Shown here piece after piece: positions 1 to 64,000 of a DNA stretch of 64,000 nucleotides; positions within the stretch are counted from its first letter, which is position 1, and every line of letters begins with the position of its first letter. The notes beneath the pieces were generated by a model. The model had not been told where the DNA came from and ran no database searches. It was given only the letters and a program-made list of their open reading frames with translations. This DNA is from Nitrosopumilaceae archaeon. GTDB lineage: Archaea > Thermoproteota > Nitrososphaeria > Nitrososphaerales > Nitrosopumilaceae. The stretch lies in NCBI GenBank assembly GCA_965214835.1, contig CBDCCK010000002.1, positions 512,001-576,000 of the forward strand, in the 5' to 3' direction. Position numbers and translations under genes: made by a program.

Positions 1-289
1 CTCAGATATTCTGACAGCGCGCGCCTCATCGCCTCAAGCGCGGAATAGTACTCGGAGACCAAGCATGTCCCTCTTTGACTGGTGCCCGTATTCCTCAATC
101 ATAACAGCTCGTGATTCTGAAGCTCAGGCGTGGTTTTGATTCCAAAATACAGGATGTCTTGGATGTAAATCATGCCTAGAATCACAAATCACTTCACAAA
201 CACGAACTGTCACAAAGATACATGATTCATTAGTGTTTGATGGGTTATGACAGATATCTAAATCTGCTAGAAATCAGTTTCACATCATT

Positions 290-916
290 TTATTTCTTTA
301 AATCCCAAACACTTTTCTTTTCTAGTAATTCTTGAATAAACTCCACGATTTCTTTTACCTCTTTTGCATATTCGGGATAAATATCAAATGCCAACCATTC
401 AGAAATTATGGAATAAACATATTTAGTCATTCGACCATATTGTGCTAGATACAATAGTCCAGCTACTGGAAGTTTAACATACCATAATTCTTTAAAATTT
501 AACATTCTGCTATTTGATTTGGATGAATGTCTTCTAAGCCATTTTGAGATTTCGTTAATTAATTCCTTATTTGATTCGGAATCGTTATCTTGGTTCTTTG
601 CAATTAAAACAGTAAATCTAACAGAATCCAAAGGAATTATTGTAGAAAATCCATTAATTTCCAAGTAACATATAGCTGCAAGTAAGCCGGTTCTTTTATT
701 TCCATCATAGAACGGATGCATTCTAATAATTCCTTCCATTAGACTAGCTGCTTGCTTGAAGATATTGTCATATGGCATCAACGAACCGATTTGTTGAGTT
801 GGTCTATCTGCAATAGATGAAAGTAACCCTTTATCTTTCACACCTCGAAATACATTAAAATGCTCCTCAACAATAGTGTGAAGTTGTAACAAATCTTCTT
901 GGGATAACTGTTTCAT
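290..916 (-). CDS. Fic/Doc (death-on-curing) family toxin
   Basis: HPFYDGNKRTG Fic/Doc motif; Doc-like N-terminus (GVKDKGLLSS..RP). Confidence 0.9.
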   Translation of the reverse strand: MKQLSQEDLLQLHTIVEEHFNVFRGVKDKGLLSSIADRPTQQIGSLMPYDNIFKQAASLMEGIIRMHPFYDGNKRTGLLAAICYLEINGFSTIIPLDSVRFTVLIAKNQDNDSESNKELINEISKWLRRHSSKSNSRMLNFKELWYVKLPVAGLLYLAQYGRMTKYVYSIISEWLAFDIYPEYAKEVKEIVEFIQELLEKKSVWDLKK

Positions 917-1017
917 TAAATTTCAGCCAGTCTTTCAAATACTGCCTTGTTCTTGTCTATGGTTCTAATGGCGATTTCTCTTAATTTTTCTTGATGAATC
1001 TTCTCACCTTTTACCAT
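916..1017 (-). CDS. 33-aa putative antitoxin (MVKGEKIHQEKLREIAIRTIDKNKAVFERLAEI)
   Basis: Read manually, below ORF-track cutoff; its stop overlaps the doc start (TAATG); C-terminal amphipathic helix resembles Doc-neutralising antitoxin tails. Confidence 0.65.
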   Translation of the reverse strand: MVKGEKIHQEKLREIAIRTIDKNKAVFERLAEI

Positions 1018-1379
1018 ACTTACCACACATAAAATTAGTATTTAATTGTAACAGATCGGGTTTATGAATGTGTTATATGGAAATAATGTCCACTATTCAT
1101 TGATGGTGCGAGTTTACCCCTCAGGCGACAAGGCTGGCCGGAACCTTCATGATCGTGCCTATTACGCCGTATTCCTCGAGATGGGGTAAACTTATGCAGC
1201 TGTGATATGGGAGACACTTAAAAATGGGGTGCATTTTCATCCATGATAAAAACCCCGGCCGGTAACACGGCGACGTTCCTTGCTTCTTCTGATCCGTGCC
1301 TAGTAGGTCGGGCCGTGCTTTATAACTAACGCTAGCAACACGCACGGATCATTGGGCAGGTGGCGGGGCAGAGGCGATC

Positions 1380-2459
1380 CTACGCCGTCGTCCCGGCCAG
1401 CTCAGTTACCCTCTTGATCTTCTTGTTGTACAAGGCATTGTTACATGATGAGTACGGAGTCTTTGTCATCAACATGTGCCAGATTATCCTAAGCATCTTG
1501 GTTGCAGCGTGGGTTATCGCTATGACATGGCTGTTGCCGTTCCTTCTGCGAACCCTCTCGTAGAACTCCTTCATCCTGTCGTCGTACTGTACGGCGACGT
1601 TGGCTATCTGGGTCATCACCCAGTTGATCCTGCGGTTTGCATCCTTTTTCATGTGACCGTGATACTCGCGGTCCCCCGACTGGTATACCCTTGGACACAG
1701 GCCGGCCCAGGACACAAGATGGCTCGGTGATGGAAACCTGGCTATGTCGCCGACCTCTGCTAGCAACAGCATTGCTGCAAAGGCCTCTATCCCAGTCATG
1801 CTCATCAGTATCTTGGCATACTCGCTGAGTCCTGCCTGTCTTCCTATGTCCTTCTCTGCCTGATCTATCTCCTTTGTGACAGATGCAATCCTCCTAGTGC
1901 AACTTGCCAGTATTCTGTTGTCGTTTGGCATGTCCAGCTCTGTCTCGGAAAGCTTTTGTATGGCCTTCCTAGAGTACATTGTGGATGCGTCTATGATTAT
2001 ATCGTACTTGTCAAGCAGGCTGTGTAGCCCGTTTATGACTGCGGTTCTGTCCTGTACAAGACGTATCCTGTACCTCATCAGCTCCCTGACATCCCTCAGG
2101 TCTGCAGGAGCTACGTAGCAGCGCGGTATCATTCCCGCCCTGAGTGTGTTGGCTATCTTCCTTGCATCTATGGGATCAGTCTTTGCGCTGGTCTCCGATA
2201 TTATCTTCATCTTGAGTGTGTTTGCCAGCAGTATGGGTATGTGATGATCCTCAAACGCCCTGAATGTCTTTAGCCACATGTTGCCCGTTGACTCGCATGC
2301 GGCCTGGCATTTCTTGTACTTTTTTTTCAGCCGGACAGCAAGCTTTGCTGCCTCCTTGTACGTGTTGTCATACGAGCCCTCCTTAAGCACGTGTCCCTTG
2401 GCGTCTACAACGCACACTGCACATCTTCTTTTTCCAATGTCTATTCCTATGCTTTTCAA
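1380..2459 (-). CDS. IS110-family DEDD recombinase (transposase)
   Basis: GIDIGK, ACESTG, KTDPIDARKIA (DEDD RuvC-like) and WAGLCPRVYQSG (catalytic Ser) motifs; likely TTG start at 2459 behind SD GGAGGTG (2471-2477) rather than 2516. Confidence 0.93.
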   Translation of the reverse strand: MKSIGIDIGKRRCAVCVVDAKGHVLKEGSYDNTYKEAAKLAVRLKKKYKKCQAACESTGNMWLKTFRAFEDHHIPILLANTLKMKIISETSAKTDPIDARKIANTLRAGMIPRCYVAPADLRDVRELMRYRIRLVQDRTAVINGLHSLLDKYDIIIDASTMYSRKAIQKLSETELDMPNDNRILASCTRRIASVTKEIDQAEKDIGRQAGLSEYAKILMSMTGIEAFAAMLLLAEVGDIARFPSPSHLVSWAGLCPRVYQSGDREYHGHMKKDANRRINWVMTQIANVAVQYDDRMKEFYERVRRRNGNSHVIAITHAATKMLRIIWHMLMTKTPYSSCNNALYNKKIKRVTELAGTTA

Positions 2460-2504
2460 TCCTTTTGTTTCACCTCCTTTCAGATTATGGTTTGATAGAT
2501 CAGA

Positions 2505-2632
2505 AGCTGCATTCATCCATCAGTGCGCGAAGCACAGGAACACAGCAGCTCGGATATCCCCATTCAACTACGAGTGCGCGAAGCACATGAAAATGAAGGG
2601 GTTGATCCATCACCCTGACTACGGCGGGGGTG
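2505..2632 (-). ncRNA. IS110 bridge RNA (5' stem, target-binding loop 2558-2601, donor-binding loop 2505-2550)
   Basis: Two internal loops, each capped by an identical GTGC-TTCGC-GCAC hairpin; guides match the empty target (CATTTTCA / GTAGTTGAA) and the circle junction (TGTGTTC / ATGGATGAA). Confidence 0.85.
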
Positions 2633-2703
2633 TTTTTATCATGTGTTCAACTACTGATTCACTATCAATCCTTAAAACACACCCTAATGTATTTTGGGTA
2701 TCA

Positions 2704-4860
2704 ATGTCGAATTCCAAGGAATCCAATCATGGCAATGAATTTCTTTTTGCGAAAGTTAAGGAAGAGGTTTCTACACGAGAAAAAAGCAAGCCTTCTCCAC
2801 ATAAACCTAAATCGTTTGAAGTCGACTTTGATCCAAGCTTAACTGATATTGAGAGTATAGGTGTCGAACAGCAAGTTAGAGAAACTGCAGCGTTTCTAGA
2901 AAAGAAAACAATTAGAGATGATGACGAAGTTTTTTACAACATTTATCCAAAATATGAAATTTCCCAGCCAAATGTAAAATATCTATTAGAAAGGTTAGGC
3001 GCACAAATCGTTGCTTATACTGATAGAAAAAATAATGGATTTTTACTTGCGGCTTCAAGACAAAGATTACAAAAATTAAGTGAAAAACCAACTAAATACT
3101 TGACCAATACTCTGAGAATAATAAAACCACTTAAACCTGGTGAACAAATCAGCAACACTCTAAGAAAAAACAAAGAAACACAAATGGCAGTATTGTCAAT
3201 AATTCCTAATCTGGAATCAGATAAAAATTTTAATTATATGGGCAAAATGATAACGTTTCTAGCAAATAACAACTGTAAATTATATGGGTTAGATTTACAA
3301 AAATACGGATTTGTTTTTGCTGATGTGACTCTTTACATAGTAAATAAATTAGTGGACGAATCTACATTCATTTTTCATATTAGTGAAGTTCCAGACGCCA
3401 TAGCACATGAGATCCGAAATTCAGAACATAAAAAAACAAAATTAGAAAAAACCAACTCTAATAATCTTAAAAATAAATTTCTTCCAACTGTTGTCTTAAT
3501 GGATAGTGGCGTTAATCCAATTTCTTCATTAGGAAAAGTGTTGATATCTCGTGATGCTTATTTATTCCAAAACTTTGATGATGAACATAGGAATCTTGGT
3601 CATGGAACTCCTATTGCTCATCTGATGGCGTATGGAGAAAATGACAAGGAACCCACTGTGAATATCATTTCTTACAAAATTTGGTCTGATGAACAGAAAA
3701 AATGGGCTTTTACAGGAATGATCAATGGAATTGAAAAATATCATAAAGAAACTCGATTTTTTGTAAGCTCCATCGGCATTCCTTTTTTACCTTTACATCA
3801 AATTGTTGTCTTGGAAAAATTAGTTCAGGAAAAAAACATTTGCCTAGTTGTTAGTGGAGGGAATATTCAACTGTCTGACATCAAAGCATGCCTTGAAAGT
3901 GGTGCTCAGTATCCCGATTATCTGAAATCTTTCCCTGTAATTCCTCCTGCTAATGGTGTGAACATCGTCTCCATAGGTTCACTGGCAAAAAAAGTAAGTA
4001 CCAAATACACGTCCCTAGCTGACTCAAATTCAATATCTCCTCACTCTAGGTGCGGCTCGGGTGCTGTCGAACTACACGATTGTAAAAAACCTGAATTAGT
4101 TGAACATGGAGGAAACATAAATGTCGATAATTCGTTTAACCTAAACTCTGAAGATGTCGGTGTGTCTTCTTTTGACAAGGATGATAATTTTGTTACTTCT
4201 CTTTCTGGGAGTAGTTTTTCATCGCCTTTGTTTGCTAGAAGATTGGCACAGATAGAACAGCGATATAGATCAAGGATCACTAACATTGAAACATTTCTTG
4301 CAATTAGCTATCTTACAAGTACCAAAAATAATGATTCTTGTTGGGGTTATGGGGAGCCAACGACCATTGTCGGATGTGATAAAAACTCTGCAATTTATTT
4401 AGCTGAGGGAAAGCTGGGTTTTACAAACACTGATGAGCAATCTATTAGAACCCCTCACAACGACATTGTGTTTTACGTTCCTCCTAGAGTAGATGAAATC
4501 CAACTTTGTATAGTACATTCTGATGATTTTAAGAAAGCAACAATTCCAACTTTGGAAACTTTTTTGGACGTTAAAACATACAAGCTTGGAAACAACAAAC
4601 TAATTCGCCCTCAAAATCGCAGCAATCTTGACTCAAAAACGAATGTTAAGATTCTTACCTACAAATTTGATTCAAAGAGCATGGAATCGATCTGGACTTT
4701 TAAAATAAGACCACGATTGGTAAACGATGTCTTAACAGAAGATAAAAGAAAAATCAACGTTAGGTACGGATGTGCAATTCTATTGAAAGGAAAGTTAGCC
4801 AGGCAGTCAAAAAAATCCCTCACCCAAGAGGTGATTGAGAATAGGGAGAAATATATGTGA
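2704..4860 (+). CDS. S8 (subtilase) family serine protease, Y4bN/IetS-like, no signal peptide
   Basis: Catalytic triad motifs VVLMDSGV, HGTPIA, GSSFSSP and KPELVEHGGN; start reassigned to ATG 2704 because the ORF-track N-terminus runs through the IS. Confidence 0.85.
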   Translation: MSNSKESNHGNEFLFAKVKEEVSTREKSKPSPHKPKSFEVDFDPSLTDIESIGVEQQVRETAAFLEKKTIRDDDEVFYNIYPKYEISQPNVKYLLERLGAQIVAYTDRKNNGFLLAASRQRLQKLSEKPTKYLTNTLRIIKPLKPGEQISNTLRKNKETQMAVLSIIPNLESDKNFNYMGKMITFLANNNCKLYGLDLQKYGFVFADVTLYIVNKLVDESTFIFHISEVPDAIAHEIRNSEHKKTKLEKTNSNNLKNKFLPTVVLMDSGVNPISSLGKVLISRDAYLFQNFDDEHRNLGHGTPIAHLMAYGENDKEPTVNIISYKIWSDEQKKWAFTGMINGIEKYHKETRFFVSSIGIPFLPLHQIVVLEKLVQEKNICLVVSGGNIQLSDIKACLESGAQYPDYLKSFPVIPPANGVNIVSIGSLAKKVSTKYTSLADSNSISPHSRCGSGAVELHDCKKPELVEHGGNINVDNSFNLNSEDVGVSSFDKDDNFVTSLSGSSFSSPLFARRLAQIEQRYRSRITNIETFLAISYLTSTKNNDSCWGYGEPTTIVGCDKNSAIYLAEGKLGFTNTDEQSIRTPHNDIVFYVPPRVDEIQLCIVHSDDFKKATIPTLETFLDVKTYKLGNNKLIRPQNRSNLDSKTNVKILTYKFDSKSMESIWTFKIRPRLVNDVLTEDKRKINVRYGCAILLKGKLARQSKKSLTQEVIENREKYM

Positions 4861-5519
4861 TGACTGGTGGATTAAACATTCTTCGTTCAAGTAAGCGCAA
4901 AGGAAAACATGAAGTAAAGATAATAATAAAATTGATCCCGTTCTTTGAAAATAAAGGATATCGGGTTATACCTCACGCTCGATTTAACATCGCCTGGGGT
5001 AATATTTTATCAGATATTGATTTGTTATTAATCAAAGACCAGCATATCGGTGTTGTTGAGGTAAAATCTTCCAAAGATAATCTGTCAAGAGCAACTAGGC
5101 AAATTGACAACATTAAAGATTATGTTGACTTCATGTATATTGCAACTGATTACACTCCAAGGAAGTTTTTGTTTAAAGATGTTGGACTGATAATTGTCAA
5201 TCAACATGTCCAGATAATTAAAACATCAGAAGCGTTTGCTGAAAAACCTAGGTTGTTTTCAATAAATTCAATTCCGAAAAAATGTCTGTGCAGAATCTTT
5301 GATGTTAAAAAAATAAAATACTCAAAAAACTCAAGCAAGTCCAAGCTTGCTAGGCAAATACTAAACAATTCTCAAAACAACCTTAAAAAAGAATTACAGC
5401 AAATCGTTACGTGTGGTTTAGAATGTGACACGCAATGTCCGATTTGGACATTTAAACACAAACAACTATCACTAGTGACAATACCCAGCAGTTCCGATTG
5501 TAGTCTGAAAATACAGTAA
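4857..5519 (+). CDS. PD-(D/E)XK nuclease-fold protein, sce7726-like
   Basis: DIDLLL..VVEVKSSKDNLSRA..Q motif; Cys-rich C-terminus; start overlaps the protease stop. Confidence 0.7.
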   Translation: MMTGGLNILRSSKRKGKHEVKIIIKLIPFFENKGYRVIPHARFNIAWGNILSDIDLLLIKDQHIGVVEVKSSKDNLSRATRQIDNIKDYVDFMYIATDYTPRKFLFKDVGLIIVNQHVQIIKTSEAFAEKPRLFSINSIPKKCLCRIFDVKKIKYSKNSSKSKLARQILNNSQNNLKKELQQIVTCGLECDTQCPIWTFKHKQLSLVTIPSSSDCSLKIQ

Positions 5520-5653
5520 AGCGGTGTAACAATTCGGGCTCTGGAAGTTCAGGCGTGAGTTTTGTCGCCCCGAAAACCCCGATCGAGCACAATCCATGCC
5601 TAAAATCGGGAACGGCTTCCAGAACGCGAACTGCTACGATTGTAAGCATGATC

Positions 5654-5962
5654 CTATGTTGTAACCTGCTCGATTCCATTTAGATGTTTTATCACGTTGT
5701 ATCCCTTTTTGCTTACCTTGTAACCTGTCCTAATTGGCCGATCCTGAGTTATCGTTCTTTCAAGCAGTCCCAAGTCTGTAAGCCTTGCCATCGTGGTGTT
5801 CACAGATGCTCTGCTCTTGACAATCTTATTGCTCATTACATATTGCGACACTGAATTATAGCCGATATTCTCGTTGTCTCGGATGTGTAAAAGCGTCTCA
5901 TAGGTGCCTTTGGTCGCAAGTACACGCAATACCTGGCCAATATCACGTTTGTCTGTTTTCAC
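5654..5962 (-). CDS. Winged-helix (HxlR/PadR-like) transcriptional regulator
   Basis: RLTDLGLLER..RPIRTGYKVSKKG wHTH signature; probable GTG start at 5962; divergent from the DUF499 operon. Confidence 0.75.
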   Translation of the reverse strand: MKTDKRDIGQVLRVLATKGTYETLLHIRDNENIGYNSVSQYVMSNKIVKSRASVNTTMARLTDLGLLERTITQDRPIRTGYKVSKKGYNVIKHLNGIEQVTT

Positions 5963-6095
5963 AGTAAAAACTAATGTCAACCATTTCAAAAATTCTAAAC
6001 TTGGATAATCTATGCTGACCTCAATATTTATGATCCTATTTATAAGAGCCCAGTCATCACAGTGGACTATTGATTGGTTTTGGTGAGATGGCCAT

Positions 6096-8741
6096 ATGAG
6101 CAACATATGGGAGGCCTGCAAGTTCAGCGACGAGATTGTCTCAGGGCATCTGGAACTGCACAAGTTTGCCGTAGAACTCCATGACGTAATATCAGGCAAG
6201 GCAGACCCAGTATACCAAGATCCAGCCATATTTTTTGATAACACATACCTGACGACTCAGATGCAGAGTGTACTTAGGGACGTATTAATGAGAACAGAGC
6301 GATCCATAGGAAAACCAGTAACCGTGATCGATACAGGCTTCGGCGGAGGTAAGACACACACATTGACTCTACTTTACCACATATTCTCCAATCCAGATCT
6401 GGGCTTTAGGTATATCAAAAAATATGGCATAGATGATGAGCTTGGAATCGAGTCGATCTCAGATGTCAGAGTTGTTGCAATTGATGGAAGGGATGTCAAG
6501 AAAAACACTCTGTGGGGGGAGATAGCTGACAAGCTTGGAAAATATGAATCAGTGCAGGAATATGACAAATCCCCAAAACCCATACATGATCTTGACATAA
6601 TCAAGGCATTCTTTGACAGGCCTACGCTGCTCATGATTGACGAGCTTCCCCACTATCTTAGCACCACACTTGCAGAAAGGATAGGAGACACTACAAAATC
6701 CAAGCTTACAGAGGACTTTCTCTATGCACTGATCAGTTCCGTGTCATCTAGTAAGAACAGCGTGTTCATAATGACACTGACAGCGAAACAGGAGCTATAC
6801 CGCAAGACCACGGATCGTATAATCGGAACAATAGCGGAGACAGATGCTGTCATAGAGGGATTAAAACAGACGATCTCACGTCAGGCCAACATAATCAACC
6901 CGGTGACAAAAGATGAAATTTATGACGTAATACGACAGCGGTTGATAAGAGAAATAAACGAGGATGAAAAAAAGAACACAGTACAAGAATATCTTGACTA
7001 TTACACGGATCAGGGATTGGTAACTGATCCAAGGTTTCAAGACAGGCTGGAAAAATCCTACCCGTTACACCCGGAATTAATTGACATGTTGTACGAGAGG
7101 GTCTCAACCATATCAAAATTCAACCAGACAAGAGGAACCCTGAGACTTCTTGCACTAGTGCTAAATGACATATACGCGAACAGGAGAAATTGCCAGCTGG
7201 TCTCTGTGGGAGACATCAACTTTGAGTCAGTGCCTATTGTAGACGAGATTACCGCAAAGATAGACAGAAACGAGTTTAGAAAGATCATAGACACAGACTG
7301 TATAGAGCACGCAAGGGAGCTGGATCGTACAAAAAACATCAAGATAGTAGAGCAGGTGGGCAAGACGATATACCTTCATTCACTGCACGAGACACCCAAC
7401 AAAAAATCCGGCATTACCTCCAATCAGATAAAACTGGTCGTTGGAAGGCCTGGCCTTGATTCGTCTCTCGTGGAAAAGGCCCTTTTGGACGACGTTAGAA
7501 AGTACTTCTGGTACATAAAGGAGAGCAACGGGCAGTTTTACTTTGTTGATGCGGTAAATGAGAACGCAATAATTGCCGAATATGCAAAAAACATAACGTC
7601 GCAAGAGATCGACGAGCAGGTTCGGGCAGAGCTTGTCACCCTTTCAAGGGGGATCTTCAAGCCCATAGTCTGGACAGATGACATCGAAGACGACCAAAAG
7701 CTGAAACTGTACCTGTTTCACTATAGGGCAGGTAATGACATCAAGACAAAGATTGTACACATGCTAGGATATGCAAGTGGCAATTCTGCGCGCAGGTATC
7801 AAAACACCATAGTGTTCGTTTATGCCGATGCTGGAAGAGTGCACCTGATAGAGAAGTATGCCAGAGAGTTGGTGGCAATAAAAAAGAGCAAAAAAGACGA
7901 GCGGATAAAAGCAGACAAGACATTTCTTCAAAACATCACGCAAAAAGAAGAGCAATCAAAGGGAAACCTGAGCAATGCGTGTCTTACATCCTACAACCAC
8001 ATCGGATATCCGAACGGCCCGGAACCAAGGCTGGACGTTATGTCGCACGCAGATATGACCAGCAATACAATCGGGGAGATGGCAAGCGAGTTTTTGAGTA
8101 AAAAGGGCAAGATGATACCTGAGATTGGGCATGATGCCATAACAGTAGAATCATCCAAAAAAGTAGAAGACATTTACAACGAGTTTCTTTATGACAAGCG
8201 GAAGAAATTCCTACAAGACATGACATCAGTAAAACAGGCGGTGTCTGATGGGGTAGTAAAAGGACTGTTTGGATATGCAAGCGAGCTTGAAAAATCAGAT
8301 GGTGGATACGCTGGCGAAATATCGAAAAAAGTCGACGTAGAGTTTTCAGGCTATGTAATACACAAGGATCATGTAAGGCCAGACTCCAAACCAGAACCCA
8401 CGAATGGATTCGATACGGACGGAGGCGGGGATTTTGGAAATGTAGAAGATCAGCACCAATACAAAATCCCACTAAATACGATTGATAGCACTCTTGGCAT
8501 CCTAGACATCCTAATCATAGGCGATTTTGCAAACATACAAAAAAACATGGACGTGAAAATACAGCTGGTAGGAAGCACCGAAATATCACTATCCAGCAAG
8601 TTGGGGGATGTCAATGCAGTAAAAAACATGATCAAGTGTTTCAAGTCATATTGTGAAGGCACCTTTGATGGCCATCTGGAGCTGCGATCTGCTGACGACA
8701 TATCTGAGAAGCTAAAGAAGCATGATCTGGTGTTTGAATGA
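6096..8741 (+). CDS. DUF499 (BrxC-like) AAA+ ATPase of restriction-like defence system
   Basis: Walker A GFGGGKTH, Walker B LLMIDE, YPLHPEL and FNQTRGTLRLL motifs. Confidence 0.9.
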   Translation: MSNIWEACKFSDEIVSGHLELHKFAVELHDVISGKADPVYQDPAIFFDNTYLTTQMQSVLRDVLMRTERSIGKPVTVIDTGFGGGKTHTLTLLYHIFSNPDLGFRYIKKYGIDDELGIESISDVRVVAIDGRDVKKNTLWGEIADKLGKYESVQEYDKSPKPIHDLDIIKAFFDRPTLLMIDELPHYLSTTLAERIGDTTKSKLTEDFLYALISSVSSSKNSVFIMTLTAKQELYRKTTDRIIGTIAETDAVIEGLKQTISRQANIINPVTKDEIYDVIRQRLIREINEDEKKNTVQEYLDYYTDQGLVTDPRFQDRLEKSYPLHPELIDMLYERVSTISKFNQTRGTLRLLALVLNDIYANRRNCQLVSVGDINFESVPIVDEITAKIDRNEFRKIIDTDCIEHARELDRTKNIKIVEQVGKTIYLHSLHETPNKKSGITSNQIKLVVGRPGLDSSLVEKALLDDVRKYFWYIKESNGQFYFVDAVNENAIIAEYAKNITSQEIDEQVRAELVTLSRGIFKPIVWTDDIEDDQKLKLYLFHYRAGNDIKTKIVHMLGYASGNSARRYQNTIVFVYADAGRVHLIEKYARELVAIKKSKKDERIKADKTFLQNITQKEEQSKGNLSNACLTSYNHIGYPNGPEPRLDVMSHADMTSNTIGEMASEFLSKKGKMIPEIGHDAITVESSKKVEDIYNEFLYDKRKKFLQDMTSVKQAVSDGVVKGLFGYASELEKSDGGYAGEISKKVDVEFSGYVIHKDHVRPDSKPEPTNGFDTDGGGDFGNVEDQHQYKIPLNTIDSTLGILDILIIGDFANIQKNMDVKIQLVGSTEISLSSKLGDVNAVKNMIKCFKSYCEGTFDGHLELRSADDISEKLKKHDLVFE

Positions 8742-9094
8742 GAATATACCACCACACACTGGAGAGAAGCAAGAGTCGAAAGTCAATCATCTTTAAGGTA
8801 CACGTGGATGACAGGTTTGGCAAACAGAGGATAAACCAGGCCTTGCTGTCCGGTTGGCGCGCCAAACTTGCAGAAAAGCGTCTGTTTTTTGACAAAGATG
8901 ACTGGGACGACGACATTGCTCGAAAGTTTGTTGGAATTATGGTTCTAAAGATTGCCCGTGATGAGTATCAAGGGACACATTTTCTCAATAACGTAGATGC
9001 TAAAAGCAACATGGAGATTCATTTCTGGGCATACCAGTTTCTGTCAAACAAAAAGGCATCACACGCGTGGAAGATCCTAAACGGTGACGTCTAG
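8738..9094 (+). CDS. Small accessory subunit at the DUF3780 position of the restriction-like operon
   Basis: Translationally coupled between the DUF499 and DUF1156 genes; family assigned by synteny only. Confidence 0.6.
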   Translation: MRIYHHTLERSKSRKSIIFKVHVDDRFGKQRINQALLSGWRAKLAEKRLFFDKDDWDDDIARKFVGIMVLKIARDEYQGTHFLNNVDAKSNMEIHFWAYQFLSNKKASHAWKILNGDV

Positions 9095-11715
9095 TGAAAC
9101 ATGCAGTAATAGAAGATTCCAACGTTGAGGTTATGGAGTTTTTTAACCGGGTTGGTAGGGCGTCAAAAAACGAGAAGCAGGCCACAATAAGCCTCAACCA
9201 GATGATGTGCTGGTGGACCCGCAAACCACTTGTGGTAGGAAAGGCTATGGTACTAGCAAGCCTGTTTGATAAGGTATCTGATGCGGAACAGTTTTTGGGG
9301 CTTGACTCACCAAAGCCATACGATCACATTCCCGATACTACCATGTTTACAAAAAAACTTGGAGTTGACCCAAAAACAATTAGCATATTAGATCCGTTTG
9401 CAGGTTCAGGCAATCTAATGTTTCCCGCCGTACAACTTGGCCTTGATGTCACTGCATCTGACTACAACCCGTTGGCATGGCTGATAGAAAAATGCGCGCT
9501 TGAACATCCTGCAAAACACGGTCGTAATTTACATGAGGATTTTGTCAAATATGCCAACAAAGCATTGGAAGAGACTAAAAAAACAGTGGGAAGGTATTTT
9601 CAAGATTCCTACCTCACATACCTGTGGTGTTGGTGCATAAGATGTCCATACTGTTCACAGAGGTTTCCTCTTACAAACCACATGTATGTTGTGAAAACTG
9701 AAAAAAGAAAGATAGGCATACGGATAATTCCAAAAGACAAGGATTTTAGCACAGAGATAGTTGATAACATATCTAAAGAAGATGGTGACAAATATACGCA
9801 GAAAAGAGGCAAGGCTGTTTGCATATCATGTACCAACACAATACAATACGATGTGATTACAAAGGACATTACGGAACATAAGGATCGCGAGATAATTGTG
9901 ATACAGGTTCAAAAGAAAAAAGGCAGGGATTATGTTATTCCAACAGAAAAAGACAAAAAGACATATCGCGATGCCATACAACACTTTAAGACAAAATATG
10001 ATGAATTTGAAAAGGAAAATCTAATACCTCATGAAAATATACATCATGATCCAAGGAATCCTCTAAAAAATTATGGTATAACTTGTTGGGATCAGTACTT
10101 TGATGAACGTCAGATGCTTGTGTTATGTACCTTTATGAAGAACATCAAAAAAACATGTGATGGGATTCCAGATGAGGTATACCGTAAAGTAATTGCCACG
10201 TATCTTTCATTTATTCTTGCAAAACGTATAGATCATGCGGGGTTTGGTGTTATTTGGGATGCCACAAGAGAAAATCCGTCACCTGCATTGTCCATGCGCC
10301 AACCTCGCTTATCATATAACTTTGCCGAGTCAAACCCATTTGAAAAAATTAGGGGAAGTATTAGTAATACAATCAAATCCGTATCTAAGGCACTAAAGTT
10401 TACTGTACGACTACAAACACCCGCCGTATGCGAAAACAGATCAGTCACGGTAGCGTGTGACAAACAGTATGATCTCATAATCACGGATCCGCCCTATGGT
10501 GATGATGTACAATATGGCGAGCTGTCCGAATTCTTCTATGTCTGGGCATATCGCATACTGTCTGAATACTATGATCTGCCGACGCGCATTCCACTAGATG
10601 AGGATTATTGTGAGAGCCGAGGACGTTTTAGCAGCAAGCAGAAGGCAAAAGAATTCTTTGGTGCCGGACTCAAAAAATCATTTAGGGCAATAAATGAAAA
10701 ACTCAAAGACGATGGGTTGGCAGTAATCCTTTTTGCCCATTCAAGCACGGAGGCCTGGAACCAATTTCTCGCGGCAATACAGGAGGCAAGACTGCGGATA
10801 GTATCAAGCTATGCAATACATACAGAAATGTCAACAAACGTAATTGCACAGAACAAGGCATCATTTCTGTCCTCCATCATGGTAACATGCAGAAAGATAA
10901 CCGGAGAATCCGTACAGTACTTTGAGGATCTGATACCTGAGATAGACGATGGCGTGAAAAAGATACTGGACGGCATTTCAGAGCAAAGACTTTTGACATT
11001 GTCCATAACCGACCTGCTGGTCATGGTGTATGGAAAAGTACTAGAGGTATCAACCCAGCACACGGTTCTGAAGAGCTATGCAAGAGACTTTACACCAGAC
11101 TTTGAGATGCTCATAAAGGATGCACGTAGTACGATCATTAAGCAGCTTGTAGTCAAGCTATTAAAAAAACAGCCGGATATCGTGGGATCCCGAATGGCGT
11201 TTTACATAATCAACAAGGTGTTTAACAGCGGTAAAGTTTCAGCAGACGATGCGCTGAAGATAGCACAGGCATACAACACAAGCCTTGTCGAGCTAAGTAG
11301 AGAAGGAGTGATAACACAAAACAAGGGAGTAGCACGCCTTCAAAGCCTAAAGCAAGACATGTACTATGAGCCAGAAGCAATTGATCCGCAGAACCTGCAC
11401 CAGCAGTTGTGCTATCTTGCATCACACGAATCAGACATGGCCGAGTTGCTGCATCACGACAACATACTGGAAAACGATCTAAAGCCCATTGTGAGTCTCC
11501 TGCTCAAAAACTACAACATGAAGAGAAATCAGGGATACAACCCAACTCCTGATGACAATGAGGAGATCCGGATACTGACCACCATGGCAGATCATATGGG
11601 GATAGCAGTAGAGCAGGATTCCCACTACAGAGCAAAGGGGGCCAGAACCAAAAAGGCTAGAACCAGAAAGAGCAGGGGGGACGAGCGCCAGTCTCGTTTG
11701 GAGAAATGGAAGTAG
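9094..11715 (+). CDS. DUF1156 amino (adenine) DNA methyltransferase
   Basis: WWTRKPL, motif I DPFAGSG, Zn-finger CPYC/CISC, motif IV TDPPYGD. Confidence 0.9.
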   Translation: MKHAVIEDSNVEVMEFFNRVGRASKNEKQATISLNQMMCWWTRKPLVVGKAMVLASLFDKVSDAEQFLGLDSPKPYDHIPDTTMFTKKLGVDPKTISILDPFAGSGNLMFPAVQLGLDVTASDYNPLAWLIEKCALEHPAKHGRNLHEDFVKYANKALEETKKTVGRYFQDSYLTYLWCWCIRCPYCSQRFPLTNHMYVVKTEKRKIGIRIIPKDKDFSTEIVDNISKEDGDKYTQKRGKAVCISCTNTIQYDVITKDITEHKDREIIVIQVQKKKGRDYVIPTEKDKKTYRDAIQHFKTKYDEFEKENLIPHENIHHDPRNPLKNYGITCWDQYFDERQMLVLCTFMKNIKKTCDGIPDEVYRKVIATYLSFILAKRIDHAGFGVIWDATRENPSPALSMRQPRLSYNFAESNPFEKIRGSISNTIKSVSKALKFTVRLQTPAVCENRSVTVACDKQYDLIITDPPYGDDVQYGELSEFFYVWAYRILSEYYDLPTRIPLDEDYCESRGRFSSKQKAKEFFGAGLKKSFRAINEKLKDDGLAVILFAHSSTEAWNQFLAAIQEARLRIVSSYAIHTEMSTNVIAQNKASFLSSIMVTCRKITGESVQYFEDLIPEIDDGVKKILDGISEQRLLTLSITDLLVMVYGKVLEVSTQHTVLKSYARDFTPDFEMLIKDARSTIIKQLVVKLLKKQPDIVGSRMAFYIINKVFNSGKVSADDALKIAQAYNTSLVELSREGVITQNKGVARLQSLKQDMYYEPEAIDPQNLHQQLCYLASHESDMAELLHHDNILENDLKPIVSLLLKNYNMKRNQGYNPTPDDNEEIRILTTMADHMGIAVEQDSHYRAKGARTKKARTRKSRGDERQSRLEKWK

Positions 11716-14700
11716 GCAGCAGTGTGAGAACCCCGGACGGCACGGGTACAATCACCAGCATGGATACCCGATCGGCCAAGGTTCAGATTGATTCAGGTTC
11801 CAAGTGGTATGAGCTTGATACCCTGGACATGATATATGACCCGATTGCAAAGATGTGCAAAAAGCAGATCGATGACTGCCTCCAGTTTGCTACGGGGATT
11901 GATGCGCACCGCCTCTACACAGAATACCGGTTCAACCCGTATGTCCTTGCAGCATCAACCAAGATCAAGATATTCCCCCACCAGATAAACGAGGTGATGT
12001 GGGGGCTTGAGAACCCCAGAATAATGATTGCCGACGAGGTAGGGCTTGGAAAAACGATAATTGCAGCGTTGATCGTGTCGGAGCTCCGCGCACGTGGCAC
12101 TGCAAAGCGCCTTCTTTTTGTGGTTCCAAAGTCCCTGCAGATAAAATGGAAGATTGAGCTTGAGCAAAGATTTGACATTCCAACCAAGATACTAGATTCA
12201 GAATATGTGAAGAACAATCCCGAACCGTTTGAAGGCGAGTTTTCATTTGTGGCATCCATGGACTATCTAAAACAGGAACACATCATATCCAAGCTCAGCG
12301 AGGAGCTTGATGTGGTGGTAGTAGACGAGGCTCACAAAATGAAAAAGGGCACGTCCAGGCTGAAGCTGGGAGAGCATCTTGCGTCAAAAACAGACACCAT
12401 GATACTTCTTACTGCAACCCCGCACGACGGCCGCGACGAGGACTTTATGGCCCGCATGAACATGCTGGACAGCTTTGTATCCGACATACGAACCGCCTCG
12501 TACCTGTGGACGCGTACCACAAAGGAGGACGTGGTGGACATCGAAGGAAAGAAGGTGTTTCCTGACAGGACAAGCAAGACAGTAGACATTGCACTACTAA
12601 ACAAGGAGCGTGACGTGATCAAGCTGCTGGAGGGGTACTTTGATCACATACAGTCAAACGTAAAGACGCCACGTGAGGAGAGCATGATCAGATTCCTCAG
12701 GCACATATACCGAAAAAGGGCCAGCTCGTCACTGCACTCACTGGAAATATCCCTAAGACGCAGAATTGACAAGCTTGGCACAGCAGATACCGACATAGAA
12801 AGCGCACTGACCAGGCTGGACTATGACTATAGCGAGGACATAGAATTTGAAGACATTGAAGGGTATGAGGGATTCACCATATCCGACGTGGATCGGGAAA
12901 AGGAGATGTTGACAGAAATCACAAAGCATCTGGAACAGCTTGACTGTGATTCCAAGCTGGATCATTTGAAGCGGTTCATCAAGACGCTAAAGGAGGACAG
13001 GCCGGATGCAAAACTGGTACTCTTTACAGAATACCGCGACACGCTGGACTATCTTGCGGCATCTCTTGATTATGAGATTGGAAAGATAGACGGCACCATG
13101 TCGATAACAGAGCGCCAAGACGAGCTTGAGAAATTCAAAAAATCAGACGGATACGAAGTCATGCTGTGCACAGATGCGGCGGGGGAGGGAATAGACATGC
13201 AGTTTTGCAACGTGGAGATAAACTATGATCTCCCGTGGAACCCGAACAGGCTTGAGCAAAGGATGGGCAGAATACACAGGATAGGACAGGATCAGAATGT
13301 CTTTTATTACAATTTTGTGGTCGATTCCAAATCAAGCATTGACGGATACATAATGCAAAAACTGCTTGAAAAAATAGAGCAGATAAAGGCGGCGATGGGC
13401 GACAAGGTGTACGATGTGGTGGGCTCGCTCATAGGATCAGAGGAATTTGGGCGGTACTATGACGAGCTGCGCAATATACCAAGGGACCAATGGGAACCGA
13501 AAATCGCTGTCCTGATGTCCGCAATAGAGGCCATGCGGTACGATGTTTTGGAGAAGAGGAAGATGCTGCTAGAGGGAAACAGGCTTGACTCTACAAAGCT
13601 TGAAGACATACAAAAGATACGCGATACTGCCATAGTAATAGACGAGGTAAAGCGGTTTTTGCAGGTGTTTGTAGAGACAAACGGGGGGAGGATGGATCGT
13701 ATTGATTCCGACAAGCAGCTATACAGCATACGCCTTTCTGAGAGGCATTCAAAGGAGCTTGGATTAGGTGAGATCGTTGGGACCTTTGACGGCACAACTG
13801 CAGAAAAAGAATCATACGAGTACCTTGCGCTTGGAAACCACAGCATAGAAAAGATACTAAGAAAGGCAGCATCAGATCATGTTGCATCACTTGGGCACGA
13901 GAGCCAGGAAGGAGTATTGTGCATATACAAGATAACCATAACCGACGGCCAGGCAAAACAAAGGGATTCCAAGATAATTGCGATATTTGAGCAATCCGAC
14001 GGCGTCATATATCAGGTTGATGAGAGAAGCGTGTGGACATACAAACAGTCAGATAGAGAGGTCAACATAGATTTTGCCACAAGTGCAAGCAAGCGAATAG
14101 AGACGATTGCATCCAACATGGCACAGAAACAAAAAGAGTCCATAGATCGCAAATTAAGAGAGATCAAAAAGAAGACCAAAACTGCGCGTAATGGATACTA
14201 CGCAAAAAAGATAAGTGATATAAAAGTGAGAATGGGTGAGCTGCAACAAAACGACGACGGGCCTCATGTTGAAAGAATAATAGACGAGCGCAAAAGAAAA
14301 ATAAAGACGCTAGAAAAGCAGGCGGATATCGAGTACCAGAAACTGGACAGGCAATTTAATACCGCCACTAGGATAGACCTGATTGGAATTGCACAGGTGA
14401 CTGCAGATGATGGCGCAGACATTCACATACGCATAGACGAAGCTGGAATGAAGGCAGTCCTCGAATCGGAAAGAAAAAGGGCACCAGACGAGCATGCCGT
14501 AAAACAGCTTGAGGACTGCTCCAAGAAAAACTGCGGGTATGACGTAGTATCATTTGACAGAAAAATAGAGGTAAAATCGCACAAAAAGTCCGGCAGTATA
14601 ATGCTGACCGACCACGAATGGAAAACGGCAGAAAGGCTGCAGGATGAATACTGGCTTTACGTGGTAGAACACGTATTTGAAAATCCGCGCATAACGGCGA

Positions 14701-14798
14701 TACAAAACCCGGCATCAAAATTCCATGGTCACATAGAAAAAATTCCATCCAAGCAGTTCAGATGGGTGATCCATGACTGGAAAGAGAGATCCATCTAG
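11706..14798 (+). CDS. SNF2-family helicase with C-terminal DUF3883-like nuclease
   Basis: IADEVGLGKT, DEAH, LLTATP, WNPNRLEQRMGRIHRIGQ; C-terminal GYDVVS..IEVKS..EW..A..YWLYVV. Confidence 0.92.
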   Translation: MEVGSSVRTPDGTGTITSMDTRSAKVQIDSGSKWYELDTLDMIYDPIAKMCKKQIDDCLQFATGIDAHRLYTEYRFNPYVLAASTKIKIFPHQINEVMWGLENPRIMIADEVGLGKTIIAALIVSELRARGTAKRLLFVVPKSLQIKWKIELEQRFDIPTKILDSEYVKNNPEPFEGEFSFVASMDYLKQEHIISKLSEELDVVVVDEAHKMKKGTSRLKLGEHLASKTDTMILLTATPHDGRDEDFMARMNMLDSFVSDIRTASYLWTRTTKEDVVDIEGKKVFPDRTSKTVDIALLNKERDVIKLLEGYFDHIQSNVKTPREESMIRFLRHIYRKRASSSLHSLEISLRRRIDKLGTADTDIESALTRLDYDYSEDIEFEDIEGYEGFTISDVDREKEMLTEITKHLEQLDCDSKLDHLKRFIKTLKEDRPDAKLVLFTEYRDTLDYLAASLDYEIGKIDGTMSITERQDELEKFKKSDGYEVMLCTDAAGEGIDMQFCNVEINYDLPWNPNRLEQRMGRIHRIGQDQNVFYYNFVVDSKSSIDGYIMQKLLEKIEQIKAAMGDKVYDVVGSLIGSEEFGRYYDELRNIPRDQWEPKIAVLMSAIEAMRYDVLEKRKMLLEGNRLDSTKLEDIQKIRDTAIVIDEVKRFLQVFVETNGGRMDRIDSDKQLYSIRLSERHSKELGLGEIVGTFDGTTAEKESYEYLALGNHSIEKILRKAASDHVASLGHESQEGVLCIYKITITDGQAKQRDSKIIAIFEQSDGVIYQVDERSVWTYKQSDREVNIDFATSASKRIETIASNMAQKQKESIDRKLREIKKKTKTARNGYYAKKISDIKVRMGELQQNDDGPHVERIIDERKRKIKTLEKQADIEYQKLDRQFNTATRIDLIGIAQVTADDGADIHIRIDEAGMKAVLESERKRAPDEHAVKQLEDCSKKNCGYDVVSFDRKIEVKSHKKSGSIMLTDHEWKTAERLQDEYWLYVVEHVFENPRITAIQNPASKFHGHIEKIPSKQFRWVIHDWKERSI

Positions 14799-15029
14799 AG
14801 TCAGGTTTTGATCCGGTAACAAAATGTGCTACTGTTATCCAACTCTGCGGATCATCTGGATTATTTTTAAAGTACTTTTCAAACGATAAAAAGATTCGAT
14901 CATCCGTTTATTTTTTGGATTTTCTGCTGTATAGAAATAGCAAAAGACGACATGGATCCTCGTAGGAAAGACTCGGGTTAATTACAGATCACTTCTCTGC
15001 ACATGAGAGTGTTTTTCACATTGGTTAGG

Positions 15030-15320
15030 TCACTTGATTCTGCTACCAAACACTCTCAGCATCGCATCAAGGCCGGCAATCCTGCCTTCCAGATACTTTA
15101 TCCTTTCATCCGACGGCAGGTATCTTGCATGCTCTTGCACGCCCTTGAGATACCTGGCAAACGACCTGTCAAACGTCTTGTCCGCCATTTTGATCCCCTT
15201 GCACAGGTTCTGCAGGTTCAGGCCATCAAGCCCGGACTTTTTTCCCAGGAACAGCTGGGACTTGCCTGCCAGAAAATACAGATACTCCGTCCCGTGGTTT
15301 GTCCTGACTACGATCCCCAT
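15030..15320 (-). CDS. Small integrase-associated protein (paralog of 31579-31863)
   Basis: GTEYLYFLAGK..LFLG aligns with GIEYLYFQAGK..IYIG; same position divergent from a recombinase. Confidence 0.7.
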   Translation of the reverse strand: MGIVVRTNHGTEYLYFLAGKSQLFLGKKSGLDGLNLQNLCKGIKMADKTFDRSFARYLKGVQEHARYLPSDERIKYLEGRIAGLDAMLRVFGSRIK

Positions 15321-15360
15321 GCCTGTGTATTGTTAGCGTACAAACCATTAAATAAGCGTA

Positions 15361-15381
15361 TGTGTATTCTAAGAATACACA
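15361..15381. promoter_or_regulatory. Perfect palindrome in the divergent promoter region (TGTGTATTCT-A-AGAATACACA)
   Basis: 10-bp arms read directly from the sequence. Confidence 0.55.
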
Positions 15382-15464
15382 AAATGACACGCTTAAAACG
15401 CCCCAAAGGACAAATAGCTCCCAAACCATATCAAGGCAATGAAGTCGCCGAGAGGCTGACCGAT

Positions 15465-16667
15465 ATGGGAAAAAACAAACTTGCTACAAGAAAAGACACT
15501 GTCAAAAAACAGGCAAAGGCAACGCGACTGCTGGCACATCCTGACGTGCGGAGGTGGTACGACAACCTTGCGCGCGGGAGCGTGCTTACGGCAAACAACT
15601 CGCTGCGATGCATCGACAAGTTCTGCGAGACACACGGCATGTCTCCTACCGAGCTGGCAGATCTCGGAGTCAGGGATCTGAGGGCAGTCACGGACCTCAT
15701 CGAGGATCACGTCACCATGATGGAGTCCGAGAACTACTCCTCCGGATACGTGACCCTGACCGTCCAGATCATAAAGTCCTGGCTGAGGCACTCTGACGTG
15801 GTGATCAAGCGCAGGATAAAGGTGACCCCCAACAGGAACTAGAAGACAATCCAGGGCGAGCGCGTTCCAAACGCGCAGGAGATGTCCGAGATATACGGCC
15901 GTGCGGGACTGCGGGAGTCAGTCATAATATCTCTGATGGGCAAGTCCGGGCTGAGGCCGGAGACCATAGGCAACCACGACGGCACGGACGGATTGTGCAT
16001 GAGCGATCTTCCGGACGTGGTAATACACCAGGGAACGGCAAAGTGCATAAGGACGCCGTGCATGGTGACTGTAAGGGGCACGCTGTCAAAGGCACGCCAC
16101 CAGTACTTTACGTTCATGACTGCGTCTGCAACCAGGAACCTCACGGCATACCTCAACGACAGGCTCGCCCACGGGGAGCCGCTGCACGGGAGCTCGCCGG
16201 TGGTGGCGCCGGATCACATCCACAAGACGAATCGGGGCCGCAACAGGGACAAGGAATTCCTCATTACATCGCAGGTAAGCCACCTGGTGCGCAGGACGTT
16301 CAGGCCGAGGTTCACGTGGAGGCCCTACGTGCTGCGCGCGTACTTTGACACGCAGCTGCTGATCGCCGAGTCCAGGGGAAGGATTGCGCATGACTTTCGC
16401 GTCTTCCTTATGGGGCACAAGGGAAGCATGGAGGCGCGATACACCACGAACAAGGGCGTGCTGCCCGACGTCCTGCTAGACGAGATGCGGGAAGCATTCG
16501 GACGATCCGAGGAGCACCTGGACCAGGCAGAAGCCGATCCAATCCTGGAACAAAAGCAGGAGGCGCTGCGGATGATAGAGGGGGCCACGCCGGATCAGCT
16601 CGGGCGCGTGCTAGAGGCACTGCAGACGGTGCCGGCAATACGCGCCAGGGCAGATCGTGGCAGATAG
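15465..16667 (+). pseudogene. Tyrosine recombinase/integrase interrupted by an in-frame TAG (15840-15842)
   Basis: ORF-track ORFs 15003-15842 and 15882-16667 share a frame and together align with the intact paralog at 32094-33287; SGLRPE, RPYVLRAYF, MGHKG..EARY motifs. Confidence 0.8.
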
Positions 16668-16811
16668 CGAAGACGCGGAGAGGCTCATTGCCGACGACGG
16701 ATGCACGTTTGTCGGCGTCCTGCCAAACGGCAGGGTGGTTCTTCAAAGGCATATGTGAGGCCGCAGCGGCGCGACATACCCTTATATTTTGGACTCGGAG
16801 GTCGTTAGTAA

Positions 16812-17423
16812 TTGGCACGCAGAAAGACCAGGGTAAAGGACAAGTGGAGGGAAAAAAAGTGGGTCAACGTATATGCCCCAGAATCGTTTAACAACGTCCC
16901 GGTGGCCTATGTTCCGATTACAGACGACGACAATGCCAGAGGCAGGGTCGTCGAGGTTACGCTGTTTGATATCCTAAAGGGGGATCCCTCGCAGCACCAG
17001 TACAAGATGTACTTTCAGATTGACAGCGTCAAGGAAGACAGGGCAACCTCGATCTTCAAGCGATACGAGTACTCAAAGGAGTTTTTGAGAAGCCTGGTCA
17101 GGCGCGGTTCCTCCAAGGTTAACTTTATCATCGATGCAAAAACCAAGGATGGAAACATCTTCAGAATAAAGGTCATTGTCCTGACACACCGGCAGCTTAA
17201 CACGTCAAGAAAGCACGCACTCAGGCTGATTGCAAAGAACGTCATTGAAAAGTCGGTTCCGGAGATGACAATTGATCAGTTCGTACAGGCAACATGCTAC
17301 GGAAAGATCAACTCAGACATCATGGCAGTGGCCAAGAAGCTGATCAGGATCAGGCATGTGGGCTTGGAAAAAGTCAAGCTGGTCAGAACTGCTGCGGCAG
17401 AGACGGTACTGCTGGAAGCATAA
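16812..17423 (+). CDS. rps3ae: 30S ribosomal protein S3ae (eS1)
   Basis: KDKWREKKW..APESF, RSLVRRGSSKV. Confidence 0.97.
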   Translation: MARRKTRVKDKWREKKWVNVYAPESFNNVPVAYVPITDDDNARGRVVEVTLFDILKGDPSQHQYKMYFQIDSVKEDRATSIFKRYEYSKEFLRSLVRRGSSKVNFIIDAKTKDGNIFRIKVIVLTHRQLNTSRKHALRLIAKNVIEKSVPEMTIDQFVQATCYGKINSDIMAVAKKLIRIRHVGLEKVKLVRTAAAETVLLEA

Positions 17424-17445
17424 TAGTCCTTTTCCGGGGTATTCC

Positions 17446-17868
17446 ATGAGCGACAAGGTGGTGGTAGCCATGGACGTAATCGTCCACGCAACTGAGGATG
17501 TCAGCAGGTTCTACGACTCCTTTGAGGAGCTGTTCGGAGTAGGACAAGAACAGCTCAAAATACAGGAGTTAGAAGGCCATTTTGACAATCCAATCTTGGT
17601 GCTCAGCGTCAGGATTGCAGGAGGGAGTGCAGTCAGGGTTCTGGAGAGAGTCTCGTCTGCCCTGTCCGATCGAGAAAAGGAGGAGGTTCTAGAGACGCTA
17701 GATGGAAGGGTGGATGGCTCTAGCCTTTATCTTAGGATAGGCAAGCAGGAGTTTGTACAAAACAGGGTTGTCTTGGCGGAAAAAAACGCGATCAGGGTTA
17801 GAATCCACAGGCCCGTATACAGGAAAAAGAAGATCATGCAAGAGTACAGAGACCTGCTAGGCTTCTGA
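17446..17868 (+). CDS. DUF54 / exosome-associated RNA-binding protein
   Basis: VHATED..EGHFDNPI..LYLRIGKQ; ATG at 17446. Confidence 0.8.
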   Translation: MSDKVVVAMDVIVHATEDVSRFYDSFEELFGVGQEQLKIQELEGHFDNPILVLSVRIAGGSAVRVLERVSSALSDREKEEVLETLDGRVDGSSLYLRIGKQEFVQNRVVLAEKNAIRVRIHRPVYRKKKIMQEYRDLLGF

Positions 17869-17931
17869 GCCGGACTGGGTTGTGGGAAAAATGTACCGCG
17901 GCTGCAGGATGCAGCCACATCTTGCCATTGA

Positions 17932-17993
17932 ATGATACGCACATCAAAAAACGGATCATGGTTTTGGCACATCGTGCCTGTCTTGATAAAAAA
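17932..17993 (+). repeat. Dispersed ~55-60-bp imperfect palindromic repeat, copy A
   Basis: Ungapped match to 44797-44858; partial matches at 43752-43793 and 33420-33468. Confidence 0.6.
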
Positions 17994-18276
17994 GAGCGTA
18001 CGAGGTCGCCTCCCCCTAGCAGTCAGGCACGAATTGCATGCAACCGCAGCAGTTGAAAATGTGCATTCCGTGTACCGTCTGTGTGGCAGTGCTTTTCCCC
18101 ATCTGCGGCTCTGCACGCATAAAATTCTGCATGCCGGGGCCCCATGAGACGGCGACCATAAGAAACAGTACGTTTTCAACCCAAAATGGACGGAGAGGGA
18201 CATCAGCGACTAGCGGGCCTAGTTTTCACATAACACAAGCGTGTCAGGGCCTGCCAGGCCGGCCTGCAGGCCAGCA

Positions 18277-19434
18277 TCAGAAGCCGTACTTTTGTTTCAG
18301 CGGTGAGAACCGTCTCAGCTCGGAGACTGCCTTTTTGATGATTTCGATGGCCCGGTCAACCTCCTCCTCGGTGTTATAGATTCCCAGCGTAAGGCGCAGC
18401 GAGCCGGATATCTGCTCGTGTGAGAATCCCATGGCCTGCAGCACATGGGATGCCTTTTGGGTATTGACAGAGCATGCAGAGCCAGTAGATGCCGCAATGC
18501 CGTACTCGTCAAGCTTGATTATCAGGTCCTCCCCGTTGACTCCAAGAAACGTAAGATGGATGTTGTTTGGAATCCTAGACGAGGGATGTCCGTTAAACGA
18601 CGAGTGGGGGACATCAGACAGCATTGCAGAGACCAGCCTTTCCTGCAGTTTTTTAAACAGCCTGACATTATAACTGAGGTTTTCCCTTGAAATGGCGCAT
18701 GCCTTGCCGAATCCGACAGCGCCTGCGACATTTTCGGTTCCAGAGCGCATTCCACGCTCCTGGCCGCCTCCAAGGACCAGCGGATCAAGCCTTACGCCTC
18801 GGCGGACAAACAGCGCCCCGACCCCCTTGGGCCCGTTGATCTTGTGGGAGGAGATTGATAGCAGGTCAATGCCCAGATCCCTGACATCGATGGGGTGCTT
18901 GCCTGCTGCCTGCACGGCATCGGTGTGAAACAGGACGCCCCTCTGATGGCAGATATCGGAGATTTCCCGGATTGGCTGGATAGTGCCTACCTCGTTGTTT
19001 GCATACATGATGCTGACAAGGCAGGTCTCATCGCAGACAGAGGAGCGCAGCTCGTCCAAATCGACAACCCCGTATTCGTCTACGGACAGATAGGTTACAC
19101 GGACCCCCCTTTCCTCCAGCCTCCTGCAGGGTTCCAGCACCGCATCATGTTCAACAGATGACGTGATGACGTGCCTTCCCTTCGCACCGTCCACTACTCC
19201 GTAAAGGGCGGTATTGTTGGACTCGGTGCCTCCAGATGTCAGCAGGATCTCAGAGGGCTCGGCGTTGATCAGGCCGGCGATGTTCTTGCGGGCCTTTTGT
19301 ACGGCCCGGGAGGCTGCGCGTCCATAGCGATGAATTGACGAGGGGTTGCCATACTGCTCGCCGAGAAACGGAATCATTTCCTCTACGACTTGGCTGTCAA
19401 CTGCAGTGGATGCGGCGTTATCCAGGTAGATCAA
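18277..19434 (-). CDS. iscS: Cysteine desulfurase (IscS/NifS family)
   Basis: IYLDNAAST, SSHKINGPKG, STGSACS. Confidence 0.95.
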   Translation of the reverse strand: MIYLDNAASTAVDSQVVEEMIPFLGEQYGNPSSIHRYGRAASRAVQKARKNIAGLINAEPSEILLTSGGTESNNTALYGVVDGAKGRHVITSSVEHDAVLEPCRRLEERGVRVTYLSVDEYGVVDLDELRSSVCDETCLVSIMYANNEVGTIQPIREISDICHQRGVLFHTDAVQAAGKHPIDVRDLGIDLLSISSHKINGPKGVGALFVRRGVRLDPLVLGGGQERGMRSGTENVAGAVGFGKACAISRENLSYNVRLFKKLQERLVSAMLSDVPHSSFNGHPSSRIPNNIHLTFLGVNGEDLIIKLDEYGIAASTGSACSVNTQKASHVLQAMGFSHEQISGSLRLTLGIYNTEEEVDRAIEIIKKAVSELRRFSPLKQKYGF

Positions 19435-20228
19435 TCCGCGATCACGTTTAGTTTTCCAGGGGAGTATCCTTCAGGATCAATTCTTACGTCGGAGAATCCA
19501 ATCATTTTAAGGTACGACGAGAGATCCGCGCTGTGGTTTTGGACCAGATCAATGTCATGCGGCAGAACCTCGATTTTTGCAGTGCCGTCCAAATCCCGCA
19601 CGCGGACTTGCCTGATGCCGAGCGTCTGCCTTACGCGCCTCTCGGCAAGATCAACCCGGACCAGCCCCTCAGACGTTATGCTCCGTCCCCAAGGAATCCT
19701 AGATGCAAGACAGGAGTTAGAAGGCCTGTCAAAAACCGACAGTCCGGCCCGCCTGGCAAACGAGCGAACCTCGCCTTTGCGCATGTCCACATCGACGAGT
19801 GGGCTTTGGACTCCATTGCCCCGCAGGGCGGCGATTCCGGGGCGATAGTCGCCCAGGTCATCGACGTTTGTGCCATCAACGATACACCGTATCTGACGCG
19901 ATTTGGCCAGGGACATCAGGTGCTGTGCCAGCTCAGAACGGCAGTAAAAGCACCTGTTTTTGTCATTTTTTACAAAGTCCGGATTCTCCAGCTCGCTATA
20001 TGTGATGATCTGATGCTCAATGCCGATCTCCCGGGCCACGGTGGATGCCGAGTCCAGCTCGTCAGAGGACAGCGTCTGATAGTCTGCCGTGGCCGCCACC
20101 GCCGAGCCCCCCAGCGCCCTAAAGGCCGCATATGCGACCAGCGCGCTGTCGACTCCCCCCGACAGCGCAACGACTGCGCCGTGCTTGTCGCCAAACCATG
20201 ACTCTAGCTGCTCTAGTTTGTCCGTCAT
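19431..20228 (-). CDS. larE: ATP-dependent sulfur transferase LarE
   Basis: PP-loop ALSGGVDS, RCFYC, DYRPG, SCLASRIP. Confidence 0.92.
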   Translation of the reverse strand: MTDKLEQLESWFGDKHGAVVALSGGVDSALVAYAAFRALGGSAVAATADYQTLSSDELDSASTVAREIGIEHQIITYSELENPDFVKNDKNRCFYCRSELAQHLMSLAKSRQIRCIVDGTNVDDLGDYRPGIAALRGNGVQSPLVDVDMRKGEVRSFARRAGLSVFDRPSNSCLASRIPWGRSITSEGLVRVDLAERRVRQTLGIRQVRVRDLDGTAKIEVLPHDIDLVQNHSADLSSYLKMIGFSDVRIDPEGYSPGKLNVIAD

Positions 20229-21439
20229 GCCTGCAAGTCCCCTATCGCACTCTTGGCTAGATCCTCGGCATCACGCAGGGACAGTCCCAGCGCCTCTGAG
20301 ATCGTCTTGATATCATCAAACTCAACCTTGAAGAGCCTTTGCGTGGGGGGGCTGACCTTGAATCTGACATCAAACTCGGTCCCACGGATCGTGATCTTTT
20401 CAGATTTCGTCTGGCGTGGCTGGACAAAGCGCTCAGAGTGCCGTATGCGAATCCCCAGCGTCCCAGTCTCATCTGTCAGTATTCTGACAATATCATCTGT
20501 CACATCGTCGGTACAAATGACGGTAACCAGGCTTGCAGGGCGGTTCTTTTTTGTGACTGCGTGGGATATGGTGACGTCCTTTGCGCCATGGCCGATAACC
20601 CTATCAATCAGGCTGCCCAGTATCTCGCCGGATACGTCGTCAATGTTTGTCTCCAGGACTACGACAGAGTCTGTTTTTAGTGATTTTTTCCCCTTGACGA
20701 TTTTCAGCACGTTTGCAAGGGACTCGAAATTTTTCGCCCCGCCGCCATACCCTACAGAGTCAACCTCCATCGGCGGGTAGAATTCCCGGTGAGATGCTGC
20801 GAGATTGACTAGCATGCACGCTCCAGTTGGCGTGGTAAGCTCGTCGGCTACGAGGCCACCATGAATTGGTATTCGCGAGTTCTTGAAAATCTCAAGGATT
20901 GCAGGCGCAGGGTTTGAGTGCTCGCCATGTGAAAAGTTGACGGCTCCCCCGCCCACGGCGACGGTGGTACTTACTATGTCATCGCTGAAAACCCCGAGAT
21001 CGTCTAGGGCAATGGCGCAGCCAAGAATGTCAACGACGGTATCGATGCTAGATGCCTCGTGAAAATGGACCGAGTCGGCGGGGACGCCATGTATTTTGGA
21101 TTCGGCGCCTATCAGGGTGTCGATGCAGGCAGTTGCGAACCTCCTTGCCTTTTCTGATATGTCCAGCTCTAAAGTTGATTGTTCAAGGCAGCTTTTAATC
21201 TCTGCGCCGTGGCGCTCGCGGACGTCCTCCTCAACCTCAAGGACAAGGCAGGTAGCACTTATTCCATGCCTCATTTCTTTTGTAAAATCAAATTTACGAA
21301 TGCTGCTTCCCGGCAAATGTCTTTTTGCGGTCTCAACGCCTGAAAGTATCTTGGACTTGTCGGCGCCAAGATCAACTAGGGCGCAAAGCAGCATGTCGCC
21401 AGAAATCCCAGCTATCTGAGAATCTATTACAACAACCAT
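20225..21439 (-). CDS. larC: Nickel pincer cofactor biosynthesis protein LarC
   Basis: GISGDMLL, VHFHE, ELTTPTGA, ETNIDD, TKKNRP, ETGTLGIR. Confidence 0.93.
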   Translation of the reverse strand: MVVVIDSQIAGISGDMLLCALVDLGADKSKILSGVETAKRHLPGSSIRKFDFTKEMRHGISATCLVLEVEEDVRERHGAEIKSCLEQSTLELDISEKARRFATACIDTLIGAESKIHGVPADSVHFHEASSIDTVVDILGCAIALDDLGVFSDDIVSTTVAVGGGAVNFSHGEHSNPAPAILEIFKNSRIPIHGGLVADELTTPTGACMLVNLAASHREFYPPMEVDSVGYGGGAKNFESLANVLKIVKGKKSLKTDSVVVLETNIDDVSGEILGSLIDRVIGHGAKDVTISHAVTKKNRPASLVTVICTDDVTDDIVRILTDETGTLGIRIRHSERFVQPRQTKSEKITIRGTEFDVRFKVSPPTQRLFKVEFDDIKTISEALGLSLRDAEDLAKSAIGDLQA

Positions 21440-21528
21440 GAAACCAGAATGTCAAAAATGCATATAAATTCTGTCCATAATCTGATTTGCTTCATTAGGT
21501 TTAATTATTCAGCGGCCACAGCCCACAC

Positions 21529-22443
21529 ATGATTACGATAGTCGGCTCCGGCAAGGTTGGCGGGGATGCGGCCCTGTTTACCGCACTAAAAAAACTGGAC
21601 GACCAGGTCTTGCTTTTAGACATTGCAGAGGGGCTGCCCCAGGGGGAGGCCATGGACATCAACCATGCATTGTCGGAGATGGGAATCGATGTGGAGGTCA
21701 GGGGCTCAAACGATTACTCGGAGATGAGGGGCTCAGACATCGTCGTAGTCGTGGCAGGCTCCGGAAGAAAGCCGGGCATGACTAGGATGGATCTGCTGAA
21801 GATCAACGCCGGAATCGTAAAAAGCGTGGTTGAAAATGTCAGGACTCATGCAGGCGACTCTATGATAATTCCCGTGACCAATCCCCTGGATCCTATGGCA
21901 CACATAGCATACAAGGTCTCGGGCTTTGGGAGAGGCAGGGTATTCGGGATGGGGGGAATGCTGGACCTTTCAAGGTTCAGGCAGTTTATCCACGAGGCGA
22001 CCGGATACTCGAGGGACTCAATCAGGGCGCTAGTTGTCGGAGAGCATGGGGAAAACATGATTCCGTTGCCAAGATTCTCCTCGGTTTCAGGCATTCCGCT
22101 CACATCAATGCTGTCAAAAGAAAGGCTGGACGAGATAGTCCAGAGTACGAGGGGGGTTGCAGCCAGGGTAATCGAGCTAAAGGGCGCCACCGTTCACGCG
22201 CCAGGAAACGCAGTCTCGGCGATGATCGAGTCGGTTGTCAGGGATCAAAGGCAGGTGATTCCCGTTGCGACATGCCTTGACGGGGAGTACGGGCATTCGG
22301 ATGTCACGATAGGGGTTCCGGCAGTAATCGGCAGAAACGGCGTTGAAAGGATTGTCGAGCTGGACTTTGATGATGAGGAAAGGCAGATGTTTGGCAGGGC
22401 AGTAGACAACGTCAAAAGCGCGCTCTCCCAGGTGGAAATCTAA
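21529..22443 (+). CDS. mdh: Malate dehydrogenase (LDH-like MDH)
   Basis: [25 protein letters not shown]. Confidence 0.93.
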
Positions 22444-22477
22444 TAGATTTTTATAAAAAAAATCAGGCTACAGATCT

Positions 22478-23266
22478 GTGGAGCTAGACGAGATACTATC
22501 ATCACTGGGCTCGGGAAGGATCTCGGCCGGCGAGGCCAAAAAGCTGCTTTCGCTATACTCGATAGAGAGGGTGGAGGATTTTGCAAAAATAGACACTAAC
22601 AGGAGAAAAAGAAGGGGCATTCCCGAGGTGATTCTTGCCGAAACCAAGCGGAGCCAGGAGGTAAAAAAGATCATAGAGAGGGTGATGGAAAAGGCAAATT
22701 CCGTCGTGGTGTCAAGAATGAAGGAGGAGGATCAGAGGACGATTCTGAGCTTTGCAAGAAAGTCAGGCTACAAGGTCAGGCAGGGAAGGAACTGCTCCAC
22801 AGTGACAGTTTACAAAAAGGCGATAAGGAAGAACGGCGGAAGGGTAGGCATCCTGGCGGCAGGAACGTCAGACATCGGAGTTGCAGAGGAGGCAAGGCTG
22901 ATGGCAGAGTCGATGAACTGTGAATGCATCACAAGCTATGACGTGGGGGTGGCGGGGATTCACAGGGTCATGCCAGTGCTAAAAGAGTTTGTAAAAGGCG
23001 ACGCTGATGCCATAATAGTGGTGGCGGGGATGGAGGGGGCCCTTGCAACGGTAGTTGCATCGCTAGTAGACATACCGGTCATCGGCGTGCCCACATCGGT
23101 CGGCTATGGATACGGCGAGGGGGGGATTGCCGCCCTGGCATCCATGCTGCAAAGCTGTTCCCTCGGACTGTCGGTTGTAAACATCGACAACGGAATATCT
23201 GCGGGGGCAATTGCGGCAAACATTGCAAACAGGGCAAGGAGAAATTCCGCACGCAGGACGTTTTGA
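22478..23266 (+). CDS. larB: Nickel pincer cofactor biosynthesis protein LarB
   Basis: AGTSDIGVAEEA, DVGVAGIHR, AGMEGAL, VPTSVGYG, NIDNG. Confidence 0.93.
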   Translation: MELDEILSSLGSGRISAGEAKKLLSLYSIERVEDFAKIDTNRRKRRGIPEVILAETKRSQEVKKIIERVMEKANSVVVSRMKEEDQRTILSFARKSGYKVRQGRNCSTVTVYKKAIRKNGGRVGILAAGTSDIGVAEEARLMAESMNCECITSYDVGVAGIHRVMPVLKEFVKGDADAIIVVAGMEGALATVVASLVDIPVIGVPTSVGYGYGEGGIAALASMLQSCSLGLSVVNIDNGISAGAIAANIANRARRNSARRTF

Positions 23267-23320
23267 CTTGGCAAAAATTACCCAGCGGGTCTCGTAAACG
23301 ATATATAGCATGCGGCAAGC

Positions 23321-24910
23321 ATGAGATTGAGCTTGTCAGGCAAAAGGATAGTGCTTACTGCAGATAGAAGCCTCATGACAAACTATAGGGGAAATTTCCT
23401 TTATGGATTCATTGCATGTGGGCCGTACGAGGTTCTTCCGGAATGGGTATTTGACAAGGTCTTCTGTCCTGCAGTTGAGACCGATCCGAATACGGGGGAG
23501 GTCAAGGTGGCACAGGTGGGCCTGAGGCGTGTGGAAAGCGCACTTTTGCAGGGATACGGAAGGGACGAGGTCTTTATGGCAAATCCCGACATGCTGGAAA
23601 AATCAATCGGTCCGGACACAAAGGTCGTCGGAATCAACGTGATGGATCCGCTCGGCATGGCCCCGGTGACTACCACAATGTCACCTGAAAAGCTGTCGTA
23701 TGTGGCGATGAAATTCAAAAGAATGTGTGCCAAAATCATCCAGCTGAAGAAAAGGCACGACTTTCACGTCGTAGTCGGAGGCAACGGGGCCTGGGAGCTG
23801 GCAAAATCGGACAGGATGAGGATCCACGGAATAGACACGGTCGTAGTGGGGGAGGCAGACGAGCTAGCGCTTGACTTGTTCAACGATTTGGAGAGGGGCG
23901 ATGCGCCGGAGATGATGCACTGCTTTGTCAAGAACATACAGAACATCCCGGAGATTGAGGGCCCCACGGTCAACTCATTGATTGAGGCGATGAGGGGCTG
24001 CGGAAGGGGATGCGACTTTTGCGATGTCAACAAGAGATCAAAGAAGGATCTTCCCGTCGAGAGGCTGCAAAAGGAGGCAAAAATCAACCTGGACTATGGG
24101 TTTGACTCCATCTGGCTGCACTCAGACGAGATGCTGCTCTACGGGTGTGACAACAGGGACTTTGTTCCAAACAGGGACGCGATCACGGATCTGTGGAGGA
24201 ATCTGAAGGGACTGGGCGCAAACTTTGTTGGAACCACGCACATGACGTTTTCTGCCGTTGCCGCAGATCCGGATCTGATGCGCGATATCTCGACAATCAA
24301 CAGGCAGCACGAGACCGGAAGGTGGCTGGCGACAAACCTGGGAATCGAGACGGTGGCGCCAAAGATGGTCAAAAAGCACCTGGGAGTAAAGGCGAGGCCG
24401 TTCCAGCCAGAAGAGTGGGGGGGCGTCGTAAGGGAGGGGGCAAAGATTCTAAACGAGAACCACTGGTTCCCGGCTGCCACCATCATCATCGGGTGGCCCG
24501 ACGAGACGCCTGAGGACATCCAGCATACGATCGACATGATGGCCGACTTTAGGGCGATGGACTTTAGGGGCCTGGTGGCGCCGCTGCTGTACCAGGACTT
24601 TAGTGAAAAGAACTCGATGCACTTTGGAAACCTAAACGAGGCCCAGTTTACGCTGTTTTGGAAGTGCTGGGAGAACAACCTGCGGGTGATCAACGACATA
24701 ATTCCGATAATCCTAAGAAACAAGACCTACGGGCCCCCGATGAAGATATTCATGTACGGGATAATCAAGGCCGGAACCTGGGCGATAATGAGGTATCTCA
24801 GGGGCCTCTGCAAGGATCTCTTCAACGGAAGAACGCCCGATGAGATCATTGAAAAGTATGCAAGGGGTAGATCGGTGTCTGCCCCAAGGATTGAGACAAA
24901 AAAACTATAG
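23321..24910 (+). CDS. B12-binding-domain radical SAM protein
   Basis: RGCGRGCDFC CxxxCxxC; VVGGNGAW and VVGEA B12-domain-like segment. Confidence 0.85.
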   Translation: MRLSLSGKRIVLTADRSLMTNYRGNFLYGFIACGPYEVLPEWVFDKVFCPAVETDPNTGEVKVAQVGLRRVESALLQGYGRDEVFMANPDMLEKSIGPDTKVVGINVMDPLGMAPVTTTMSPEKLSYVAMKFKRMCAKIIQLKKRHDFHVVVGGNGAWELAKSDRMRIHGIDTVVVGEADELALDLFNDLERGDAPEMMHCFVKNIQNIPEIEGPTVNSLIEAMRGCGRGCDFCDVNKRSKKDLPVERLQKEAKINLDYGFDSIWLHSDEMLLYGCDNRDFVPNRDAITDLWRNLKGLGANFVGTTHMTFSAVAADPDLMRDISTINRQHETGRWLATNLGIETVAPKMVKKHLGVKARPFQPEEWGGVVREGAKILNENHWFPAATIIIGWPDETPEDIQHTIDMMADFRAMDFRGLVAPLLYQDFSEKNSMHFGNLNEAQFTLFWKCWENNLRVINDIIPIILRNKTYGPPMKIFMYGIIKAGTWAIMRYLRGLCKDLFNGRTPDEIIEKYARGRSVSAPRIETKKL

Positions 24911-25225
24911 GCGCTCTAGTGCGGCGTCTGCAATGGTGTTTCTTTTGGGGGTCAGGGACACAAAGTAGTTTTTATCGGCCCGCTCTATGGACTCGACCCG
25001 CTTGTACGACCTTGAGGCCACGTCAAACTCGTAAATCCCAGGCTCCAGGGTCCCCTTTGCAAAAATCATCAGATAGTTCTCGCCGGACGGACTGAGCGGG
25101 ATAAAGGACATCACGTGATCCCTGTAGGAGTTGACCGGCATGGTGTTTTTCATCGGGGGTGCGGCAGATGAAAGGTACAGGAAAAGATCCCCCACGGTAT
25201 CGAACTCCTCATACTCTACATTCAT
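24905..25225 (-). CDS. Conserved archaeal hypothetical protein
   Basis: Clean ORF from ATG 25225 with core-genome-like composition. Confidence 0.65.
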   Translation of the reverse strand: MNVEYEEFDTVGDLFLYLSSAAPPMKNTMPVNSYRDHVMSFIPLSPSGENYLMIFAKGTLEPGIYEFDVASRSYKRVESIERADKNYFVSLTPKRNTIADAALERL

Positions 25226-25487
25226 TACAGTACGGACAGGCTTACCGTATAATAACCTAAAGAGTTTGATGGGCTGCTGCATGGCCGTGCCTGAGCGCGT
25301 ACAGCCACAGGTCGTTTGTGCCTAAAACCAGGCTGCATCTGGACAAATGACGGAGTTTGGAGGTTGTAGAACTCGCAGCGGGTACGGGTCTGCTTAGCGC
25401 AACGACGGCAGAAGGCGATCGGGACGCCTACAGTATCCCTACAACTATTTTTTATTATATCACATCTGAACAAAATCTAGTGATTTG

Positions 25488-25598
25488 CTATTCAGGATTA
25501 TTCCGGATTATGCTCTTGCGCCATGGCGGCAGTTTTTCATACTCTTTTAGAGCTTCCTCTATGCCCTTCTTCAACCAGCCTTTTTCTAATTCCACCAC
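25488..25598 (-). CDS. 36-aa small protein (MVELEKGWLKKGIEEALKEYEKLPPWRKSIIRNNPE)
   Basis: Read manually; TTTATA box (25621-25626, minus strand) 22 nt upstream of the GTG, i.e. leaderless geometry; amphipathic helix. Confidence 0.6.
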   Translation of the reverse strand: MVELEKGWLKKGIEEALKEYEKLPPWRKSIIRNNPE

Positions 25599-25657
25599 AA
25601 GTTATCTACACCGGTTTGGGTATAAATATCAACAGTCAGTTTTTACAACTCGACTAC

Positions 25658-27154
25658 TTACAATCTTTTGATCGAGAGCCCGTTTTGCTTCATGGTCTTC
25701 ACAAGGCCGTTGATTGCGTCCGCTTCCTCCTCAAAGAAATCCTTGGATTCCCAGAATCTGGGCTCTGATTTGGCAGGATCCCACGTGATCATCTTGCCTG
25801 TTACGTTATCTTTGCGTTTGCCCATCATGAACATGTCCGTGTAGCGCCTAGGCGATATGCCAAAGTACGGTTTGAAGTAAACCCTGCCGTTGCCGGGATC
25901 CCCGACGCTGATCGAGTCAGAGAACAGATCTCCTGCGTGGCTCTTGGGATACGGCTCGATGAACACCAGTCTCTTTATCCCAGAGGCCACGATGTGCTTG
26001 GCACAGATGTGGCATGGAAACGTGGTGCAGTACATTATGCAGTCCCTGACAGAAGACCCGCCACGTCTGGCAGAGCCTACCAGCGCGTCCATCTCTGCAT
26101 GCACCTCCCTACCGTATTCCGTAAGGCCCATAAACGCAGATCCCCTTATCCTGTCGTCCTTTAACGCGGTTTCTGCCATCTCTGCATCATCTCCTAGGCG
26201 GCTTTCAGAAAGCCACCCAGATAGTCCGAGTCTGGACAGGATGTCTTTTAGCATATTGATTTTCTTCTGCTGGTTCCGGTCATAGCCCATCCTGAACTCT
26301 CTTTTATCAGACTCGTCTCCTTCCATGTATGTCCCGCCTCCTGCCTTTGGAACCTCGTTTGTTCCGGTGGAGATCAGATCGCCATTCCTGTCCAGTATGG
26401 CCGCTCCAACCTGCCTTGAAAGTGAGGACGATCTGAGTGAGCTTGCAAACGCGTAAAACATTCCAGATTCTTCTGCATACGGCGTGTGGAACGTATTTCC
26501 AAACACCAGCTCGACAAATCGGTCTATCTGCTCTCTTACACGGTCAGGGCTTGAAGCGTCCACAAAGACATCTCCTTGTGGAAACGTCTCCCTTACAGCC
26601 TGTCCACGCTCTGCGGCATCATCGTGATAGTCCCTGTCAACAAGCTTTTCTGCATTGTCTCCCATTGTTTTCCTGAGTGTCTCCAGCCTGTTTTCCTTGG
26701 ACACATAAGCCGATATCAACCAAAAACTTCTGCCGTAGATCTTCCGCATGATCCTTATTTCGTCTGTGTGTTTTAGCGACTTGAGAACGTAGGCGTGGCT
26801 GGAATGCGGCATCTTTGCAGATTGCGTGTGACTTTTGCGGGATTTTTGTATCTGTATTGTGGTCAGAATAGCCGCCGCGCCTCCTCCTACACGACTTCGT
26901 AGTTCGTCTCCAACATCCATGTGTGAAATGACCCGCTCGTATTCTGGCTCATGCCTGACCGTTTTTTCCAGTCCAAGTACTTCTGAAAGCGCCTTACTGA
27001 TCACGATCTTCTCCGAGCTGTATCCTACGGCATTCAGGGATGTGCTCAAGCTTTTGTAGATCTGATCCAGATCCACTCCTAGCGGCCCCACCAGTCCAAA
27101 GACCAGCTCCGGTCGTGATTTGCCCTCCATGATGTATGTAGCCATTACAAACAC
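25658..27154 (-). CDS. Anti-phage-type dCTP deaminase (kinase-like + deaminase fusion, AvcD/Dcd-like)
   Basis: N-terminal ELVFGLVGPLG P-loop-like domain; SLSRQVGAAI, GTNEVPKAGGG, HAEMDAL, TTFPCHICAKHIV, EPYPKS. Confidence 0.9.
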   Translation of the reverse strand: MFVMATYIMEGKSRPELVFGLVGPLGVDLDQIYKSLSTSLNAVGYSSEKIVISKALSEVLGLEKTVRHEPEYERVISHMDVGDELRSRVGGGAAAILTTIQIQKSRKSHTQSAKMPHSSHAYVLKSLKHTDEIRIMRKIYGRSFWLISAYVSKENRLETLRKTMGDNAEKLVDRDYHDDAAERGQAVRETFPQGDVFVDASSPDRVREQIDRFVELVFGNTFHTPYAEESGMFYAFASSLRSSSLSRQVGAAILDRNGDLISTGTNEVPKAGGGTYMEGDESDKREFRMGYDRNQQKKINMLKDILSRLGLSGWLSESRLGDDAEMAETALKDDRIRGSAFMGLTEYGREVHAEMDALVGSARRGGSSVRDCIMYCTTFPCHICAKHIVASGIKRLVFIEPYPKSHAGDLFSDSISVGDPGNGRVYFKPYFGISPRRYTDMFMMGKRKDNVTGKMITWDPAKSEPRFWESKDFFEEEADAINGLVKTMKQNGLSIKRL

Positions 27155-27270
27155 CTTGTTGATATGCCTTCTGACATGTCAGACAAGGTACAATAAAGTG
27201 GGTGGGAATGAATAAAATGCGCTACACGTGTGAGTTATCTAAACATATGACTAAAGCCTTGTGTGCTATG

Positions 27271-29466
27271 TTAGCCTGAAATTAATTCCCCAAATGATTT
27301 CCAATCCGTCAGATCGTTTGGATCATATTCATAGATATCATTATCGTTGTACTTCCACCCGTATTCTGACGGTATCACTATTCCTCCCACAAACCGCCTT
27401 GTACTAGTGCTGTTTTTTGCAATGTATCGAGACAGCGCCTCTGCCTTGTACTTTGCTTTTTCTGCAGTAACCCCGCTCTTTGTATCAAAGATGCCAACCG
27501 TCCCGTCCTTAAACATGATGATAAAGTCCGCATAAAACGACCACTCCAAGCCAAACTCGTCAACGTACGGAATCGCAAAATACTTTATCTCACTCTGGCC
27601 GTTCTTGTACCACCATACTATCCTGTCCGATCTGTCAATTGTTTTTGTAAATTCCCTTTCAGTATTGCTTGCAATTTGAACATACTGCGGCTCCATTATG
27701 GATTTTTTGTACTGGTTGCCTTCGGCAGAGCTTATGGACTGCTCGCGCGGGACTTCCCAGCTTTCTGTGACTACTGATTCGCGAATATTTGAAATGTTTT
27801 TGACTACTGTATCCTTGTATTTCTCTTTTGCAAGCTGGATTGTGGAATTGAACACCTCTCTGTTTTTTTCTGATATGACCGTAACCTGGGCATCGGTGCT
27901 TAGCTTTTCGATGTTGAATTTGTCATAAAGCCAATTGTACACTGCGGTCTTTAGCCTGTCACTTGAATCAAACGGTGCAAAAGGTCTGCAGGCATTAATT
28001 ATGAACAGATCAAAATCCCGCTGTATCTCAACTTCTGAAATTGAAGCTCCAAAGTCACCTGCCTCAATTGAAATGGTTTTATCTATGTCTACGATCTCTT
28101 CGTCCACAATCATCGGCTTATCAATTCGCGCGGTTTTCAACTTGATTTTTTCTCCAAGCCTTCTTTCCTCTGCTGCCTTTCTGAACAGCTCGGAGAACTT
28201 GCCGGATAGCCTTGTCCGCTCCCTCTGCCTTTTGAGGTATACAGAAGGCAGCCTCAGTGGAACGTATCTCTTGTCGTCCCGTTCTAGGTGGTACTTGCTT
28301 GCATAGTCCTTTACGTACTCTTCTACCAGCTCAACCTTTTCCAAGTTGGTAAAGATGTAGCCGTAGTTGAGTTCCGGATTCTTGGTATAGTGCCTTTGTT
28401 GAGGCATCCTCATTATCCTCCCGATGACCTGGATCGTAAAGTCCAGTTTTTTTGTCTCTCGAAATATTACCAGAATGGCAGCTCGTGGGCAGTCCCACCC
28501 TACTGCAATGGCCTGCTTGAATAAAAGCACGTCCACACCACTGTTCTCATTGACAATCTCGTCCAGATTCGGGGACTTTGTCTCTGACATCCAGATGGCC
28601 AAGTTTCCCTTCTCGACTGTCTTGCCGTACTTTTCATACTCTGAGACTATCTCCTCTGTCTTGTCGGTTATGCCCGCACGCCTGTCGGGCAGCTGAACCA
28701 GGATCAGAGGGTTGATATCGACCCCCTCTTCCAGATACATCTTCTGCAGCTGCTCGTGTTTTCTGATTGAGTGCTTTATCACCAGCTCCGTTGCGCTCTC
28801 GCCATCAACATAACCATGATCAATCTTCGGGTTGATCAGGACCTGGTTTTTTATCATCTCCTCGTCCTTGACGTCATCGATTCTGGTCCTGACCAGCTCC
28901 GTTGCATTTGCCTTTTGTGCGGGGGTGGCAGAGACCTCCAGCGTGATCTTGGGATCTATCATGCTTATCAGCTCAGAGGATCTCTCGGACGTGGCAGTAT
29001 GGTGGCTCTCGTCTATGACCAGGACTATGTAGCGGCCCTGATCCTTGGTGTTCTGTATGATCTTTTCAAGGTATTTTTCACTTTCATTCTCCCTGATGAT
29101 TATACTCTCGTTGACCTTGTTGATTGACTCCCAATTGACAAACCATATCTCGTTTTCCTGTATCTGGTTGTCCTGCAGGTCGTCAAACTCGGAGCATTCA
29201 AGAACCTGGCTGCCCAGGTATATTTTTTCCAGCTTGTCCTTTGACTGTACGTGCAGCTTTCTTACCGAGACCCAGATAAACGACAGGGGCCTCGGGGAGA
29301 TTTTTTCTCGGACTATGGTTTTCAGCAGGTGAGCACACGTGATCGTTTTGCCGGATCCGGTGGGGGCTTGGAACACGCATATGTCTTTGGCATCCGAATT
29401 AAGGCAGCTCTCAAAGGCGCATTTTAGCTTGCAGACGGCCTCTTCCTGGTAGTTTTTGAGGATCAA
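27271..29466 (-). CDS. res: Type III restriction enzyme Res subunit
   Basis: APTGSGKT, DESHH, SATP, GWDCPRA, QVIGRIMR; C-terminal FYADF..DTK nuclease. Confidence 0.92.
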   Translation of the reverse strand: MILKNYQEEAVCKLKCAFESCLNSDAKDICVFQAPTGSGKTITCAHLLKTIVREKISPRPLSFIWVSVRKLHVQSKDKLEKIYLGSQVLECSEFDDLQDNQIQENEIWFVNWESINKVNESIIIRENESEKYLEKIIQNTKDQGRYIVLVIDESHHTATSERSSELISMIDPKITLEVSATPAQKANATELVRTRIDDVKDEEMIKNQVLINPKIDHGYVDGESATELVIKHSIRKHEQLQKMYLEEGVDINPLILVQLPDRRAGITDKTEEIVSEYEKYGKTVEKGNLAIWMSETKSPNLDEIVNENSGVDVLLFKQAIAVGWDCPRAAILVIFRETKKLDFTIQVIGRIMRMPQQRHYTKNPELNYGYIFTNLEKVELVEEYVKDYASKYHLERDDKRYVPLRLPSVYLKRQRERTRLSGKFSELFRKAAEERRLGEKIKLKTARIDKPMIVDEEIVDIDKTISIEAGDFGASISEVEIQRDFDLFIINACRPFAPFDSSDRLKTAVYNWLYDKFNIEKLSTDAQVTVISEKNREVFNSTIQLAKEKYKDTVVKNISNIRESVVTESWEVPREQSISSAEGNQYKKSIMEPQYVQIASNTEREFTKTIDRSDRIVWWYKNGQSEIKYFAIPYVDEFGLEWSFYADFIIMFKDGTVGIFDTKSGVTAEKAKYKAEALSRYIAKNSTSTRRFVGGIVIPSEYGWKYNDNDIYEYDPNDLTDWKSFGELISG

Positions 29467-31193
29467 CTGAAGATCCTCCCATATGCGCTGATTAACTCAG
29501 ACGGGACAGGCTTTAGCCTCACAAACTCTGCGACGTCTTCAAACTCCTCCCTCTTGTCGTACTCGTCCAGCGAGAAGGTATAGACGGTTGTGAATATGCG
29601 TCGTTTTCTTATCTCCTTTTTGAACGGATCTATTGCCGCATCGTCGTAAAGAACCGCCATATGCCTTGAACTGTTTTTGAATATCTTGTAGTGTGTGGCC
29701 GCTTTTACCTGCTCAAAGCAGTCTTCCTTGATGCAGAGAATCTCTGTTGCCTTGCCCATCAACTTTTTCTTGTTTTTGTCGGTGTTTGCGCTTGGCACGA
29801 AATCTGTCTTGAAATACTTGAGATTTCCTCCCAACCCGTCGATTTTTTGTCCTTTGAGATTTTTGTATCCCTTGATTACTTTTTTTATTCTAGGATAACA
29901 CACCTCTGTACATATGTCATTCTCATTGTTTGTGCAGAGTATGAATTTCCTATTCCCATTATCCGCTTTGTTTAGTTCTAGAACTGCATGGCCTGTCGTA
30001 CCAGAACCTGCAAAAAAATCCAATATTACAGAATCTCTTTTTGATAAAAGTTTTAAAATGTCATATGTAGTCCACAGTGATTTGGGATATGGAAATGTGT
30101 CTCTCTTTCTTAGAATGTTTCGTAACAACATAATTCCATGGCTAGAAGCATCATAACGAGGATCATACCATACAGATCTTGGTTTCTTACTGCTTATATT
30201 GAGCAATCTACGTTTCTTAAAAATTTTATATTTGTCTTTAGTTTTTCTTACTACTAACTCGGTATCTTTCTTTTCAAGAAAAGTTTCTTTTCCCCACTTC
30301 CAAACTTTTTCCTCTCCCAAATTATTTATTGGAAGTAGTTTTATCGCATCGTTGGCTTTCGCAGTATCAAGTTTATCTGTTTTTAGATCATAATAAATTG
30401 CATAGAACATTTTTGGCCTTGTATGGCGATCCGAATTATTTCCTCCACGCATAAATGATACAAGCAAATAATTTGAAATTTCATCTTTCATACGATATTT
30501 GTTAATGTCCTCATCTGTCAGATCAAAATAACCGACGTCTGCTTTCTCGGGATTCATTGAATAAATTAACATATATTCGTGCATTGTAGCAAAATGTTTA
30601 TCATCATTTCTTCCTCTCGGATTATGAATTACGGTAATTGTACTAAGACGATTTTTTTCAAGAAAAATTTCGTCCATCAGTAATCGTAATGTGTGCATTT
30701 CATAATCGTCAATAGCAACAATAATTTTTCCTGATTTCGTTAGAAGTCTCTTTGCTAACTTTAACCTCTTTTTCATAAAAGAAAGCCATTTACTATGGCG
30801 AAAATTGTCCTCTTTATCTACAAAGTTATTATTGTATTTCCATGTGCTGTTTCCTGTATTGTAAGGCGGATCAATATATATCACATCAATAGAGTTTGGA
30901 TGTGTATAATTCAAAACAGAAAGTGCATGATAGTTATCCCCCTCGATCAGAATATTGTTTGGTTTTGATTTGTCATCAATTCTATTTTTTGTAATATCTT
31001 TTAGAACTGGTAATTTTTTTTGTACATCATTTTCAAAAATCTCTTTGGTTTTTTCCTCGTCCCATACCAGACCATACTTTTTTTTCCTAGCTAGCTTCTC
31101 AATCATTCTGTCCTTCTCTTTGACTCTTTCAACAAGCTGAGATTGCGATAAACTACTGTAATCGAATTTTTGCAATTCTTTGTTAGATGTCAT
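29463..31193 (-). CDS. mod: Type III methyltransferase Mod subunit (beta-class)
   Basis: IEGDN, IYIDPPYNTG, HSKWLSFM, FPYPKS, LDFFAGSGTTG. Confidence 0.93.
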   Translation of the reverse strand: MTSNKELQKFDYSSLSQSQLVERVKEKDRMIEKLARKKKYGLVWDEEKTKEIFENDVQKKLPVLKDITKNRIDDKSKPNNILIEGDNYHALSVLNYTHPNSIDVIYIDPPYNTGNSTWKYNNNFVDKEDNFRHSKWLSFMKKRLKLAKRLLTKSGKIIVAIDDYEMHTLRLLMDEIFLEKNRLSTITVIHNPRGRNDDKHFATMHEYMLIYSMNPEKADVGYFDLTDEDINKYRMKDEISNYLLVSFMRGGNNSDRHTRPKMFYAIYYDLKTDKLDTAKANDAIKLLPINNLGEEKVWKWGKETFLEKKDTELVVRKTKDKYKIFKKRRLLNISSKKPRSVWYDPRYDASSHGIMLLRNILRKRDTFPYPKSLWTTYDILKLLSKRDSVILDFFAGSGTTGHAVLELNKADNGNRKFILCTNNENDICTEVCYPRIKKVIKGYKNLKGQKIDGLGGNLKYFKTDFVPSANTDKNKKKLMGKATEILCIKEDCFEQVKAATHYKIFKNSSRHMAVLYDDAAIDPFKKEIRKRRIFTTVYTFSLDEYDKREEFEDVAEFVRLKPVPSELISAYGRIFS

Positions 31194-31303
31194 AAAACTA
31201 CCTCGATTTTCTGACCATCATTAATGTCTGAAATCCATGCCGTCGTTACGGTCATCATGGTGCAAACCATCCTGTTGTGTTTGTGGTTGGTAACATAATA
31301 GAA

Positions 31304-31375
31304 TACTTATCATTACTTTAGATCACCTAATCCTACTCCCGTTTAAGTATTACTTTGGATTACTTAGGACGACTT
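31304..31375. promoter_or_regulatory. 10-bp-phased (T/C/G)ACTT-like operator arrays between mod and the RHH gene
   Basis: Units at 31304, 31314, 31324, 31334 and 31351, 31361, 31371 flank TTTAAGTA (31342-31349). Confidence 0.55.
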
Positions 31376-31420
31376 GGGATTTTTATCAACTGACAGATCC
31401 GATGGCGCAGGGGTGTGGTA

Positions 31421-31552
31421 ATGAAGTCAAAGTTCAGCATTTCCGTGGACAGCGATCTGTGCAAGTGGTTGGATTCAGAGATAAAGACCAGAAGATTTGC
31501 AAGCAGATCCCACGGGATTGAGTACGCACTTGAGATGCTAAGAAAGACCTAG
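31421..31552 (+). CDS. Ribbon-helix-helix (CopG/Arc/MetJ) regulator, 43 aa
   Basis: Read manually: MKSKFSISVDSDLCKWLDSEIKTRRFASRSHGIEYALEMLRKT, classical beta-helix-helix with SRS motif. Confidence 0.85.
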   Translation: MKSKFSISVDSDLCKWLDSEIKTRRFASRSHGIEYALEMLRKT

Positions 31553-31578
31553 TCTTGGATCCCAGCGTGGATGTATGA

Positions 31579-31863
31579 CTATTCCTTTGATGCCTTAGAC
31601 GTGTATTTTTTTATTCGTCCATTGAGTCGTGAAACATTCCTTAAGAGAAAACGCTCGCGTTCTTGCCGTGGAAGAAACGGGAGAAGCTCCTCAAGCGAGT
31701 CCATATAATGCTCCGTTCGTTCTTGGGCGTACTTGAGTGATCGAAGCACGTTGTCCAGCTTGGCCCTTGCAGGGTCGGCCCGCGGTCCGATGTATATGGA
31801 CTCCTTTCCTGCCTGAAAATACAGGTATTCTATCCCCTTTGAGATTTTGACATTGAGCGTCAT
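31579..31863 (-). CDS. Small integrase-associated protein (paralog of 15030-15320)
   Basis: KGIEYLY..YIGP motif; divergent from the recombinase. Confidence 0.7.
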   Translation of the reverse strand: MTLNVKISKGIEYLYFQAGKESIYIGPRADPARAKLDNVLRSLKYAQERTEHYMDSLEELLPFLPRQERERFLLRNVSRLNGRIKKYTSKASKE

Positions 31864-31907
31864 GCCCTATTGTCGTATAACACGTTATCCATTTTAAGCA
31901 TTCGGAG

Positions 31908-31965
31908 ATAGTTATCTTATAACAAGATAACTATAAATAGCAAGTTCACGTACTACAAGATAACT
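31908..31965. promoter_or_regulatory. Perfect inverted repeat ATAGTTATCTT-N5-AAGATAACTAT plus extra half-site ACAAGATAACT (31955-31965)
   Basis: Read directly; lies between the divergent small ORF and the recombinase. Confidence 0.6.
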
Positions 31966-32093
31966 TGACTGCACAAAAAAGTTCCAAAAACCTCCCCGAT
32001 CTGGGCCGGATCGCACCAGTTTGCACTACCAAGATTGAAATACCAAAGTGCCATACTGCTTCCAAGGATGAAGTCGCCGAGAGGCTGACCGAT

Positions 32094-33287
32094 ATGGGAA
32101 AAAACAAACTGCATACGAAAAAGGACACTGCCAAACATACAAAAAAATCCAGACTCCTTGCAAACCCTGACATAAAGCGGTGGTATGACAACTTGGCCCG
32201 CGGTAGCATGAACACCGCCGAAGGGCGCCTCAGACGGCTGGGACGATTCTGCGAGACGCATCAGATGACTCCAGTTCAATTGGCAGATATTGCAACGAAG
32301 GATCTGAGGACTGTGACTGACCTGCTTGAGGATCACATAACCATGATGGAGGAAAAAGGAAGATCCCCCGGATACATAGACGAGCAGATAAAGACCGTAA
32401 AGTCCTGGCTCAGACACTTTGACGTGGAGATAAAGCGCAAGATGCGGGTCAGATCCATCAACTTTACGCCCACGCTGCAAAACGAGCGCGTCCCTGACGC
32501 GCAGGAGATGTCAGAGATATACAGCCGCGCCGGACTGCGCGAATCGGTGATAATATCACTAATGGCAAAGTCCGGCCTGAGGCCGGAGGTCATCGGAAAC
32601 CACAACGGAACAGACGGACTGACCATTGCCGACCTGCCTGACATTGTAATCCACCAGAGCAAGGCCAAGTGTATCAGAATGCCAAACAGAATAGTGGTAC
32701 GGCGCGAGCTCTCAAAGGCAAGACACCAGTACTTTACGTTTGGAACCAAATCTGCAACAAACCACCTTGTGGCATACCTCAACGACAGGCTGTCACACGG
32801 TGAGCCCCTCCACGGAGACTCGCCGGTAGTCGCACCTGACTATGTCTACAAGACCAACCGGGGCAGAAACGCTGCAAAAAAGTTCCTGCCTACGCCACGC
32901 ATAAGCAAGCTGGTCAGGGACGTGTTCCGGCCGCGATTTGCGTGGAGGCCATACGTGCTGCGCCCGTACTTTGACACGCAACTGCTAATCGCAGAGTCCA
33001 AGGGAAAGATTGCGCATGACTTTCGCGTGTTCTTTATGGGACACAAGGGAACCATGGAGGCGCGGTATACCACGAACAAGGGGGTCCTCCCCGAGGTTCT
33101 GGTGGCCGAGATGCGCGAGGCGTTTCTCAGGGCAGAAGAACACCTGGAGCAGACCGATACGGATCCGATGCTGGAGCAAAGAATCGAGGCACAGGGCATC
33201 ATCGAGACTGCAACGCCAGAACAGCTTGACCGTGTGCTAGAGGTGCTAAACGCACCGGCAAGACGGGCCAAGCCAGGTCGTAGTTGA
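32094..33287 (+). CDS. Tyrosine recombinase/integrase (intact)
   Basis: SGLRPE (R), K in ELSKAR, RPYVLRPYF, MGHKG..EARY catalytic motifs; start at MGKNKL shared with the paralog. Confidence 0.88.
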   Translation: MGKNKLHTKKDTAKHTKKSRLLANPDIKRWYDNLARGSMNTAEGRLRRLGRFCETHQMTPVQLADIATKDLRTVTDLLEDHITMMEEKGRSPGYIDEQIKTVKSWLRHFDVEIKRKMRVRSINFTPTLQNERVPDAQEMSEIYSRAGLRESVIISLMAKSGLRPEVIGNHNGTDGLTIADLPDIVIHQSKAKCIRMPNRIVVRRELSKARHQYFTFGTKSATNHLVAYLNDRLSHGEPLHGDSPVVAPDYVYKTNRGRNAAKKFLPTPRISKLVRDVFRPRFAWRPYVLRPYFDTQLLIAESKGKIAHDFRVFFMGHKGTMEARYTTNKGVLPEVLVAEMREAFLRAEEHLEQTDTDPMLEQRIEAQGIIETATPEQLDRVLEVLNAPARRAKPGRS

Positions 33288-33610
33288 CAGTCTGCAGGCA
33301 GAACGGCTCATCGCATCGGGGCACAGGTTTGTAGGAATCTTGCCAAACGGCAGGGTAGTCCTGCAAAGGAACCCGAACCCAAAGTGAAGGCGGGTCTGGA
33401 GGGATGTGGTTTTGCAGGCTGGTGCCTCATACAAAAGGGGCATGATGGTTTTCATATCACATGTCCACCACCGCGCTTGCAGCCGTGAGATTTTCATGTA
33501 CGGACAAGCCGTGGCTCCCGTGGGAGGCATGGGCGGCAGGAGGCAGGTTGGGCGGCAGTATGAACCGTCCGGCCAGCTCTGGGTATCTTTTAAGGAACGC
33601 CTCCACCCAG

Positions 33611-33690
33611 TAGACCTTTTGCGTAATCGGTGCAAGTCAAAAAAATCAGGCAGCTTTTGCGTCATTTTTGGCAATTATGCACAAGGTCTA
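33611..33690. mobile_element. 80-bp MITE-like element
   Basis: Terminal inverted repeats TAGACCTTTTGCGTAAT / ATTATGCACAAGGTCTA (15 of 17 match); TA/TAG at both ends compatible with a target duplication. Confidence 0.55.
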
Positions 33691-33990
33691 GTAGGGCATC
33701 CAGTAAAGGTTGTTCAACAGATAGCCCTCAACGTTCTCTGTGATGCCATCCCTGTCCAGCCACTCCCTTGTTTTCTGCCAGTGATCTTGGTTTTTGTAAT
33801 CAACCAGATCGTAAAGCCGCGCCCCTTCTGGTCAGGCATGAAAACCACGCCCGCAGGAGAATCCATGCCCGATTGATCAAGGGCAGCTGGATTCCATACG
33901 TCAGATCCAGTCACAATCGGAACTAACTGCGGATCGCCTAGCAAATGGATGAATCTCGTATCCTAGCAGACCTTGCCAGCTATAATCAAG

Positions 33991-35133
33991 TCAGTTTCTA
34001 GACTTGAGATACCTTCTGATTCCAAACACCGCTCCGACCGGGGCTGCAACATACATTCCCAGGTTCAGTGCAATGACTGAGATTCCATATCCCAGTACCT
34101 CGGATTCAGAGCCCTCATCTGCGAGACTCATTATGCCCAGCGTCGATATCATCGGAGTGATTGCAGTCCTTACCACCTCCTTGAATGCGGGGGATTCTCT
34201 TTCCCAGTCGGCAATGGTTGGTGAGAACAAATAGTACAGTTGGTTGAATCCCGTCATGAATGCCGCACCGGATGCGGTGCTGTATAGCGTGCCATCCCTG
34301 ACCTCTCTGAGCAGCTGGATCTGTGGTGCAAGCTCGGAGCCATACGCTGCAGTTGCAATCAGACAGCCGCCTCGATCCTCAACACATACGTCGCCTCTCT
34401 GCGAAAATCCGGCCGGACATTCGATGGTGGTTACTATTGGTTGACATGTGCCGTCCGCATCAGGCTCGTATCCGGGCTCACACTCTGGCTCCGGAGGCTC
34501 TACTAGCTGGCATACGCCGTCTGCATCAGGCTCGTATCCGGGCTCACACTCTGGCTCCAGAGGTTTTATGAGCTGGCATACGCCGTCCGCATCAGGCTCG
34601 GTTCCAGGTCCGCATTGTGGCTGCACAGTCTCGCGCTCTGGAGGATCAGGATCAACTTCTGGCGGTACAGTATCTATGACTCCGGTGCTGCCGCCAAAGG
34701 TAAATGTAGTTGTTATCATGTCAATGCCATGATTGGCAGTTATTACATATTCGCCACCGTCAGACCATAGACTTCCAGATGCTACAAAGGTAGTCTCAAA
34801 TGTGCCGTCAATATTTGGAGTTATTTGATCAACACTTACAAGATTGCCTTGGGGTCCATAAATCGTAACAGTCACAGGATCGATGTCTTCAACGTTGATT
34901 TTGCCGGTCAAGGTTATGGTGTTTCCATCGGCATACGTGTCCTGATCCGTGTCTAGTTCAAGATTTGCGCTTACTCTGTTTTCTCCATCAAGAGCGTCAA
35001 CACATAGATTATTATCAAGAACCTGATCAGGTCCGCATTCTGGAGGCTCCTCTTGTGCATGCGAGGCCGGGGCGCCATATGATACTATGCCAAGTGCCAA
35101 AATTGCCATTGCCAGATACGGTAAAGTCCTCAT
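33991..35133 (-). CDS. Secreted thaumarchaeal protein with Cys-rich repeats and CFI-box-CTERM domain
   Basis: Signal peptide; repeated EPECEPGYEPDADGVCQ; GGCLIATAAYGSELAPQ; C-terminal TM helix. Confidence 0.85.
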   Translation of the reverse strand: MRTLPYLAMAILALGIVSYGAPASHAQEEPPECGPDQVLDNNLCVDALDGENRVSANLELDTDQDTYADGNTITLTGKINVEDIDPVTVTIYGPQGNLVSVDQITPNIDGTFETTFVASGSLWSDGGEYVITANHGIDMITTTFTFGGSTGVIDTVPPEVDPDPPERETVQPQCGPGTEPDADGVCQLIKPLEPECEPGYEPDADGVCQLVEPPEPECEPGYEPDADGTCQPIVTTIECPAGFSQRGDVCVEDRGGCLIATAAYGSELAPQIQLLREVRDGTLYSTASGAAFMTGFNQLYYLFSPTIADWERESPAFKEVVRTAITPMISTLGIMSLADEGSESEVLGYGISVIALNLGMYVAAPVGAVFGIRRYLKSRN

Positions 35134-35194
35134 TGGGTAAATTTATGATTGTTAATGCATATTTATGTATTCAAGGAAACAAAAATTGACTTGA

Positions 35195-38100
35195 TTATGT
35201 CCGAATTACACCTTTTTTGACCAAGAATTCAAGCCCGCCCAAATATTCCTGATCGGATATCAGGCCATCAATCCAGTACCTGGCATGAGTTTTTAGCCAT
35301 GTCGGAACCGGCGCATCATCATTTGCGGCATTTCCGAGGTACTTGGGATCTAATACGGATCTAATCACGTCACGATACGCCTGATCCGGGCCGCCATCTA
35401 GCCACCTTAGGACGTCTGCCCGGAAGGATGCCGGGATGGATTTGGCATTTAGAGAAAAGCGACTCTCCCCGACTTTGACATCCTGATAGTAGACACCAAC
35501 CCCATAGTCTCCAGGCAGTGAGCTTGAATCAAGCGTGAAAACCCCTCGATAGTTGCCGGTGCCCGATGGAACCACGGCAAAGCCCCGCTGCGTGTCATCT
35601 GGCAGTATCAGTATCACCTCCACTGGAACGCCGCGCTTGTGTCCGGCTATGTTTCCGCTCAGGACGACATCAACAGAGCCCGGGAATGCCGGCAGATCAA
35701 ATGCATGCGAGTTGAGTCTGGGCACGGACTGGTATAGGCCAGACGTTGCAGGTTGCCTAGACAGGGAAGCAATGCCCGGCTCCCCCGATGAGTCCCTAAA
35801 GTCAAAGTACCGCACGTCGATGCTGCCGCCGGAGGTGTAGACCAGCTCGGTGCCGCCTTTGCCGCATATCTGAGACGGCATCTTGAAGACTCCCTTGAAG
35901 ACGCCCGAGCTGGCGCTTGTTTCCACCAGGGAAAAGCCGGAGGAGGCCAGTCCGCCGTGCTCAATGCCGTCAATGGTACACCGCTCATATCTTACTCCCT
36001 TGATTTTTACCTCCAGCAGCAGCTCGCCGCCCGAGCCGCCTACCGCATCGACATTTTCCGAGTAGGGATCGTCAATGACAGAATAGATGTCGACCCGATC
36101 ATGCTTTAGGTTAAGATCAGGATCGGAGAGGGTTATCGTGACGGGCCTTCCAAACCCGTATGATGACTTGTCAACAGATACCCTGCCAGAGTGGGTGAGT
36201 ATCGGGGATTTTGCTGCAGTAGGTACGAGTGTCCCCACGCCAGATATATCAGAGTAGGAGACTGTTATTCCGTCCTCGTCTATCATCCTGTCAGTTACAA
36301 CAAATCTTACGTCACCGCCAATCGGGCGCAGCGTCTTGGCCAGGTCAGGCGTGATGATGTTGAGCTGGTTTGACACTGCGTATTCCAGGGTTCCTGCAAA
36401 GGCCCCGGAATTACTTGCGGTCTCCTCTAGCTCAAATCTGTAGATGGCGTTGTTGATGTCCTGGTCTCCTCGCAGGCCAAATGAAAAGAGGTCAAAAACT
36501 ACGGGCCGGGCGCCGCCCTTGCCTGAAACCGCCGCAGGGGTACTGTCGTTTGAATCATCAAAGTTGATGACAAGGTAGGCCGCTCCTGACTTTTCCAGGA
36601 TCGAGCTTGCGTCGGCGTCCTGAATCTGGACAAGTCCCTGAAACTGTCTTAGATCCCCGGAGGCGGCAACTACCACCGGGGAGGCATCGGAGAGATCCCC
36701 AAAGTGGAGCGAGATGCTAGTATCAGAGATGTCATCCAGGCCCAGATCCCCCTCAAGGGAGCGCAGGTCATAGTTTAGCCAATTCGTGCCCCGCTCCTCA
36801 GGGCCACCAATCAGTAGCTCCCCAAGCGAGGACGCAGTTATTCCTAGGTTCATTGACAGTTTTTCAAAGGGGGTCAAGACAGTTCTTGTGTCCAAAAACA
36901 GCCGCGCAGAGCTCTCATCCGAGGTCGACGAGGGGATGCCGGTTCCCGCAGGTAGCGGATCAGTGGAGGACGCGTAAACCCTCACGTCAGAGGCAGAGCC
37001 CAGGGTAATCGGGCTTCCGATGACAATTGTGGGGATGATCGAGGTGCTGCGGTACAGATCAAGGGAGTCACGAAGCCCGGAGTTTGCGTTTTGATCATTG
37101 TCATGTACGGTTATCGGAATCTCTGTCCCGGGGGTCCAGGCCCGGGGGAGGGAAAGGGACGCCTCCGCATCGGGGCCGATCGATACGGATGCAGTCGTAG
37201 AGCCGGACAGAATCGGAAGCGACCTGCCGTTGTACTTTGCATAGTCAATCCTGCCCCTCGGGGCATCAGGGATGATTCCAACAAGGGAGTCGCTTCTGCC
37301 ATCAGATGTCTCAAAGATTCCCGTGTTGGGACGTGTTTCAACAAACGTAACAATCTCCGAATAGGTTACGGCGCCGTCAGAGACAGAGGTTGACGGCTGG
37401 TTGCCATTTGTTCCCAAGGATACAACGGAGTCCACAGTCATTGAAAACAACCCGTTATCGTAGAATCCCAGGTCATCCAGGTCAGATGAAATGTCTGCTA
37501 GTCCGGGGCCCCCGCTTGGGGCAGAGCCGGCACCGGCAAATGCGCGGTAGAACACGGCAGAGGAGTCTCCGACCGCAAACGTCCAAGAGTCCTCATCGGT
37601 CGGATCCTGGTTCAGCTGCATGTCAGATATGGTGACAAAGACCTCAGAGCCTGACGGGTAGACGTCCCTGTCCAAGTCCAAGGAGGCGTTTGGAATTTCA
37701 TCATAGTGGAGGTTTACCGTCTTTGATCGGCTGCCAAAACTGTACTGTACTGCAACATCGCCGCCAAGCGAGTAAAGCTGGACTAGCGGCCAGGCATTTG
37801 AATCCAAGCCGATTTGGCCCGGGGCAACAAGGGGGTTTGTGTTAATCGGCTTGGCCTTTCGAACGACATTGTTCAGATCATCGCCCATGGTCAGACTGCC
37901 GGTACAGCCAGAAAAACCCGCCTTGCCGTTTGTAAACCCGGCTAGTCCAGTGCCGCTTGGGATCGATATTCCGTCAGCATCAGAAAAGCTGGCTCCAAAG
38001 ACGGACGCGCCAGTTTCCCCCCCACAAAACACCCCAAAATCCAGCCCCCCGCCTGCAATACCTCCATCAAGGGACGTCTGATCGGCGGCCTTTGCAGAGT

Positions 38101-38377
38101 TTGCATTTGCAAAGTAGGCGTACCAGTTCCCGTCGGATGCCTGGACCATCCTGAGCGTCCTGCCGTCAACTGTGACGTCAGGCTCTGCCCTGACCTCGGC
38201 TACGTCATTGATCGAGTCGTCAAGGACGACAACCTCGACTACCATGGAGCCGGCAAAATGATTCCCAAAGAGGGGATTTTCTGCCGAAACAAAAAGACCC
38301 GGGTCGGCATATGCGGGGGCAGTCCCTGCAAGTAGCATCATGCCCAGGGGGAGAAAATACCGCAAGTTTTCCAACAC
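35195..38377 (-). CDS. Large secreted S-layer-like protein
   Basis: Signal peptide; EPDVTVDG..LRMVQASDGNWYAYFA and repeated L.ET..SG.F.G Ig-like motifs typical of thaumarchaeal S-layer paralogs; C-terminal VPTWLK..YW..G.ISD.EY..G repeat. Confidence 0.7.
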   Translation of the reverse strand: MLENLRYFLPLGMMLLAGTAPAYADPGLFVSAENPLFGNHFAGSMVVEVVVLDDSINDVAEVRAEPDVTVDGRTLRMVQASDGNWYAYFANANSAKAADQTSLDGGIAGGGLDFGVFCGGETGASVFGASFSDADGISIPSGTGLAGFTNGKAGFSGCTGSLTMGDDLNNVVRKAKPINTNPLVAPGQIGLDSNAWPLVQLYSLGGDVAVQYSFGSRSKTVNLHYDEIPNASLDLDRDVYPSGSEVFVTISDMQLNQDPTDEDSWTFAVGDSSAVFYRAFAGAGSAPSGGPGLADISSDLDDLGFYDNGLFSMTVDSVVSLGTNGNQPSTSVSDGAVTYSEIVTFVETRPNTGIFETSDGRSDSLVGIIPDAPRGRIDYAKYNGRSLPILSGSTTASVSIGPDAEASLSLPRAWTPGTEIPITVHDNDQNANSGLRDSLDLYRSTSIIPTIVIGSPITLGSASDVRVYASSTDPLPAGTGIPSSTSDESSARLFLDTRTVLTPFEKLSMNLGITASSLGELLIGGPEERGTNWLNYDLRSLEGDLGLDDISDTSISLHFGDLSDASPVVVAASGDLRQFQGLVQIQDADASSILEKSGAAYLVINFDDSNDSTPAAVSGKGGARPVVFDLFSFGLRGDQDINNAIYRFELEETASNSGAFAGTLEYAVSNQLNIITPDLAKTLRPIGGDVRFVVTDRMIDEDGITVSYSDISGVGTLVPTAAKSPILTHSGRVSVDKSSYGFGRPVTITLSDPDLNLKHDRVDIYSVIDDPYSENVDAVGGSGGELLLEVKIKGVRYERCTIDGIEHGGLASSGFSLVETSASSGVFKGVFKMPSQICGKGGTELVYTSGGSIDVRYFDFRDSSGEPGIASLSRQPATSGLYQSVPRLNSHAFDLPAFPGSVDVVLSGNIAGHKRGVPVEVILILPDDTQRGFAVVPSGTGNYRGVFTLDSSSLPGDYGVGVYYQDVKVGESRFSLNAKSIPASFRADVLRWLDGGPDQAYRDVIRSVLDPKYLGNAANDDAPVPTWLKTHARYWIDGLISDQEYLGGLEFLVKKGVIRT

Positions 38378-38474
38378 ATCTGATCCGAGCCTGTCAGCAA
38401 TAACATTGTCGCAGAAATCCCCAGAAGATTGCCATATAATGTTAAATCTAGTGTTTTTGCCTACAATCAGATAA

Positions 38475-39833
38475 TTGACGATATTTGTTCAAAAGGCAAG
38501 GGTACTGCAGGTCTCGCTATTTGCAATTTTGTCGGCGTTTGCAGTAGAGCTGGTTTTTGGCCTGCTGTCAAATAGCCTAGGACTGATCACAGACAGCATA
38601 CATGCACTCCTAGACGGCATCGTGACGGTGGTCTTGCTACTAGCTGCCAGGATGGCCATGAAGCCGCCAGACAGGGAGCATACCTACGGGCACGGAAAGA
38701 TCGAGTCCCTGGGAGGGCTGTTTGGGGGAATCGCCATCCTGTTCATTGCGGGATACTTCATTTACGAGTCGCTATCCCGGCTACAGAGTACGGAGCCTGC
38801 AATGGTACTTGGAACGTTTGGGATAATCGGGGGGATATACACGATCGGGGTAGACGTATTCAGAATCGTGCTGCTTAGAAGGTCAATCAAAAAAATTGGC
38901 GGCACGACCCTCAAGGCAGACTTTTATCATGCATTCATGGATCTAGGGTCAACACTGCTGGCAATAGCCGGGATCGCCCTGGCATCAGTCGGGTTTTTCC
39001 AGGGGGACTTTATCGCAGCACTGGTGCTTGGAGGCCTGCTTGTCGCGCTAAGCATAAAGCTAATCCACAGGACCGCAATGGATCTGACGGACATCATTTC
39101 GCCAGAACTAGTCAGCAAGGCAGAGACGGCTGTAAAAAACACGCCGGGAGTCATGGGCGTAAAGTCCGTCCTGATGAGAAAGTCCGGGGACGTCATTTTT
39201 ACGGAAGTCACCGTCCTGCTGCGGGCAGACGTAAGCTTTGAGAGGGCCCACGAGATCAGTGTCGCCGTGGAGGACAACATCAAAAACGAGATTGCACGTA
39301 CGGCAGTCACGGTACACTTTGAGCCCAGCTGGAAGGACGTTCCAAAAGAGTCCAAGATCAAGGACATTGTTGCGGGAGTTCCAGGCATAAAAGACGTGCA
39401 TAACATCAACATATACACGTCAGAGTCAAAGATTTTTGCAAACCTCCACGTCATGGTTGAGGGAAGCATCGACCTGTTTGCGGCACACAGGATTGCCGAC
39501 TTGGCAGAGCAGGGGGTTCAGGAGGAGCTGCCAGAGGTTGATCACGTCACCATACACCTAGAGCCGTATGTGACGGTTCCGGAGGCATTTCATGCCGACG
39601 GTCAGAACGTCGAAGAAAATATCATGGGACTAATCATGGGGTACAAGGAGATAAGGGACGTCACACGGATTACCGCACTGAACTTTGAGGACATGCTGAA
39701 AATTGAGATAGACTGCTCGTTTGACGGATCGCTTGCGATTGAAAAGGTCCACGATGTGACATCGGAGATTGAAAGAAAGATAAAATCACGGTTCAAAAAC
39801 GCCCTGATCACAATACACCCAGAGCCGATCTGA
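38475..39833 (+). CDS. Cation diffusion facilitator transporter with repeated C-terminal domains
   Basis: DSIHALLD, PPDREHTYGHGKIE, three H.EP-ending dimerisation domains. Confidence 0.9.
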   Translation: MTIFVQKARVLQVSLFAILSAFAVELVFGLLSNSLGLITDSIHALLDGIVTVVLLLAARMAMKPPDREHTYGHGKIESLGGLFGGIAILFIAGYFIYESLSRLQSTEPAMVLGTFGIIGGIYTIGVDVFRIVLLRRSIKKIGGTTLKADFYHAFMDLGSTLLAIAGIALASVGFFQGDFIAALVLGGLLVALSIKLIHRTAMDLTDIISPELVSKAETAVKNTPGVMGVKSVLMRKSGDVIFTEVTVLLRADVSFERAHEISVAVEDNIKNEIARTAVTVHFEPSWKDVPKESKIKDIVAGVPGIKDVHNINIYTSESKIFANLHVMVEGSIDLFAAHRIADLAEQGVQEELPEVDHVTIHLEPYVTVPEAFHADGQNVEENIMGLIMGYKEIRDVTRITALNFEDMLKIEIDCSFDGSLAIEKVHDVTSEIERKIKSRFKNALITIHPEPI

Positions 39834-39848
39834 CCGGGGCCACGCAGG

Positions 39849-40940
39849 TCAGCCATACTGCCGGGCCCTCTGCACCCCTCTTTTCGTAAGAAGCAGGCCG
39901 CCGCCCTTGTCCTGATCCAGCAGTCCTTGGCCCTTTGAGTAACTGACTACCCCTTGCAGGTACCGGCTCGTCCAGCCCAGTGATGAGGATATGGCCGAGG
40001 GCGGCACGCTGCTACCGTGCTTGGCCTCTGTCCTAACGCAGGCAAGCAGGATTCCAGCGCTTATCTCGAGCCTTTGCCTGGAGGTTCTCTGCCACCTGCT
40101 TATCAGGCCACGGCCTGGGGCAAATACCCAGATCAGTCCGAAGATCATGCCTGCAGCCGTAGCCATAGAGCCGGCCACAGACACGTCAAGGTACAGTGCA
40201 AGGGCATATCCGGAAACGGCGCTAATCACGCCCAAGGCAACGGATGAAAGGATCATCCCAGACAGCCTGTCAGCCAGGAGATACGCCCCGGATGCGGGGA
40301 CGATAAAGAACGCGATGACCAGTATGGCGCCGACGGATTCAAAGGCTACCACCGCAGTCGTTGCAACCATTATCATCAACAGGTAATGAACAAGCAGCGG
40401 CATTAGTCCCAGGCCGGCTGCAAGGTACTTGTCAAAGGTGCCAACCTTTAGCTCCTTGTAGAGGAGCGTGATGAAGGCCACGTTTGCCACTGCTAGAATC
40501 CCAAGAACCCAAAGCGACTTTGGGCCCAGGCTGGCGTCATCCAGGTACAGCGTATCAAGCGGGACAAACTCAATCGATCCATAAAGGACGTGCTGTGCAT
40601 CTATGTGAACGTCTCCAGCCTGGGTTACAAGGATTACGCCGATCGCAAATAAAAACGGGAATACTATTCCAATGGAGCTGTCCTGTCTGAGCCTGCCTGT
40701 GCGGTAGAGCGCCTCCACTAGTGAGACGGTCAGGATTCCAGACAGTACGCCGCCTACGATTACGGGGACGGGCTCCCGTCCGCCCACGGCAAATACGGCA
40801 ATCACAATTCCCAGCAGTACAGCATGGCTGACTGCGTCGGACATCATGGCCATCTGTCTGAGAACCAAAAACGTCCCCATTGATGCGCAGTTGGCAGCGA
40901 CCAAGACTGCGGCGCCGATGATGACCAGATCAGCGGACAT
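39849..40940 (-). CDS. Mn/Zn ABC transporter permease (TroD-like)
   Basis: DAVSHAVLLG, FESVGAIL; start reassigned to MSADLV. Confidence 0.88.
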   Translation of the reverse strand: MSADLVIIGAAVLVAANCASMGTFLVLRQMAMMSDAVSHAVLLGIVIAVFAVGGREPVPVIVGGVLSGILTVSLVEALYRTGRLRQDSSIGIVFPFLFAIGVILVTQAGDVHIDAQHVLYGSIEFVPLDTLYLDDASLGPKSLWVLGILAVANVAFITLLYKELKVGTFDKYLAAGLGLMPLLVHYLLMIMVATTAVVAFESVGAILVIAFFIVPASGAYLLADRLSGMILSSVALGVISAVSGYALALYLDVSVAGSMATAAGMIFGLIWVFAPGRGLISRWQRTSRQRLEISAGILLACVRTEAKHGSSVPPSAISSSLGWTSRYLQGVVSYSKGQGLLDQDKGGGLLLTKRGVQRARQYG

Positions 40941-41901
40941 GGCCACCTGTCCCCGGGGCATCGCCGGAGGGCTCCCGTGTCTTGACTGCGGTGCCCGGCC
41001 CTCCTCTCTTGCGGATATGACAGAACAGATAGCCACGTCTTGGCGAAAAAAGCAGTGAAGCGCCCAAAATGGCGGTAATTGCAATGACAATCACCGGCCC
41101 GGTTGAGATGCCCTCTGCCGTGCTGCTTATAACCGAGCCTGTTATTCCACTCAGGCCGCCAAACGCTGCAGAAAGGGCCAGCATTCTTCCCAGGCCGGAT
41201 GTCCACTGCCTGGCAGCTGCTGCAGGGGCCACCAGCATGGCAACCATCAGGACCACCCCGACCGTATGCAGTCCGATGACTACGGCTATAACGATGACAG
41301 AGGTCAGCAGTGCTGTGATATGCCTGGTTGGAAATCCCAGGCTTTGTCCAAAGGCACCGTCAAAGGTGGCGATTTTGAACTCCTTGAAAAATAATATCAA
41401 TATGGCAAGACAGCCTGCCGCCAGAACCCCCAGATTGATCACGTCGCCCTCAACTAGCGCTGCTGCCTGTCCAAAGAGAAACCTGTCCAGTCCCCCCTGG
41501 CCTGCCCCGCCCGTGTTTTGCAGGTGGGTGAGGATGACGACTCCCAGCCCGAAGAATACAGAGAGCGTAATCCCAAGTGCCGCATCCTGCTTGATTCTAG
41601 TGGTGCTCGTAATTGCCAGGGCTATGATTCCCCCAAGCCAGGCAAAAATGGCGGCGCCCAGCATCAAGAGCAGCGAGTCCTTGGCGCCGGCAAGGAGGTA
41701 CGCAACCCCGATGCCCGGCAGGGCTGCATGTGACAGGGCATCTCCAAAAAGGCTCTGCCTTCTGAGCACGGTAAAGCATCCCAGGGCACCACTGGTCACA
41801 CCCAGCATGGCAGAGCCCAGGGCAACATGCCTCAGGGTATAGTCTGCAAGGATTCCAAAAAACATGCCCGGGATCTCGATCATCGGCATCGACCCCTTCA
41901 T
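40930..41901 (-). CDS. Mn/Zn ABC transporter permease (TroC-like)
   Basis: LRRQSLFGDALSHAALPG, PAAAARQW. Confidence 0.9.
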   Translation of the reverse strand: MKGSMPMIEIPGMFFGILADYTLRHVALGSAMLGVTSGALGCFTVLRRQSLFGDALSHAALPGIGVAYLLAGAKDSLLLMLGAAIFAWLGGIIALAITSTTRIKQDAALGITLSVFFGLGVVILTHLQNTGGAGQGGLDRFLFGQAAALVEGDVINLGVLAAGCLAILILFFKEFKIATFDGAFGQSLGFPTRHITALLTSVIVIAVVIGLHTVGVVLMVAMLVAPAAAARQWTSGLGRMLALSAAFGGLSGITGSVISSTAEGISTGPVIVIAITAILGASLLFSPRRGYLFCHIRKRGGPGTAVKTREPSGDAPGTGGHVR

Positions 41902-42668
41902 CCGGTTGTGACGCGCCGTCTTTCGCGGTATGCCAGATCCAGATTTTCCTGCGTGAGGGCAGTCCCTACTGGCCCCTTTGCAACCAGGCTTCTGTTTAGC
42001 ATGACGACCCAGTCAAAGTACCTGCCCACGGTTTGAAGATCGTGGTGGACCATGATGACGGTCTTTCCCTCCCTTCTGAGGCCCTCCAGCACCGCCAGTA
42101 TCGTCTCCTCGGTTACTGCGTCAACGCCGCTTAGCGGCTCGTCCATGAGATAAATCCGCGGATCCTGTGCCAGGGCCCTTGCGACAAAGACTCGCTGCTG
42201 CTGGCCGCCGGACAGCTGTCCTATCTGCCTGTCGGCATAGTCGGCGAGTCCGACTTTTGCAAGACAGTCCTTTGCCCTGTCTCGCGTCTCGGAGTTGGGA
42301 CGGCGCAGCCATCCAAGCCTTCCGTACAGCCCCATCTCGACTACGTCTAGCGCGTCGGTGGGAAAGTCCCAGTCCACGGATCCCCTTTGGGGTACATATG
42401 CTACATTATGTCGCTGCCGTGCGTAGGGCTCTCCATACACGCTTACCTTTCCTGCAGTAGCCGGGACCAGCCCCACTATGGCCTTGATCAGGGTGGACTT
42501 TCCCGCCCCGTTGGGCCCCACTATCGCGATCATCTTTCCCTCGGGAAGACTCAGATCAATGTTGAGCAGTGCCGGCTCGGTGTTGTACGTTACGGACAGG
42601 CTGCTTACCGTTATGGGGTGGATCCCGCCTCCCGGCGGTCCTCTCTGGTTTGAAGGCAGGTCTTTCAT
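41898..42668 (-). CDS. Mn/Zn ABC transporter ATPase (TroB-like)
   Basis: GPNGAGKST, LSGGQQQR, MDEP, VHHDL. Confidence 0.93.
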   Translation of the reverse strand: MKDLPSNQRGPPGGGIHPITVSSLSVTYNTEPALLNIDLSLPEGKMIAIVGPNGAGKSTLIKAIVGLVPATAGKVSVYGEPYARQRHNVAYVPQRGSVDWDFPTDALDVVEMGLYGRLGWLRRPNSETRDRAKDCLAKVGLADYADRQIGQLSGGQQQRVFVARALAQDPRIYLMDEPLSGVDAVTEETILAVLEGLRREGKTVIMVHHDLQTVGRYFDWVVMLNRSLVAKGPVGTALTQENLDLAYRERRRVTTG

Positions 42669-43633
42669 TGCAGCGCCCGTGTAATTGTATCCACGTTGTG
42701 TCTGAATGCCCCGGTGTAGGTCCCCTCAGGCGTTCCCTCCCCCCCGATGGCATCAGAGAACAGCTCCCCCCCGATGGCTATGTCGTGTCCCCTGTCGCGA
42801 ACCGCCGCGCCCAGCGCCTCTATTGTTGCGGGGGATACAGACGACTCGACAAATACGGCGTTGATCCTTCTGTCCGCTATCGCGCCTGCCAGGTTCTGAA
42901 TCTCCCTGATTCCGGCCTCGCTGTCGGTGCTCCATCCCTGTATGGACATCTCCTCCAGCCCGTATGCCCGGCCAAGGTATTGAAACGCGTCATGGGCGGT
43001 GACAAGGACCCTTTGTCCCTCGGGGACGGAGCCCAGCCTGTCGGTACCGTACTTGTGAAGCTCCTCAAGCTCCAGTATGTACCCTTCAAGGTTATTCTGA
43101 TAGGTTTCAGAGCCTTCAGGATCATGCCGGCTCAGTGCTGCCTCGACTACCCTGGCAGCCTCCATCCAGAGCCTGGCGTCCCACCAGATATGGGGATCAA
43201 AATGCCCCCGGGCATCTAGGCTCAGCAGGGACTCGTGCGGGACGTTTTCGGAGACGCCCCATACGGGGGTGCCCCCCCTGCCAATCTTGGCAAAAATGTC
43301 AGTCATTTTGCCCTCCAGATCCAGGCCGTTGTAAAATACAAGATCGGCGTCCTGCAGCCTTTTTACATCGCCTGCGCTGGGCCTGTACAGGTGAGGATCC
43401 ACTCCCGGCCCCATCAGCCCGGTGACTTGCACCCGGTCTCCGCCGATGTTTTGGACCAAGTCCGTGACGACGTTGGTAGTCGTAGTTATCAAAATCTTCG
43501 CAGACCCGACCGGCAGGGACCGTCCCTCGTCAGGTGTGGCGGGGCCCTCACCGCCCTGCACGGCCGCGCCGGCAGAGATTCCGCCAACGGTGGCTGCAAT
43601 TATGATTGATGCAATCAGGATTGATTTTTTCAT
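42665..43633 (-). CDS. Mn/Zn ABC transporter substrate-binding protein (TroA-like)
   Basis: GVDPHLY, DPHIW, TAHDAF, ELFSDA metal-binding motifs. Confidence 0.92.
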   Translation of the reverse strand: MKKSILIASIIIAATVGGISAGAAVQGGEGPATPDEGRSLPVGSAKILITTTTNVVTDLVQNIGGDRVQVTGLMGPGVDPHLYRPSAGDVKRLQDADLVFYNGLDLEGKMTDIFAKIGRGGTPVWGVSENVPHESLLSLDARGHFDPHIWWDARLWMEAARVVEAALSRHDPEGSETYQNNLEGYILELEELHKYGTDRLGSVPEGQRVLVTAHDAFQYLGRAYGLEEMSIQGWSTDSEAGIREIQNLAGAIADRRINAVFVESSVSPATIEALGAAVRDRGHDIAIGGELFSDAIGGEGTPEGTYTGAFRHNVDTITRALQ

Positions 43634-43665
43634 TTGGATGATCAAGGAGGCGTCCAGCCCATATT

Positions 43666-43722
43666 AAAAGTTAGCCTAGACTAACTTTTTTAGGACGTAC
43701 TAATTTTTTTAGGATGGGCTAA
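43666..43722. promoter_or_regulatory. Three tandem TTAG-N6-CTAA DtxR/MntR-family operators
   Basis: Sites start at 43671, 43690 and 43709 (exact 19-bp period) directly upstream of the metal ABC operon. Confidence 0.8.
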
Positions 43723-43865
43723 CTCTGGCAGGCGAGGCGATGCGCGACATCCACGCCAGACAATCGATCATGGGCTTGGCATATCGCGTCTGTGGCACAA
43801 AAATGGCCGGCCTGCAATCGCACGCGCTACGCATGGTTTTTAGATGCAGGACTGAGACTGGATGC

Positions 43866-44360
43866 ATGCAAAAATCCTCAGTGCTCCTAGTGATCATGGG
43901 CGGACTCGTAGCGGGAGGGATGGCGCTATCCGTCCTGGGAAACGAGGTGCTTTTTGAAGACTTTGCAAAAAATGAGGGCAGGATCGGCACAGGCGACAGG
44001 CTGGAGGTCCAGGTTCCGATGGAGCAGTCAGAGAGCGGGGTGTTTGCCGTCGAGGTACTGGAGCTGAGGCAGGATACGATCTATGCTGCGATAAGTGATC
44101 CGAGCGGAAACCAGATTCTAAGGGAGGCAGTCGACAGGGAGGCATATGAGGGGTATTTTGACGTCAGCATGTCGGGAAACTATACGCTGATGGTTGACAA
44201 CTCTGATCGGGAGGAGAAGCTCATTGCGGGATACATCGGGCCGGAGCCGGATGCATCAAAGCGGACAATAGCATTCGTATCGATTTACATGCTGGTCATC
44301 GGACTAGTCGGGATGCTGGCTGCAGTCGTTTTTGCAATAGTTGCAAAAAGGCGTCGCTAG
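43866..44360 (+). CDS. Hypothetical membrane protein (N- and C-terminal TM helices)
   Basis: ATG 43866; hydrophobic ends around a beta-rich core. Confidence 0.7.
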   Translation: MQKSSVLLVIMGGLVAGGMALSVLGNEVLFEDFAKNEGRIGTGDRLEVQVPMEQSESGVFAVEVLELRQDTIYAAISDPSGNQILREAVDREAYEGYFDVSMSGNYTLMVDNSDREEKLIAGYIGPEPDASKRTIAFVSIYMLVIGLVGMLAAVVFAIVAKRRR

Positions 44361-44668
44361 TTCAGATATCCGTCCATTTTGGTCAGTCCGTCAATTGCAG
44401 CATCAAAATTACCATCTGACTCGACTAGATCAGAGAGCTTTGCGTGATCTGCGGACAGATATGTCGAGCCTTCCCGGGATGTCTTGATCAAAATCCCCGC
44501 CTTGATCAGATAAGAGAGGTTGGACAGAATCTGTTCTTCGGATAGCTTGGATATTGAAGACAGTTCAGACAGGGGCTTTTGGCCATCCTCAAGCTCGCCT
44601 AGGACTACAGAGTTGTCCATATCAAACAGGCAGTCTACTGCCCTTTGCCGATCAATGGAGCCATCCAT
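44357..44668 (-). CDS. Small winged-helix-like hypothetical protein
   Basis: LSYLIKAGIL helix-wing pattern; ATG 44668. Confidence 0.6.
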   Translation of the reverse strand: MDGSIDRQRAVDCLFDMDNSVVLGELEDGQKPLSELSSISKLSEEQILSNLSYLIKAGILIKTSREGSTYLSADHAKLSDLVESDGNFDAAIDGLTKMDGYLN

Positions 44669-44796
44669 GCTCAGACAGGGAACAGTCGACTTAAATTCCT
44701 TCCATCCCGACAGAGATCGGGACGGTACTTGGAAAAAACCCGCGGCGATTTTGTGCCTAGGCCGGGACGGCTTGTCTTCAGATATGGCCGACTTGC

Positions 44797-44858
44797 ATGG
44801 TGCCCACATCAAAAAGCGGGCCATGATTTTGACGCATCACGCCCACTTTGATGAAAAA
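44797..44858 (+). repeat. Dispersed imperfect palindromic repeat, copy B
   Basis: Ungapped match to 17932-17993; CATCAAA..GGGC..GCCC..TTTGATG stem. Confidence 0.6.
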
Positions 44859-45094
44859 ATGATCCATCTTCAACCGTACGCACCATGCCCAACCTGCATG
44901 TTCTTCTGAATTTCCGCCCCTCTCGCGCGCCTAGCCCCGATAACGCATCATGGTTTTCGGGATAAGCTTGTCCCTGCCCAAGATACGCGTGGGAGATGGT
45001 GATCAATACCCTGCAATATGCCCCGGGCGGGGCAAGCTCTTACGGCCGGGTTTCTAGCATGGTTTTTATCGGGGTAGCCAAGAATCACCCATAC

Positions 45095-45661
45095 TTGAGT
45101 ACGCAGGAATACAGGCACATTGTACGAATCGTCGGAAACGACATTCCAGGCGAGAGGAAGATTCTGATAGGCCTCACACAGATCAAGGGCATCGGATACA
45201 TGTTTGCCAATGCCATTTTGGACTCGCTGAAGATCAGCTCCCATGCAAATATCGGAAATCTTACGGACGAGCAGGTGCAGTCAATCGAGAAAATCATTCT
45301 TGACCCAAAGGCGGCAAACTTTCCAACATGGTTTTTGAACAGGCAAAAGGACGTCGAGACCGGAAACGACATGCACTTGATCACATCAGATATTGAGTTT
45401 GCGATTAGAAATGACATCGAAAGGGAGAGAATCACGAGCAGCTGGAGGGGATACAGGCACATGTTCGGACTAAAGGTCAGGGGGCAAAGGACAAGGACTA
45501 CGGGGCGCAAGGGCGGCGCAGTAGGGGTTGCAAAGGGCGGCAAGGTAATGCCACAAAAGAGCAGCACCCCGGCAGCGCCGACTGCAGGAGCGGCTCCGGC
45601 AGCAGCTAGTGCACCTGCAGAGGCCAAGAAGGAAGAGGCCCCGGCAGAGAAAAAGGAATAG
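45095..45661 (+). CDS. rps13: 30S ribosomal protein S13 (uS13)
   Basis: [25 protein letters not shown]; TTG start. Confidence 0.96.
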
Positions 45662-45670
45662 GTGGCACAG

Positions 45671-46348
45671 ATGGGAGATCCAAAGTATCCACGAAGAGTT
45701 TGGAAGAAACCAAAGCGTCCGTTAAACTACGAGCTAAAGATGGAGGAGCTAAAGACGCTAGGGACATTTGGGCTAAAGACGAAAAGGGAGCTGTGGAAGG
45801 CACATACGGAGCTGTCCCGCGTCAGACACCAGGCAAGATCACTGCTTGCGCTAGGCCAGGAGGTGAGGCAGGAAAGGGAGCCAATCCTGATGAAGTCGCT
45901 ATCAAGGATCGGGATTGTAAGCCGGGACTCTTCACTAGATGATGTGCTGAACCTGCAGGTTACAGACCTGCTTGCAAGAAGACTGCAAACCATCGTAATG
46001 AAAAAATTTGGGTTCCAAACGCCATACCAGGCAAGACAGGCAGTAGTGCACGGCCACATCATGATCGGGGACAGAATAGTGGACATTCCGTCCTACACAG
46101 TGGCACTAGACGAGGAGGGAGACATCAGGCTGAGGCCAGACTCGGGACTCTGCGAGGTTCTTGAAAAGGCACAAAAAGAGCAGCCAGAGGCCCCATCAGA
46201 GGCGGGGGAGCCGGCCGAAGGCAGTGCGGGGGAGCCATCGGACAATTCCTCAGGCGCTTCCTCAGATAACCTGGCGGGGGAGCCGGCCGAAGGCAGTGCG
46301 GGGGAGCCTGCCGGGGAGGTCGAGGCCTCAAAAGGCCCGCAGGAATAA
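45671..46348 (+). CDS. rps4: 30S ribosomal protein S4 (uS4) with acidic repetitive tail
   Basis: MGDPK, RRLQTIV, QARQAVVHGHI. Confidence 0.96.
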   Translation: MGDPKYPRRVWKKPKRPLNYELKMEELKTLGTFGLKTKRELWKAHTELSRVRHQARSLLALGQEVRQEREPILMKSLSRIGIVSRDSSLDDVLNLQVTDLLARRLQTIVMKKFGFQTPYQARQAVVHGHIMIGDRIVDIPSYTVALDEEGDIRLRPDSGLCEVLEKAQKEQPEAPSEAGEPAEGSAGEPSDNSSGASSDNLAGEPAEGSAGEPAGEVEASKGPQE

Positions 46349-46386
46349 GCTTATCTCTAAATATTCAAAGCAAAATACGAGGTATC

Positions 46387-48144
46387 ATGTGCTCCATAAT
46401 CGGGTTTTACGGCAACGAGGAGGCAGCCCCAATTCTGGTAAAGGGCCTCAAGCGGATGGAGTACAGGGGGTATGACAGCGTAGGGGTTGCAACAAGGAAC
46501 GGCTCGGAGATCTCCCTGAGGAGGGGGGTGGGCAAGGTAGACGAGGTCAATTCCGCAAAAGGGCTTGACCGGCTGCATGGAAAATCCGGGATCGGGCACA
46601 CGAGGTGGGCAACGCATGGGGGGGTGACGGACTCAAACGCACACCCGCACCCAAGCAACTCGGGCAAGATTGCGGTGGTGCATAACGGAATAATTGAGAA
46701 CTTTGAGGAGCTAAGGAGGAGGCTGGAAGGCCGGGGGTATGCATTTCACAGTGAAACAGACACAGAGGTGATTGCAAACCTGCTGCAGTACAACTATGAA
46801 AGAACCCGGGACGAAAAGGAGGCCATGATCTCCACACTAGCAGAGCTCAGGGGCCACTATTCGTTTGTCGCAATGTTTGAAAGCGGAAGGCTGGCAGTTG
46901 CCAGATTCCACGAGCCGCTCATCATCGGGGTCGGCAAGGACAGTTATTTCCCATCCAGCGATGTCCTGGGATTTATCGAGACTACGGACTATGCAGTCTA
47001 CATCGAGAACGGGAACTTTGCCCTAATCGACAAGGATCTGAGGATCTTTGACTTTGGCGGAGCTCAGGCCAAGTTCCCGATAACCAAGGTCTCAAAGGAG
47101 TTCGCAGACGCATACAAGGGGGACTTTGCGCACTATACGATAAAGGAGATCTCAGAGCAGCCCCAGACCATTCTCAAGGCAGGGGAGAACACGCCAGAAT
47201 CGATAGAGCGGGCAGTGGACTGCATTTGCCACGCCAAAAATACCTACATCACAGGAAGTGGGACCAGCTACAATGCCGCACTGATTGCAAAGTACATGAT
47301 CTCAAAATACGCAAAGATAAGGGTGGATCCGATAATCTCCAGCGAGCTGCCCCACTCCCCCGAGGCCATAGAGGGCGGCTCGATCATGATTGCAGTCTCG
47401 CAGAGCGGGGAGAGCGCAGATGTCCTAGAGGCAGTAAAGATTGCAAAGCAGGCAGGCTCTGAGATCATCTCGATAATCAACCTGCTCACGTCGTCCCTGG
47501 CACACGAGTCGTCGGTAAAGATCGGAATGAACTGCGGCCCCGAGATAGGGGTGGCCGCAACCAAGAGCTTTACGGCGCAGCTGGCAGTAATCTACAAGAT
47601 AACCGACAGGCTGTGCGGCGGATGCATGAGGCTGGACTTTAAGAAGGCGTCAAAATGCATGGCAAAAATCCTGGAGGATCACTCCGGAATCAAGGGCATT
47701 GCAAAGGAGTTAAGAGAGATTTCGGACATCTACATCCTTGGAAGGGGCATCCATTTTCCCATAGCGGCCGAGTCGGCGCTGAAGCTAAAGGAGCTGGCAT
47801 ACATCCACGCAGAGGGCATTCCAGGGGGGGAGCTCAAGCACGGACCGCTGGCGCTGATGGACTCTAGCGTTTTTGTGATAATTATCAATCCGGGCGACGC
47901 GACGTACGAGGATACGCTGACCAGTGCAAGGGAGATCAAGGCACGGGGCGCAAAGATTATCGGGATTTCAGACAGGCAAAGCGACGTATATGATCACTGG
48001 ATTCGAATTCCGGAGATTGAGGAGTCCATGTATCCGCTTTTAGAGGTGGTTCCCATCCAGCTTCTTGCGTATTATTCTGCGCTGGAAAAGGAGACGGATC
48101 CGGACTATCCGCGAAACCTCGCAAAATCGGTCACCGTCAGGTAA
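46387..48144 (+). CDS. glmS: Glutamine--fructose-6-phosphate transaminase (isomerizing)
   Basis: N-terminal Cys, EYRGYDS, GHTRWATHG, PRNLAKSVTV. Confidence 0.97.
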   Translation: MCSIIGFYGNEEAAPILVKGLKRMEYRGYDSVGVATRNGSEISLRRGVGKVDEVNSAKGLDRLHGKSGIGHTRWATHGGVTDSNAHPHPSNSGKIAVVHNGIIENFEELRRRLEGRGYAFHSETDTEVIANLLQYNYERTRDEKEAMISTLAELRGHYSFVAMFESGRLAVARFHEPLIIGVGKDSYFPSSDVLGFIETTDYAVYIENGNFALIDKDLRIFDFGGAQAKFPITKVSKEFADAYKGDFAHYTIKEISEQPQTILKAGENTPESIERAVDCICHAKNTYITGSGTSYNAALIAKYMISKYAKIRVDPIISSELPHSPEAIEGGSIMIAVSQSGESADVLEAVKIAKQAGSEIISIINLLTSSLAHESSVKIGMNCGPEIGVAATKSFTAQLAVIYKITDRLCGGCMRLDFKKASKCMAKILEDHSGIKGIAKELREISDIYILGRGIHFPIAAESALKLKELAYIHAEGIPGGELKHGPLALMDSSVFVIIINPGDATYEDTLTSAREIKARGAKIIGISDRQSDVYDHWIRIPEIEESMYPLLEVVPIQLLAYYSALEKETDPDYPRNLAKSVTVR

Positions 48145-49195
48145 AGACCCGGGCATACTCGCGCTCGATGCTTTCAAGCATCTGGTCGGTGCCCAGCTCG
48201 GCACGCAGAACAGCTGAGATCATGCTCCCCCCGGCACCGACCCCCTCCTTTGCAAACCCCTCAGAAAAGGCCCGGAGTCCGGGAATCCCCGACTCTGACA
48301 GCCTCGGATCGACTGCGATGACGGGAACGTCATCGATTTGCTTTACGGTCTCAAGAAGGTTGGCAGACCGGTCATCGACTATGTACCTGGTCGTTCCAAT
48401 CGCAACGGAGCTGTTATGATATCCCAGCGTCTTGGCAAACGCCAGGACTGCGGCCATCTGGGTTCCGCCTGCCAGCATAACCTTGCACATTCCAGATGCG
48501 GTGCTTAGCATCCCCGCTACGAATGGAATCATCGGATCCCCCATGTTTGCAACTATTGAAAACGGCTCCTTGCTGGCCAGCCTAGAGGCGGCCTTTTTGA
48601 GGACGGACTTTTTCAGATCCACCGGGTTTTTGTCCAAGCTGGAGCTTGACATGGCATCGTAGCCCAGCCCACGCAGTGTTGCCATGGCCGTAGTTGTTCC
48701 GGCAGGCATGCTCTCGCCGATGACCAGGCAGTCAGTCAGGGAGGCAAGCGTCCTTCCGACAATTCGCCCAAAGTCAACTGCGTGGACTACGTCCTCGTGC
48801 CTTAGCGCGGGGGACTGCTCGATGTTTGCGCCGTGGGGGAGGCCGGTTGAAATGAAGGGCAGCCCGGGGGGAATCCTGCTGCCCGCGTTGATTACAATGT
48901 GCGGGATGCTGGCAGACTCTAGTGCTACCTTTGTAAGCAGTGCGGGAGTCGGCTTTCCGTCGGGGGTCTTCGGGATTCCATCGATGCAAAGGCAGCTTCC
49001 ATAGTGAAGAAACTCTGCGTCTGCCGGGGGGGTATACCTCATCATGCCGGGCGCCGAGCCGGCCGCGGTTATGCCGGGAATCTCGCTTGTGTCAGTGTGT
49101 GAAATGACCAGGGCAAATGAAAAGCGGCCTTTTCTGACAGAGTCCACAAATGACCTGCCCTTTGCCTCGCCAAGGCAAATGTCAAAATCGCTCAT
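48137..49195 (-). CDS. cobT: Archaeal nicotinate-nucleotide phosphoribosyltransferase CobT (TIGR00303-like)
   Basis: IPGITAAG, TPPADAE, GESMPAGTTTA, AGGTQM, KEGVGAGG. Confidence 0.88.
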   Translation of the reverse strand: MSDFDICLGEAKGRSFVDSVRKGRFSFALVISHTDTSEIPGITAAGSAPGMMRYTPPADAEFLHYGSCLCIDGIPKTPDGKPTPALLTKVALESASIPHIVINAGSRIPPGLPFISTGLPHGANIEQSPALRHEDVVHAVDFGRIVGRTLASLTDCLVIGESMPAGTTTAMATLRGLGYDAMSSSSLDKNPVDLKKSVLKKAASRLASKEPFSIVANMGDPMIPFVAGMLSTASGMCKVMLAGGTQMAAVLAFAKTLGYHNSSVAIGTTRYIVDDRSANLLETVKQIDDVPVIAVDPRLSESGIPGLRAFSEGFAKEGVGAGGSMISAVLRAELGTDQMLESIEREYARVFT

Positions 49196-49806
49196 GGCTG
49201 CCCCATCATCTCAGCAAAGTCATCCTCGCTTCTCTTTTGCATGACAAAGTTGGTTTGCTTTTCCCTCCCAACGGTGGACGTCGGGCTAGAGCCGTAGTCA
49301 TGGCCCGGCAGGATCTCAAGATCATCGTCAAGGTTATGCAGTACGTCAAAGAGGCTGTGGTAAAGCTTCCTTGCGCTGCCTCCCGGCAGGTCAACGCGCC
49401 CGCAGTTTCCAACGAAAAGGGTGTCTCCAGAAAACAGTTTTCCGCCCCCCAGTAGGCACATGCTGTCCTCCGAGTGGCCCGGGGTGTGAAGGACGGCCAG
49501 GGCGGCCTTTCCAAACTCGATCCTGTCGCCATCTGAAACCGATATGTCGTGTTCAAGCTCCGAGTTCTCATGCTGGATGACTTTTGCGCCAAGGGATTTG
49601 GAGAGGCCCGCGTTTCCAGCGGTGTGATCAAAGTGATGATGGGTGTTTACAATGTACCTTACAGCCAGGCCATTTCGGGCCACCACCTCCTCGATTTTTT
49701 CCAAGTCCCAGGATGGATCGATGACTATGGCCTCCGAGGTCTCCTCGTCCTCCACGACGTAGGTAAAGTTCTGCATGTTGCCCACGGGAATCTGATGAAC
49801 CCTCAA
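49192..49806 (-). CDS. MBL-fold hydrolase (glyoxalase II-like)
   Basis: THHHFDH, HTPGH, GDTLF, PGHDY. Confidence 0.9.
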   Translation of the reverse strand: MRVHQIPVGNMQNFTYVVEDEETSEAIVIDPSWDLEKIEEVVARNGLAVRYIVNTHHHFDHTAGNAGLSKSLGAKVIQHENSELEHDISVSDGDRIEFGKAALAVLHTPGHSEDSMCLLGGGKLFSGDTLFVGNCGRVDLPGGSARKLYHSLFDVLHNLDDDLEILPGHDYGSSPTSTVGREKQTNFVMQKRSEDDFAEMMGQP

Positions 49807-50450
49807 AGTATTCCCTCCTCTGCCTCCGGGGGAATGCCGATTTTCTCAGTGAACAGCTCGCCGGTCAGGTCCCTTCGCTTGGGAATTCCCTGCTTTGTTT
49901 TGTGAAACGTTACAGTCAGGTTGCACCTTGCTGCAGTGTTTGCAGTCTCCCCGGTCTGCGGATCTAGCCCGGATGGGACGTCGACTGCAAGCTTGAAGCA
50001 GTCAGCCTGATTGACGTAGCTGATTGCAGATGCATACGGATCCCGGATCTCGCCGGAAATCCCGGTTCCCAGAATCCCGTCTATGATTATATCGGGGGCA
50101 AAGTCAAGCCCGGCATCGTCCCCGGGCAGCAATCGTACCGAGGGCATCTTCTCCAGCAGTGACCAGTTCCAGCTGCTCTCCTCGGTCTTGATTTTATCGG
50201 CGTCCCCAAGGAGCCTTACAGTTACATTTGCGCCATGGCCTGCAAGATGTCTTGCCATCACCAGCCCGTCGCCGCCATTGTTGCCCAGGCCTGCAAAAAC
50301 CAGGATGTCTTTTGATTCGACGTCGCCAAACTTTTCAACCAGCCGCCTGACTGCGGCGGCCCCTGCGTTTTCCATCATGAACTTTTTTAGAAACCCCATG
50401 TCATGCCCCCTGTTCTCTATACGGTACATTTGATCTACCGTGATCTCCAT
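49803..50450 (-). CDS. nnrE: NAD(P)H-hydrate epimerase (YjeF N-terminal domain)
   Basis: MENAG, GNNGGDG, DGILGTG, VDVPSG. Confidence 0.9.
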   Translation of the reverse strand: MEITVDQMYRIENRGHDMGFLKKFMMENAGAAAVRRLVEKFGDVESKDILVFAGLGNNGGDGLVMARHLAGHGANVTVRLLGDADKIKTEESSWNWSLLEKMPSVRLLPGDDAGLDFAPDIIIDGILGTGISGEIRDPYASAISYVNQADCFKLAVDVPSGLDPQTGETANTAARCNLTVTFHKTKQGIPKRRDLTGELFTEKIGIPPEAEEGIL

Positions 50451-50528
50451 GGCTTCAAGAAGGCAGCAGCTAAGATAAGAGCCTTCGGATGGCAAACGGC
50501 TTTATCCCAGAATCAGGCAAAGCCTTGC

Positions 50529-51143
50529 ATGGCAGTCAAAAACGCAGAGACATCCCTGGACAGGATTTCAAAATCGCTTACAAGAACCCAGGATGCAAGA
50601 GAGTTCCTGCTAAAAAATACCAGGGAGGTTGTGATCTCATGCAGCAAAAGCATCATAGCGGTGCACGGCGGGGATATGAGGGGTGCCAAATCCAGCCTGC
50701 AGAATGCCGGCAGGCTGCTAGGCGAGTACAGGAAAAAATCAAGGGGCAGCCTGGCGCGATACCTGATCACCCCAGAACAAGAGTTCGTGGAGGCCGCAGC
50801 ACTGATTGCGATTGCGCAAAAAAAACAGATCCCGTCCAAGGACGTCCTCAGGGTTTCTGACGAGTCATATGTGCTGGGACTGCTTGACTGCATCGGGGAG
50901 CTAAAGCGCTTTGTCCTCGACAGGATCCGCGGTGACGACCTCAGGGAGGCGCTGAGGGTATTTCAGGTCATGGAGGACCTGTTTGCGCTGCTGTATCCAT
51001 TTGCAAGCCTGGACAAGGTGGTAAAGGAGGCAAGGAAAAAGCTGGACGTAAACAGGATGCTCGTTGAGGATGCAAGATCGGTCATCACGCAGGAGATCAG
51101 AAGGAAGGATCTAATCGACACCATCAGGAGGCTGGAAGGGTAG
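50529..51143 (+). CDS. Translin family protein
   Basis: QEFVEA, YVLGLLDCIGELKR, RKKLDV. Confidence 0.88.
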   Translation: MAVKNAETSLDRISKSLTRTQDAREFLLKNTREVVISCSKSIIAVHGGDMRGAKSSLQNAGRLLGEYRKKSRGSLARYLITPEQEFVEAAALIAIAQKKQIPSKDVLRVSDESYVLGLLDCIGELKRFVLDRIRGDDLREALRVFQVMEDLFALLYPFASLDKVVKEARKKLDVNRMLVEDARSVITQEIRRKDLIDTIRRLEG

Positions 51144-51147
51144 TGTA

Positions 51148-51232
51148 TGCGGGCGATGGGATTTGAACCCACGAACTCCTGAGAGACTAGCCCCTCAAGC
51201 TAGCGCCTTTGGCCAGGCTGGGCGACACCCGC
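51148..51232 (-). tRNA. tRNA-Leu(GAG)
   Basis: GCGGGTG acceptor stem, anticodon arm CTAGC-TTGAGGG-GCTAG, long variable arm, GGTTCAAATCC T-loop; no intron. Confidence 0.96.
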
Positions 51233-51283
51233 ACCGGAAAGTTCTTGCATGGTTTTTATAATCCTTGGTTGCCTCTTGCGAAT

Positions 51284-51520
51284 ATGCTAGTGCCTGTAAG
51301 ATGTTTTACCTGCGGCAGCCTGATAGCAGACAAACATGGGGATTATCAAAATAAAATAAAGTCAGGAGAGGATCCAGACAAGGCGCTTGACTCGGTAGGA
51401 GTCAGCAGATACTGCTGCAGGCGGATGCTGCTCACATCCATGGAGACAATACAGCAGATCATTCCGTTCTATGAGGCAATTCACAGACGCAATCAGGAAA
51501 TCCAGTCCGAGCTGGAATAG
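51284..51520 (+). CDS. rpoN: DNA-directed RNA polymerase subunit N (Rpo10)
   Basis: PVRCFTCG..RYCCRRM. Confidence 0.97.
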   Translation: MLVPVRCFTCGSLIADKHGDYQNKIKSGEDPDKALDSVGVSRYCCRRMLLTSMETIQQIIPFYEAIHRRNQEIQSELE

Positions 51521-51523
51521 ATT

Positions 51524-52762
51524 TTGCCAAAGATCACATCAGTTGCAGGCCGGGTGCTATTCAACAGCAGGGGCGGCAGGACCATCGAGGTCGACATAGT
51601 ATCAGATGGCAGGTTTCTAGGAAGGGTTTGCGCCCCGTCGGGGGCAAGCGTGGGAAAATACGAGGCAGTCAGCTTTCCAAACTCGAACCCGGAGGAGAGC
51701 CTGCAGGTTCTAAACCAAAACGCGCAAAAATTCGTCGGACTGGACTCTGACAACCTGGAATCCATACACGGCACAATCAGAACGTTTGACGATACCCCAA
51801 ACTATTCAAGATGCGGGGGGGCGCTGGCGTTTGCAGTGACCATCGCGGCAATGGACTCGGCGTCAAAGGCGCTGGACCAGCCACTGTTCAAGACGCTGTC
51901 AAGGCATGAGGAGTACAGGTTTCCCTTCCCGTTGGGAAATATCCTGGGAGGCGGCGCGCATGCGGGCCCCGGAACGCCGGACATTCAGGAGATCCTGGTC
52001 TGCTCAAACGGCGCCAGGACGATCCTAGAGTCCATAGAGACGAATCTTGCAGTGCACGGGGAGCTTGGAAAAATCCTGCAAAGGAAGGATCCTGCCTTTA
52101 CAAGGGGGCGGGGGGATGAGGGTGGCTGGGCACCCAGGCTGGACAACGAGGGGGCGCTGGAGGTCTCGGCCAGGGCAATTGAGGGCCTCGGATACACCCT
52201 GGGAAAGGAGGTGTCGCTGGGAGTGGACTTTGCCTCATCCACGCAGTGGGACGAGCAAAGACAGAGATACGTCTACGACAGGGCAGGCTTTGAGAACTCG
52301 GCAGGGGAGCAGATTGAGTTTGTCTCCGAGATTATTGACAGGTACAAGCTTATCTATGCCGAGGACGCAGTGCACGAGGAGGCGTTTGGGGACATGGCCC
52401 AGATTGCGGCCAGATTCCCCAATACAATGGTTGCCGGGGACGACTTGACGGTAACCGACAGGGACATCCTGCAAAAGGCCGTTGATGAAAAATCATGCAA
52501 TGCTGCCATATTGAAGGTAAACCAGGCAGGAAGCCTGCTTGATGCGCTGGAATTTGCCGATCTTGCAGGCCAAAACAACGTCAGGCTGGTCACGTCCCAC
52601 AGGTCCGGGGAATCGGCGGACGCGCAGATCTCGCACATAGGAATTGCCACCAAGTCAAAAATGCTCAAGGCAGGCATAGTGGGCGGCGAGAGGGTGGCCA
52701 AGCTAAACGAGATGCTAAGACTCTCAGAGCATGATTTAATACGCGGTATGACAGAAATTTAA
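51524..52762 (+). CDS. eno: Enolase
   Basis: NSRG, PSGAS, GDEGG, LKVNQAG, SHRSGE. Confidence 0.95.
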   Translation: MPKITSVAGRVLFNSRGGRTIEVDIVSDGRFLGRVCAPSGASVGKYEAVSFPNSNPEESLQVLNQNAQKFVGLDSDNLESIHGTIRTFDDTPNYSRCGGALAFAVTIAAMDSASKALDQPLFKTLSRHEEYRFPFPLGNILGGGAHAGPGTPDIQEILVCSNGARTILESIETNLAVHGELGKILQRKDPAFTRGRGDEGGWAPRLDNEGALEVSARAIEGLGYTLGKEVSLGVDFASSTQWDEQRQRYVYDRAGFENSAGEQIEFVSEIIDRYKLIYAEDAVHEEAFGDMAQIAARFPNTMVAGDDLTVTDRDILQKAVDEKSCNAAILKVNQAGSLLDALEFADLAGQNNVRLVTSHRSGESADAQISHIGIATKSKMLKAGIVGGERVAKLNEMLRLSEHDLIRGMTEI

Positions 52763-52768
52763 AAATCG

Positions 52769-53392
52769 ATGAGTCAGCAGGCAGAGGGTCAGGACATAAA
52801 AAAGAAGATCCTGTCTACGGGAATCAGGGTAGGCACGCAGGTCAAGACCACCTTCATGAGGCCGTTCATTACAAAGGCAAGCCCCGAGGGACTCTACATG
52901 ATTGACCTGGATATCACGCTGGACAGGATAAAGACGGCGGCAAGATTTGTCAACAGGACAGGCATTGAGAACATCATTGTCTGCTCCGGCAGGCAGTATG
53001 CAAACACGCCAATTGAAAAGTTCTGCGAGGTTACCGGGGCAAAACACCTGCTGGGCAGGTTTATGCCGGGCACGCTGACCAACCCGTCCCTGCCGTATTA
53101 CATAGAGCCAAAGATGGTCATAATTTCCGATCCTCAGGTTGACGAACAGGCAATTACCGAGGCCACCAATGCGGGAATCCCAGTGGTGGGAATTTCCAAC
53201 ACGGACAACATTACGTCCAAGGTGGACCTGGTAATTCCCGCCAACAACAGGGGCAGAAAATCGCTTGCGACGATTTACTGGCTGCTGGCAAGGGAGATCC
53301 TAATCGAGCAGGCAAAGCTGGATGAGGAGGGATCAATGCAGTACGAGATCGATGACTTTGAGACAAAGATCAAGGAAGAGGATATCGAGTAA
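52769..53392 (+). CDS. rps2: 30S ribosomal protein S2 (uS2)
   Basis: GRFMPGTLTNP, IPANNRG. Confidence 0.96.
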   Translation: MSQQAEGQDIKKKILSTGIRVGTQVKTTFMRPFITKASPEGLYMIDLDITLDRIKTAARFVNRTGIENIIVCSGRQYANTPIEKFCEVTGAKHLLGRFMPGTLTNPSLPYYIEPKMVIISDPQVDEQAITEATNAGIPVVGISNTDNITSKVDLVIPANNRGRKSLATIYWLLAREILIEQAKLDEEGSMQYEIDDFETKIKEEDIE

Positions 53393-54225
53393 TGCAGGTT
53401 AGGACACCGGCAGTGGCCGGCATGTTCTATTCCGGCGAAAGGGGGCAGCTGATGCAGGAAATCAGGCGGTGTTTTCTCAGCGACTTTGGTCCGGGAAGGG
53501 AGCCCCCCGCGCCCCCGTCTGAAAAGATTTTCGGGATAATCTCCCCCCATGCGGGATACATGTACTCGGGCCCGGTGGCGGCCCAGTCATTTTATGCCAT
53601 CTCAAGCCAAAGGTTTGATCTGGCAGCAATCATAGGCCCCAATCACTGGGGAATCGGGGAAAATGTGGCAGTGATGGGGGACGGCATGTGGCAGACGCCG
53701 CTGGGCAGCATGGAGGTGGACTCGGAGGCCGCAGACATGGCAGGGCGGAGTGAAAAAATCAGCGTTGATTTTTTTTCGCACACCAGGGATCACAGCCTGG
53801 AGGTGCAGGTACCCATGCTGCAGTACGTCTTCCGGGACAGGATCAAGATTCTTCCCGTCATACTAAATAGCCAGGACATTGATACGGCAGTGGAGGTTGG
53901 AGAAAAAATGGCAGAGATCGCCCTGCACAAGGACACGATGATCGTAGGCTCGTCTGATTTTACGCATTACGAAGGCAATGACTTTGCACACAGCCAGGAC
54001 TCGGCACTGCTGGAGCCTATAAAGCGGCTAGATGTCAAGGGGTTTTACTCGGTCCTGAGGGAGAAAAACGTCTCGGCGTGCGGATATGGCGCGATTGCCG
54101 CCACCATGGTCGCATGCAGGAGGCTCGGGGCCACGAGGGGGGACGCAGTACAGTATGCGACTAGCGGTGACATAGCCGGGGACAAGAGCTCGGTAGTCGG
54201 ATACGGATCAGTTGTGTTTAGTTGA
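53392..54225 (+). CDS. MEMO1-family protein (AmmeMemoRadiSam protein B)
   Basis: RTPAVAGMFY, PHAGYMYSG, HSLEVQ, SSDFTHY, CGYG. Confidence 0.92.
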   Translation: MQVRTPAVAGMFYSGERGQLMQEIRRCFLSDFGPGREPPAPPSEKIFGIISPHAGYMYSGPVAAQSFYAISSQRFDLAAIIGPNHWGIGENVAVMGDGMWQTPLGSMEVDSEAADMAGRSEKISVDFFSHTRDHSLEVQVPMLQYVFRDRIKILPVILNSQDIDTAVEVGEKMAEIALHKDTMIVGSSDFTHYEGNDFAHSQDSALLEPIKRLDVKGFYSVLREKNVSACGYGAIAATMVACRRLGATRGDAVQYATSGDIAGDKSSVVGYGSVVFS

Positions 54226-55163
54226 CATCAAAAGCTTCGGCCCCCGGCAAGATAATCCTGTTTGGAGAGCACTTTGTAGTCCACGGGGTAAGGGCGATTT
54301 TAGCTGCAATTGACAGGAGGATAACGGTGACATCAGAGACGATCGATGAGCCAGCTATAAAGATAGAGTCCGGGCTGGGGGACGAGGAGATTGGGGTTTC
54401 AGACGCGGCAAGAACCCCCGAGCTGAGGCCCTTTGAGTTTCTTGCAAAAAAAATGATCAGGGAGTTTTCGCACCGTGGTGGGATCAAGATCAGGATTGAG
54501 TCGGACATACCCCACGGGGTGGGGCTGGGCTCGTCATCGGCATCATGTGTGGCAGCTGCCGCATCAGTTGCCGGGCTGTTCACAAGGTACACAGAGGGCG
54601 AGATTTGCAGGCTGGCAATAGAGGCTGAAAAAACGATATTCAAGGACACGTCGGGTGCGGACTGTACCGTATGTACCTATGGCGGCATAATCACGTACGA
54701 CAAAAACACGGGATTTGAAAAGATCGAGTTCGAGCCGAGCCTTCAGCTGATAATCTCCGATTCGGGGATGACCCACTCCACGGGGGAGGTGGTTGCAAGG
54801 GTCTCAAGATACAAGGAGGGCAGTCCAGAAAGGTTCGAGGATCTGTGCAGGAAGGAGTCGCGCCTGATAGACAGGGCAAGGGGGCAGATTCAAAGCGGGG
54901 AGCCAGAACTGATAGGGGAATCCATGAAGGAAAACCAGCGGTACCTAGAGGAGATCGGCGTATCCAACCAGGCCCTGCAAAAAATGACTGCGCTTGCAGA
55001 CCTGCACAGCTTTGGCTCCAAGATTACCGGGGCCGGGGGCGGGGGATGCATAATATCAATCACAGACGAGCCGTCCCTAGGGCAGACAGTCAAAAGGCTG
55101 CAGGAAAACCGGATCCGGTCATTTGGGGCAAAAATCGACTATTCGGGATTGGAGACTTTTTAA
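54222..55163 (+). CDS. mvk: Mevalonate kinase
   Basis: APGKIILFGEH, GLGSSSA, KITGAGGGG. Confidence 0.94.
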   Translation: MTSKASAPGKIILFGEHFVVHGVRAILAAIDRRITVTSETIDEPAIKIESGLGDEEIGVSDAARTPELRPFEFLAKKMIREFSHRGGIKIRIESDIPHGVGLGSSSASCVAAAASVAGLFTRYTEGEICRLAIEAEKTIFKDTSGADCTVCTYGGIITYDKNTGFEKIEFEPSLQLIISDSGMTHSTGEVVARVSRYKEGSPERFEDLCRKESRLIDRARGQIQSGEPELIGESMKENQRYLEEIGVSNQALQKMTALADLHSFGSKITGAGGGGCIISITDEPSLGQTVKRLQENRIRSFGAKIDYSGLETF

Positions 55164-55187
55164 CTGGCCGGCAGGGCCTGTAAAAAC

Positions 55188-55931
55188 ATGATTCTGCTAA
55201 AGCTGGGAGGCTCTATCATTACAAACAAGAAAAGGGCCCTCTCTGCAAGAAGAAGGGCCATCGACTCCATCATGAAGGGCCTCAAAAAAATCAAGGGGCC
55301 CGTGGTCATCGTGCACGGGGGCGGATCCTACGGCCACTACTGGTCCGTAAAATATGACATGCATACAAGGCCGGCAAAATACGACCTGCGCGGAGTATCA
55401 ACGGTAAAAAACTCCATGATCGAGCTGGACAAGATAGTCTTGGACTCTATGCTAAAAAACAGGCTAAGGCCGTACTCGGTTCCGCCTGCCTGCCTTATGA
55501 GAGGAGACAGGCCGATCACGGGGAGGATCAGGGAGCTAGAGGGCATTGCAAGGTCGGGGCTAGTTCCGGTAACGTACGGGGACGCCCTGTGGTACGGACA
55601 AAAAAAGTCCTACATCCTGTCAGGGGACAGGATAATGACCCACGTTGCAAGGGTTCTGAGGCCAAGGCTGTCGATATTTGCGCTAGACGTCGACGGGGTT
55701 TATTCCGACCTTAAAACCAAGAATCTGATCAGGGAGGTCAGGGGGGAAAAGGTGAGCGTCTCAGACGTAAGGATGGACGTAACGGGCGGAATGGGCAGGA
55801 AGATGAAGGAGGCGGCCAATATCTCAAAGATGGGGCTGAGGGTGTTTTTTGCCAACGGGAACAGGCCAGAAAGGATTGTGAGTGCGGCCAATAGGAACAA
55901 ATTTGAGGGAACCCTGTTCAAGAGTCGGTAA
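55188..55931 (+). CDS. ipk: Isopentenyl phosphate kinase
   Basis: LKLGGSIIT, HGGGSYGH, ILSGD, DVTGGM. Confidence 0.9.
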   Translation: MILLKLGGSIITNKKRALSARRRAIDSIMKGLKKIKGPVVIVHGGGSYGHYWSVKYDMHTRPAKYDLRGVSTVKNSMIELDKIVLDSMLKNRLRPYSVPPACLMRGDRPITGRIRELEGIARSGLVPVTYGDALWYGQKKSYILSGDRIMTHVARVLRPRLSIFALDVDGVYSDLKTKNLIREVRGEKVSVSDVRMDVTGGMGRKMKEAANISKMGLRVFFANGNRPERIVSAANRNKFEGTLFKSR

Positions 55932-55932
55932 C

Positions 55933-56577
55933 ATGGCTGAGTTTGTAATTTTGGTGGATGGCCGTGACAGGCCAATCGGACTAGAGGAGAAGGTGAGGTG
56001 CCACCTGCCAGACGGCAAGCTGCACAGGGCGTTTACGGCGCTACTCTTTGACGCCGATGGAAGGTTGGTGCTGGCCAGGCGCAGCCCCGGCAAGATGCTG
56101 TGGCCAGGCGACTGGGACGGTACATTTGCAAGCCATCCAAGGGAGGGGGAAACCTACGTGTCGTCTGCAGAGAGGAGAATGCCCGAGGAGATGGGGCTCA
56201 GATGCAGCATGGACTACCTGTTCAAGTTCGAGTATCATGTCCCGTACAGGGATGTCGGCTCTGAAAATGAAATCTGTGGAACGCTGATGGGGATTGCAGA
56301 AAGTGGCGCCAAGTTTGACTTGATTGAGGGCGAGATCTCCGAGATCAGGCCCGTCTCGGCAGACGAGCTTTGCTCGGAGCTGAGGGGAAGGCCAGAGGCC
56401 TATTGTCCGTGGATGCTGATTGCGCTGTACCTCCTAGACACCTCGAGGCCGGAAATGCTCGAAAAGCACAAAAATGTTTTAGGGGGATGGATCAGATCAG
56501 AGGTGAAGGCGCAGATGAAAAAATCGATTGATGCCCATTTGCCAGAGTCCCAGTGGAGGCCCGTAAAAGATGAGTAG
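55933..56577 (+). CDS. idi: Isopentenyl-diphosphate delta-isomerase, type 1 (Nudix fold)
   Basis: LHRAF, WPG.WD..ASHP, ENEIC, CPWM. Confidence 0.9.
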   Translation: MAEFVILVDGRDRPIGLEEKVRCHLPDGKLHRAFTALLFDADGRLVLARRSPGKMLWPGDWDGTFASHPREGETYVSSAERRMPEEMGLRCSMDYLFKFEYHVPYRDVGSENEICGTLMGIAESGAKFDLIEGEISEIRPVSADELCSELRGRPEAYCPWMLIALYLLDTSRPEMLEKHKNVLGGWIRSEVKAQMKKSIDAHLPESQWRPVKDE

Positions 56578-57547
56578 GGATCCCATGGAAAAAAACGCCA
56601 TGGCGGTAAACAGGTACCTGGCATCAAAGATCAGGGGAGAGCCCAAGACCCTATACAAGGCAGCAGCTCACCTGATCGAGAGCGGGGGGAAAAGACTGCG
56701 CCCGTACATGGTAATCAAGAGCTGTCAGATTCTGGGAGGCACCTCCGGCAAGGCCATGTTTGCTGCCGGGGCAGTGGAGATGGTGCACAACTTTACCCTG
56801 GTCCATGACGACATAATGGACAACGATGAGGTGCGCCACGGCGTGCCCACGGTACACAAAAAATACGGCGACGCGCTGGCAATACTGGCAGGAGATGTCC
56901 TGTTTTCAAAGGCCTTTCATACGGCATCGCAGTCGGCCATCCCTCCAAAAAGATCGATGGAGCTCCTCCTGAGGCTGTCAAGGGCGTGCGTGGAGGTTTG
57001 CGAGGGCCAGGTCCTAGACGTCATGATGGCAGAGAGCAAGAAGATTCCCACCCAGGCGCAGTACATCTACATGATACGCAAGAAAACCGCGGCGCTCTTT
57101 GACGTGTCGTGTGCAATGGGCGCAATCTGCGCAGGCGGAGGATCAAGGGACATAGCGAACCTAGCGTCGTTTGGAAAAAACCTGGGAATAGCGTTTCAGA
57201 TTACAGACGACCTGATCGGGGTGATGGGGGATCCAAAAGTCACAAAAAAACCCGTCGGAAACGACCTGCGCGAGGGGAAAAAATCCCTGCCCATAGTCAT
57301 GGCAATCAACAGGTCAGCAGGCAGCGACAAGAGGGCCATCCTGAGGTGCTTTGGAAACCCCGGGGCAGGCAGGAGGGATCTTCAAAGGGCCGTAGACACA
57401 GTCAGAAGGCTGGGAATCGAAGAGTCCGTCAGGGATCAGGCGCTAAGATACGCAAAAAAGGCAGAAAGGTCGCTGGGAGGCTATGGGGGGCCGGCAAAGA
57501 GGGAGCTGGTATCCCTCCTGGACTTTGTGGTAAAGAGAAGGGGATAG
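56570..57547 (+). CDS. Geranylgeranyl diphosphate synthase
   Basis: GGKRLRP, HDDIMD, FQITDD, KPVGNDLREGK. Confidence 0.93.
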   Translation: MSRDPMEKNAMAVNRYLASKIRGEPKTLYKAAAHLIESGGKRLRPYMVIKSCQILGGTSGKAMFAAGAVEMVHNFTLVHDDIMDNDEVRHGVPTVHKKYGDALAILAGDVLFSKAFHTASQSAIPPKRSMELLLRLSRACVEVCEGQVLDVMMAESKKIPTQAQYIYMIRKKTAALFDVSCAMGAICAGGGSRDIANLASFGKNLGIAFQITDDLIGVMGDPKVTKKPVGNDLREGKKSLPIVMAINRSAGSDKRAILRCFGNPGAGRRDLQRAVDTVRRLGIEESVRDQALRYAKKAERSLGGYGGPAKRELVSLLDFVVKRRG

Positions 57548-57564
57548 GGCGCCTGAGGGGGAAA

Positions 57565-58011
57565 ATGAGCGACGACGACCCATCCAAAGCCACAAGGCTG
57601 TTCCGTGAGGAGGCTGACGGCTTTGAGAGGATGATCAGGGAGGTGCCGGGAAATGTTGACTCGCTTGACATTGCGGGGATTGTCAGGTGCTACTATCAGG
57701 TCATGAGCATGTCATCGATCATCAGGGCGTTAAAATCCCAGAGCCCGGGGCGGGGCGGGGCGGAGCTGGCAGGACAGATTGCAGGAATCGAGAGGCAGAT
57801 TCGTGAGAGGTTTGACTGCAGCATACACCCCGCAATAATGTCGCGCATATCAGAGTCAGCAGACCGGCAGATGGCATCCCTAAGGGAGTCAAGGGCCGGG
57901 GGAAAGGCCGGGGAGGATATTGAGGACGAGGCCAGGCTGTTTGAAAGGCTGAGGGAGACCATGAGTACCAAGGAGTTCGTTGAGCAATACGACAAAGGGC
58001 TTGGGCCATGA
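57565..58011 (+). CDS. Conserved thaumarchaeal hypothetical protein
   Basis: ATG 57565, co-oriented within the operon. Confidence 0.65.
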   Translation: MSDDDPSKATRLFREEADGFERMIREVPGNVDSLDIAGIVRCYYQVMSMSSIIRALKSQSPGRGGAELAGQIAGIERQIRERFDCSIHPAIMSRISESADRQMASLRESRAGGKAGEDIEDEARLFERLRETMSTKEFVEQYDKGLGP

Positions 58012-58811
58012 TTGAGGAGTTTGCGGAAAAAATCGTATCGCTGAAAAGGGAGTTTGCTAAAAACTACGGTGGTGCAAGCAACATACAGGAGATCATACCA
58101 AGCTCGAAGATATTCACCGATGGCGAGAGGCTAAGGGAGTTTGCGGAAAAAAATCCGATCTACTACAACTCGTACCGGGAAAGGATCTCCGAAACGGACT
58201 GCCTTGTCTATGAGGGGGACGTCAACGAGTACTGGCTGAGCAGCATCACGCAGGAGTCAAGCCATGCGCCCTTTTGGCCCACATGGATTGTATCGGCATA
58301 CCTGCTGGCAAGCGAGTTGAAGAGCATGGGATACGAGGAGGTTGTGGACGTCGGCTCCGGAGACGGGAGAATTGCGTTTTTTGCAAGGAGTCTGGGAGTC
58401 AGGGCGTACAGCCTGGAACTGGATGGCAGGCTAGTCGACCTGCAAAAAAGCATCGCTAAAAAAACACGGGTTGACTTTGGGCCGATCCGTGCCGATGCTG
58501 CCAGGCATGATTTTGCGGGAATGGGCCTGAAGAGCCCGGCGTTTTGCATCGGGGGCCTGGCCCAGATGGGGGGAGACGCCCTAGCATCAGGCGTGATTGA
58601 AGGCATTTCAAGAGGGGACGGGCTGAGGGCCAGATCGGGATTTGTTTTTGCGGGGACGTTTTCCCAGAAATATGCAAAAAGCGAGCTTGACGCGGGGTGG
58701 GGGCCCCTGATCAGCGAAAACGGGATGGTCAAGACAAACACGGTATCCCTGCCCACGGCATGGACGTTTCATGAGCCAGAGGAGACGCCGTACATCTTTG
58801 CGAGGTTTTGA
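58008..58811 (+). CDS. SAM-dependent methyltransferase-like protein
   Basis: VVDVGSGDGRI motif I. Confidence 0.75.
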   Translation: MIEEFAEKIVSLKREFAKNYGGASNIQEIIPSSKIFTDGERLREFAEKNPIYYNSYRERISETDCLVYEGDVNEYWLSSITQESSHAPFWPTWIVSAYLLASELKSMGYEEVVDVGSGDGRIAFFARSLGVRAYSLELDGRLVDLQKSIAKKTRVDFGPIRADAARHDFAGMGLKSPAFCIGGLAQMGGDALASGVIEGISRGDGLRARSGFVFAGTFSQKYAKSELDAGWGPLISENGMVKTNTVSLPTAWTFHEPEETPYIFARF

Positions 58812-58870
58812 GCGGGCAATCGGATTTTCATGCCTGAATGCCCTACAGCTAGTATAAAAAAGACGCAGGG

Positions 58871-60604
58871 GTGACCGATCCAGGGGTAGGAGTTTTGGAG
58901 GACGGCATAAAAGAGGAGATCAGAAAGCTTGCGCTGCAAAACGCATTTGGGCACGGGGGCAGGACAAACTACAAGGTCGTCCTCTCAAAGGTTCTAGGGG
59001 CCCTTCCAGAACTCAGGGGCAGGGCCGGGGAGGTCTCCGCCGAGGTCACGCCAATCGTCGACGAGGTAAACGGCCTCTCACATGACGAACAAAGGGTGGA
59101 GCTGGAGAAAAACCACCCGGATCTACTGCAAAGGGAAAGGCCGAGGCAGGAGGGGCCGCAGCTGCCGGAATTGGAGGGGGCAGAAAGCGGCAGGGTTGTC
59201 ACGCGCTTCCCGCCGGAGCCAAACGGATATCCCCACATAGGGCATGCAAAGGCGGCCATCATCAACTCCGAATACGCAGACATGTACGGCGGAAGGAAAA
59301 TCCTCCGGTTTGATGATACCAATCCCGAGACGGAGCGCAAGGAGTTCTATGCGGCAATCAAGGTAGGCCTGGACTGGCTTGGAATCGAGTACGACACCAT
59401 AAAAAACACCTCCGACGACATCAGGATGATTTATCAAAAGGGGCTGTACATGGTTGAGACAGGCAGGGCCTACGTATGCACGTGCAAGCGAGACGACGTC
59501 GGCAGGAACAGAAGGGAGATGAGGGCATGCAAGTGCAGTGCGATGGATCAGGATCTGACCCTGGACAGATGGCACAAAATGTTTGAGGGCTTCAAGCCGG
59601 GGGAGGCCATTGTCAGGTTCAGGGGCGACATGGGATCGGAGAACACCGTAATGCGGGATCCGGTACTGTTCAGAATTACGGAGGGCACGCATCCGAAGGT
59701 CGGCGACCAATACAGGGTTTGGCCAAGCTATGACCTTGCGGTGGCCATAGAGGACAGCGTTGACGGGGTGACTCACGCATTCAGATCAAAAGAGTACGAG
59801 CTGAGAGGCGAGCTTTACTATTCAATACTGGATGCACTGGGCATGAGAAAGCCAAGACTGCTGGAGTTCTCACGCCTGGCATTCAAGGGGATGCCGGTCT
59901 CCAAAAGAGTCCTAAAGCAGCTGATCGAGGAGAGAAGGATCTCATGGTACGACGATCCAAGGCTTCCCACGCTAGAGGCACTGCGGAAAAGGGGAATCAG
60001 GCCGGAGGCAGTAAAGAGATTCGTCCTGTCACTGGGGTTTACAAAGTCAGATACGCTTGCGCCGTTTGACTCCCTGGAGGCGTTTAATCGGAGGATCATT
60101 GATGCAAAAAGCACCAGGCTAGGCATGGTAAGGAGTCCAAGAAAGCTCACCATCACAGGCCTGCCAGGCAGCTCCGTGGAGGTTCAGAACCACCCCTCGG
60201 GGGACATGGGTAAAAGAAGGGTCGAGATCGGCGGCGCCGTATACGTCTCATCGGAGGACTGCAGAGGCGCCCGGGCAGGGGACAGGATCAGGCTGATGGG
60301 GCTGGGAAACGTAAGGATTACAAAAAACTCTGCAGGACTGGAGGGGGAATACACGGATGACGAGACGGGCGCGGGATATCCGAAGATGCAGTGGGTTCCC
60401 CACGATACGGCGCACAGGATCAGGATCCTGGTTCCAGGGCCGCTGTTTGTAGATGATCAGTATAACGAGGACAGCCTGGTGGAGGTAGATGCGCTCACAG
60501 AGCCACACTACCTGGAGCTGGTGGACGGGGATTCGATCCAGTTCATCAGGTTCGGGTACTGCAGAAAGGACTCAAGAAGCCAGGCAATCTACACGCACAA
60601 GTGA
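58871..60604 (+). CDS. gltX: Glutamate--tRNA ligase (archaeal type)
   Basis: TRFPPEPNGYPHIGHAK, RFDDTNP, VSKR, DDPRLPT, QFIRFG. Confidence 0.97.
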   Translation: MTDPGVGVLEDGIKEEIRKLALQNAFGHGGRTNYKVVLSKVLGALPELRGRAGEVSAEVTPIVDEVNGLSHDEQRVELEKNHPDLLQRERPRQEGPQLPELEGAESGRVVTRFPPEPNGYPHIGHAKAAIINSEYADMYGGRKILRFDDTNPETERKEFYAAIKVGLDWLGIEYDTIKNTSDDIRMIYQKGLYMVETGRAYVCTCKRDDVGRNRREMRACKCSAMDQDLTLDRWHKMFEGFKPGEAIVRFRGDMGSENTVMRDPVLFRITEGTHPKVGDQYRVWPSYDLAVAIEDSVDGVTHAFRSKEYELRGELYYSILDALGMRKPRLLEFSRLAFKGMPVSKRVLKQLIEERRISWYDDPRLPTLEALRKRGIRPEAVKRFVLSLGFTKSDTLAPFDSLEAFNRRIIDAKSTRLGMVRSPRKLTITGLPGSSVEVQNHPSGDMGKRRVEIGGAVYVSSEDCRGARAGDRIRLMGLGNVRITKNSAGLEGEYTDDETGAGYPKMQWVPHDTAHRIRILVPGPLFVDDQYNEDSLVEVDALTEPHYLELVDGDSIQFIRFGYCRKDSRSQAIYTHK

Positions 60605-60610
60605 TCGAGG

Positions 60611-61474
60611 ATGAGGATAGCAAGGCTGGGGCACGGCGGCGGGGAGACCTATGGAATCGTAAGGGAAGGCAGGGTTGCGACAAGGGACGAGATCACGTAT
60701 GCGACCGGGGTGCCGATTCCGCACAGCATCAAGGACTTTCTTTTTGATGGGTGGCTTGAGGAGGTCGGGGCAAGGAGCTCGAAGCTGAGGTACGGGGAGG
60801 AGCTCTCAAAGTTCAGGCTTTTGCATCCGATACCCAACCCGCCCAAGGTCGTGTGCCTGGCGTTTAACTACGTCGATCACGCAAGGGAGCAAAACCTCCG
60901 GCCCCCCGAGGATCCTGCCCTGGTCATAAAGCCACGAACCGCACTGACCGGGGCGGACTCGGACATCGCTTATCCAGAATTCATCACACAGCTAGACTAC
61001 GAGGTTGAGCTTGCGCTGATAATGGGCAGGACCGTCAGGGACATAGGTGAGTCAGAGGCGCTTGATGCCGTGTTTGGATACATGATACTCAACGACGTCT
61101 CTGCCAGGGATCTGCAGTTCAAAGACGGGCAGTTCACCAGGGCAAAGGGCTGCGATACGTTTGCGCCGTGTGGTCCCTGGATAACCACAAGGGACGAGGT
61201 CAGGGACCCGCATGATCTGAGACTGTCGACAAGGGTCAACGGCGAGGTAAGGCAGGACTCGTCTACAAGCAACATGTTCATCAAGATCCCCGCGATAGTT
61301 TCAAAAATTAGCAAGTGCATGACGATTGAAAGGGGGGACATCATCTCGACGGGCACGCCGGCAGGGGTCATGCTAAACAAGCCGGGCGCGGTGTTTCTCA
61401 GAGACGGCGATCAGGTGGAGATGGAGATCGAGGGGCTTGGAAGGCTGCGCAATACAGTCAGGGCCAGAAGGTGA
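60611..61474 (+). CDS. Fumarylacetoacetate hydrolase family protein
   Basis: DYEVEL, NDVSARDLQ, GDIISTGTPAGV. Confidence 0.92.
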   Translation: MRIARLGHGGGETYGIVREGRVATRDEITYATGVPIPHSIKDFLFDGWLEEVGARSSKLRYGEELSKFRLLHPIPNPPKVVCLAFNYVDHAREQNLRPPEDPALVIKPRTALTGADSDIAYPEFITQLDYEVELALIMGRTVRDIGESEALDAVFGYMILNDVSARDLQFKDGQFTRAKGCDTFAPCGPWITTRDEVRDPHDLRLSTRVNGEVRQDSSTSNMFIKIPAIVSKISKCMTIERGDIISTGTPAGVMLNKPGAVFLRDGDQVEMEIEGLGRLRNTVRARR

Positions 61475-61793
61475 GTCCCGGCAGCAGGGGGTGGCAGCCC
61501 TCCCCATCGCCTGCAGAGAACCCCACGCTGGCCAAAGGCCGCAGTCCCGATGCGTCGTTTTGTGATCTGCGACCTTAAAGCCGCACGGCATGACATGCAG
61601 TGGGATCCAGAATCACGCCGAATCACGGAATTGGGGGCAGACTTGCAGGCGGTAAGGGGGAACCGGCGCGGGCCAGGCAGGGCCGCCCTAGGAGAGGGGT
61701 GCTTCTGCAGGAATCCGGGTACTGATCTTTGCGAGATGCGCCCGGCCTTTGCGGGCTTGAACAATTATTAAGAATGGCCAGGTTTTACGTATC

Positions 61794-62102
61794 ATGGGAA
61801 GGATCATCGCCGGAAAGGCATCTGAGATCCCCGACGGCAGGATATGCAGGGTCTCAGTTGACGGAAGGGACGTTGCGGTGGTTAATCTGGGGGGACAGTA
61901 CCTTGCATTTGATGATACGTGCACCCACGCAGGAGCCAGCCTGTCGGAGGGTAGGATTGACGGCTGCAGGATAGTGTGCGGGTGGCATGCCGCAGAGTTT
62001 GACTGCAAGACCGGGAGACTGGAGAAGTTTCCAGCAAAAATCCGTGATCTGCAGGCATACAGGACGGTAGTGGAATCAGACAATGTCTTCATCGAGGTAT
62101 AG
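61794..62102 (+). CDS. Rieske [2Fe-2S] ferredoxin
   Basis: CTH...CGWH ligands. Confidence 0.9.
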   Translation: MGRIIAGKASEIPDGRICRVSVDGRDVAVVNLGGQYLAFDDTCTHAGASLSEGRIDGCRIVCGWHAAEFDCKTGRLEKFPAKIRDLQAYRTVVESDNVFIEV

Positions 62103-62135
62103 ACAGAAATATCACACGGATCATTGGTGAATAAG

Positions 62136-62405
62136 ATGGCAGGCAATGCACAAAACAAAGAGTCCATGAAGGAGTCCGTCGACATGCTAAGCCAAATAGC
62201 GTCAAACCCCTCCACGCCAAAAACCATCAAAAAGACGATTGCCGACTTGGTAGCGGAGCTGGACAGCGAAGAGTACACACTATCCGTAAGGGCCGCAAAT
62301 GCAGTCAGCATGCTTGATGACATAACGCAGGATCCAAACATGCCGTCATATGTTCGGACGCAGCTGTGGCAGGCAGTCTCGAAACTAGAGGGCATAAGAG
62401 AATAA
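62136..62405 (+). CDS. UPF0147 family protein
   Basis: VRAANA...DPNMPSYVRTQLW. Confidence 0.88.
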   Translation: MAGNAQNKESMKESVDMLSQIASNPSTPKTIKKTIADLVAELDSEEYTLSVRAANAVSMLDDITQDPNMPSYVRTQLWQAVSKLEGIRE

Positions 62406-62429
62406 ATTCCACGAAGGTTTAGAGGCGGT

Positions 62430-63179
62430 GTGAAGGTAGAGGAGTTCCTAAGATCGCTGCCACAAAACATCATCACCGGCGAGGATGTGCAGCTGTCACA
62501 AAGATCATTTAAAGAGGTTTTTGATTTCGTAAAACTGGGGGCCGACGACGTATTCTATCATCTGGGCTGTGGAGACGGGACCGGCCTGGAGATTGCCCAA
62601 AAGGAGTTTCACGCAAAAAAGGTGGTGGGTATAGACATCAGCAAGGAGAAGGCCGCCGCTGCCAAAGGCAGGGGGATAGAGAATTGCGAGGTTTTCTGCG
62701 ACGACATCAGAAACCGGCAAATCAACGATGCAACAGTTGTCCTGTTCTGGTTTTCAGGGCAGGAGATTGCAGAGCAGATGGAGGAAAAATTTCGGAGGAT
62801 GCCAGGAAGATGCAGGATCATAACAGTCTTGGATCCCCTGCTTGACTTCAGGCCAGACGAGGTCCTGTTCCCGTATCTGGTGCACAAGACGCCGTTGACA
62901 AAGGCAAAGGATCTTCAGGAGCAGCTGCTGTCAATCTTTGGTGTAGGGTGCATCGATTTTGTGACCTCGTGGGAGTATGCAGAGCGGTATACAAAATCCA
63001 TCGGGGGCAGGGACGTCCGGAACGACAGATTCCTGACCATCCTGCAGTCGGTGATCATCTGGATCAATGCAAGAAACCTGAAGGTGGCATGCGATGAGGA
63101 GATGCCAGAGTCAGTCAAGACGTACATTTCAATACTCAGAGAGTTTTTCAACATAGAGGTAGAGCATCTGCTAAAATAG
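62430..63179 (+). CDS. SAM-dependent methyltransferase
   Basis: FYHLGCGDG, VVGIDI. Confidence 0.8.
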   Translation: MKVEEFLRSLPQNIITGEDVQLSQRSFKEVFDFVKLGADDVFYHLGCGDGTGLEIAQKEFHAKKVVGIDISKEKAAAAKGRGIENCEVFCDDIRNRQINDATVVLFWFSGQEIAEQMEEKFRRMPGRCRIITVLDPLLDFRPDEVLFPYLVHKTPLTKAKDLQEQLLSIFGVGCIDFVTSWEYAERYTKSIGGRDVRNDRFLTILQSVIIWINARNLKVACDEEMPESVKTYISILREFFNIEVEHLLK

Positions 63180-63219
63180 CCCGTGCAATCCTTTTATTTT
63201 GCAAGCGACAACACAGATC

Positions 63220-63567
63220 ATGGGTCCCAGGATCAACATCAACGTCTCGGCAGTAGACTATGACAAGACTAGCAGTGCCATAAGCAAGACCCTGACGCTG
63301 CTAGAGGAGAGAATTCACGGGGAGGACGAATTCGTCATGACGGACTCTGAGTTTGCATTTGGGTGGCACTTTTTTGTCGTAAGTGTAGACAGGGAGATGG
63401 TAGAAAAGCTATCAGAGCAGATGGGACCGGATTTTGATCGGCTAAAGGGCAAGGGCCCGGAGAAAAAATTCCTCACATGGCTGGCAGGCCAGGTGGAGGC
63501 CGGGGTCCCAAGATTCAAGCTTGCGATAAAAGAGGAGATGGAGTCAAGCAAATACGGGGTTTTTTAG
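63220..63567 (+). CDS. Conserved thaumarchaeal hypothetical protein
   Basis: Clean ORF from ATG 63220. Confidence 0.65.
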   Translation: MGPRININVSAVDYDKTSSAISKTLTLLEERIHGEDEFVMTDSEFAFGWHFFVVSVDREMVEKLSEQMGPDFDRLKGKGPEKKFLTWLAGQVEAGVPRFKLAIKEEMESSKYGVF

Positions 63568-63666
63568 GGCTTCAGGCCGGTTTGGCCTCAAATTGTGCGT
63601 GGATGGGCGGCCGGCCTCACAGATAAGCATTAAAATGCCCAATTCCCCTAAACCAGTAGAAGGCAA

Positions 63667-64000
63667 TTGAGGAAAAAGGAGTTAATGGTTTTTGCAGCAC
63701 TGATGCTGTCAATAATGTCAGTCACCATTCCAGGCATTTCGCATGCAGACATGGCAGACAACGACAATGACGGGATTTCAAACGATATGGACAGGTGTCC
63801 GCATCTCAGGGAGGACTATGATCCGCAGTATGGAAACACGGATGACGGATGCCCCGGGGACTTTGTGCCCTGGTATGATGCCGACTATGACGGAATTCAG
63901 GACCACCTAGACTCCTGTCCATCCGTCAGGGAAAACTATAACCTGTTTGAGGACGGCGACGGATGCCCCGACGTTGTGCCCTACGAGTCAGAGCAGTTGC
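63667..64000 (+). CDS. Secreted thrombospondin type 3 repeat protein (partial, runs off the window)
   Basis: Read manually: signal peptide, then DNDNDGISNDMDRCP, DADYDGIQDHLDSCP, DGDGCPD. Confidence 0.85.
   Translation, partial: MRKKELMVFAALMLSIMSVTIPGISHADMADNDNDGISNDMDRCPHLREDYDPQYGNTDDGCPGDFVPWYDADYDGIQDHLDSCPSVRENYNLFEDGDGCPDVVPYESEQL

Follow-up and report, generated by a model that had tools for sequence, protein, structure and literature searches.

A Nitrosopumilaceae IS110-family insertion sequence with a predicted two-loop guide RNA upstream of its gene and an IS1111-like guide order

Is the 1408-bp insertion sequence on the minus strand at positions 1240-2647 of this window (the whole stretch of 64,000 nucleotides analyzed here) moved with the help of an RNA that specifies both its target and its own ends, and which of the known guide RNAs would such an RNA resemble? 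A first-pass annotation, made from the letters alone, had described an archaeal IS110 element with an IS621-type bridge RNA. Its sequence statements (both loops, a CACCC/GGGTG stem, and 12-bp subterminal repeats) were all present where it had placed them. The host is indeed an archaeon, as the archaeal SSU model outscored the bacterial one at the same locus (1452.6 vs 1089.2 bits), and the family assignment agrees with the Pfam and NCBIfam matches given below. We consider it quite probable that this element is an archaeal IS110-family insertion sequence moved by bridge/seek-RNA-guided recombination. The layout consists of a DEDD/Ser recombinase gene with a two-loop RNA module of about 116-138 nt located 5' of the gene, between the following ends and flanks:

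2650-2654, minus strand: left target flank GTAGT, within the outermost bases of the terminal inverted repeat of another insertion sequence
2648-2649, minus strand: left copy of the TG core (CA on the plus strand); a single TG in unoccupied sites
2632-2647, minus strand: left end, made of the 4-nt extension AACA and a 12-bp subterminal inverted repeat (2643-2632) that is the reverse complement of 1253-1242
2470-2477, minus strand: ribosome-binding-site-like motif GGAGGTGA, 10 nt before the TTG start and kept in relatives
1380-2459, minus strand: recombinase gene, 359 aa from the TTG at 2459, stop at 1382-1380
1254-1379, minus strand: right non-coding end, containing an 11-nt segment (GGATCAGAAG region) complementary to 2507-2497
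1240-1253, minus strand: right end, made of the subterminal inverted repeat (1253-1242) and the 2-nt extension GA
1238-1239, minus strand: right copy of the TG core
1232-1237, minus strand: right target flank AAAATG, followed by a stub of about 30 bp of the terminal repeat of the host insertion sequence, by comparison with intact ends

The subterminal inverted repeats are perfect over 12 bp, and the repeat of a relative (G152) reads 13/14 in the alignment. The terminal extensions are convention-dependent: they measure 6 nt on the left and 2 on the right if TG is counted on the left and the repeat is taken as 12 bp, and become 7 and 3 if the repeat starts from ATG, as in relatives.

The recombinase matches PF01548 (DEDD_Tnp_IS110, the RuvC-like DEDD domain; 9.1e-30) and then PF02371 (Transposase_20, the Tnp domain; 2.7e-24), and it scores 234.2 bits, with a cut-off of 140, against NF033542, "IS110 family RNA-guided transposase". 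Its catalytic residues D7, E56, D95, D98, and S261 align with the motifs IGID, E, KTD..DAR, and Y.SG of the IS621 and ISCro4 chains. The protein also contains the serine motif G..P....SG, as in IS1111 elements (PMC11187229). Use of GL.P....SG as an IS1111 marker was rejected: the IS621 chain carries it as well, and the motif therefore does not discriminate IS110 from IS1111.

The putative guide RNA lies between the left end and the gene, and its parts are as follows:

2611-2632, minus strand: possible 5' stem-loop, CACCC (2632-2628) with GGGTG (2615-2611), weak
2495-2610, minus strand: predicted guide-RNA core module, enclosed by the closing stem P1 (2610-2603 with 2502-2495)
2558-2601, minus strand: predicted target-binding loop, CCCC / 11 nt / GTGC-TTCGC-GCAC / 12 nt / GGGG
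2597-2587, minus strand: target-loop 5' strand, complement of core plus right flank
2586-2574, minus strand: target-loop capping hairpin
2573-2562, minus strand: target-loop 3' strand, sense of left flank plus core plus AA
2505-2550, minus strand: predicted donor-binding loop, AGCTGC / 9 nt / the same 13-nt hairpin as in the target loop / 12 nt / GCAGCT
2544-2536, minus strand: donor-loop 5' strand, complement of the core G plus the first 6 nt of the left end
2535-2523, minus strand: donor-loop hairpin
2522-2511, minus strand: donor-loop 3' strand, sense of the last 5 nt of the right end plus core plus AA

In the window copy, the target loop matches the left flank at 5/5 positions and the right flank at 6/6. 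In the mechanism that we propose, the RNA encoded in the left end would consist of two stem/internal-loop/hairpin modules held together by a closing stem. The 3' strand of the target loop would read as the sense of the 5-nt left flank, the core, and the first 2 nt of the element; since it carries sense sequence, it would pair with the bottom strand and, once the strands have been exchanged, in a handshake-like manner with the incoming donor. The 5' strand of the donor loop would pair with the start of the left end, and its 3' strand would repeat, in sense, the final 5 nt of the right end and then the core. The DEDD/Ser recombinase would then exchange strands at TG between the circularized element (right end-TG-left end) and the target. 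RNA production, binding by the recombinase, circle formation, and activity of the window copy are steps that we infer from sequence.

The sites naturally targeted lie in the terminal inverted repeats of insertion sequences of another kind, the DDE type (DDE_Tnp_1). A search for empty sites, proposed in the first-pass annotation, found 23 unoccupied exact sites for the window copy in the same genome, whose 13-mer is rebuilt by the flanks of the element; all read CAGTAGT-TG-AAAATG and are located at IS termini. By calculation, chance would place about 0.1 copies of a random 13-mer in 6.4 Mb, both strands counted. Overall, five of 10 guide pairs predict a 13-mer that is present unoccupied in the genome (23, 4, 9, 2, and 61 copies), and the IS ends addressed differ among several guide classes.

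The RNA model detects 24 copies in this genome, and the window copy has no exact duplicate. There are 14 full-length copies, 10 of which have one frameshift in common, as well as derivatives of about 375 bp that retain only the guide RNA and both ends; the frameshifted copies and these derivatives bear other guides than the window copy. Across the class, model matches were obtained in 20 of 151 sampled genomes (the 20 include the unpublished G132), representing 12 of 48 genera, and only upstream of genes.

These copies bear on the strongest alternative, namely that the architecture is real but the window copy, perhaps like the whole family here, is immobile, and that the matches record past insertions. 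Indeed, the frame is broken in 13 of the 14 full-length copies, the gene being intact in the window copy alone, and the right flank of the element is a truncated stub of the host insertion sequence, followed by another repeat. In addition, the contigs of four metagenome runs from one study covered both junctions and contained no empty site or circle joint, such contigs being blind to rare forms. However, the frame of the window copy is uninterrupted over 359-379 codons with all catalytic residues present, its guides match its flanks perfectly, and the 23 exact targets are unoccupied. Moreover, the frameshifted copies are nearly identical to one another and stand at separate guide-matched sites, which suggests that they spread after the frameshift and hence that a working enzyme acted in trans. 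On balance, we find immobility unlikely.

At 2495-2610, covariance model R1 scored 134.1 bits. Over all stems in 27 sequences, 88.3% of the cells are paired (78.2% when shuffled) and 20 of 31 pairs change on both sides, while none of 500 shuffles reached any of the measures and slid registers gave 27.7-49.2% pairing. Compensatory changes occur in four of the five main stems. The closing stem P1 is 91% paired, with both sides changing in seven of its eight pairs, and the target-loop stems are 93.5% paired, also with compensatory changes. The weakest part is the CACCC/GGGTG stem, which the first-pass annotation had included in the fold: it is present in the window, but poorly kept, with 62.3% of the cells paired in the 27 sequences. 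The minimum free energy fold was unexceptional (z = -1.53; 16 of 200 shuffles fold equally well) and, being non-significant, was rejected as evidence on its own. No Rfam family matched positions 1000-3000 at E values up to 1. A box C/D-like K-turn, with UGAUGG near the 5' side of P1 and CUGA on the 3' side, was considered and rejected because many relatives have CCGA in place of CUGA, with a matching change in the Watson-Crick partner.

All of these hairpins and guides exist in the DNA as well, and the loop strands might thus act as single-stranded DNA hairpin guides, in the manner of IS200/IS605 elements. From the wobble pairs, neither strand stands out as the transcribed one (47 G.U cells vs 32 A.C cells; 88.3% vs 86.5% paired). 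A search for RNA runs over positions 1100-2800 gave none. Against DNA-level guides, an RNA requirement has been shown within this recombinase family, for IS621 in vitro (PMC11208160) and for ISEc11 and relatives (PMC11187229). The sense-strand geometry also copies that of the solved IS621 RNA, and the antisense reading does not: the 5' strand has a one-base linker between core and capping stem, and the 3' strand carries two handshake bases, a linker, and then the basal stem. Guidance by DNA is, in our view, improbable, and we continue with the RNA-guided reading.

Which bases are exchanged is answered by the junctions of the relatives. In the first-pass annotation, the bridge RNA was taken to be of the IS621 type, with either TTCA as a 4-nt overlap or, within it, TC as the core, and TGAA/TTCA is indeed found at both junctions of the window copy. 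In the nine-copy "major" subfamily, however, ...TG-AA... stands at the left junction and ...TG-CA... at the right one, and in a subfamily with 66% identity the two read TG-AA and TG-GG. TG (CA on the plus strand) is the sole sequence common to left and right junctions in all subfamilies; it occurs at both junctions, once in the unoccupied site, and at the core position in 24 of 27 target-loop 3' strands. TC is left without support, and TTCA in the window copy is a coincidence, as its right flank happens to begin with AA. The guide order, moreover, is opposite to that of IS621 and equals the order reported for IS1111 seekRNAs, so the IS621-type label had to be dropped and that version can be held very improbable.

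The handshake-like bases also had to be moved, from the AT after the left target guide to the two nucleotides that follow the core in the target-loop 3' strand. These equal the donor bases: they are AA where the left end begins with AA and AC in both elements whose left end begins with AC, and the rule also holds in a Haloarcula plasmid copy. A handshake role for the two nucleotides after the core in the donor-loop 3' strand was rejected, since they do not track the right target flank in the 27-row comparison.

The assignment of the first loop to the target and of the second to the donor junction, made in the first-pass annotation, was examined by guide-target covariation in 27 copies from 15 genomes, as that annotation had also suggested. 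The right ends were assigned by a motif rule, inverted-repeat search being unreliable, and a loose fuzzy scan for element ends was discarded, as it gave about 500 chance matches per end. For the 22 distinct left target guides, 89 of 110 positions match the guide's own flank, compared with 35.8 +/- 5.3 when shuffled (maximum 59; 0/20000). For the 16 distinct right target guides, 58 of 96 positions match, compared with 28.6 +/- 5.0 (maximum 50; 0/20000); this count includes G093 at 0/6, which the motif rule mis-parsed and which reads 4/6 manually. The left scores over the 27 rows were 5/5 in 11, 4/5 in 11, 3/5 in 3, and 2/5 in 2. In the eight tabulated copies of the major subfamily, the right flank is as the guide predicts in all eight, and the left flank is exact in six and 4/5 in the other two. 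Two other full-length copies with a window-type target loop (C2:1519226 and 1302404) score 5/5 on the left and 2/6 on the right, and right scores of 0-1/6 were obtained for several MITE-like or decayed copies (MITE639987, F2665849, G012b, MITE3124524, and G135). The donor guides covary with the ends as well (81/102 vs 66.1 shuffled, 2/20000; 30/35 vs 24.0, 290/20000). Matches and covariation together agree with the assignment of both loops.

Within the window alone, the guide signal is modest, and it is the covariation across copies that provides strong evidence. In the left non-coding end, the target is matched over at most 9 nt in the same sense and 8 nt antisense, which 4 of 300 shuffles reached, and the donor over at most 9 and 7 nt, which 6 of 300 reached; that the matches arose by chance, or that the element copied a flank into its end, would fit these modest figures but has a negligible probability, as the 22 left and 16 right guides track their own flanks across 15 genomes, in contradiction to chance in the permutation tests, and sit at fixed positions within covarying stems. 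The right non-coding end (126 nt) showed no guide-like target or donor match, the longest being 5 nt, a length reached by 273 and 262 of 300 shuffles, respectively.

How the predicted RNA relates to known systems can be judged from the published descriptions. Like IS621 and ISCro4 (PMC11208160, PMC11208158), the element combines a DEDD + Ser recombinase having the same two Pfam domains with an RNA in the left end, 5' of the gene (module 2610-2495, gene from 2459). It also shares their two stem/internal-loop/hairpin modules, which serve target and donor respectively, pairings that include a 2-nt core, two handshake-like bases past the core in the target-loop 3' strand, and a core one base from the capping stem in the 5' strand. 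Unlike in IS621, the core is TG rather than CT, and the polarity is reversed in both loops: the 5' strands read the right halves (top strand) and the 3' strands the left halves, while in IS621 the LTG (A50-U58) is located 5' of the RTG (G77-G80) (PMC11208158). The 3' guides are longer (5+2, compared with G77-G80), a covarying closing stem unites both modules, and the module covers about 116-138 nt, compared with a bridge RNA whose numbering reaches nucleotide 177 (PMC11208158). The protein is only distantly related to that of IS621 (E about 1e-8). The first-pass description of a compact module with identical capping hairpins and a non-CT core is thereby borne out.

Other traits are those of the IS1111 group. 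Subterminal repeats are absent or 2-3 bp long in the IS110 group, 2-3 bp applying to IS621, and 7-17 bp in the IS1111 group (PMC11208160), where they are usually 11-13 bp, with a left extension of 7 (or 6) and a right one of 3 (PMC11187229). The 12-bp repeats fall within the latter range. The extensions are asymmetric as well (6-7 bp left, with TG, and 2-3 bp right), their agreement with the reported lengths depending on the convention. In the seekRNAs of IS1111 elements such as ISEc11, ISPa11, and ISKpn4, the top-strand complement lies 5' of the bottom-strand match (PMC11187229), which is the guide polarity seen here. The IS1111 seekRNA, in contrast, is encoded downstream of the gene (PMC11187229); exceptions by position are ISMtsp17, with its non-coding region upstream, and ISHvo10 and ISAcp5, with long regions on both sides (PMC11187229). 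The layout would thus mix the two groups, with an upstream RNA as in IS110 and the guide polarity and long subterminal repeats of IS1111; the combination of a 5' RNA with 12-bp repeats had been recognized in the first-pass annotation. It should be noted that RNAs of this type may already be present in Supplementary Table 5 of PMC11208160 or among the 86 models of bioRxiv 10.64898/2026.10.21.760802.

The element also resembles a bacterial site-specific inserter in entering the terminal inverted repeat of another transposable element, severing its outermost bases from its body; it differs in that its hosts are DDE_Tnp_1 insertion sequences of an archaeon and that there are several guide classes. 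As with ISPpu9 and its detached Ssr9 (PMC12288879), copies of the guide-RNA module occur apart from an intact transposase gene, but the RNA-only derivatives here are about 375 bp long with both ends, and 10 full-length copies share a frameshift.

The principle is not new, RNA-guided recombination by IS110-family elements being established. The contribution of this locus is a natural data set with good controls, in which 22 left and 16 right guide variants can be read against their own insertion sites. Its layout joins traits used to separate IS110 from IS1111 and bears on the movement of guide RNAs between ends, a question raised in PMC11208160. An origin of Nop5 and box C/D from IS110 has been proposed for Archaea, the domain of the present host (bioRxiv 10.1101/2024.06.21.599552). 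If active, the compact module, with its 5+2 and 6+2 target guides and different core, could broaden the tool set. The apparent use of many guide sets in trans and the targeting of terminal repeats also provide testable ideas on conflict between mobile elements.

A wider reading combines these points and is, as a whole, tentative and rather doubtful. It would comprise an undescribed archaeal architecture, intermediate between IS110 and IS1111, which joins IS1111 polarity and long subterminal repeats to a guide RNA that lies in the left end and has its own closing stem, in a lineage present in the 12 of 48 sampled genera and with the same logic in haloarchaeal plasmids. It would further comprise a natural multi-guide system, acting in trans, by which competing transposons are disabled. 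A single intact recombinase gene seems to act for the defective copies and for the miniature elements that bear the guide RNA alone; at least five guide sets appear to be working, and each is predicted to address another resident insertion sequence, at its terminal repeats. Finally, the complementarity between the left and right non-coding ends reaches at least 10/11 in 17 of 20 elements; this conserved 11-nt pairing is in competition with the closing stem and might let the transcript alternate between the roles of guide and messenger. As a separate observation, one metagenome contig has a 263-nt skip (2228 to 2492).

The IS110-family element lies on the minus strand of the window, with the following features:

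2647-1240, minus strand: IS110-family element, 1408 bp, with TG on both flanks (2649-2648 and 1239-1238)
2459 (TTG) to the stop at 1380, minus strand: recombinase gene, 359 aa, the sole gene of the element
2601-2558 and 2550-2505, minus strand: target loop and donor loop of the RNA
2610-2603 with 2502-2495, minus strand: P1, the closing stem of the two loops

The recombinase matched the Pfam families DEDD_Tnp_IS110 (9.1e-30) and Transposase_20 (2.7e-24), and scored 234.2 bits (cut-off 140) with NCBIfam NF033542, "IS110 family RNA-guided transposase". In a distant alignment to the solved chains of the bridge-RNA recombinases ISCro4 and IS621 (E 8.3e-09 and 1.6e-08, respectively), D7, E56, D95, and D98 are kept, as is S261 in the motif G..P....SG. 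The host genome (3.22 Mb, G+C 52.6%) is that of an archaeon, as the SSU found at one locus scored 1452.6 bits with the archaeal model versus 1089.2 with the bacterial one. The neighbors of the element are a Fic/DOC-domain gene (290-916, minus strand) and the gene for a 720-aa Peptidase_S8-domain protein (2698-4860), the likely start of which lies about 50 bp downstream of the left junction. An 860-aa open reading frame from 2278 extends into the element and was rejected as an artefact. In one metagenome contig (run X3), 263 nt within the element are skipped (2228-2492), a gap that reaches from the 5' part of the gene to a point shortly past the donor loop on its downstream side.

The first-pass annotation proposed an IS621-type bridge RNA with a TTCA overlap and a TC core. 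All of its strings and coordinates were correct when the sequence was re-checked, and the bridge-RNA reading was right in kind; its errors concerned the core, the details of the handshake, and the polarity, which is not that of IS621. BLAST searches of the host genome returned 44 matches to the element: 14 more or less full-length copies, 4 derivatives of ~375 bp, and fragments. In the "major" subfamily (nine near-identical copies with 85-88% identity to the window copy, eight of which were tabulated for junctions), the junctions read CCTGT-TG-AACAC... on the left and ...CATGGA-TG-CATAAC on the right; those of a 66%-identity subfamily read ACTTC-TG-AACAC... and ...ATAGA-TG-GGAAGAC. Since TG alone is common to both, the core is TG (CA on the plus strand), and TTCA is seen at the window copy only because the right flank there happens to start with AA.

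With this core, the 5' strand of the target loop is the complement of the core and right flank, and its 3' strand is the sense of the left flank, the core, and the first two bases of the element. Five left and six right positions per target guide were scored in 27 sequences (host genome, 12; 13 further genomes of the class, 14; a MAG contig, 1). The left guide matched at 5/5 positions in 11 sequences, 4/5 in 11, 3/5 in 3, and 2/5 in 2. For the 21 with a parsed right end, the right guide matched at 6/6 in 6, 5/6 in 6, 4/6 in 2, 3/6 in 1, 1/6 in 2, and 0/6 in 4, one of these four being a mis-parse. When one representative per distinct guide was permuted 20000 times, the 22 left guides matched their own flank at 89/110 positions (35.8 +/- 5.3 when shuffled, maximum 59) and the 16 right guides at 58/96 (28.6 +/- 5.0, maximum 50); no shuffle reached either value. 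The window-type loop is also carried by two further full-length copies, which match on the left side only, and the right-side guide fails in several miniature or decayed copies. Copy 655674 has the window-type left flank, yet a different guide, which would fit mobilisation by the RNA of another copy or a later change.

The donor loop follows the ends of the element: its 5' strand is complementary to the core G plus the six bases that open the left end, and its 3' strand reads, in the sense orientation, the five terminal bases of the right end and then the core. Among distinct guide/end combinations, donor guides matched left ends at 81/102 positions versus 66.1 +/- 3.2 when shuffled (reached by 2/20000 shuffles), and right ends, with seven classes only, at 30/35 versus 24.0 +/- 2.2 (290/20000). 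Left ends (ACTTTA, ACCTTA) and right ends (ATGGA, ATAGA, ATAGG, ATGAG) change jointly with the donor guides.

Handshake-like bases do exist, as had been proposed, but in another place, namely the AA that follows the core on the target loop's 3' strand. These two bases are AA where the left end starts with AA and AC in both elements starting with AC; in a Haloarcula plasmid copy, AC likewise follows an AC left end. This tracking agrees with the handshake described at positions 81-82 of IS621 (PMC11208158). As in IS621, a single base separates the core from the capping stem on the 5' strand (sense strand of the window RNA), and the 3' strand runs in the order two-base linker, guide, core, two handshake bases, and one-base linker (PMC11208158). 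Unlike in IS621, the DNA polarity is reversed in both loops, and precisely such a reversal separates IS110-type from IS1111-type seekRNAs (Siddiquee et al., PMC11187229). In IS1111 elements, the subterminal repeats are described as 11-13 bp long, with extensions of 7 (or 6) bp and 3 bp (PMC11187229); in the window element, the repeat is 12 bp and the extensions are 6-7 bp and 2-3 bp, the values varying with the convention used. Despite this IS1111-like polarity, its RNA lies upstream of the gene, a trait of the IS110 group (PMC11208160, PMC11187229), and a search of the 126-nt downstream end for target or donor matches found none that were guide-like. Exceptions, in position only, are ISMtsp17 (upstream) and ISHvo10 and ISAcp5 (both sides) (PMC11187229). 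Judged from sequence, the element represents a known mechanism in a variant arrangement, with a predicted function.

The fold was evaluated on a MAFFT alignment of the 27 sequences (827 cells, 31 pairs) with five measures and 500 shuffles. Overall, 88.3% of cells were paired versus 78.2% when shuffled, and 20/31 pairs changed on both sides; none of the five measures was reached by any shuffle, and slid registers paired 27.7-49.2% of cells.

Stems of the RNA (pairs with changes on both sides; percentage of cells that pair)
Closing stem P1: 7/8; 91.0%
Target-loop basal stem: 3/4; 93.5%
Target-loop capping stem: 3/4; 93.5%
Donor-loop capping stem: 3/4; 97.2%
Donor-loop basal stem: 0/5, nearly invariant; 96.3%
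5' CACCC/GGGTG stem: 4/5; 62.3%, weak

P1 was absent from the first-pass annotation. The available text of PMC11208158 describes the two IS621 loops (TBL and DBL) as joined by a flexible linker and mentions no closing stem. Right behind the donor loop, 11 nt (2507-2497) that overlap P1 on its 3' strand are complementary to ~1316-1306, about 75 nt before the right end. This complementarity is at least 10/11 in 17/20 elements, compensatory changes included, versus 5.75% of shuffled controls, and could compete with P1.

The window-type 13-mer has 23 unoccupied sites in the host genome. Each lies 2 nt inward from the terminus of a repeat that occurs as inverted pairs ~1364 bp apart and codes for a DDE_Tnp_1 transposase of 415 aa. 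Other repeats have the major-type target at their ends, and one of these repeats has a DDE_Tnp_1 / DDE_Tnp_1_5 transposase. The insertion sites of the element are thus terminal inverted repeats that belong to other insertion sequences. Guide-predicted 13-mers were present for 5/10 host-genome guide pairs, in 23, 4, 9, 2, and 61 copies. The window copy itself sits in a ~30-bp stub of a host IS end, which abuts a different short repeat (~1100-1195) with ~60 BLAST matches in the genome and a very high summed depth in metagenome contigs.

Only the window copy, among the 14 full-length copies (examples at 677612-679059 and 1517777-1519226 of the host genome), has an open recombinase frame. In 10 copies the first frame ends at one identical place (...NGLHSLA), and all 3 frameshifted copies aligned have the same one-base insertion at the break. 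The frameshifted copies occupy separate guide-matched sites, which suggests that they spread after the defect, with the enzyme supplied in trans; a programmed frameshift is less likely. Four ~375-bp elements keep both ends and the entire two-loop RNA module without the gene, some with their own target guides.

Guide-RNA-only miniature elements in the host genome
639987-640362
2955616-2955990
3124154-3124524
2139575-2139950

A fragment on a contig of a MAG labelled Nitrosopumilaceae (L031, 487-982) has 86% protein identity and shares its target loop exactly with the window copy; its presence in this unexpectedly labelled bin could reflect mis-binning or transfer.

In the mechanism we propose, the element would be excised as a circle with the junction right end-TG-left end, and the RNA would be transcribed from the left end. 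With the circle junction held in the donor loop and another insertion sequence's terminal repeat in the target loop, a recombinase tetramer would exchange strands at TG. Each subterminal repeat includes a T-rich, TATA-like string pointing outward; once the ends are joined in the circle, the right-end string would be directed into the left end from ~26 nt before 2632, as a candidate junction promoter, such as that described for IS621 (PMC11208158). The window sequence has no T-run between the RNA module and the gene, so the guide may be released by cleavage of the mRNA leader.

IS110 recombinases of archaea are well known (662 reported; bioRxiv 10.1101/2024.06.21.599552), and large surveys include archaeal genomes (PMC11208160 among them). 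No description of an archaeal bridge RNA was found in the article texts searched. A covariance model built from 25 of the 27 sequences matched 24 places in the host genome, and 20/151 sampled genomes of the class, including the unpublished G132; the 20 comprise 17/111 good-quality genomes and represent 12/48 genera. Recombinase relatives at E <= 1e-40 were found in 25/201 sampled genomes. The nearest plasmid-borne relatives are all haloarchaeal (31-35% identity), and two of the three haloarchaeal relatives examined gave weak covariance-model matches at the corresponding position upstream (E 0.004 and 0.019). Two haloarchaeal IS110-family copies (L066 and L067) show the same guide logic upstream of the gene; in L066, on a plasmid of Haloarcula sp. 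GH36 (380-570), five flank bases, TG, and AC are found as the 3' strand of a loop with a GTGC/GCAC hairpin.

Follow-up and report, generated by a model that had tools for sequence, protein, structure and literature searches.

Positions 2704 to 5519 of the window (the whole stretch of 64,000 nucleotides analysed, from a Nitrosopumilaceae archaeon) encode a subtilase and a nuclease that together form a horizontally mobile two-gene module of archaea. The pair recurs, its two proteins co-diverge, and it is mobile. Probably it is an undescribed anti-virus or addiction module. As a working interpretation, which we hold with somewhat less than even confidence, it would be an archaeal conflict module on the move, serving defence, element addiction or both, that arose by a partner swap and in which the protease would be an executioner kept by the nuclease.

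Recurrence, coupling and genomic setting of the pair

Is the arrangement peculiar to one genome? The neighbourhood survey found the pair in 30 distinct loci from Nitrosopumilaceae, Bathyarchaeia and metagenomes, which is far beyond chance, and the concern that it might not recur elsewhere is thereby removed. The pair is also present on one virus-like contig (IMG/VR). A search with the protease retrieved 8 archaeal genome loci, and in 8/8 the next gene downstream is the nuclease. A search with the nuclease retrieved 33 metagenome loci, of which 25 have the protease gene immediately before the nuclease gene; the remaining eight are four that are too short to tell and four that contain the nuclease only. 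The identity matrices of the two proteins co-diverge (Mantel r = 0.90 for 20 loci, with 0 of 2000 permutations as high). The distribution is patchy: among 401 genomes of the phylum, only two have a strong match to the nuclease profile and only one to the protease profile. A tblastn search of the nuclease against 50,697 GenBank phage records gave no match.

The two genes are on the forward strand and share an overlapping stop and start, ATGTGATG (4855 to 4862), in which the ATG of the nuclease uses the A of the TGA of the protease. A GGGAG motif (4844 to 4848) is located 11 nt upstream of this ATG. The reading frames overlap or abut in 7/7 loci examined (the window, L001-L005 and L007), and they overlap or are separated by at most 2 nt in L071 as well. 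Read from the sequence, this points to translational coupling, as the initial annotation had proposed.

The pair occupies an AT-rich cassette of about 2.9 kb and 34% GC (2652 to 5525, forward strand), bounded by the end of an insertion sequence on the left and by a dispersed repeat on the right. Its GC content is 34.4%, compared with 52.8% in positions 16-64 kb of the window (the archaeal genome has about 53%), and GC3 is 0.28 and 0.31 for the two genes against 0.65 in the same comparison region, which bears out the earlier remark that the pair is AT-rich. The left flank is an IS110-family element on the reverse strand (about 1238 to 2651; transposase at 1380-2516, matching Pfam DEDD_Tnp_IS110 and Transposase_20), and its end lies 52 bp upstream of the protease gene. 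The same genome has about ten near-full copies of this element with 85-88% identity, together with many solo ends. A TTAAAA box downstream of the IS end has been retained (2672 to 2677, forward strand, 27-32 nt before the protease ATG), and L001, L002 and L003 have the same TTAAAA at about 25-32 nt upstream of the start; it is a candidate archaeal TATA element, with a putative promoter function. The right flank is a 113-bp dispersed repeat, to which no strand is assigned (5526 to 5638). It has 42 matches in the genome with 72-89% identity, the copy in the window included (41 besides it). The Rfam search of positions 1-16000 of the window, which cover this repeat, gave no match, and its predicted fold is unremarkable (z = -1.6). 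Contigs assembled from four public runs break at 2627 and 5563, that is, at the flanking repeats, and their summed depth is high at 5450-5643.

On the left, beyond the IS110 copy, is a Doc toxin gene (290-916). On the right is an operon that matches Hma, with HmaC/DUF499, the HmaB/DUF1156 methylase and the HmaA SNF2 helicase. Thus the placement of the pair between a toxin-antitoxin module and a restriction-like operon is right as to both neighbours, except that the IS110 copy intervenes between Doc and the pair. The flanks vary from locus to locus. Elsewhere they include MmeI-like or type I restriction-modification, E2/ThiF/TIR, NERD and PLD genes, integrase and IS transposases, while 8 of the 21 loci with usable flanks have only housekeeping or unknown neighbours. 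IS elements often flank the pair. It is because of the base composition of the cassette (34% GC, against 53% in the genome), the Doc, IS110 and Hma neighbours and the patchy distribution that the pair is read as a conflict module, and this context suggests that it may have an anti-viral function.

The protease and the nuclease

The protease (2704 to 4860, forward strand) is an IetS-like cytoplasmic S8 subtilase of 718 aa, as assigned from Pfam PF00082, the PADLOC IetS profile, the catalytic triad and the fold. It consists of an N-terminal alpha/beta region (residues 1-255), a catalytic domain (about 257-558) and a C-terminal beta-domain that extends to about residue 700. Peptidase_S8 (PF00082) matches residues 290-526 with 60.2 bits, above the gathering score of 21.8. 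D267, H300 and S504, together with the oxyanion residue N387, are invariant in 32/32 aligned homologues. In the AF2 model (pLDDT 89.7), residues 257-558 match subtilisins and KP-43 at Z 28, and the rmsd to subtilisins is 2.0-2.4 over about 235 residues. The protein therefore has the Asp-His-Ser order and the oxyanion Asn of Peptidase S8 on a subtilisin fold. About 255 residues precede the catalytic domain, and no hydrophobic signal-like stretch is present in the sequence of the N-terminus. The description of a cytoplasmic subtilase with an intact triad and an N-terminal region of about 260 aa was thus accurate. As for the start of the gene, an 860-aa reading frame from 2278 was rejected since it runs into the IS110 copy, and the recorded 739-aa start at 2641 was rejected on the same ground; homologues support 2704. 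Among Atlas look-alikes of the protease, PF27160 (Y4kK_N), a possible lead to the nature of its N-terminal region, occurs in only 11-16% of members.

The nuclease (4860 to 5519, forward strand; 219 aa) is a cII/sce7726-like PD-(D/E)XK protein, as assigned from sce7726_fam, PF26915, invariant residues and fold. D54, E67 and K69 (E67-x-K69) are invariant in 46/46 nuclease sequences. The structural matches of the model are led by 3dnx (SPO1766; Foldseek E 1.6e-6), followed by AF1548, NucS, Hjc, Can2/Card1 and restriction enzymes. VIA-align superposes model residues 13-188 on 3dnx with Z 11.0 and rmsd 3.5 over 126 aligned residues. A D...(D/E)-x-K motif on a restriction-endonuclease-like alpha/beta fold places the protein in the PD-(D/E)XK superfamily. 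The AF2 model (pLDDT 84) has a disordered or low-confidence tail at 198-219; the rest is confident, and no low-confidence insert is present inside the fold. The conserved cysteines are only C142, C185, C189 and C193, and all four are present in 36/38 sequences. The initial annotation had described a sce7726-like nuclease with a Cys-rich tail, CLC..C..C..CP. Its family match and four cysteines hold, while the second Cys of CLC is not conserved.

How close is this nuclease to the sce7726 family? It matches NCBIfam sce7726_fam (NF033832) with E 4.4e-9, but its 36.5 bits fall short of the cut-off of 70, whereas P4 cII itself scores 151 bits. Its nearest relatives among 1.84 billion representatives are sce7726 proteins: of those sampled, 20/20 match NF033832 and 18/20 exceed 70 bits. 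The precomputed annotation of the protein database gives PF26915.1 (Phage_P4_cII) for the nuclease of the window itself and for many relatives. In contrast, when the nuclease family was aligned by hhalign to P4 cII only, the probability was 12%, over 40 columns around E-x-K. The link to sce7726 is therefore drawn from the NF033832 match and the nearest-relative search, not from that alignment. The core motif D...E-x-K-S-x-x-D...R...Q...D-x-x-Y and the fold class are common to cII/sce7726 and the nuclease of the pair. However, the four-Cys cluster is specific to the pair family, with a CxxxCxxxC-like motif in 28/40 of its representatives and in 1/83 sce7726-like proteins, and the nuclease of the pair is coupled to a protease.

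Another relative to be considered is MmcB. SPO1766 is the best structural match, and the Pfam family MmcB-like, described there as 'DNA repair protein', matches with 21.8 bits, just below its cut-off of 22. The identity is only 13-16%, though, and no protease partner of MmcB-like proteins is described in the literature examined. The PDB title of 3dnx is 'protein of unknown function'; 'DNA repair protein' is Pfam's description of MmcB-like only. These matches raise the alternative that the pair is not an immune system. It could be an MmcB-like repair or recombination nuclease with a dedicated subtilase for maturation or turnover. Or it could be nothing but a selfish addiction cassette, which keeps islands, proviruses and IS-flanked segments in place and gives the host no protection. 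Solo nucleases in housekeeping surroundings, one of them inside a shikimate-pathway operon, are in line with this alternative, and so are the frequent IS flanks and the discovery of IetAS as a plasmid-stabilising pair (Liu et al. 2026, PMC13069673, in the available text). However, a repair function would not explain the obligate coupling to a 718-aa protease. The patchy distribution (2/401 genomes for the nuclease), the foreign base composition of the cassette and the repeated occurrence of restriction-modification and other defence-type neighbours also argue against it, and both partners are homologous to validated anti-phage components, according to the available text of PMC9122126 and PMC13069673. 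We therefore regard it as unlikely.

Relation to IetAS, gop-beta-cII and protease-effector modules

The protease is homologous to IetS beyond the catalytic domain. The PADLOC IetS profile (PDLC02197) matches residues 116-524 with 2.4e-28. When the protease family was aligned by hhalign to an IetA-linked IetS (L012), the probability was 99.6% (E 2e-23, 523 columns), and the aligned span was 132-690 of the protease against 132-705 of IetS, so that the second N-terminal domain, the catalytic domain and the C-terminal beta-domain are all homologous. The lengths are also similar (718 aa against about 750), the protease is cytoplasmic, and both systems are two-gene operons found in defence islands. 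The differences from IetAS (Gao_Iet, including ietHAS) are as follows. The first ~130 residues of the protease of the pair do not align to IetS. Its score for the NCBIfam IteS equivalog (NF042956), 73.9 bits, is far below the cut-off of 900. The partner of the pair's protease is a nuclease encoded downstream, while that of IetS is an ATPase encoded upstream. In addition, the pair is so far known only from archaea and one virus-like contig.

Did the pair simply lose the ATPase? No IetA-type ATPase is found directly upstream of the protease in 8 genome and 14 metagenome loci, the flanks of these loci hold no conserved AAA+ ATPase or beta-family gene beside the pair, and neither the window nor any paired locus has IetA. 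In the positive controls, which are genuine IetS from bacteria (L011, L012) and from an archaeon of the same order (L070), IetA is immediately upstream. The IetA profile detects only Cdc48/PAN-like double or single AAA+ proteins in the genome of the window, and its control is positive in 14/14 genomes, so that this search does not discriminate. In the tree, the 34 proteases of the family all fall into a single clade with support 0.993, and the IetA-linked IetS lies outside it. A lost ATPase was rejected on this separation of canonical IetAS from the protease-nuclease pair. Since a canonical IetA-IetS exists in a related archaeon, the pair would be a partner swap and not a remnant; judged from sequence comparison, it is a product of such a swap between two known systems, with an IetS subtilase from one and a P4 cII/sce7726 nuclease from the other. 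The initial annotation had named an IetAS ATPase and sce7725/beta as the usual partners and found neither beside the pair. Both statements agree with our data: IetA lies beside genuine IetS, RefSeq labels P4 cII 'sce7726 family' and P4 beta 'beta family', and the pair has no adjacent ATPase or beta-family gene. The proviso that homologous loci might always include an ATPase lost here does not apply, given flanks without IetA and the separate clade, and the view of a self-standing two-gene module has come through its own tests.

The second parent system is gop-beta-cII of the satellite phage P4, which protects against lambda and P1 (Rousset 2022, PMC9122126, in the available text). Like gop-beta-cII and the bacterial sce7725/sce7726 pairs, the pair is carried by mobile elements. 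It differs in that only the cII-like component is recognised, distantly related and without an adjacent beta-family gene. PF14350 (Beta_protein) has 0 matches in the genome of the window, a weak negative, as the search was likewise positive in 0/14 control genomes.

There is also a resemblance to linked protease-effector modules with proteolytic licensing, which are reported to be widespread and to include an S8-associated clade of MBL nucleases (Evans et al. 2025, 10.1101/2025.11.14.688446). Co-evolution of protease and effector is used there as a signature. The pair likewise has a protease gene conserved beside a nuclease gene in 30 distinct loci, co-divergence (r = 0.90) and a defence-type context, and it may work in a similar way. 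Unlike those modules, it has no recognisable sensor fusion such as a STAND domain, and its nuclease also exists alone. The effector fold, PD-(D/E)XK, is neither MBL nor any other of the ten families named in the available text of Evans et al. (MBL, alpha/beta-hydrolase, Pepco, EACC1, PCaspase, bGSDM, CATASP, MPE, CalpT and Csx30).

In the literature examined, the pairing of a subtilase with a cII/sce7726 or other PD-(D/E)XK nuclease is not described, though the supplements of Evans et al. may list further S8-linked effectors. In one supplementary text file of Liu et al. 2026, the terms 'Peptidase_S8', 'PF00082', 'sce7726', 'Beta_protein' and 'ietS' are absent, and the PADLOC v2 profiles do not match the pair as a system. 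The pair would be a natural hybrid of one component each from IetAS and gop-beta-cII, which suggests that these components are modular.

Nuclease-only loci and the direction of control

Then which protein controls the other? The nuclease-only loci are informative. There are four distinct ones, in two lineages nested among paired loci, and all catalytic and Cys residues are kept. Little can be read from the conservation in the solo clade L034-L036, which is shallow; the one strong case is L017, with a branch length of 1.14. Furthermore, in 3/8 genome loci a truncated or frame-broken protease lies beside an intact nuclease; two of the three (L006 and L008) come from metagenome-assembled genomes, where the frameshifts may be assembly errors. 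The reverse loss, a protease without the nuclease, does not occur among the 8 loci that the protease query retrieved. The nuclease is therefore tolerated without the protease.

The initial annotation had considered the protease as an antitoxin, that is, one that continuously degrades a constitutively toxic nuclease. Tight coupling and co-divergence of the genes would agree with this. However, a constitutively toxic nuclease would not survive the loss of its antitoxin, and an intact nuclease is found without the protease in four distinct loci and beside a broken protease in three more. We consider this arrangement very improbable. Although only few events are available, this asymmetry of loss is what a costly protease would lead one to expect, and it appears to favour slightly a toxic IetS-type protease that the nuclease keeps in check or triggers, rather than a nuclease activated by the protease.

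What is reported of IetAS suggests the same direction. According to the available text of Liu et al. 2026 (PMC13069673), IetAS and ietHAS need protease activity, with IetS as the toxin and IetA as the antitoxin; the system originally came to light as a toxin-antitoxin pair that stabilises a plasmid, and the authors describe its mechanism as unknown. For the toxicity of IetS, that paper summarises Yamamoto 2009. By analogy, the control in the pair may run opposite to activation of the nuclease by cleavage.

Activation by cleavage should nevertheless be considered. In that scenario an infection, sensed through the N-terminal region, activates the subtilase, which cuts a latent nuclease, for example at the tail beyond the Cys cluster, and DNA is degraded. 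Such licensing is reported for trypsin-, caspase- and S8-linked MBL nucleases (Evans et al. 2025, 10.1101/2025.11.14.688446, in the available text). Both active sites are invariant, the two proteins co-diverge, and the low-confidence tail 198-219 could be the cleavable element. On the other hand, the model is confident apart from this tail, with no low-confidence insert in the fold, homologous IetS is reported as toxic by itself (PMC13069673, in its available text), and PD-(D/E)XK or cII-like effectors are outside the ten families in the available text of Evans et al. Moreover, the nuclease-only loci retain the catalytic and Cys residues, in one case after long divergence, and therefore the nuclease should have a function independent of the protease. 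Activation by cleavage is thus possible in our view, but we would not expect it to be correct. If it were, PD-(D/E)XK nucleases would join the proteolytically gated effectors.

The executioner-protease reading, which we prefer, can be outlined as follows. The IetS-type cytoplasmic subtilase would have kept its own architecture, with the nuclease replacing the IetA ATPase, and the P4 cII/sce7726-lineage nuclease would have gained a predicted four-cysteine metal site. The protease would be the harmful executioner, as in IetAS. In an uninfected cell it would be held inactive by its prodomain-like N-terminal region and by the co-translated nuclease, which would stand in for IetA as keeper or sensor. 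Release of the protease would follow once the nuclease is engaged by invading DNA or is disabled by a viral factor; the freed enzyme would then cut host or viral proteins, so that virus multiplication is aborted. In addition, the nuclease may itself attack the DNA of the invader. That the two proteins bind each other, that either is toxic, what the trigger is and which partner controls the other are all proposed here by analogy. The most specific version, in which a DNA-sensing metallo-nuclease of the cII lineage took over from IetA the keeping and triggering of an IetS-type executioner protease in an archaeal immune or addiction system, is a tentative suggestion, and we think it somewhat doubtful. 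A keeper has no obvious need of a fully conserved nuclease site and a metal cluster, which are more typical of an effector. The protease-first gene order is also the reverse of ietA-ietS. A complex prediction of protease and nuclease with both alignments scored 0.00, which gives no verdict.

If the keeper and trigger version is true, cII-like nucleases and IetA ATPases would be interchangeable control modules, and the pair would link IetAS and gop-beta-cII, two validated but mechanistically unsolved systems. It would also mean protease-based abortive infection in ammonia-oxidising and Bathyarchaeia archaea and in one or more of their head-tailed viruses. Immunity has been little studied in the archaea that carry the pair, namely the ammonia oxidisers of Nitrosopumilaceae type and Bathyarchaeia. 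With only two proteins, the pair is a minimal system for studying the substrates of an IetS-type protease and for finding out what a cII-type nuclease recognises or cleaves. Its nuclease-only descendants, including the one in the shikimate operon, are a natural experiment on the nuclease by itself.

Recurrence of the pair in archaea

The subtilase gene (2704-4860, 718 codons) and the nuclease gene (4860-5519, 219 codons) are both open frames on the plus strand. They join at ATGTGATG, where the A of the protease TGA is also the A of the nuclease ATG, and a GGGAG motif lies 11 nt 5' of the nuclease start. Is this arrangement found elsewhere? With the protease alignment as query, 14 loci were found on genome contigs, 8 archaeal (4 Nitrosopumilaceae, 3 Bathyarchaeia/Bathyarchaeota and 1 labelled merely 'uncultured archaeon') and 6 distant bacterial. 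The nuclease gene is directly 3' of the protease in 8/8 archaeal loci and in 0/6 bacterial ones, and the two ORFs overlap or abut at every intact genome locus. With the nuclease alignment as query, 33 loci were found on metagenome contigs: the protease is directly 5' in 25, four are nuclease-only, and four have fewer than 100 bases 5' of the nuclease. Once identical nuclease sequences were removed, 30 of the remaining rows were paired, four were solo and four undecidable, so that the pairing pointed out in the initial annotation does recur. The identity matrices of the two proteins are strongly correlated (r = 0.90, 20 loci), and none of 2000 permutations gave a value as high. The pair was also found on one 28-kb IMG/VR contig; about 6 kb away are a phage cement protein (33.3 bits) and a weak match to a capsid of HK97 type (22.9 bits vs a cut-off of 24.2). 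The distribution is very patchy: among 401 sampled genomes of the phylum, two (G389 and that of the window) have a strong match for the nuclease and one has a strong match for the protease family. So far the pair is confined to archaea and this virus-like contig.

Is it a known system? PADLOC v2, run on the window, matched only the protease of the pair, as IetS without a system partner. In the literature searched, including one supplement of Liu et al. 2026, no subtilase paired with a cII/sce7726 or PD-(D/E)XK nuclease was found. We class the pair as a putative two-gene protease-containing conflict module, a new combination of known families.

Relationships of the protease and the nuclease

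The protease scores 60.2 bits against Pfam Peptidase_S8. Its D/H/S triad is intact as first described, D267, H300 and S504 as well as the oxyanion N387 being invariant in 32/32 homologues. In the AlphaFold2 model (mean pLDDT 89.7), an N-terminal alpha/beta part (1-255; weaker linker near 241-260) precedes a subtilisin domain, and a beta-domain forms the C-terminus; residues 257-558 align to subtilisins with Z about 28, and the alignment to KP-43 reaches 694. No signal-like N-terminus was found in the protease, in agreement with the earlier description of a cytoplasmic subtilase with an N-terminal region of about 260 aa. PADLOC IetS profiles match the protease at 2.4e-28, and the family profile aligns to the IetA-linked IetS of the bacterial locus L012 with a probability of 99.6% over 523 columns (residues 132-690 vs 132-705). 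The protease is not an IetS equivalog, however, as its NCBIfam IteS score is 73.9 bits against a cut-off of 900. In a FastTree phylogeny of 39 sequences, 34 family proteases form one clade with support 0.993, 31 of them being database proteins placed by sequence. This clade is apart from IetA-linked IetS (bacterial L011 and L012, archaeal L070) and from L009 and L069. The last of these (G300:C20, ORF 8740-10827), from another archaeon of the phylum, is an IetS-like protease intermediate between the two clades; a 481-aa gene of no known kind lies upstream, and the contig stops within the protease ORF.

Was an ATPase partner lost here? Neither a conserved ATPase nor a beta-family gene was found beside the pair among the flanks examined in the window and at the genome and metagenome loci. 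IetA is directly 5' of genuine IetS in L011, L012 and the archaeal genome G377, which belongs to the same order as the window's organism, and this argues that the ATPase was not simply lost at the pair. The IetA-IetS and subtilase-nuclease pairings are separate lineages. The G377 locus, L070 (G377:C1:1510000-1525000), carries canonical IetA (301 aa) and IetS (766 aa) genes at 6300-9502 on the minus strand, with a SIR2-domain protein and an OLD/GajA-like fragment encoded alongside; IetAS thus occurs outside bacteria as well.

In the nuclease, H39, N43, W46, S51, D54, E67, K69, S70, D73, Q81 and D90 are invariant in 46/46 sequences. Its model (pLDDT 84, tail 198-219 disordered) best matches SPO1766 (3dnx; Foldseek E 1.6e-6; VIA-align Z 11.0, rmsd 3.5, 126 residues), followed by other PD-(D/E)XK proteins, namely AF1548, NucS, Can2/Card1, Hjc and restriction enzymes. 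When 1.84 billion representatives were searched exhaustively with the family profile, a small family emerged, with 52 proteins at E<=1e-30, rising to 64 at E<=1e-10, and beyond a gap about 400 weak relatives. All 20 of the weak relatives sampled are sce7726 proteins, and 18 exceed the NCBIfam sce7726_fam cut-off of 70, while the nuclease itself scores 36.5 bits on that profile. The precomputed Pfam label of the window's nuclease is PF26915, Phage_P4_cII; phage P4 cII itself scores 151 bits on the sce7726 profile, and in RefSeq the label 'sce7726 family' is given to P4 cII and 'beta family' to P4 beta. The Cys-rich tail (CLC..C..C..CP) of the initial annotation was right in part, since C142, C185, C189 and C193 are all kept in 36/38 locus sequences but C144 is not conserved. 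This cluster is found in 28/40 archaeal-family representatives vs 1/83 sce7726-like ones, and it is specific to the archaeal nuclease family. Elsewhere in the window's genome, L016 (G000:C2:2893811-2897143) encodes a 332-aa protein (ORF 1492-2490) that is weakly related to the nuclease (E 9.1e-9 with the family profile) and matches PDC-M05A, a candidate-system protein of PADLOC, over its C-terminal part (2.6e-46).

Loss of the protease and possible mechanisms

Which of the two genes can be kept alone? Nuclease-only loci L034-L036 adjoin a tRNA synthetase gene, a geranylgeranyl-reductase-like gene and C2H2 zinc-finger genes. At L017 (= L057) the solo nuclease (L057:5986-6660) is within a shikimate operon, in the order aroD - nuclease - aroE - shikimate kinase-like - aroA - aroC. 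On the nuclease tree the solo forms are nested among paired ones, requiring two changes, and they retain all catalytic and Cys residues, L017 despite a branch length of 1.14. In 3 of the 8 genome loci the nuclease is intact beside a protease that is truncated (L004) or frame-broken (L006 and L008, metagenome-assembled genomes whose frame breaks are possibly assembly errors). This loss pattern speaks against a constitutively toxic nuclease, and the idea of the protease as its antitoxin, raised in the initial annotation, is now very improbable.

What, then, might the pair do? Every reading of its mechanism considered here is one that we infer. The parts come from two validated systems. Gop-beta-cII of phage P4 is described as giving protection from lambda and P1 (Rousset et al. 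2022, PMC9122126), with an accessory gene of phage origin as its trigger (Silas et al. 2023 preprint). In IetAS, described as a toxin-antitoxin pair, the toxin is the protease and the antitoxin the ATPase; defence by IetAS needs protease activity, and its mechanism is stated as unknown (Liu et al. 2026, PMC13069673). Our tentative preference is that an IetS-type executioner protease would be kept or triggered by the cII-like nuclease, because the loss pattern is expected if the protease is the costly partner. The reverse order, in which the protease would activate the nuclease, has precedents in the proteolytic licensing of linked effectors in other families, S8-linked MBL nucleases included (Evans et al. 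2025, bioRxiv 10.1101/2025.11.14.688446), but it fits that pattern less well and seems somewhat unlikely. A non-immune or purely addictive role of the pair is more doubtful still.

Genomic setting of the pair

The GC content of the cassette is 34.4% vs 52.8% for 16-64 kb of the window, and GC3 of its genes is 0.28/0.31 vs 0.65 for two housekeeping genes, so recent import is indicated. An IS110-family element (about 1238-2651, opposite strand) forms the left flank. With about 10 near-full copies (85-88% identity) and many solo right ends of about 160 nt across the chromosome, it is highly active in this genome. Since homologues begin at the equivalent position, the protease start was placed at 2704; a longer ORF from 2278 and the recorded 739-aa start at 2641 are artefacts, the element covering these positions. 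A TTAAAA box (2672-2677, plus strand), 27-32 nt 5' of the protease ATG, lies past the IS end and at equal distance from the start in L001-L003, and so the promoter may have survived the insertion. Directly past the nuclease stop there is a dispersed 113-bp repeat (5526-5638), which is matched 42 times in the genome when this copy is included (41 others, 72-89% identity). The repeat matches nothing in Rfam, has an unremarkable fold and may be a MITE-like element. Public-run contigs carrying the pair end exactly at both flanking repeats (2627 and 5563).

As first noted, the pair is sited between a TA module and a restriction-like operon. On its 5' side is a Doc/Fic death-on-curing toxin gene (290-916, minus strand; TIGR01550, 7.2e-15). 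Upstream of that gene, small minus-strand ORFs (1062-1217 and 1121-1345) without family match could be its antitoxin, and at about 1100-1196 there is a roughly 90-nt repeat, present in at least 10 copies in the genome. Directly 3' of the pair is a complete Hma-type system (6096-14798), comprising DUF499/HmaC (6096-8741, PADLOC 4.7e-70), a DUF1156 methylase/HmaB (9094-11715, 1.1e-57), an SNF2 helicase with NOV_C domain/HmaA (11706-14798, 4.6e-87) and a 118-aa ORF without family. This neighbourhood may be more than coincidence, because an ietAS variant recruiting a DrmD-like SNF2 helicase has been described (Liu et al. 2026, PMC13069673); an SNF2 helicase of this kind is not recurrent at the other pair loci, however. 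Core genes, such as that for ribosomal protein S3Ae, follow from near 16.8 kb. A second low-GC patch (25658-31193, minus strand; 36% GC at 30-32 kb) holds a type III restriction-modification pair (mod 29463-31193, res-like 27271-29466) and a protein scoring 3.5e-148 on the PADLOC dCTPase profile.

The flanks vary between loci. Among 21 distinct loci with usable flanks, a raw count gives 13 where genes of defence type or from mobile elements lie within about 6 kb, and the other 8 have housekeeping or unknown neighbours. The genes at the 13 loci include MmeI-like or type I restriction-modification genes (L003, L039/40, L048, L052), E2/ThiF/TIR (L001), NERD (L037, L049), PLD (L049), an integrase with an AAA_15/23 ATPase (L058), Hma and Doc (the window), and IS110 or IS240 transposases (the window, L003, L005, L039/40, L048, L052, L065). 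In L001, from a Nitrosarchaeum MAG, genes for Prok-E2_E, a ThiF-type E1 and a TIR-domain protein (11343-13856) lie just 3' of the pair; this group resembles a defence module based on ubiquitin-like conjugation. A DDE transposase gene of IS240/IS6 type (about 294 aa) is found repeatedly at a distance of about 380 bp from the pair, downstream in L039/L040, L048, L052 and L065 and upstream in L005. It often precedes a restriction-modification gene, either MmeI-like or type I, and the pair may travel with IS6-type elements.

Follow-up and report, generated by a model that had tools for sequence, protein, structure and literature searches.

A predicted BHB intron near the 3′ end of integrase genes from integrated elements of ammonia-oxidising archaea

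Integrase genes of a family spread through the Nitrososphaerota appear to carry, close to their 3′ end, a short archaeal intron of the bulge-helix-bulge (BHB) type, whose splicing would join the recombinase to a conserved C-terminal tail that is encoded in another reading frame. From the sequence evidence laid out below, we put the probability of this reading at roughly 80%. The window, by which we mean the whole 64,000-nucleotide stretch of DNA that was analysed, holds two such genes, referred to as copy 1 and copy 2 (Table 1).

The integrase open reading frames (ORFs) stop at TAG 16665-16667 in copy 1 and TGA 33285-33287 in copy 2, and in both copies a conserved tail ORF of about 35 residues, lying in the +1 frame, overlaps this stop. 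Translation of window positions 16555-16761 and 33178-33390 returned exactly the tail sequences quoted in the initial annotation of this DNA. An open +1 frame begins only at 16615 in copy 1 and at 33250 in copy 2; between an in-frame TAA and the copy 2 tail there is, as had been annotated, no ATG, GTG or TTG. Since the tail has no start codon of its own, a non-standard joining step is needed. The two copies align without gaps over the junction, with a single 3-nt gap upstream. The start of copy 2 is uncertain, as the database gene call (P0001) begins at ATG 32094 and the ORF already at TTG 31965. Copy 1 is probably a pseudogene, judging by an internal in-frame TAG, so that copy 2 alone could be a working example within the window. 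This TAG had been missed by the initial annotation. Downstream of the copy 1 tail, the gene for ribosomal protein S3Ae starts at 16812; the copy 1 element can thus end no further than about 50 nt past the tail.

Table 1. Positions of observed and predicted features of the two integrase genes in the window
Feature	Position	Strand	Basis or remark
Copy 1 integrase exon 1	15384..16614	+	interrupted by in-frame TAG 15840-15842
Copy 1 BHB element	16598..16650	+	geometry, match to RNA model R1, fold
Copy 1 BHB outer helix	16598-16608 with 16641-16650	+	
Copy 1 BHB helix H	16609-16612 with 16634-16637	+	TGCT with GGCA
Copy 1 BHB bulge 1	16613-16615	+	AGA
Copy 1 BHB inner hairpin	16616-16633	+	
Copy 1 BHB bulge 2	16638-16640	+	ATA
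Copy 1 predicted intron, 25 nt (3n+1)	16615..16639	+	BHB geometry
Copy 1 exon 2 (predicted)	16640..16758	+	tail; stop TGA 16756-16758
Copy 2 integrase exon 1, tyrosine recombinase core	31965..33240	+	ORF list, homologs, Foldseek; end predicted from BHB geometry, after second base of bulge 1
Copy 2 BHB element	33224..33273	+	fold, pair counts in 44 homologs, RNAalifold, R1 match
Copy 2 BHB outer helix	33224-33234 with 33264-33273	+	
Copy 2 BHB helix H	33235-33238 with 33257-33260	+	TGCT with GGCA
Copy 2 BHB bulge 1	33239-33241	+	AGA
Copy 2 BHB inner hairpin	33242-33256	+	
Copy 2 BHB bulge 2	33261-33263	+	AGA
Copy 2 predicted intron, 22 nt (3n+1)	33241..33262	+	cbf5 cleavage rule as excerpted from PMC2738675; excision would bring the tail in frame
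Copy 2 exon 2 (predicted)	33263..33387	+	last bulge 2 base, short linker, conserved tail, stop TGA 33385-33387
Att-core-like stretch after copy 2	33376..33405		compared with element-free tRNA-Lys(TTT) site, L013 and L014

The tail is a genuine domain at the C-terminus of the integrase and is under purifying selection, also among the intron-bearing copies. Across 43 homologous tails the mean pairwise nucleotide difference is 0.326, 0.296 and 0.626 at codon positions 1, 2 and 3, and the tail frame has a pN/pS of 0.40, where the other two frames give 1.23 and 1.25, which bears out the earlier claim of selection on the tail protein. The copy 2 tail itself reaches a profile score of 66. In-frame fusions of integrase and tail, as claimed in the initial annotation, do exist, with 47 full-length natural cases in the same family and 2 among the best 120 protein matches. 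The other 118 of these matches have no tail in frame; most end at one same place, and a few are cut short earlier. Tail-bearing records without the BHB motif number 51, the 47 full-length fused ORFs among them, and in all 51 the tail is in frame; it thus belongs to the integrase as a domain. For clues to what the tail does, it was compared with Pfam and NCBIfam, without a match, and a PDB sequence search with the family profile likewise found nothing. A search of the ESM Atlas with the tail returned only hypothetical proteins at scores of 0.81-0.84, which are leads and nothing further. Within the full-length integrase, the tail would form a C-terminal strand-helix-strand-strand mini-domain.

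At the homologous place in 58 distinct junctions we found a BHB, that is, two 3-nt bulges on opposite strands with a 4-bp helix (H) between them. The minimum free energy fold of copy 2 (-24.3 kcal/mol, z -2.98) contains the outer helix, H, a 3-nt bulge and the hairpin. That of copy 1 (-33.9 kcal/mol, z -4.70) has the outer helix and the hairpin, but a 5x5 internal loop replaces H and the bulges. In 44 sequences H is 96.6% paired, pair 16-46 being GC in 38, AU in 5 and CG in 1, and pair 18-44 UG in 26 and AU in 12; the inner hairpin is 96.0% paired, with changes on both sides in four of its five pairs. The first pair of the outer helix is formed in 93% of these sequences (GC 26, AU 13, GU 2), while the outer helix as a whole is just 58.9% paired in one fixed register, some clades using another. 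The covariation score is 0.362 as compared with 0.161 in shuffles, none of 500 scoring as high, and with 0.056-0.125 for slid partners. Indeed, the strands of H change together (TGCT/GGCA, TACT/GGTA, TGCA/TGCA), and RNAalifold independently gives H, bulge 1 with its 3 nt and the hairpin. The RNA model R1 scores 64 bits on copy 2 and 55.5 bits on copy 1. It has six strong matches in the genome of the window, all at integrase 3′ ends, and within the family sample it matches 26 of 151 genomes and 12 of 27 genera. The words CCGGCAA..GCCA, formerly taken for a shift site, turn out to belong to the BHB, in which they make up the 3′ side of the inner hairpin, of H and of the outer helix.

Relative to the integrase, the tail of different homologs lies at +1, at -1 or in frame. 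Our BHB search was anchored on the motif and blind to frame, which was then read from the codons directly upstream (..PEQLG.V[LQ]). Intron length modulo 3 equals the tail offset in 56 of the 58 junctions, such that excision would leave one continuous frame; these 56 fits are partly one inherited property of the family and not independent trials. Among the 14 junctions that were found by the RNA model alone, 13 fit. The two misfits are L029, where exon 2 starts 2 nt shorter and the integrase also has a TAG, and L158, with a frameshift within the tail. When the longest upstream ORF was used to set the frame instead, 40 of 44 junctions fitted, and 10 of 15 in a later set. The additional misfits stem from stops or frameshifts further upstream, and the frame of the nearby codons was hence adopted. 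Generic BHB scans with a naive score, which picked non-homologous candidates at several loci (22 of 35 fits in one scan), were superseded.

The predicted introns measure 20, 22, 23, 25, 26, 28 or 29 nt, and in none of the 58 junctions is the length a multiple of 3. Because the hairpin loop is part of the intron, it is free to vary in length, which would place the tail at +1 or -1 depending on the homolog. In contrast, bulge 2 and the tail are always separated by a length of 1 modulo 3 (1, 4, 7, 10, 13, 19, 28 or 46 nt); indels in this interval are thus always multiples of three, and the coding constraint in the tail frame starts at the 3′ cut. The homolog P0114 has no intron and falls within an intron-bearing clade in a quick tree. 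Its sequence at the exon junction is exactly as predicted, with Asp where the exons would meet and equal spacing to the tail, but it is known as a protein only and could equally derive from an assembled cDNA. Its residues 335-419, used as a query for further spliced-like proteins, gave 2 matches. Other intron-less clades differ in more than the intron alone. P0030, a single metagenome protein likewise known as protein only, reads in frame through an intron-like stretch into the tail.

Several other explanations of the displaced tail have to be weighed. That sequencing or assembly indels, or ordinary pseudogenes, cause the frame break has next to no probability in our view. Copy 1 does have its internal stop, and some homologs, such as L097 and L060, have homopolymer frameshifts upstream, but the same layout recurs in 58 distinct junctions from genomes and metagenomes, and an in-frame tail is lacking in 118 of the 120 best protein matches, most of them with the same end. 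At copy 2, DNA-type contigs X1, X2 and X3 from three independent runs reproduce 33196-33291 without gaps, X1 and X3 reaching 33300 or beyond. Such agreement means that an assembly indel is not the explanation at this junction. In a fourth run, the contig X4, also of DNA type, carries an additional base behind 33248 as a natural variant. None of the four runs shows a spliced joint, and a search for RNA runs containing 32000-33500 listed none. Programmed ribosomal frameshifting within the short overlap, +1 here and -1 elsewhere, is a further candidate and had been the original proposal, in the form of +1/-2 recoding. It would suit a tail whose ORF runs across the integrase stop, lacks a start codon and shows protein-level conservation, and a single homolog, L053, offers CCC TAG T at the overlap, where a +1 slip at the stop is possible. 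However, the frame offset is not conserved: 14 junctions are at +1 and 44 at -1, and copy 2 (+1) differs even from L041 (-1), a relative with 97% identity to it. By inspection, the overlaps of 17-60 nt share no slippery word. Moreover, the conserved structure lies upstream of and across the shift window rather than downstream of it, a tail-frame stop sits inside the intron in 28 of 56 junctions, and frameshifting offers no reason for the motif to be missing in just those homologs whose tail is in frame. We regard it as extremely unlikely. What survives of the proposal is the tail as a selected integrase domain with no start codon of its own, and the pair of short and long integrase forms, both of which a joining step would yield, although probably by a mechanism other than ribosomal frameshifting.

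Translational bypassing, in which the ribosome would leave before the hairpin and land after it, skipping 20-29 nt of uncut RNA, is highly improbable. A stable hairpin does stand between similar words, GC[AT]AGA before and GCAA[GT]A after, and homologs of the VQE type have CAA both ahead of the hairpin in the integrase frame and behind it in the tail frame. Yet those of the VLE type, which include both window copies, have CTA ahead of the hairpin, and most of them have no matching landing codon; the similar flanking words are the covarying strands of helix H, and bypassing provides no role for two 3-nt bulges exactly 4 bp apart. The tail might also be a separate small protein, translated by reinitiation past the integrase stop, with the hairpin as a regulatory or processing signal. 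This would agree with the position of the stop near the tail start, the unspliced frame ending 1-15 codons past the intron in 49 of 53 cases, and with a GTG near the tail start in some homologs, for example at 16657 in copy 1. Reinitiation is nonetheless very unlikely, because 36 of 56 junctions have no ATG, GTG or TTG ahead of the tail, because every one of the motif-less records has the tail fused in frame, and because indels in multiples of three between bulge 2 and the tail imply that coding starts at the bulge. We assign a similarly small chance to a last alternative, by which EndA cuts the BHB and the exons stay unjoined, so that the integrase mRNA is inactivated or trimmed and the tail is a decaying relic. 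BHB geometry by itself predicts cutting and not ligation, and many copies sit in decaying elements, as witnessed by the TAG of copy 1 and by integrase fragments at 478 and 485 kb of the genome. An untranslated relic would, however, hardly be under purifying selection in intron-bearing copies, and it would not be expected to show matching exon phases in 56 of 58 junctions and exon 2 indels of 3n only.

Splicing of a BHB intron is the reading that we prefer. The comparison shows that the pre-mRNA can adopt a fold in which two 3-nt bulges on opposite strands flank the 4-bp helix, with an outer helix on one side and an inner hairpin on the other. EndA, the enzyme of the host that cuts tRNA introns, would cleave past the second base of each bulge, and RtcB would join the exons. 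The spliced mRNA would then encode a full-length integrase with its C-terminal mini-domain, and the unspliced mRNA a tail-less protein that ends a few codons after the intron. Splicing genes are present in the genome of the window, with two members of the EndA family (PF01974, 103.6 and 86.2 bits) and one RtcB (PF01139, 584 bits). It is a speculative and rather doubtful further step to regard splicing as a regulated switch, in which the ratio of tail-less to full-length protein sets whether the element integrates, excises or stays put. If this were true, the mobility of the element would be tied to the state of host RNA processing, the switch would take the place of an excisionase, apparently missing from archaeal elements, and selection would avoid intron lengths of 3n, of which there are 0 in 58, thereby barring the long form from unspliced mRNA.

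The integrase has 1412 homologs in Thaumarchaeota/Nitrososphaerota, and those named at source are called site-specific integrase or hypothetical protein. All parts of the tyrosine recombinase signature R..HxxR..H/W..Y are found, R163, H308..R311..H317..Y325 (numbered as in P0001, the gene call of copy 2) being invariant in 31 homologs. Pfam returned no integrase match and NCBIfam a weak match to XerA only. With a model of the homolog P0114, Foldseek matched XerA (E 1.9e-6), Cre, XerD and lambda Int at low TM-scores of 0.25-0.42; this AlphaFold model is of moderate quality (pLDDT 71.8) and poor in the catalytic segment 287-330.

The intron-bearing integrases are part of integrated elements of ammonia-oxidising archaea (Nitrososphaerota) that target tRNA genes. 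The att-core-like stretch after copy 2 is the reverse complement of the 3′ end of tRNA-Lys plus about 15 nt of its downstream flank. It encloses the stop of the copy 2 tail ORF and is not followed by a whole tRNA; the loose ends of other contigs run on as tRNA-Lys from 33405. Tails are found beside different tRNA genes, namely those for Lys, Met, Val and Ala. The idea that the tail derives from a host gene at the att site, as its displaced 3′ end, was rejected, given that no tail adjoins the element-free tRNA-Lys(TTT) site of the genome and that the neighbouring tRNAs vary. Integrase fragments occur at genome positions 478-486 kb. They had raised the idea of an att or recombination site at the junction of integrase and tail, which was dropped as the att core is placed after the tail. 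The junction was also compared with the rest of the window, which has no sensible direct repeat of it of at least 12 nt.

Among known systems, a cbf5 pre-mRNA intron of Crenarchaeota was reportedly described by Watanabe et al. in 2002. According to the excerpted text of Yokobori et al. 2009 (PMC2738675), cbf5 introns are of BHB type, measure 16-44 nt and are cut after the second bulge base. The integrase introns resemble them, as portrayed there, in being short BHB introns within coding sequence (20-29 nt here), in predicted cuts between bulge bases two and three, in hosts with a two-subunit EndA, in a variable internal part, and in gain and loss among relatives. Cbf5 is a housekeeping enzyme, its motifs in Crenarchaeota are called unconventional or relaxed in the same excerpts (PMC2738675) and its splicing was shown by cDNA, whereas here the host gene is a mobile-element integrase of Nitrososphaerota, the motif is strict, with two 3-nt bulges 4 bp apart, and splicing is predicted. 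In Haloferax volcanii, by the excerpted account of PMC7714728, the HVO_1309 mRNA has a BHB intron in its 5′ UTR, demonstrated in vivo and in vitro. There too, the substrate of the tRNA-splicing endonuclease is an mRNA, beyond tRNA and rRNA, but that intron lies in an untranslated leader and leaves the reading frame unchanged (PMC7714728, in the same part), while the integrase intron shifts it. Unlike that of cbf5, the integrase intron is situated about 40 codons from the end of the gene, so that unspliced mRNA still encodes the catalytic core.

Insertion sequence (IS) transposases and other mobile-element genes use programmed frameshifting between overlapping frames to make a short and a long product. 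The integrase genes share with them two overlapping frames and a short and a long product from one mobile-element gene, but differ in a shift direction that varies, in the lack of a slippery site on inspection and in a conserved structure that is a BHB. In eukaryotes, a small non-3n intron of XBP1/HAC1 is removed without the spliceosome and RtcB ligates the exons, the frame switch creating a different C-terminus. The integrase intron would work alike, which we mean as an analogy and not as membership. In XBP1/HAC1 the nuclease IRE1 acts on twin stem-loops under stress regulation, whereas we propose EndA acting on a BHB. A role of RtcB in XBP-1 splicing is stated in the excerpts of PMC8718801. 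The SSV-type 'suicidal' integrases, as far as the excerpts of PMC7253208 and PMC8371274 describe them, are likewise archaeal tyrosine integrases of tRNA-targeting elements with an unusually interrupted gene. In those systems the gene contains the att site, and its DNA is split upon integration (same excerpts of PMC7253208 and PMC8371274); here, in contrast, the att core starts at the last codons of the tail, the gene is whole in the DNA and its interruption would be at the level of RNA.

In conclusion, the archaeal mRNA introns reported so far, going by the excerpted texts of PMC7714728 and PMC2738675, are only those of cbf5 in Crenarchaeota and one in a Haloferax 5′ UTR, and our literature search, which drew in part on excerpts, returned no BHB intron in an integrase or mobile-element gene. 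If our reading is true, the integrases would be the second protein family with a tRNA-type intron in its coding sequence, and their intron would be without precedent both in Nitrososphaerota and on mobile elements. The motif is widespread in the family sample. Gene callers shorten these integrases, as the missing tail in nearly all of the best database matches attests, and the tail ORFs may be annotated as small hypothetical proteins, for which the Atlas scores below 0.9 are a lead only. As every intron length shifts the frame, these genes offer a naturally occurring system in which to ask whether the tRNA-splicing enzymes of archaea control protein isoforms, much in the way known from XBP1/HAC1 in eukaryotes.

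Translation of the window bore out the two tyrosine recombinase (integrase) genes of the initial annotation, here copy 1 and copy 2, and the conserved C-terminal ORF of about 35 residues, the tail, that overlaps each integrase stop. As had also been claimed, copy 2 offers its tail no start of its own, with zero ATG, GTG or TTG codons ahead of the tail in the open +1 frame. The DNA sequence of the copy 2 junction is confirmed by contigs of four sequencing runs, and the two copies align without gaps across the junction region. Copy 1 contains an in-frame TAG at a position that is read through in copy 2 and is probably a pseudogene, though its tail and the RNA motif described below are intact; copy 2 is the intact example of the pair.

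Features of the two integrase loci and related sites (window coordinates, or G000, the window's genome, where marked)
Feature	Position	Strand	Remark
Copy 1 integrase gene	~15384-16758	+	
Copy 1 internal stop	15840-15842		TAG, in frame
Copy 1 predicted intron	16615-16639	+	25 nt, 3n+1, agrees with +1 tail
Copy 1 integrase frame stop	16665-16667	+	TAG; translation
Copy 1 +1 (tail) frame	open from 16615 to 16756-16758	+	ends in TGA; translation
Copy 2 integrase gene	~31965-33387	+	
Copy 2 predicted intron	33241-33262	+	22 nt, 3n+1, agrees with +1 tail
Copy 2 integrase frame stop	33285-33287	+	TGA; translation
Copy 2 +1 (tail) frame	open from 33250 to 33385-33387	+	ends in TGA; translation
Small ORF upstream of copy 1	15030-15320	-	divergent
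Small ORF upstream of copy 2	31579-31863	-	divergent
Helicase-like ORF	11706-14798	+	1030 residues
DNA-methyltransferase-like ORF	29463-31193	-	576 residues
Copy 1 tail end to S3Ae gene	16759-16811		~50 nt
Ribosomal protein S3Ae gene	16812-17423		
tRNA-Lys piece after copy 2	33376-33405		att-core-like
tRNA-Leu(GAG)	51147-51233	-	sole tRNA in window
Two ~490-bp units	G000:C2:477000-486000		~26 kb upstream of window
Lone tail remnant	G000:C2:1519681-1519770		~216 nt upstream of RtcB gene
RtcB gene	G000:C2:1519986-1521290		sole copy in genome

The initial annotation proposed that a programmed +1/-2 ribosomal frameshift joins the tail to the integrase core, a reading that homologs contradict: the offset is not conserved. 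Among 132 distinct junction records the tail lies in frame in 53, at +1 in 13 and at -1 in 29, no tail was found in 31, and a contig end cuts the junction in 6 (some of the homolog tallies take in one locus, L022 of genome G077, which has neither tail nor motif and on which no claim depends). Copy 2 (+1) and the 97% identical locus L041 (-1) differ here by a single base in a short hypervariable stretch. The two frames overlap by as little as 17-25 nt in some homologs, and inspection of the overlaps revealed no common slippery word.

This stretch forms the loop of a hairpin, the stem of which shows covariation (GGTGC/GCACC, GGCAC/GTGCC, GGCGC/GCGCC, GGTAT/ATACC, GGCCC/GGGCC, GTTCC/GGAAC and GATGC/GCATC). 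On its 5' side lie an outer helix, the 5' strand of a central 4-bp helix, H (TGCT, TGCA or TACT), and a 3-nt bulge (AGA in 51 of 56, AAA in 5 of 56); the hairpin is followed at once by the 3' strand of H (GGCA, TGCA or GGTA), a second, A-rich 3-nt bulge and the 3' strand of the outer helix. As judged from sequence comparison, this element is a motif of the bulge-helix-bulge (BHB) type, the target of the archaeal tRNA-splicing endonuclease. In an alignment of 44 such regions, 96.6% of H and 96.0% of the hairpin is paired, with changes on both sides in 2 of 4 and 4 of 5 pairs, respectively. The covariation score is 0.362; shuffles score 0.161, with none of 500 as high, and slid partners score 0.056-0.125. 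Pairing in the outer helix is less regular, at 93% for its first pair and 58.9% overall when a single register is assumed. RNAalifold independently predicted H, the 3-nt bulge and the hairpin from this alignment. Folded alone, copy 2 (MFE -24.3 kcal/mol, z -2.98) forms outer helix, H, bulge and hairpin. Copy 1 (MFE -33.9 kcal/mol, z -4.70) forms the outer helix and hairpin with an internal loop at the position of H, so that for this copy H is supported by its homologs and not by its own fold. A search with an RNA model gave six strong matches in the window's genome, all six at integrase 3' ends; across a family sample it hit 26 of 151 genomes, in 12 of 27 genera.

By the rule given in PMC2738675, BHB cleavage leaves two bases of each bulge on the 5' side of the cut and one on the 3' side; with such symmetric cuts, the predicted intron is as long as the interval from the start of one H strand to the start of the other. 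Motifs were called blind to reading frames, and the upstream frame was set by the codons just upstream, reading ..PEQLG.V[LQ]. Of 58 distinct junctions, 56 had an intron length that, modulo 3, agreed with the offset of the tail; of the 14 found by the RNA model search alone, 13 did so. When the frame of the longest upstream ORF was used instead, 40 of 44 fitted, three of the four misfits having a stop or frameshift further upstream in the integrase. The two exceptions to the rule are L029, in which exon 2 (the predicted spliced-on part) starts 2 nt short and the integrase also has a TAG, and L158, with a frameshift inside the tail. Records with a tail and no motif were in frame without exception (51 of 51); in 47 of these, core and tail are fused in one full-length ORF, 344-493 residues long.

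Predicted introns measured 29 nt in 31 of the 58 junctions, 22 nt in 7, 20, 23 and 28 nt in 6 each, and 25 and 26 nt in one each; contigs of one sequencing run (X4) carry a natural 23-nt variant. None of these seven lengths (loci L001-L170) is divisible by 3, which could mean that read-through of unspliced mRNA is selected against, or no more than that the introns descend from a few ancestors. The distance from the second bulge to the tail is 1 mod 3 throughout, which, taken with the varied intron lengths, means that indels are free in the intron and come in threes right after it. The 58 junctions are relatives, not independent trials; the weight of this comparative argument lies in the pattern of free loop lengths, exon 2 indels of 3n only, and a strict link between motif and frame break.

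Selection in the +1 frame, proposed at the outset, was upheld: across 43 intron-bearing tails, pN/pS is 0.40 in the tail frame versus 1.23 and 1.25 in the others, which indicates protein-level constraint, and the third codon position varies twice as much as the first and second. A tail-frame stop lies within the intron in 28 of 56 junctions, no canonical start precedes the tail in 36 of 56, and the unspliced frame stops 1-15 codons past the intron in 49 of 53. In the database protein P0114 the exons are joined exactly as predicted: Asp stands at the joint and the spacing is unchanged. P0114 is nested in an intron-bearing clade of a quick tree of 83 rows; known as a protein sequence only, it comes either from a gene whose intron was lost or from assembled cDNA. 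Another protein, P0030 (453 aa, metagenome), runs in one frame through an intron-like stretch into the tail, as if exon 2 started one base short; also a protein sequence only, it represents either an indel error or a lineage whose frame was fixed without splicing. The quick tree requires a minimum of 4-5 changes in the intron label, and in each of its two halves intron-bearing rows branch off basally; one old gain followed by several losses would fit.

A database search with copy 2 (7999 scored candidates) returned 1412 relatives at E <= 0.001, mostly nameless; the few that have a name are listed under Thaumarchaeota, Nitrososphaerota, Nitrosopumilus and Nitrosarchaeum as 'site-specific integrase' or 'hypothetical protein'. 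Pfam did not recognise the integrase protein and NCBIfam gave only a weak XerA match. The R..HxxR..H..Y signature is retained across the family, and an AlphaFold model of P0114 (pLDDT 71.8) matched XerA, Cre, XerD and lambda Int in Foldseek (E 1.9e-6 to 3e-3, with low TM-scores).

In related genomes the integrase gene faces a convergent tRNA gene (Lys, Met, Val or Ala); ARAGORN found tRNAs in 17 of 25 loci scanned, and in L013 and L014 tRNA-Lys starts 12 nt past the tail ORF. An element-free tRNA-Lys(TTT) site in the window's genome has no adjoining tail and has about 30 nt in common with the element (the tRNA 3' end and ~15 nt downstream); thus, the tail is part of the element, and the final codons of the tail mark the start of the att core. 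Behind copy 2 lie a tRNA-Lys 3' end and downstream flank, with no whole tRNA, and in other metagenome contigs tRNA-Lys continues from 33405. This junction resembles an attP-type or a tandem arrangement, or else what a rearrangement would leave. The copy 1 element end abuts a housekeeping promoter, with no tRNA near.

Each integrase has a small divergent ORF upstream, 94-96 residues long. These two ORFs are homologs of each other (27% identity, E 4e-14), have no Pfam match, and may be a conserved partner of the integrase module, such as a DNA-binding or directionality factor. The helicase-like and methyltransferase-like ORFs, read from translation upstream of copies 1 and 2, respectively, may be cargo of integrated elements. 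Elsewhere in the genome, two ~490-bp units (integrase 3' end, BHB and tail) are 93-95% identical to window 16280-16780; the integrase between them is 95% identical to copy 1 as far as 16626, and beyond this point it departs from copy 1 and has neither the remainder of the intron nor the tail. The region gives the impression of a hotspot for remnants of nested or tandem elements. A lone tail remnant with neither integrase nor BHB sits beside the RtcB gene, probably by coincidence.

According to PMC7714728, cbf5 was the only archaeal gene with a reported mRNA intron, besides that paper's own HVO_1309 5' UTR intron; cbf5 introns span 16-44 bp (PMC2738675). Term searches of a paper on thaumarchaeal integrated elements (PMC6563490) and a review of archaeal tyrosine recombinases (PMC8371274) returned no mention of a frameshift or intron in these integrases, and full-text searches of a limited collection of papers found no report of a BHB intron in an integrase or a mobile-element gene.

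The genome encodes two EndA-family genes and one RtcB, and two EndA subunits fit the broad-specificity (alpha-beta)2 type outlined in PMC5829648. BHB geometry, covariation, the frame rule and tail selection are established by comparison; the remaining steps are inferred. EndA would most likely cut the transcript at both bulges and RtcB would join the two exons. The spliced mRNA would then yield a full-length integrase with its last ~35 residues folded as a strand-helix-strand-strand mini-domain (residues 388-418 of the P0114 model, pLDDT about 82), and the unspliced mRNA a catalytic core without the tail. Speculatively, the ratio of tail-less to full-length integrase may be regulated.
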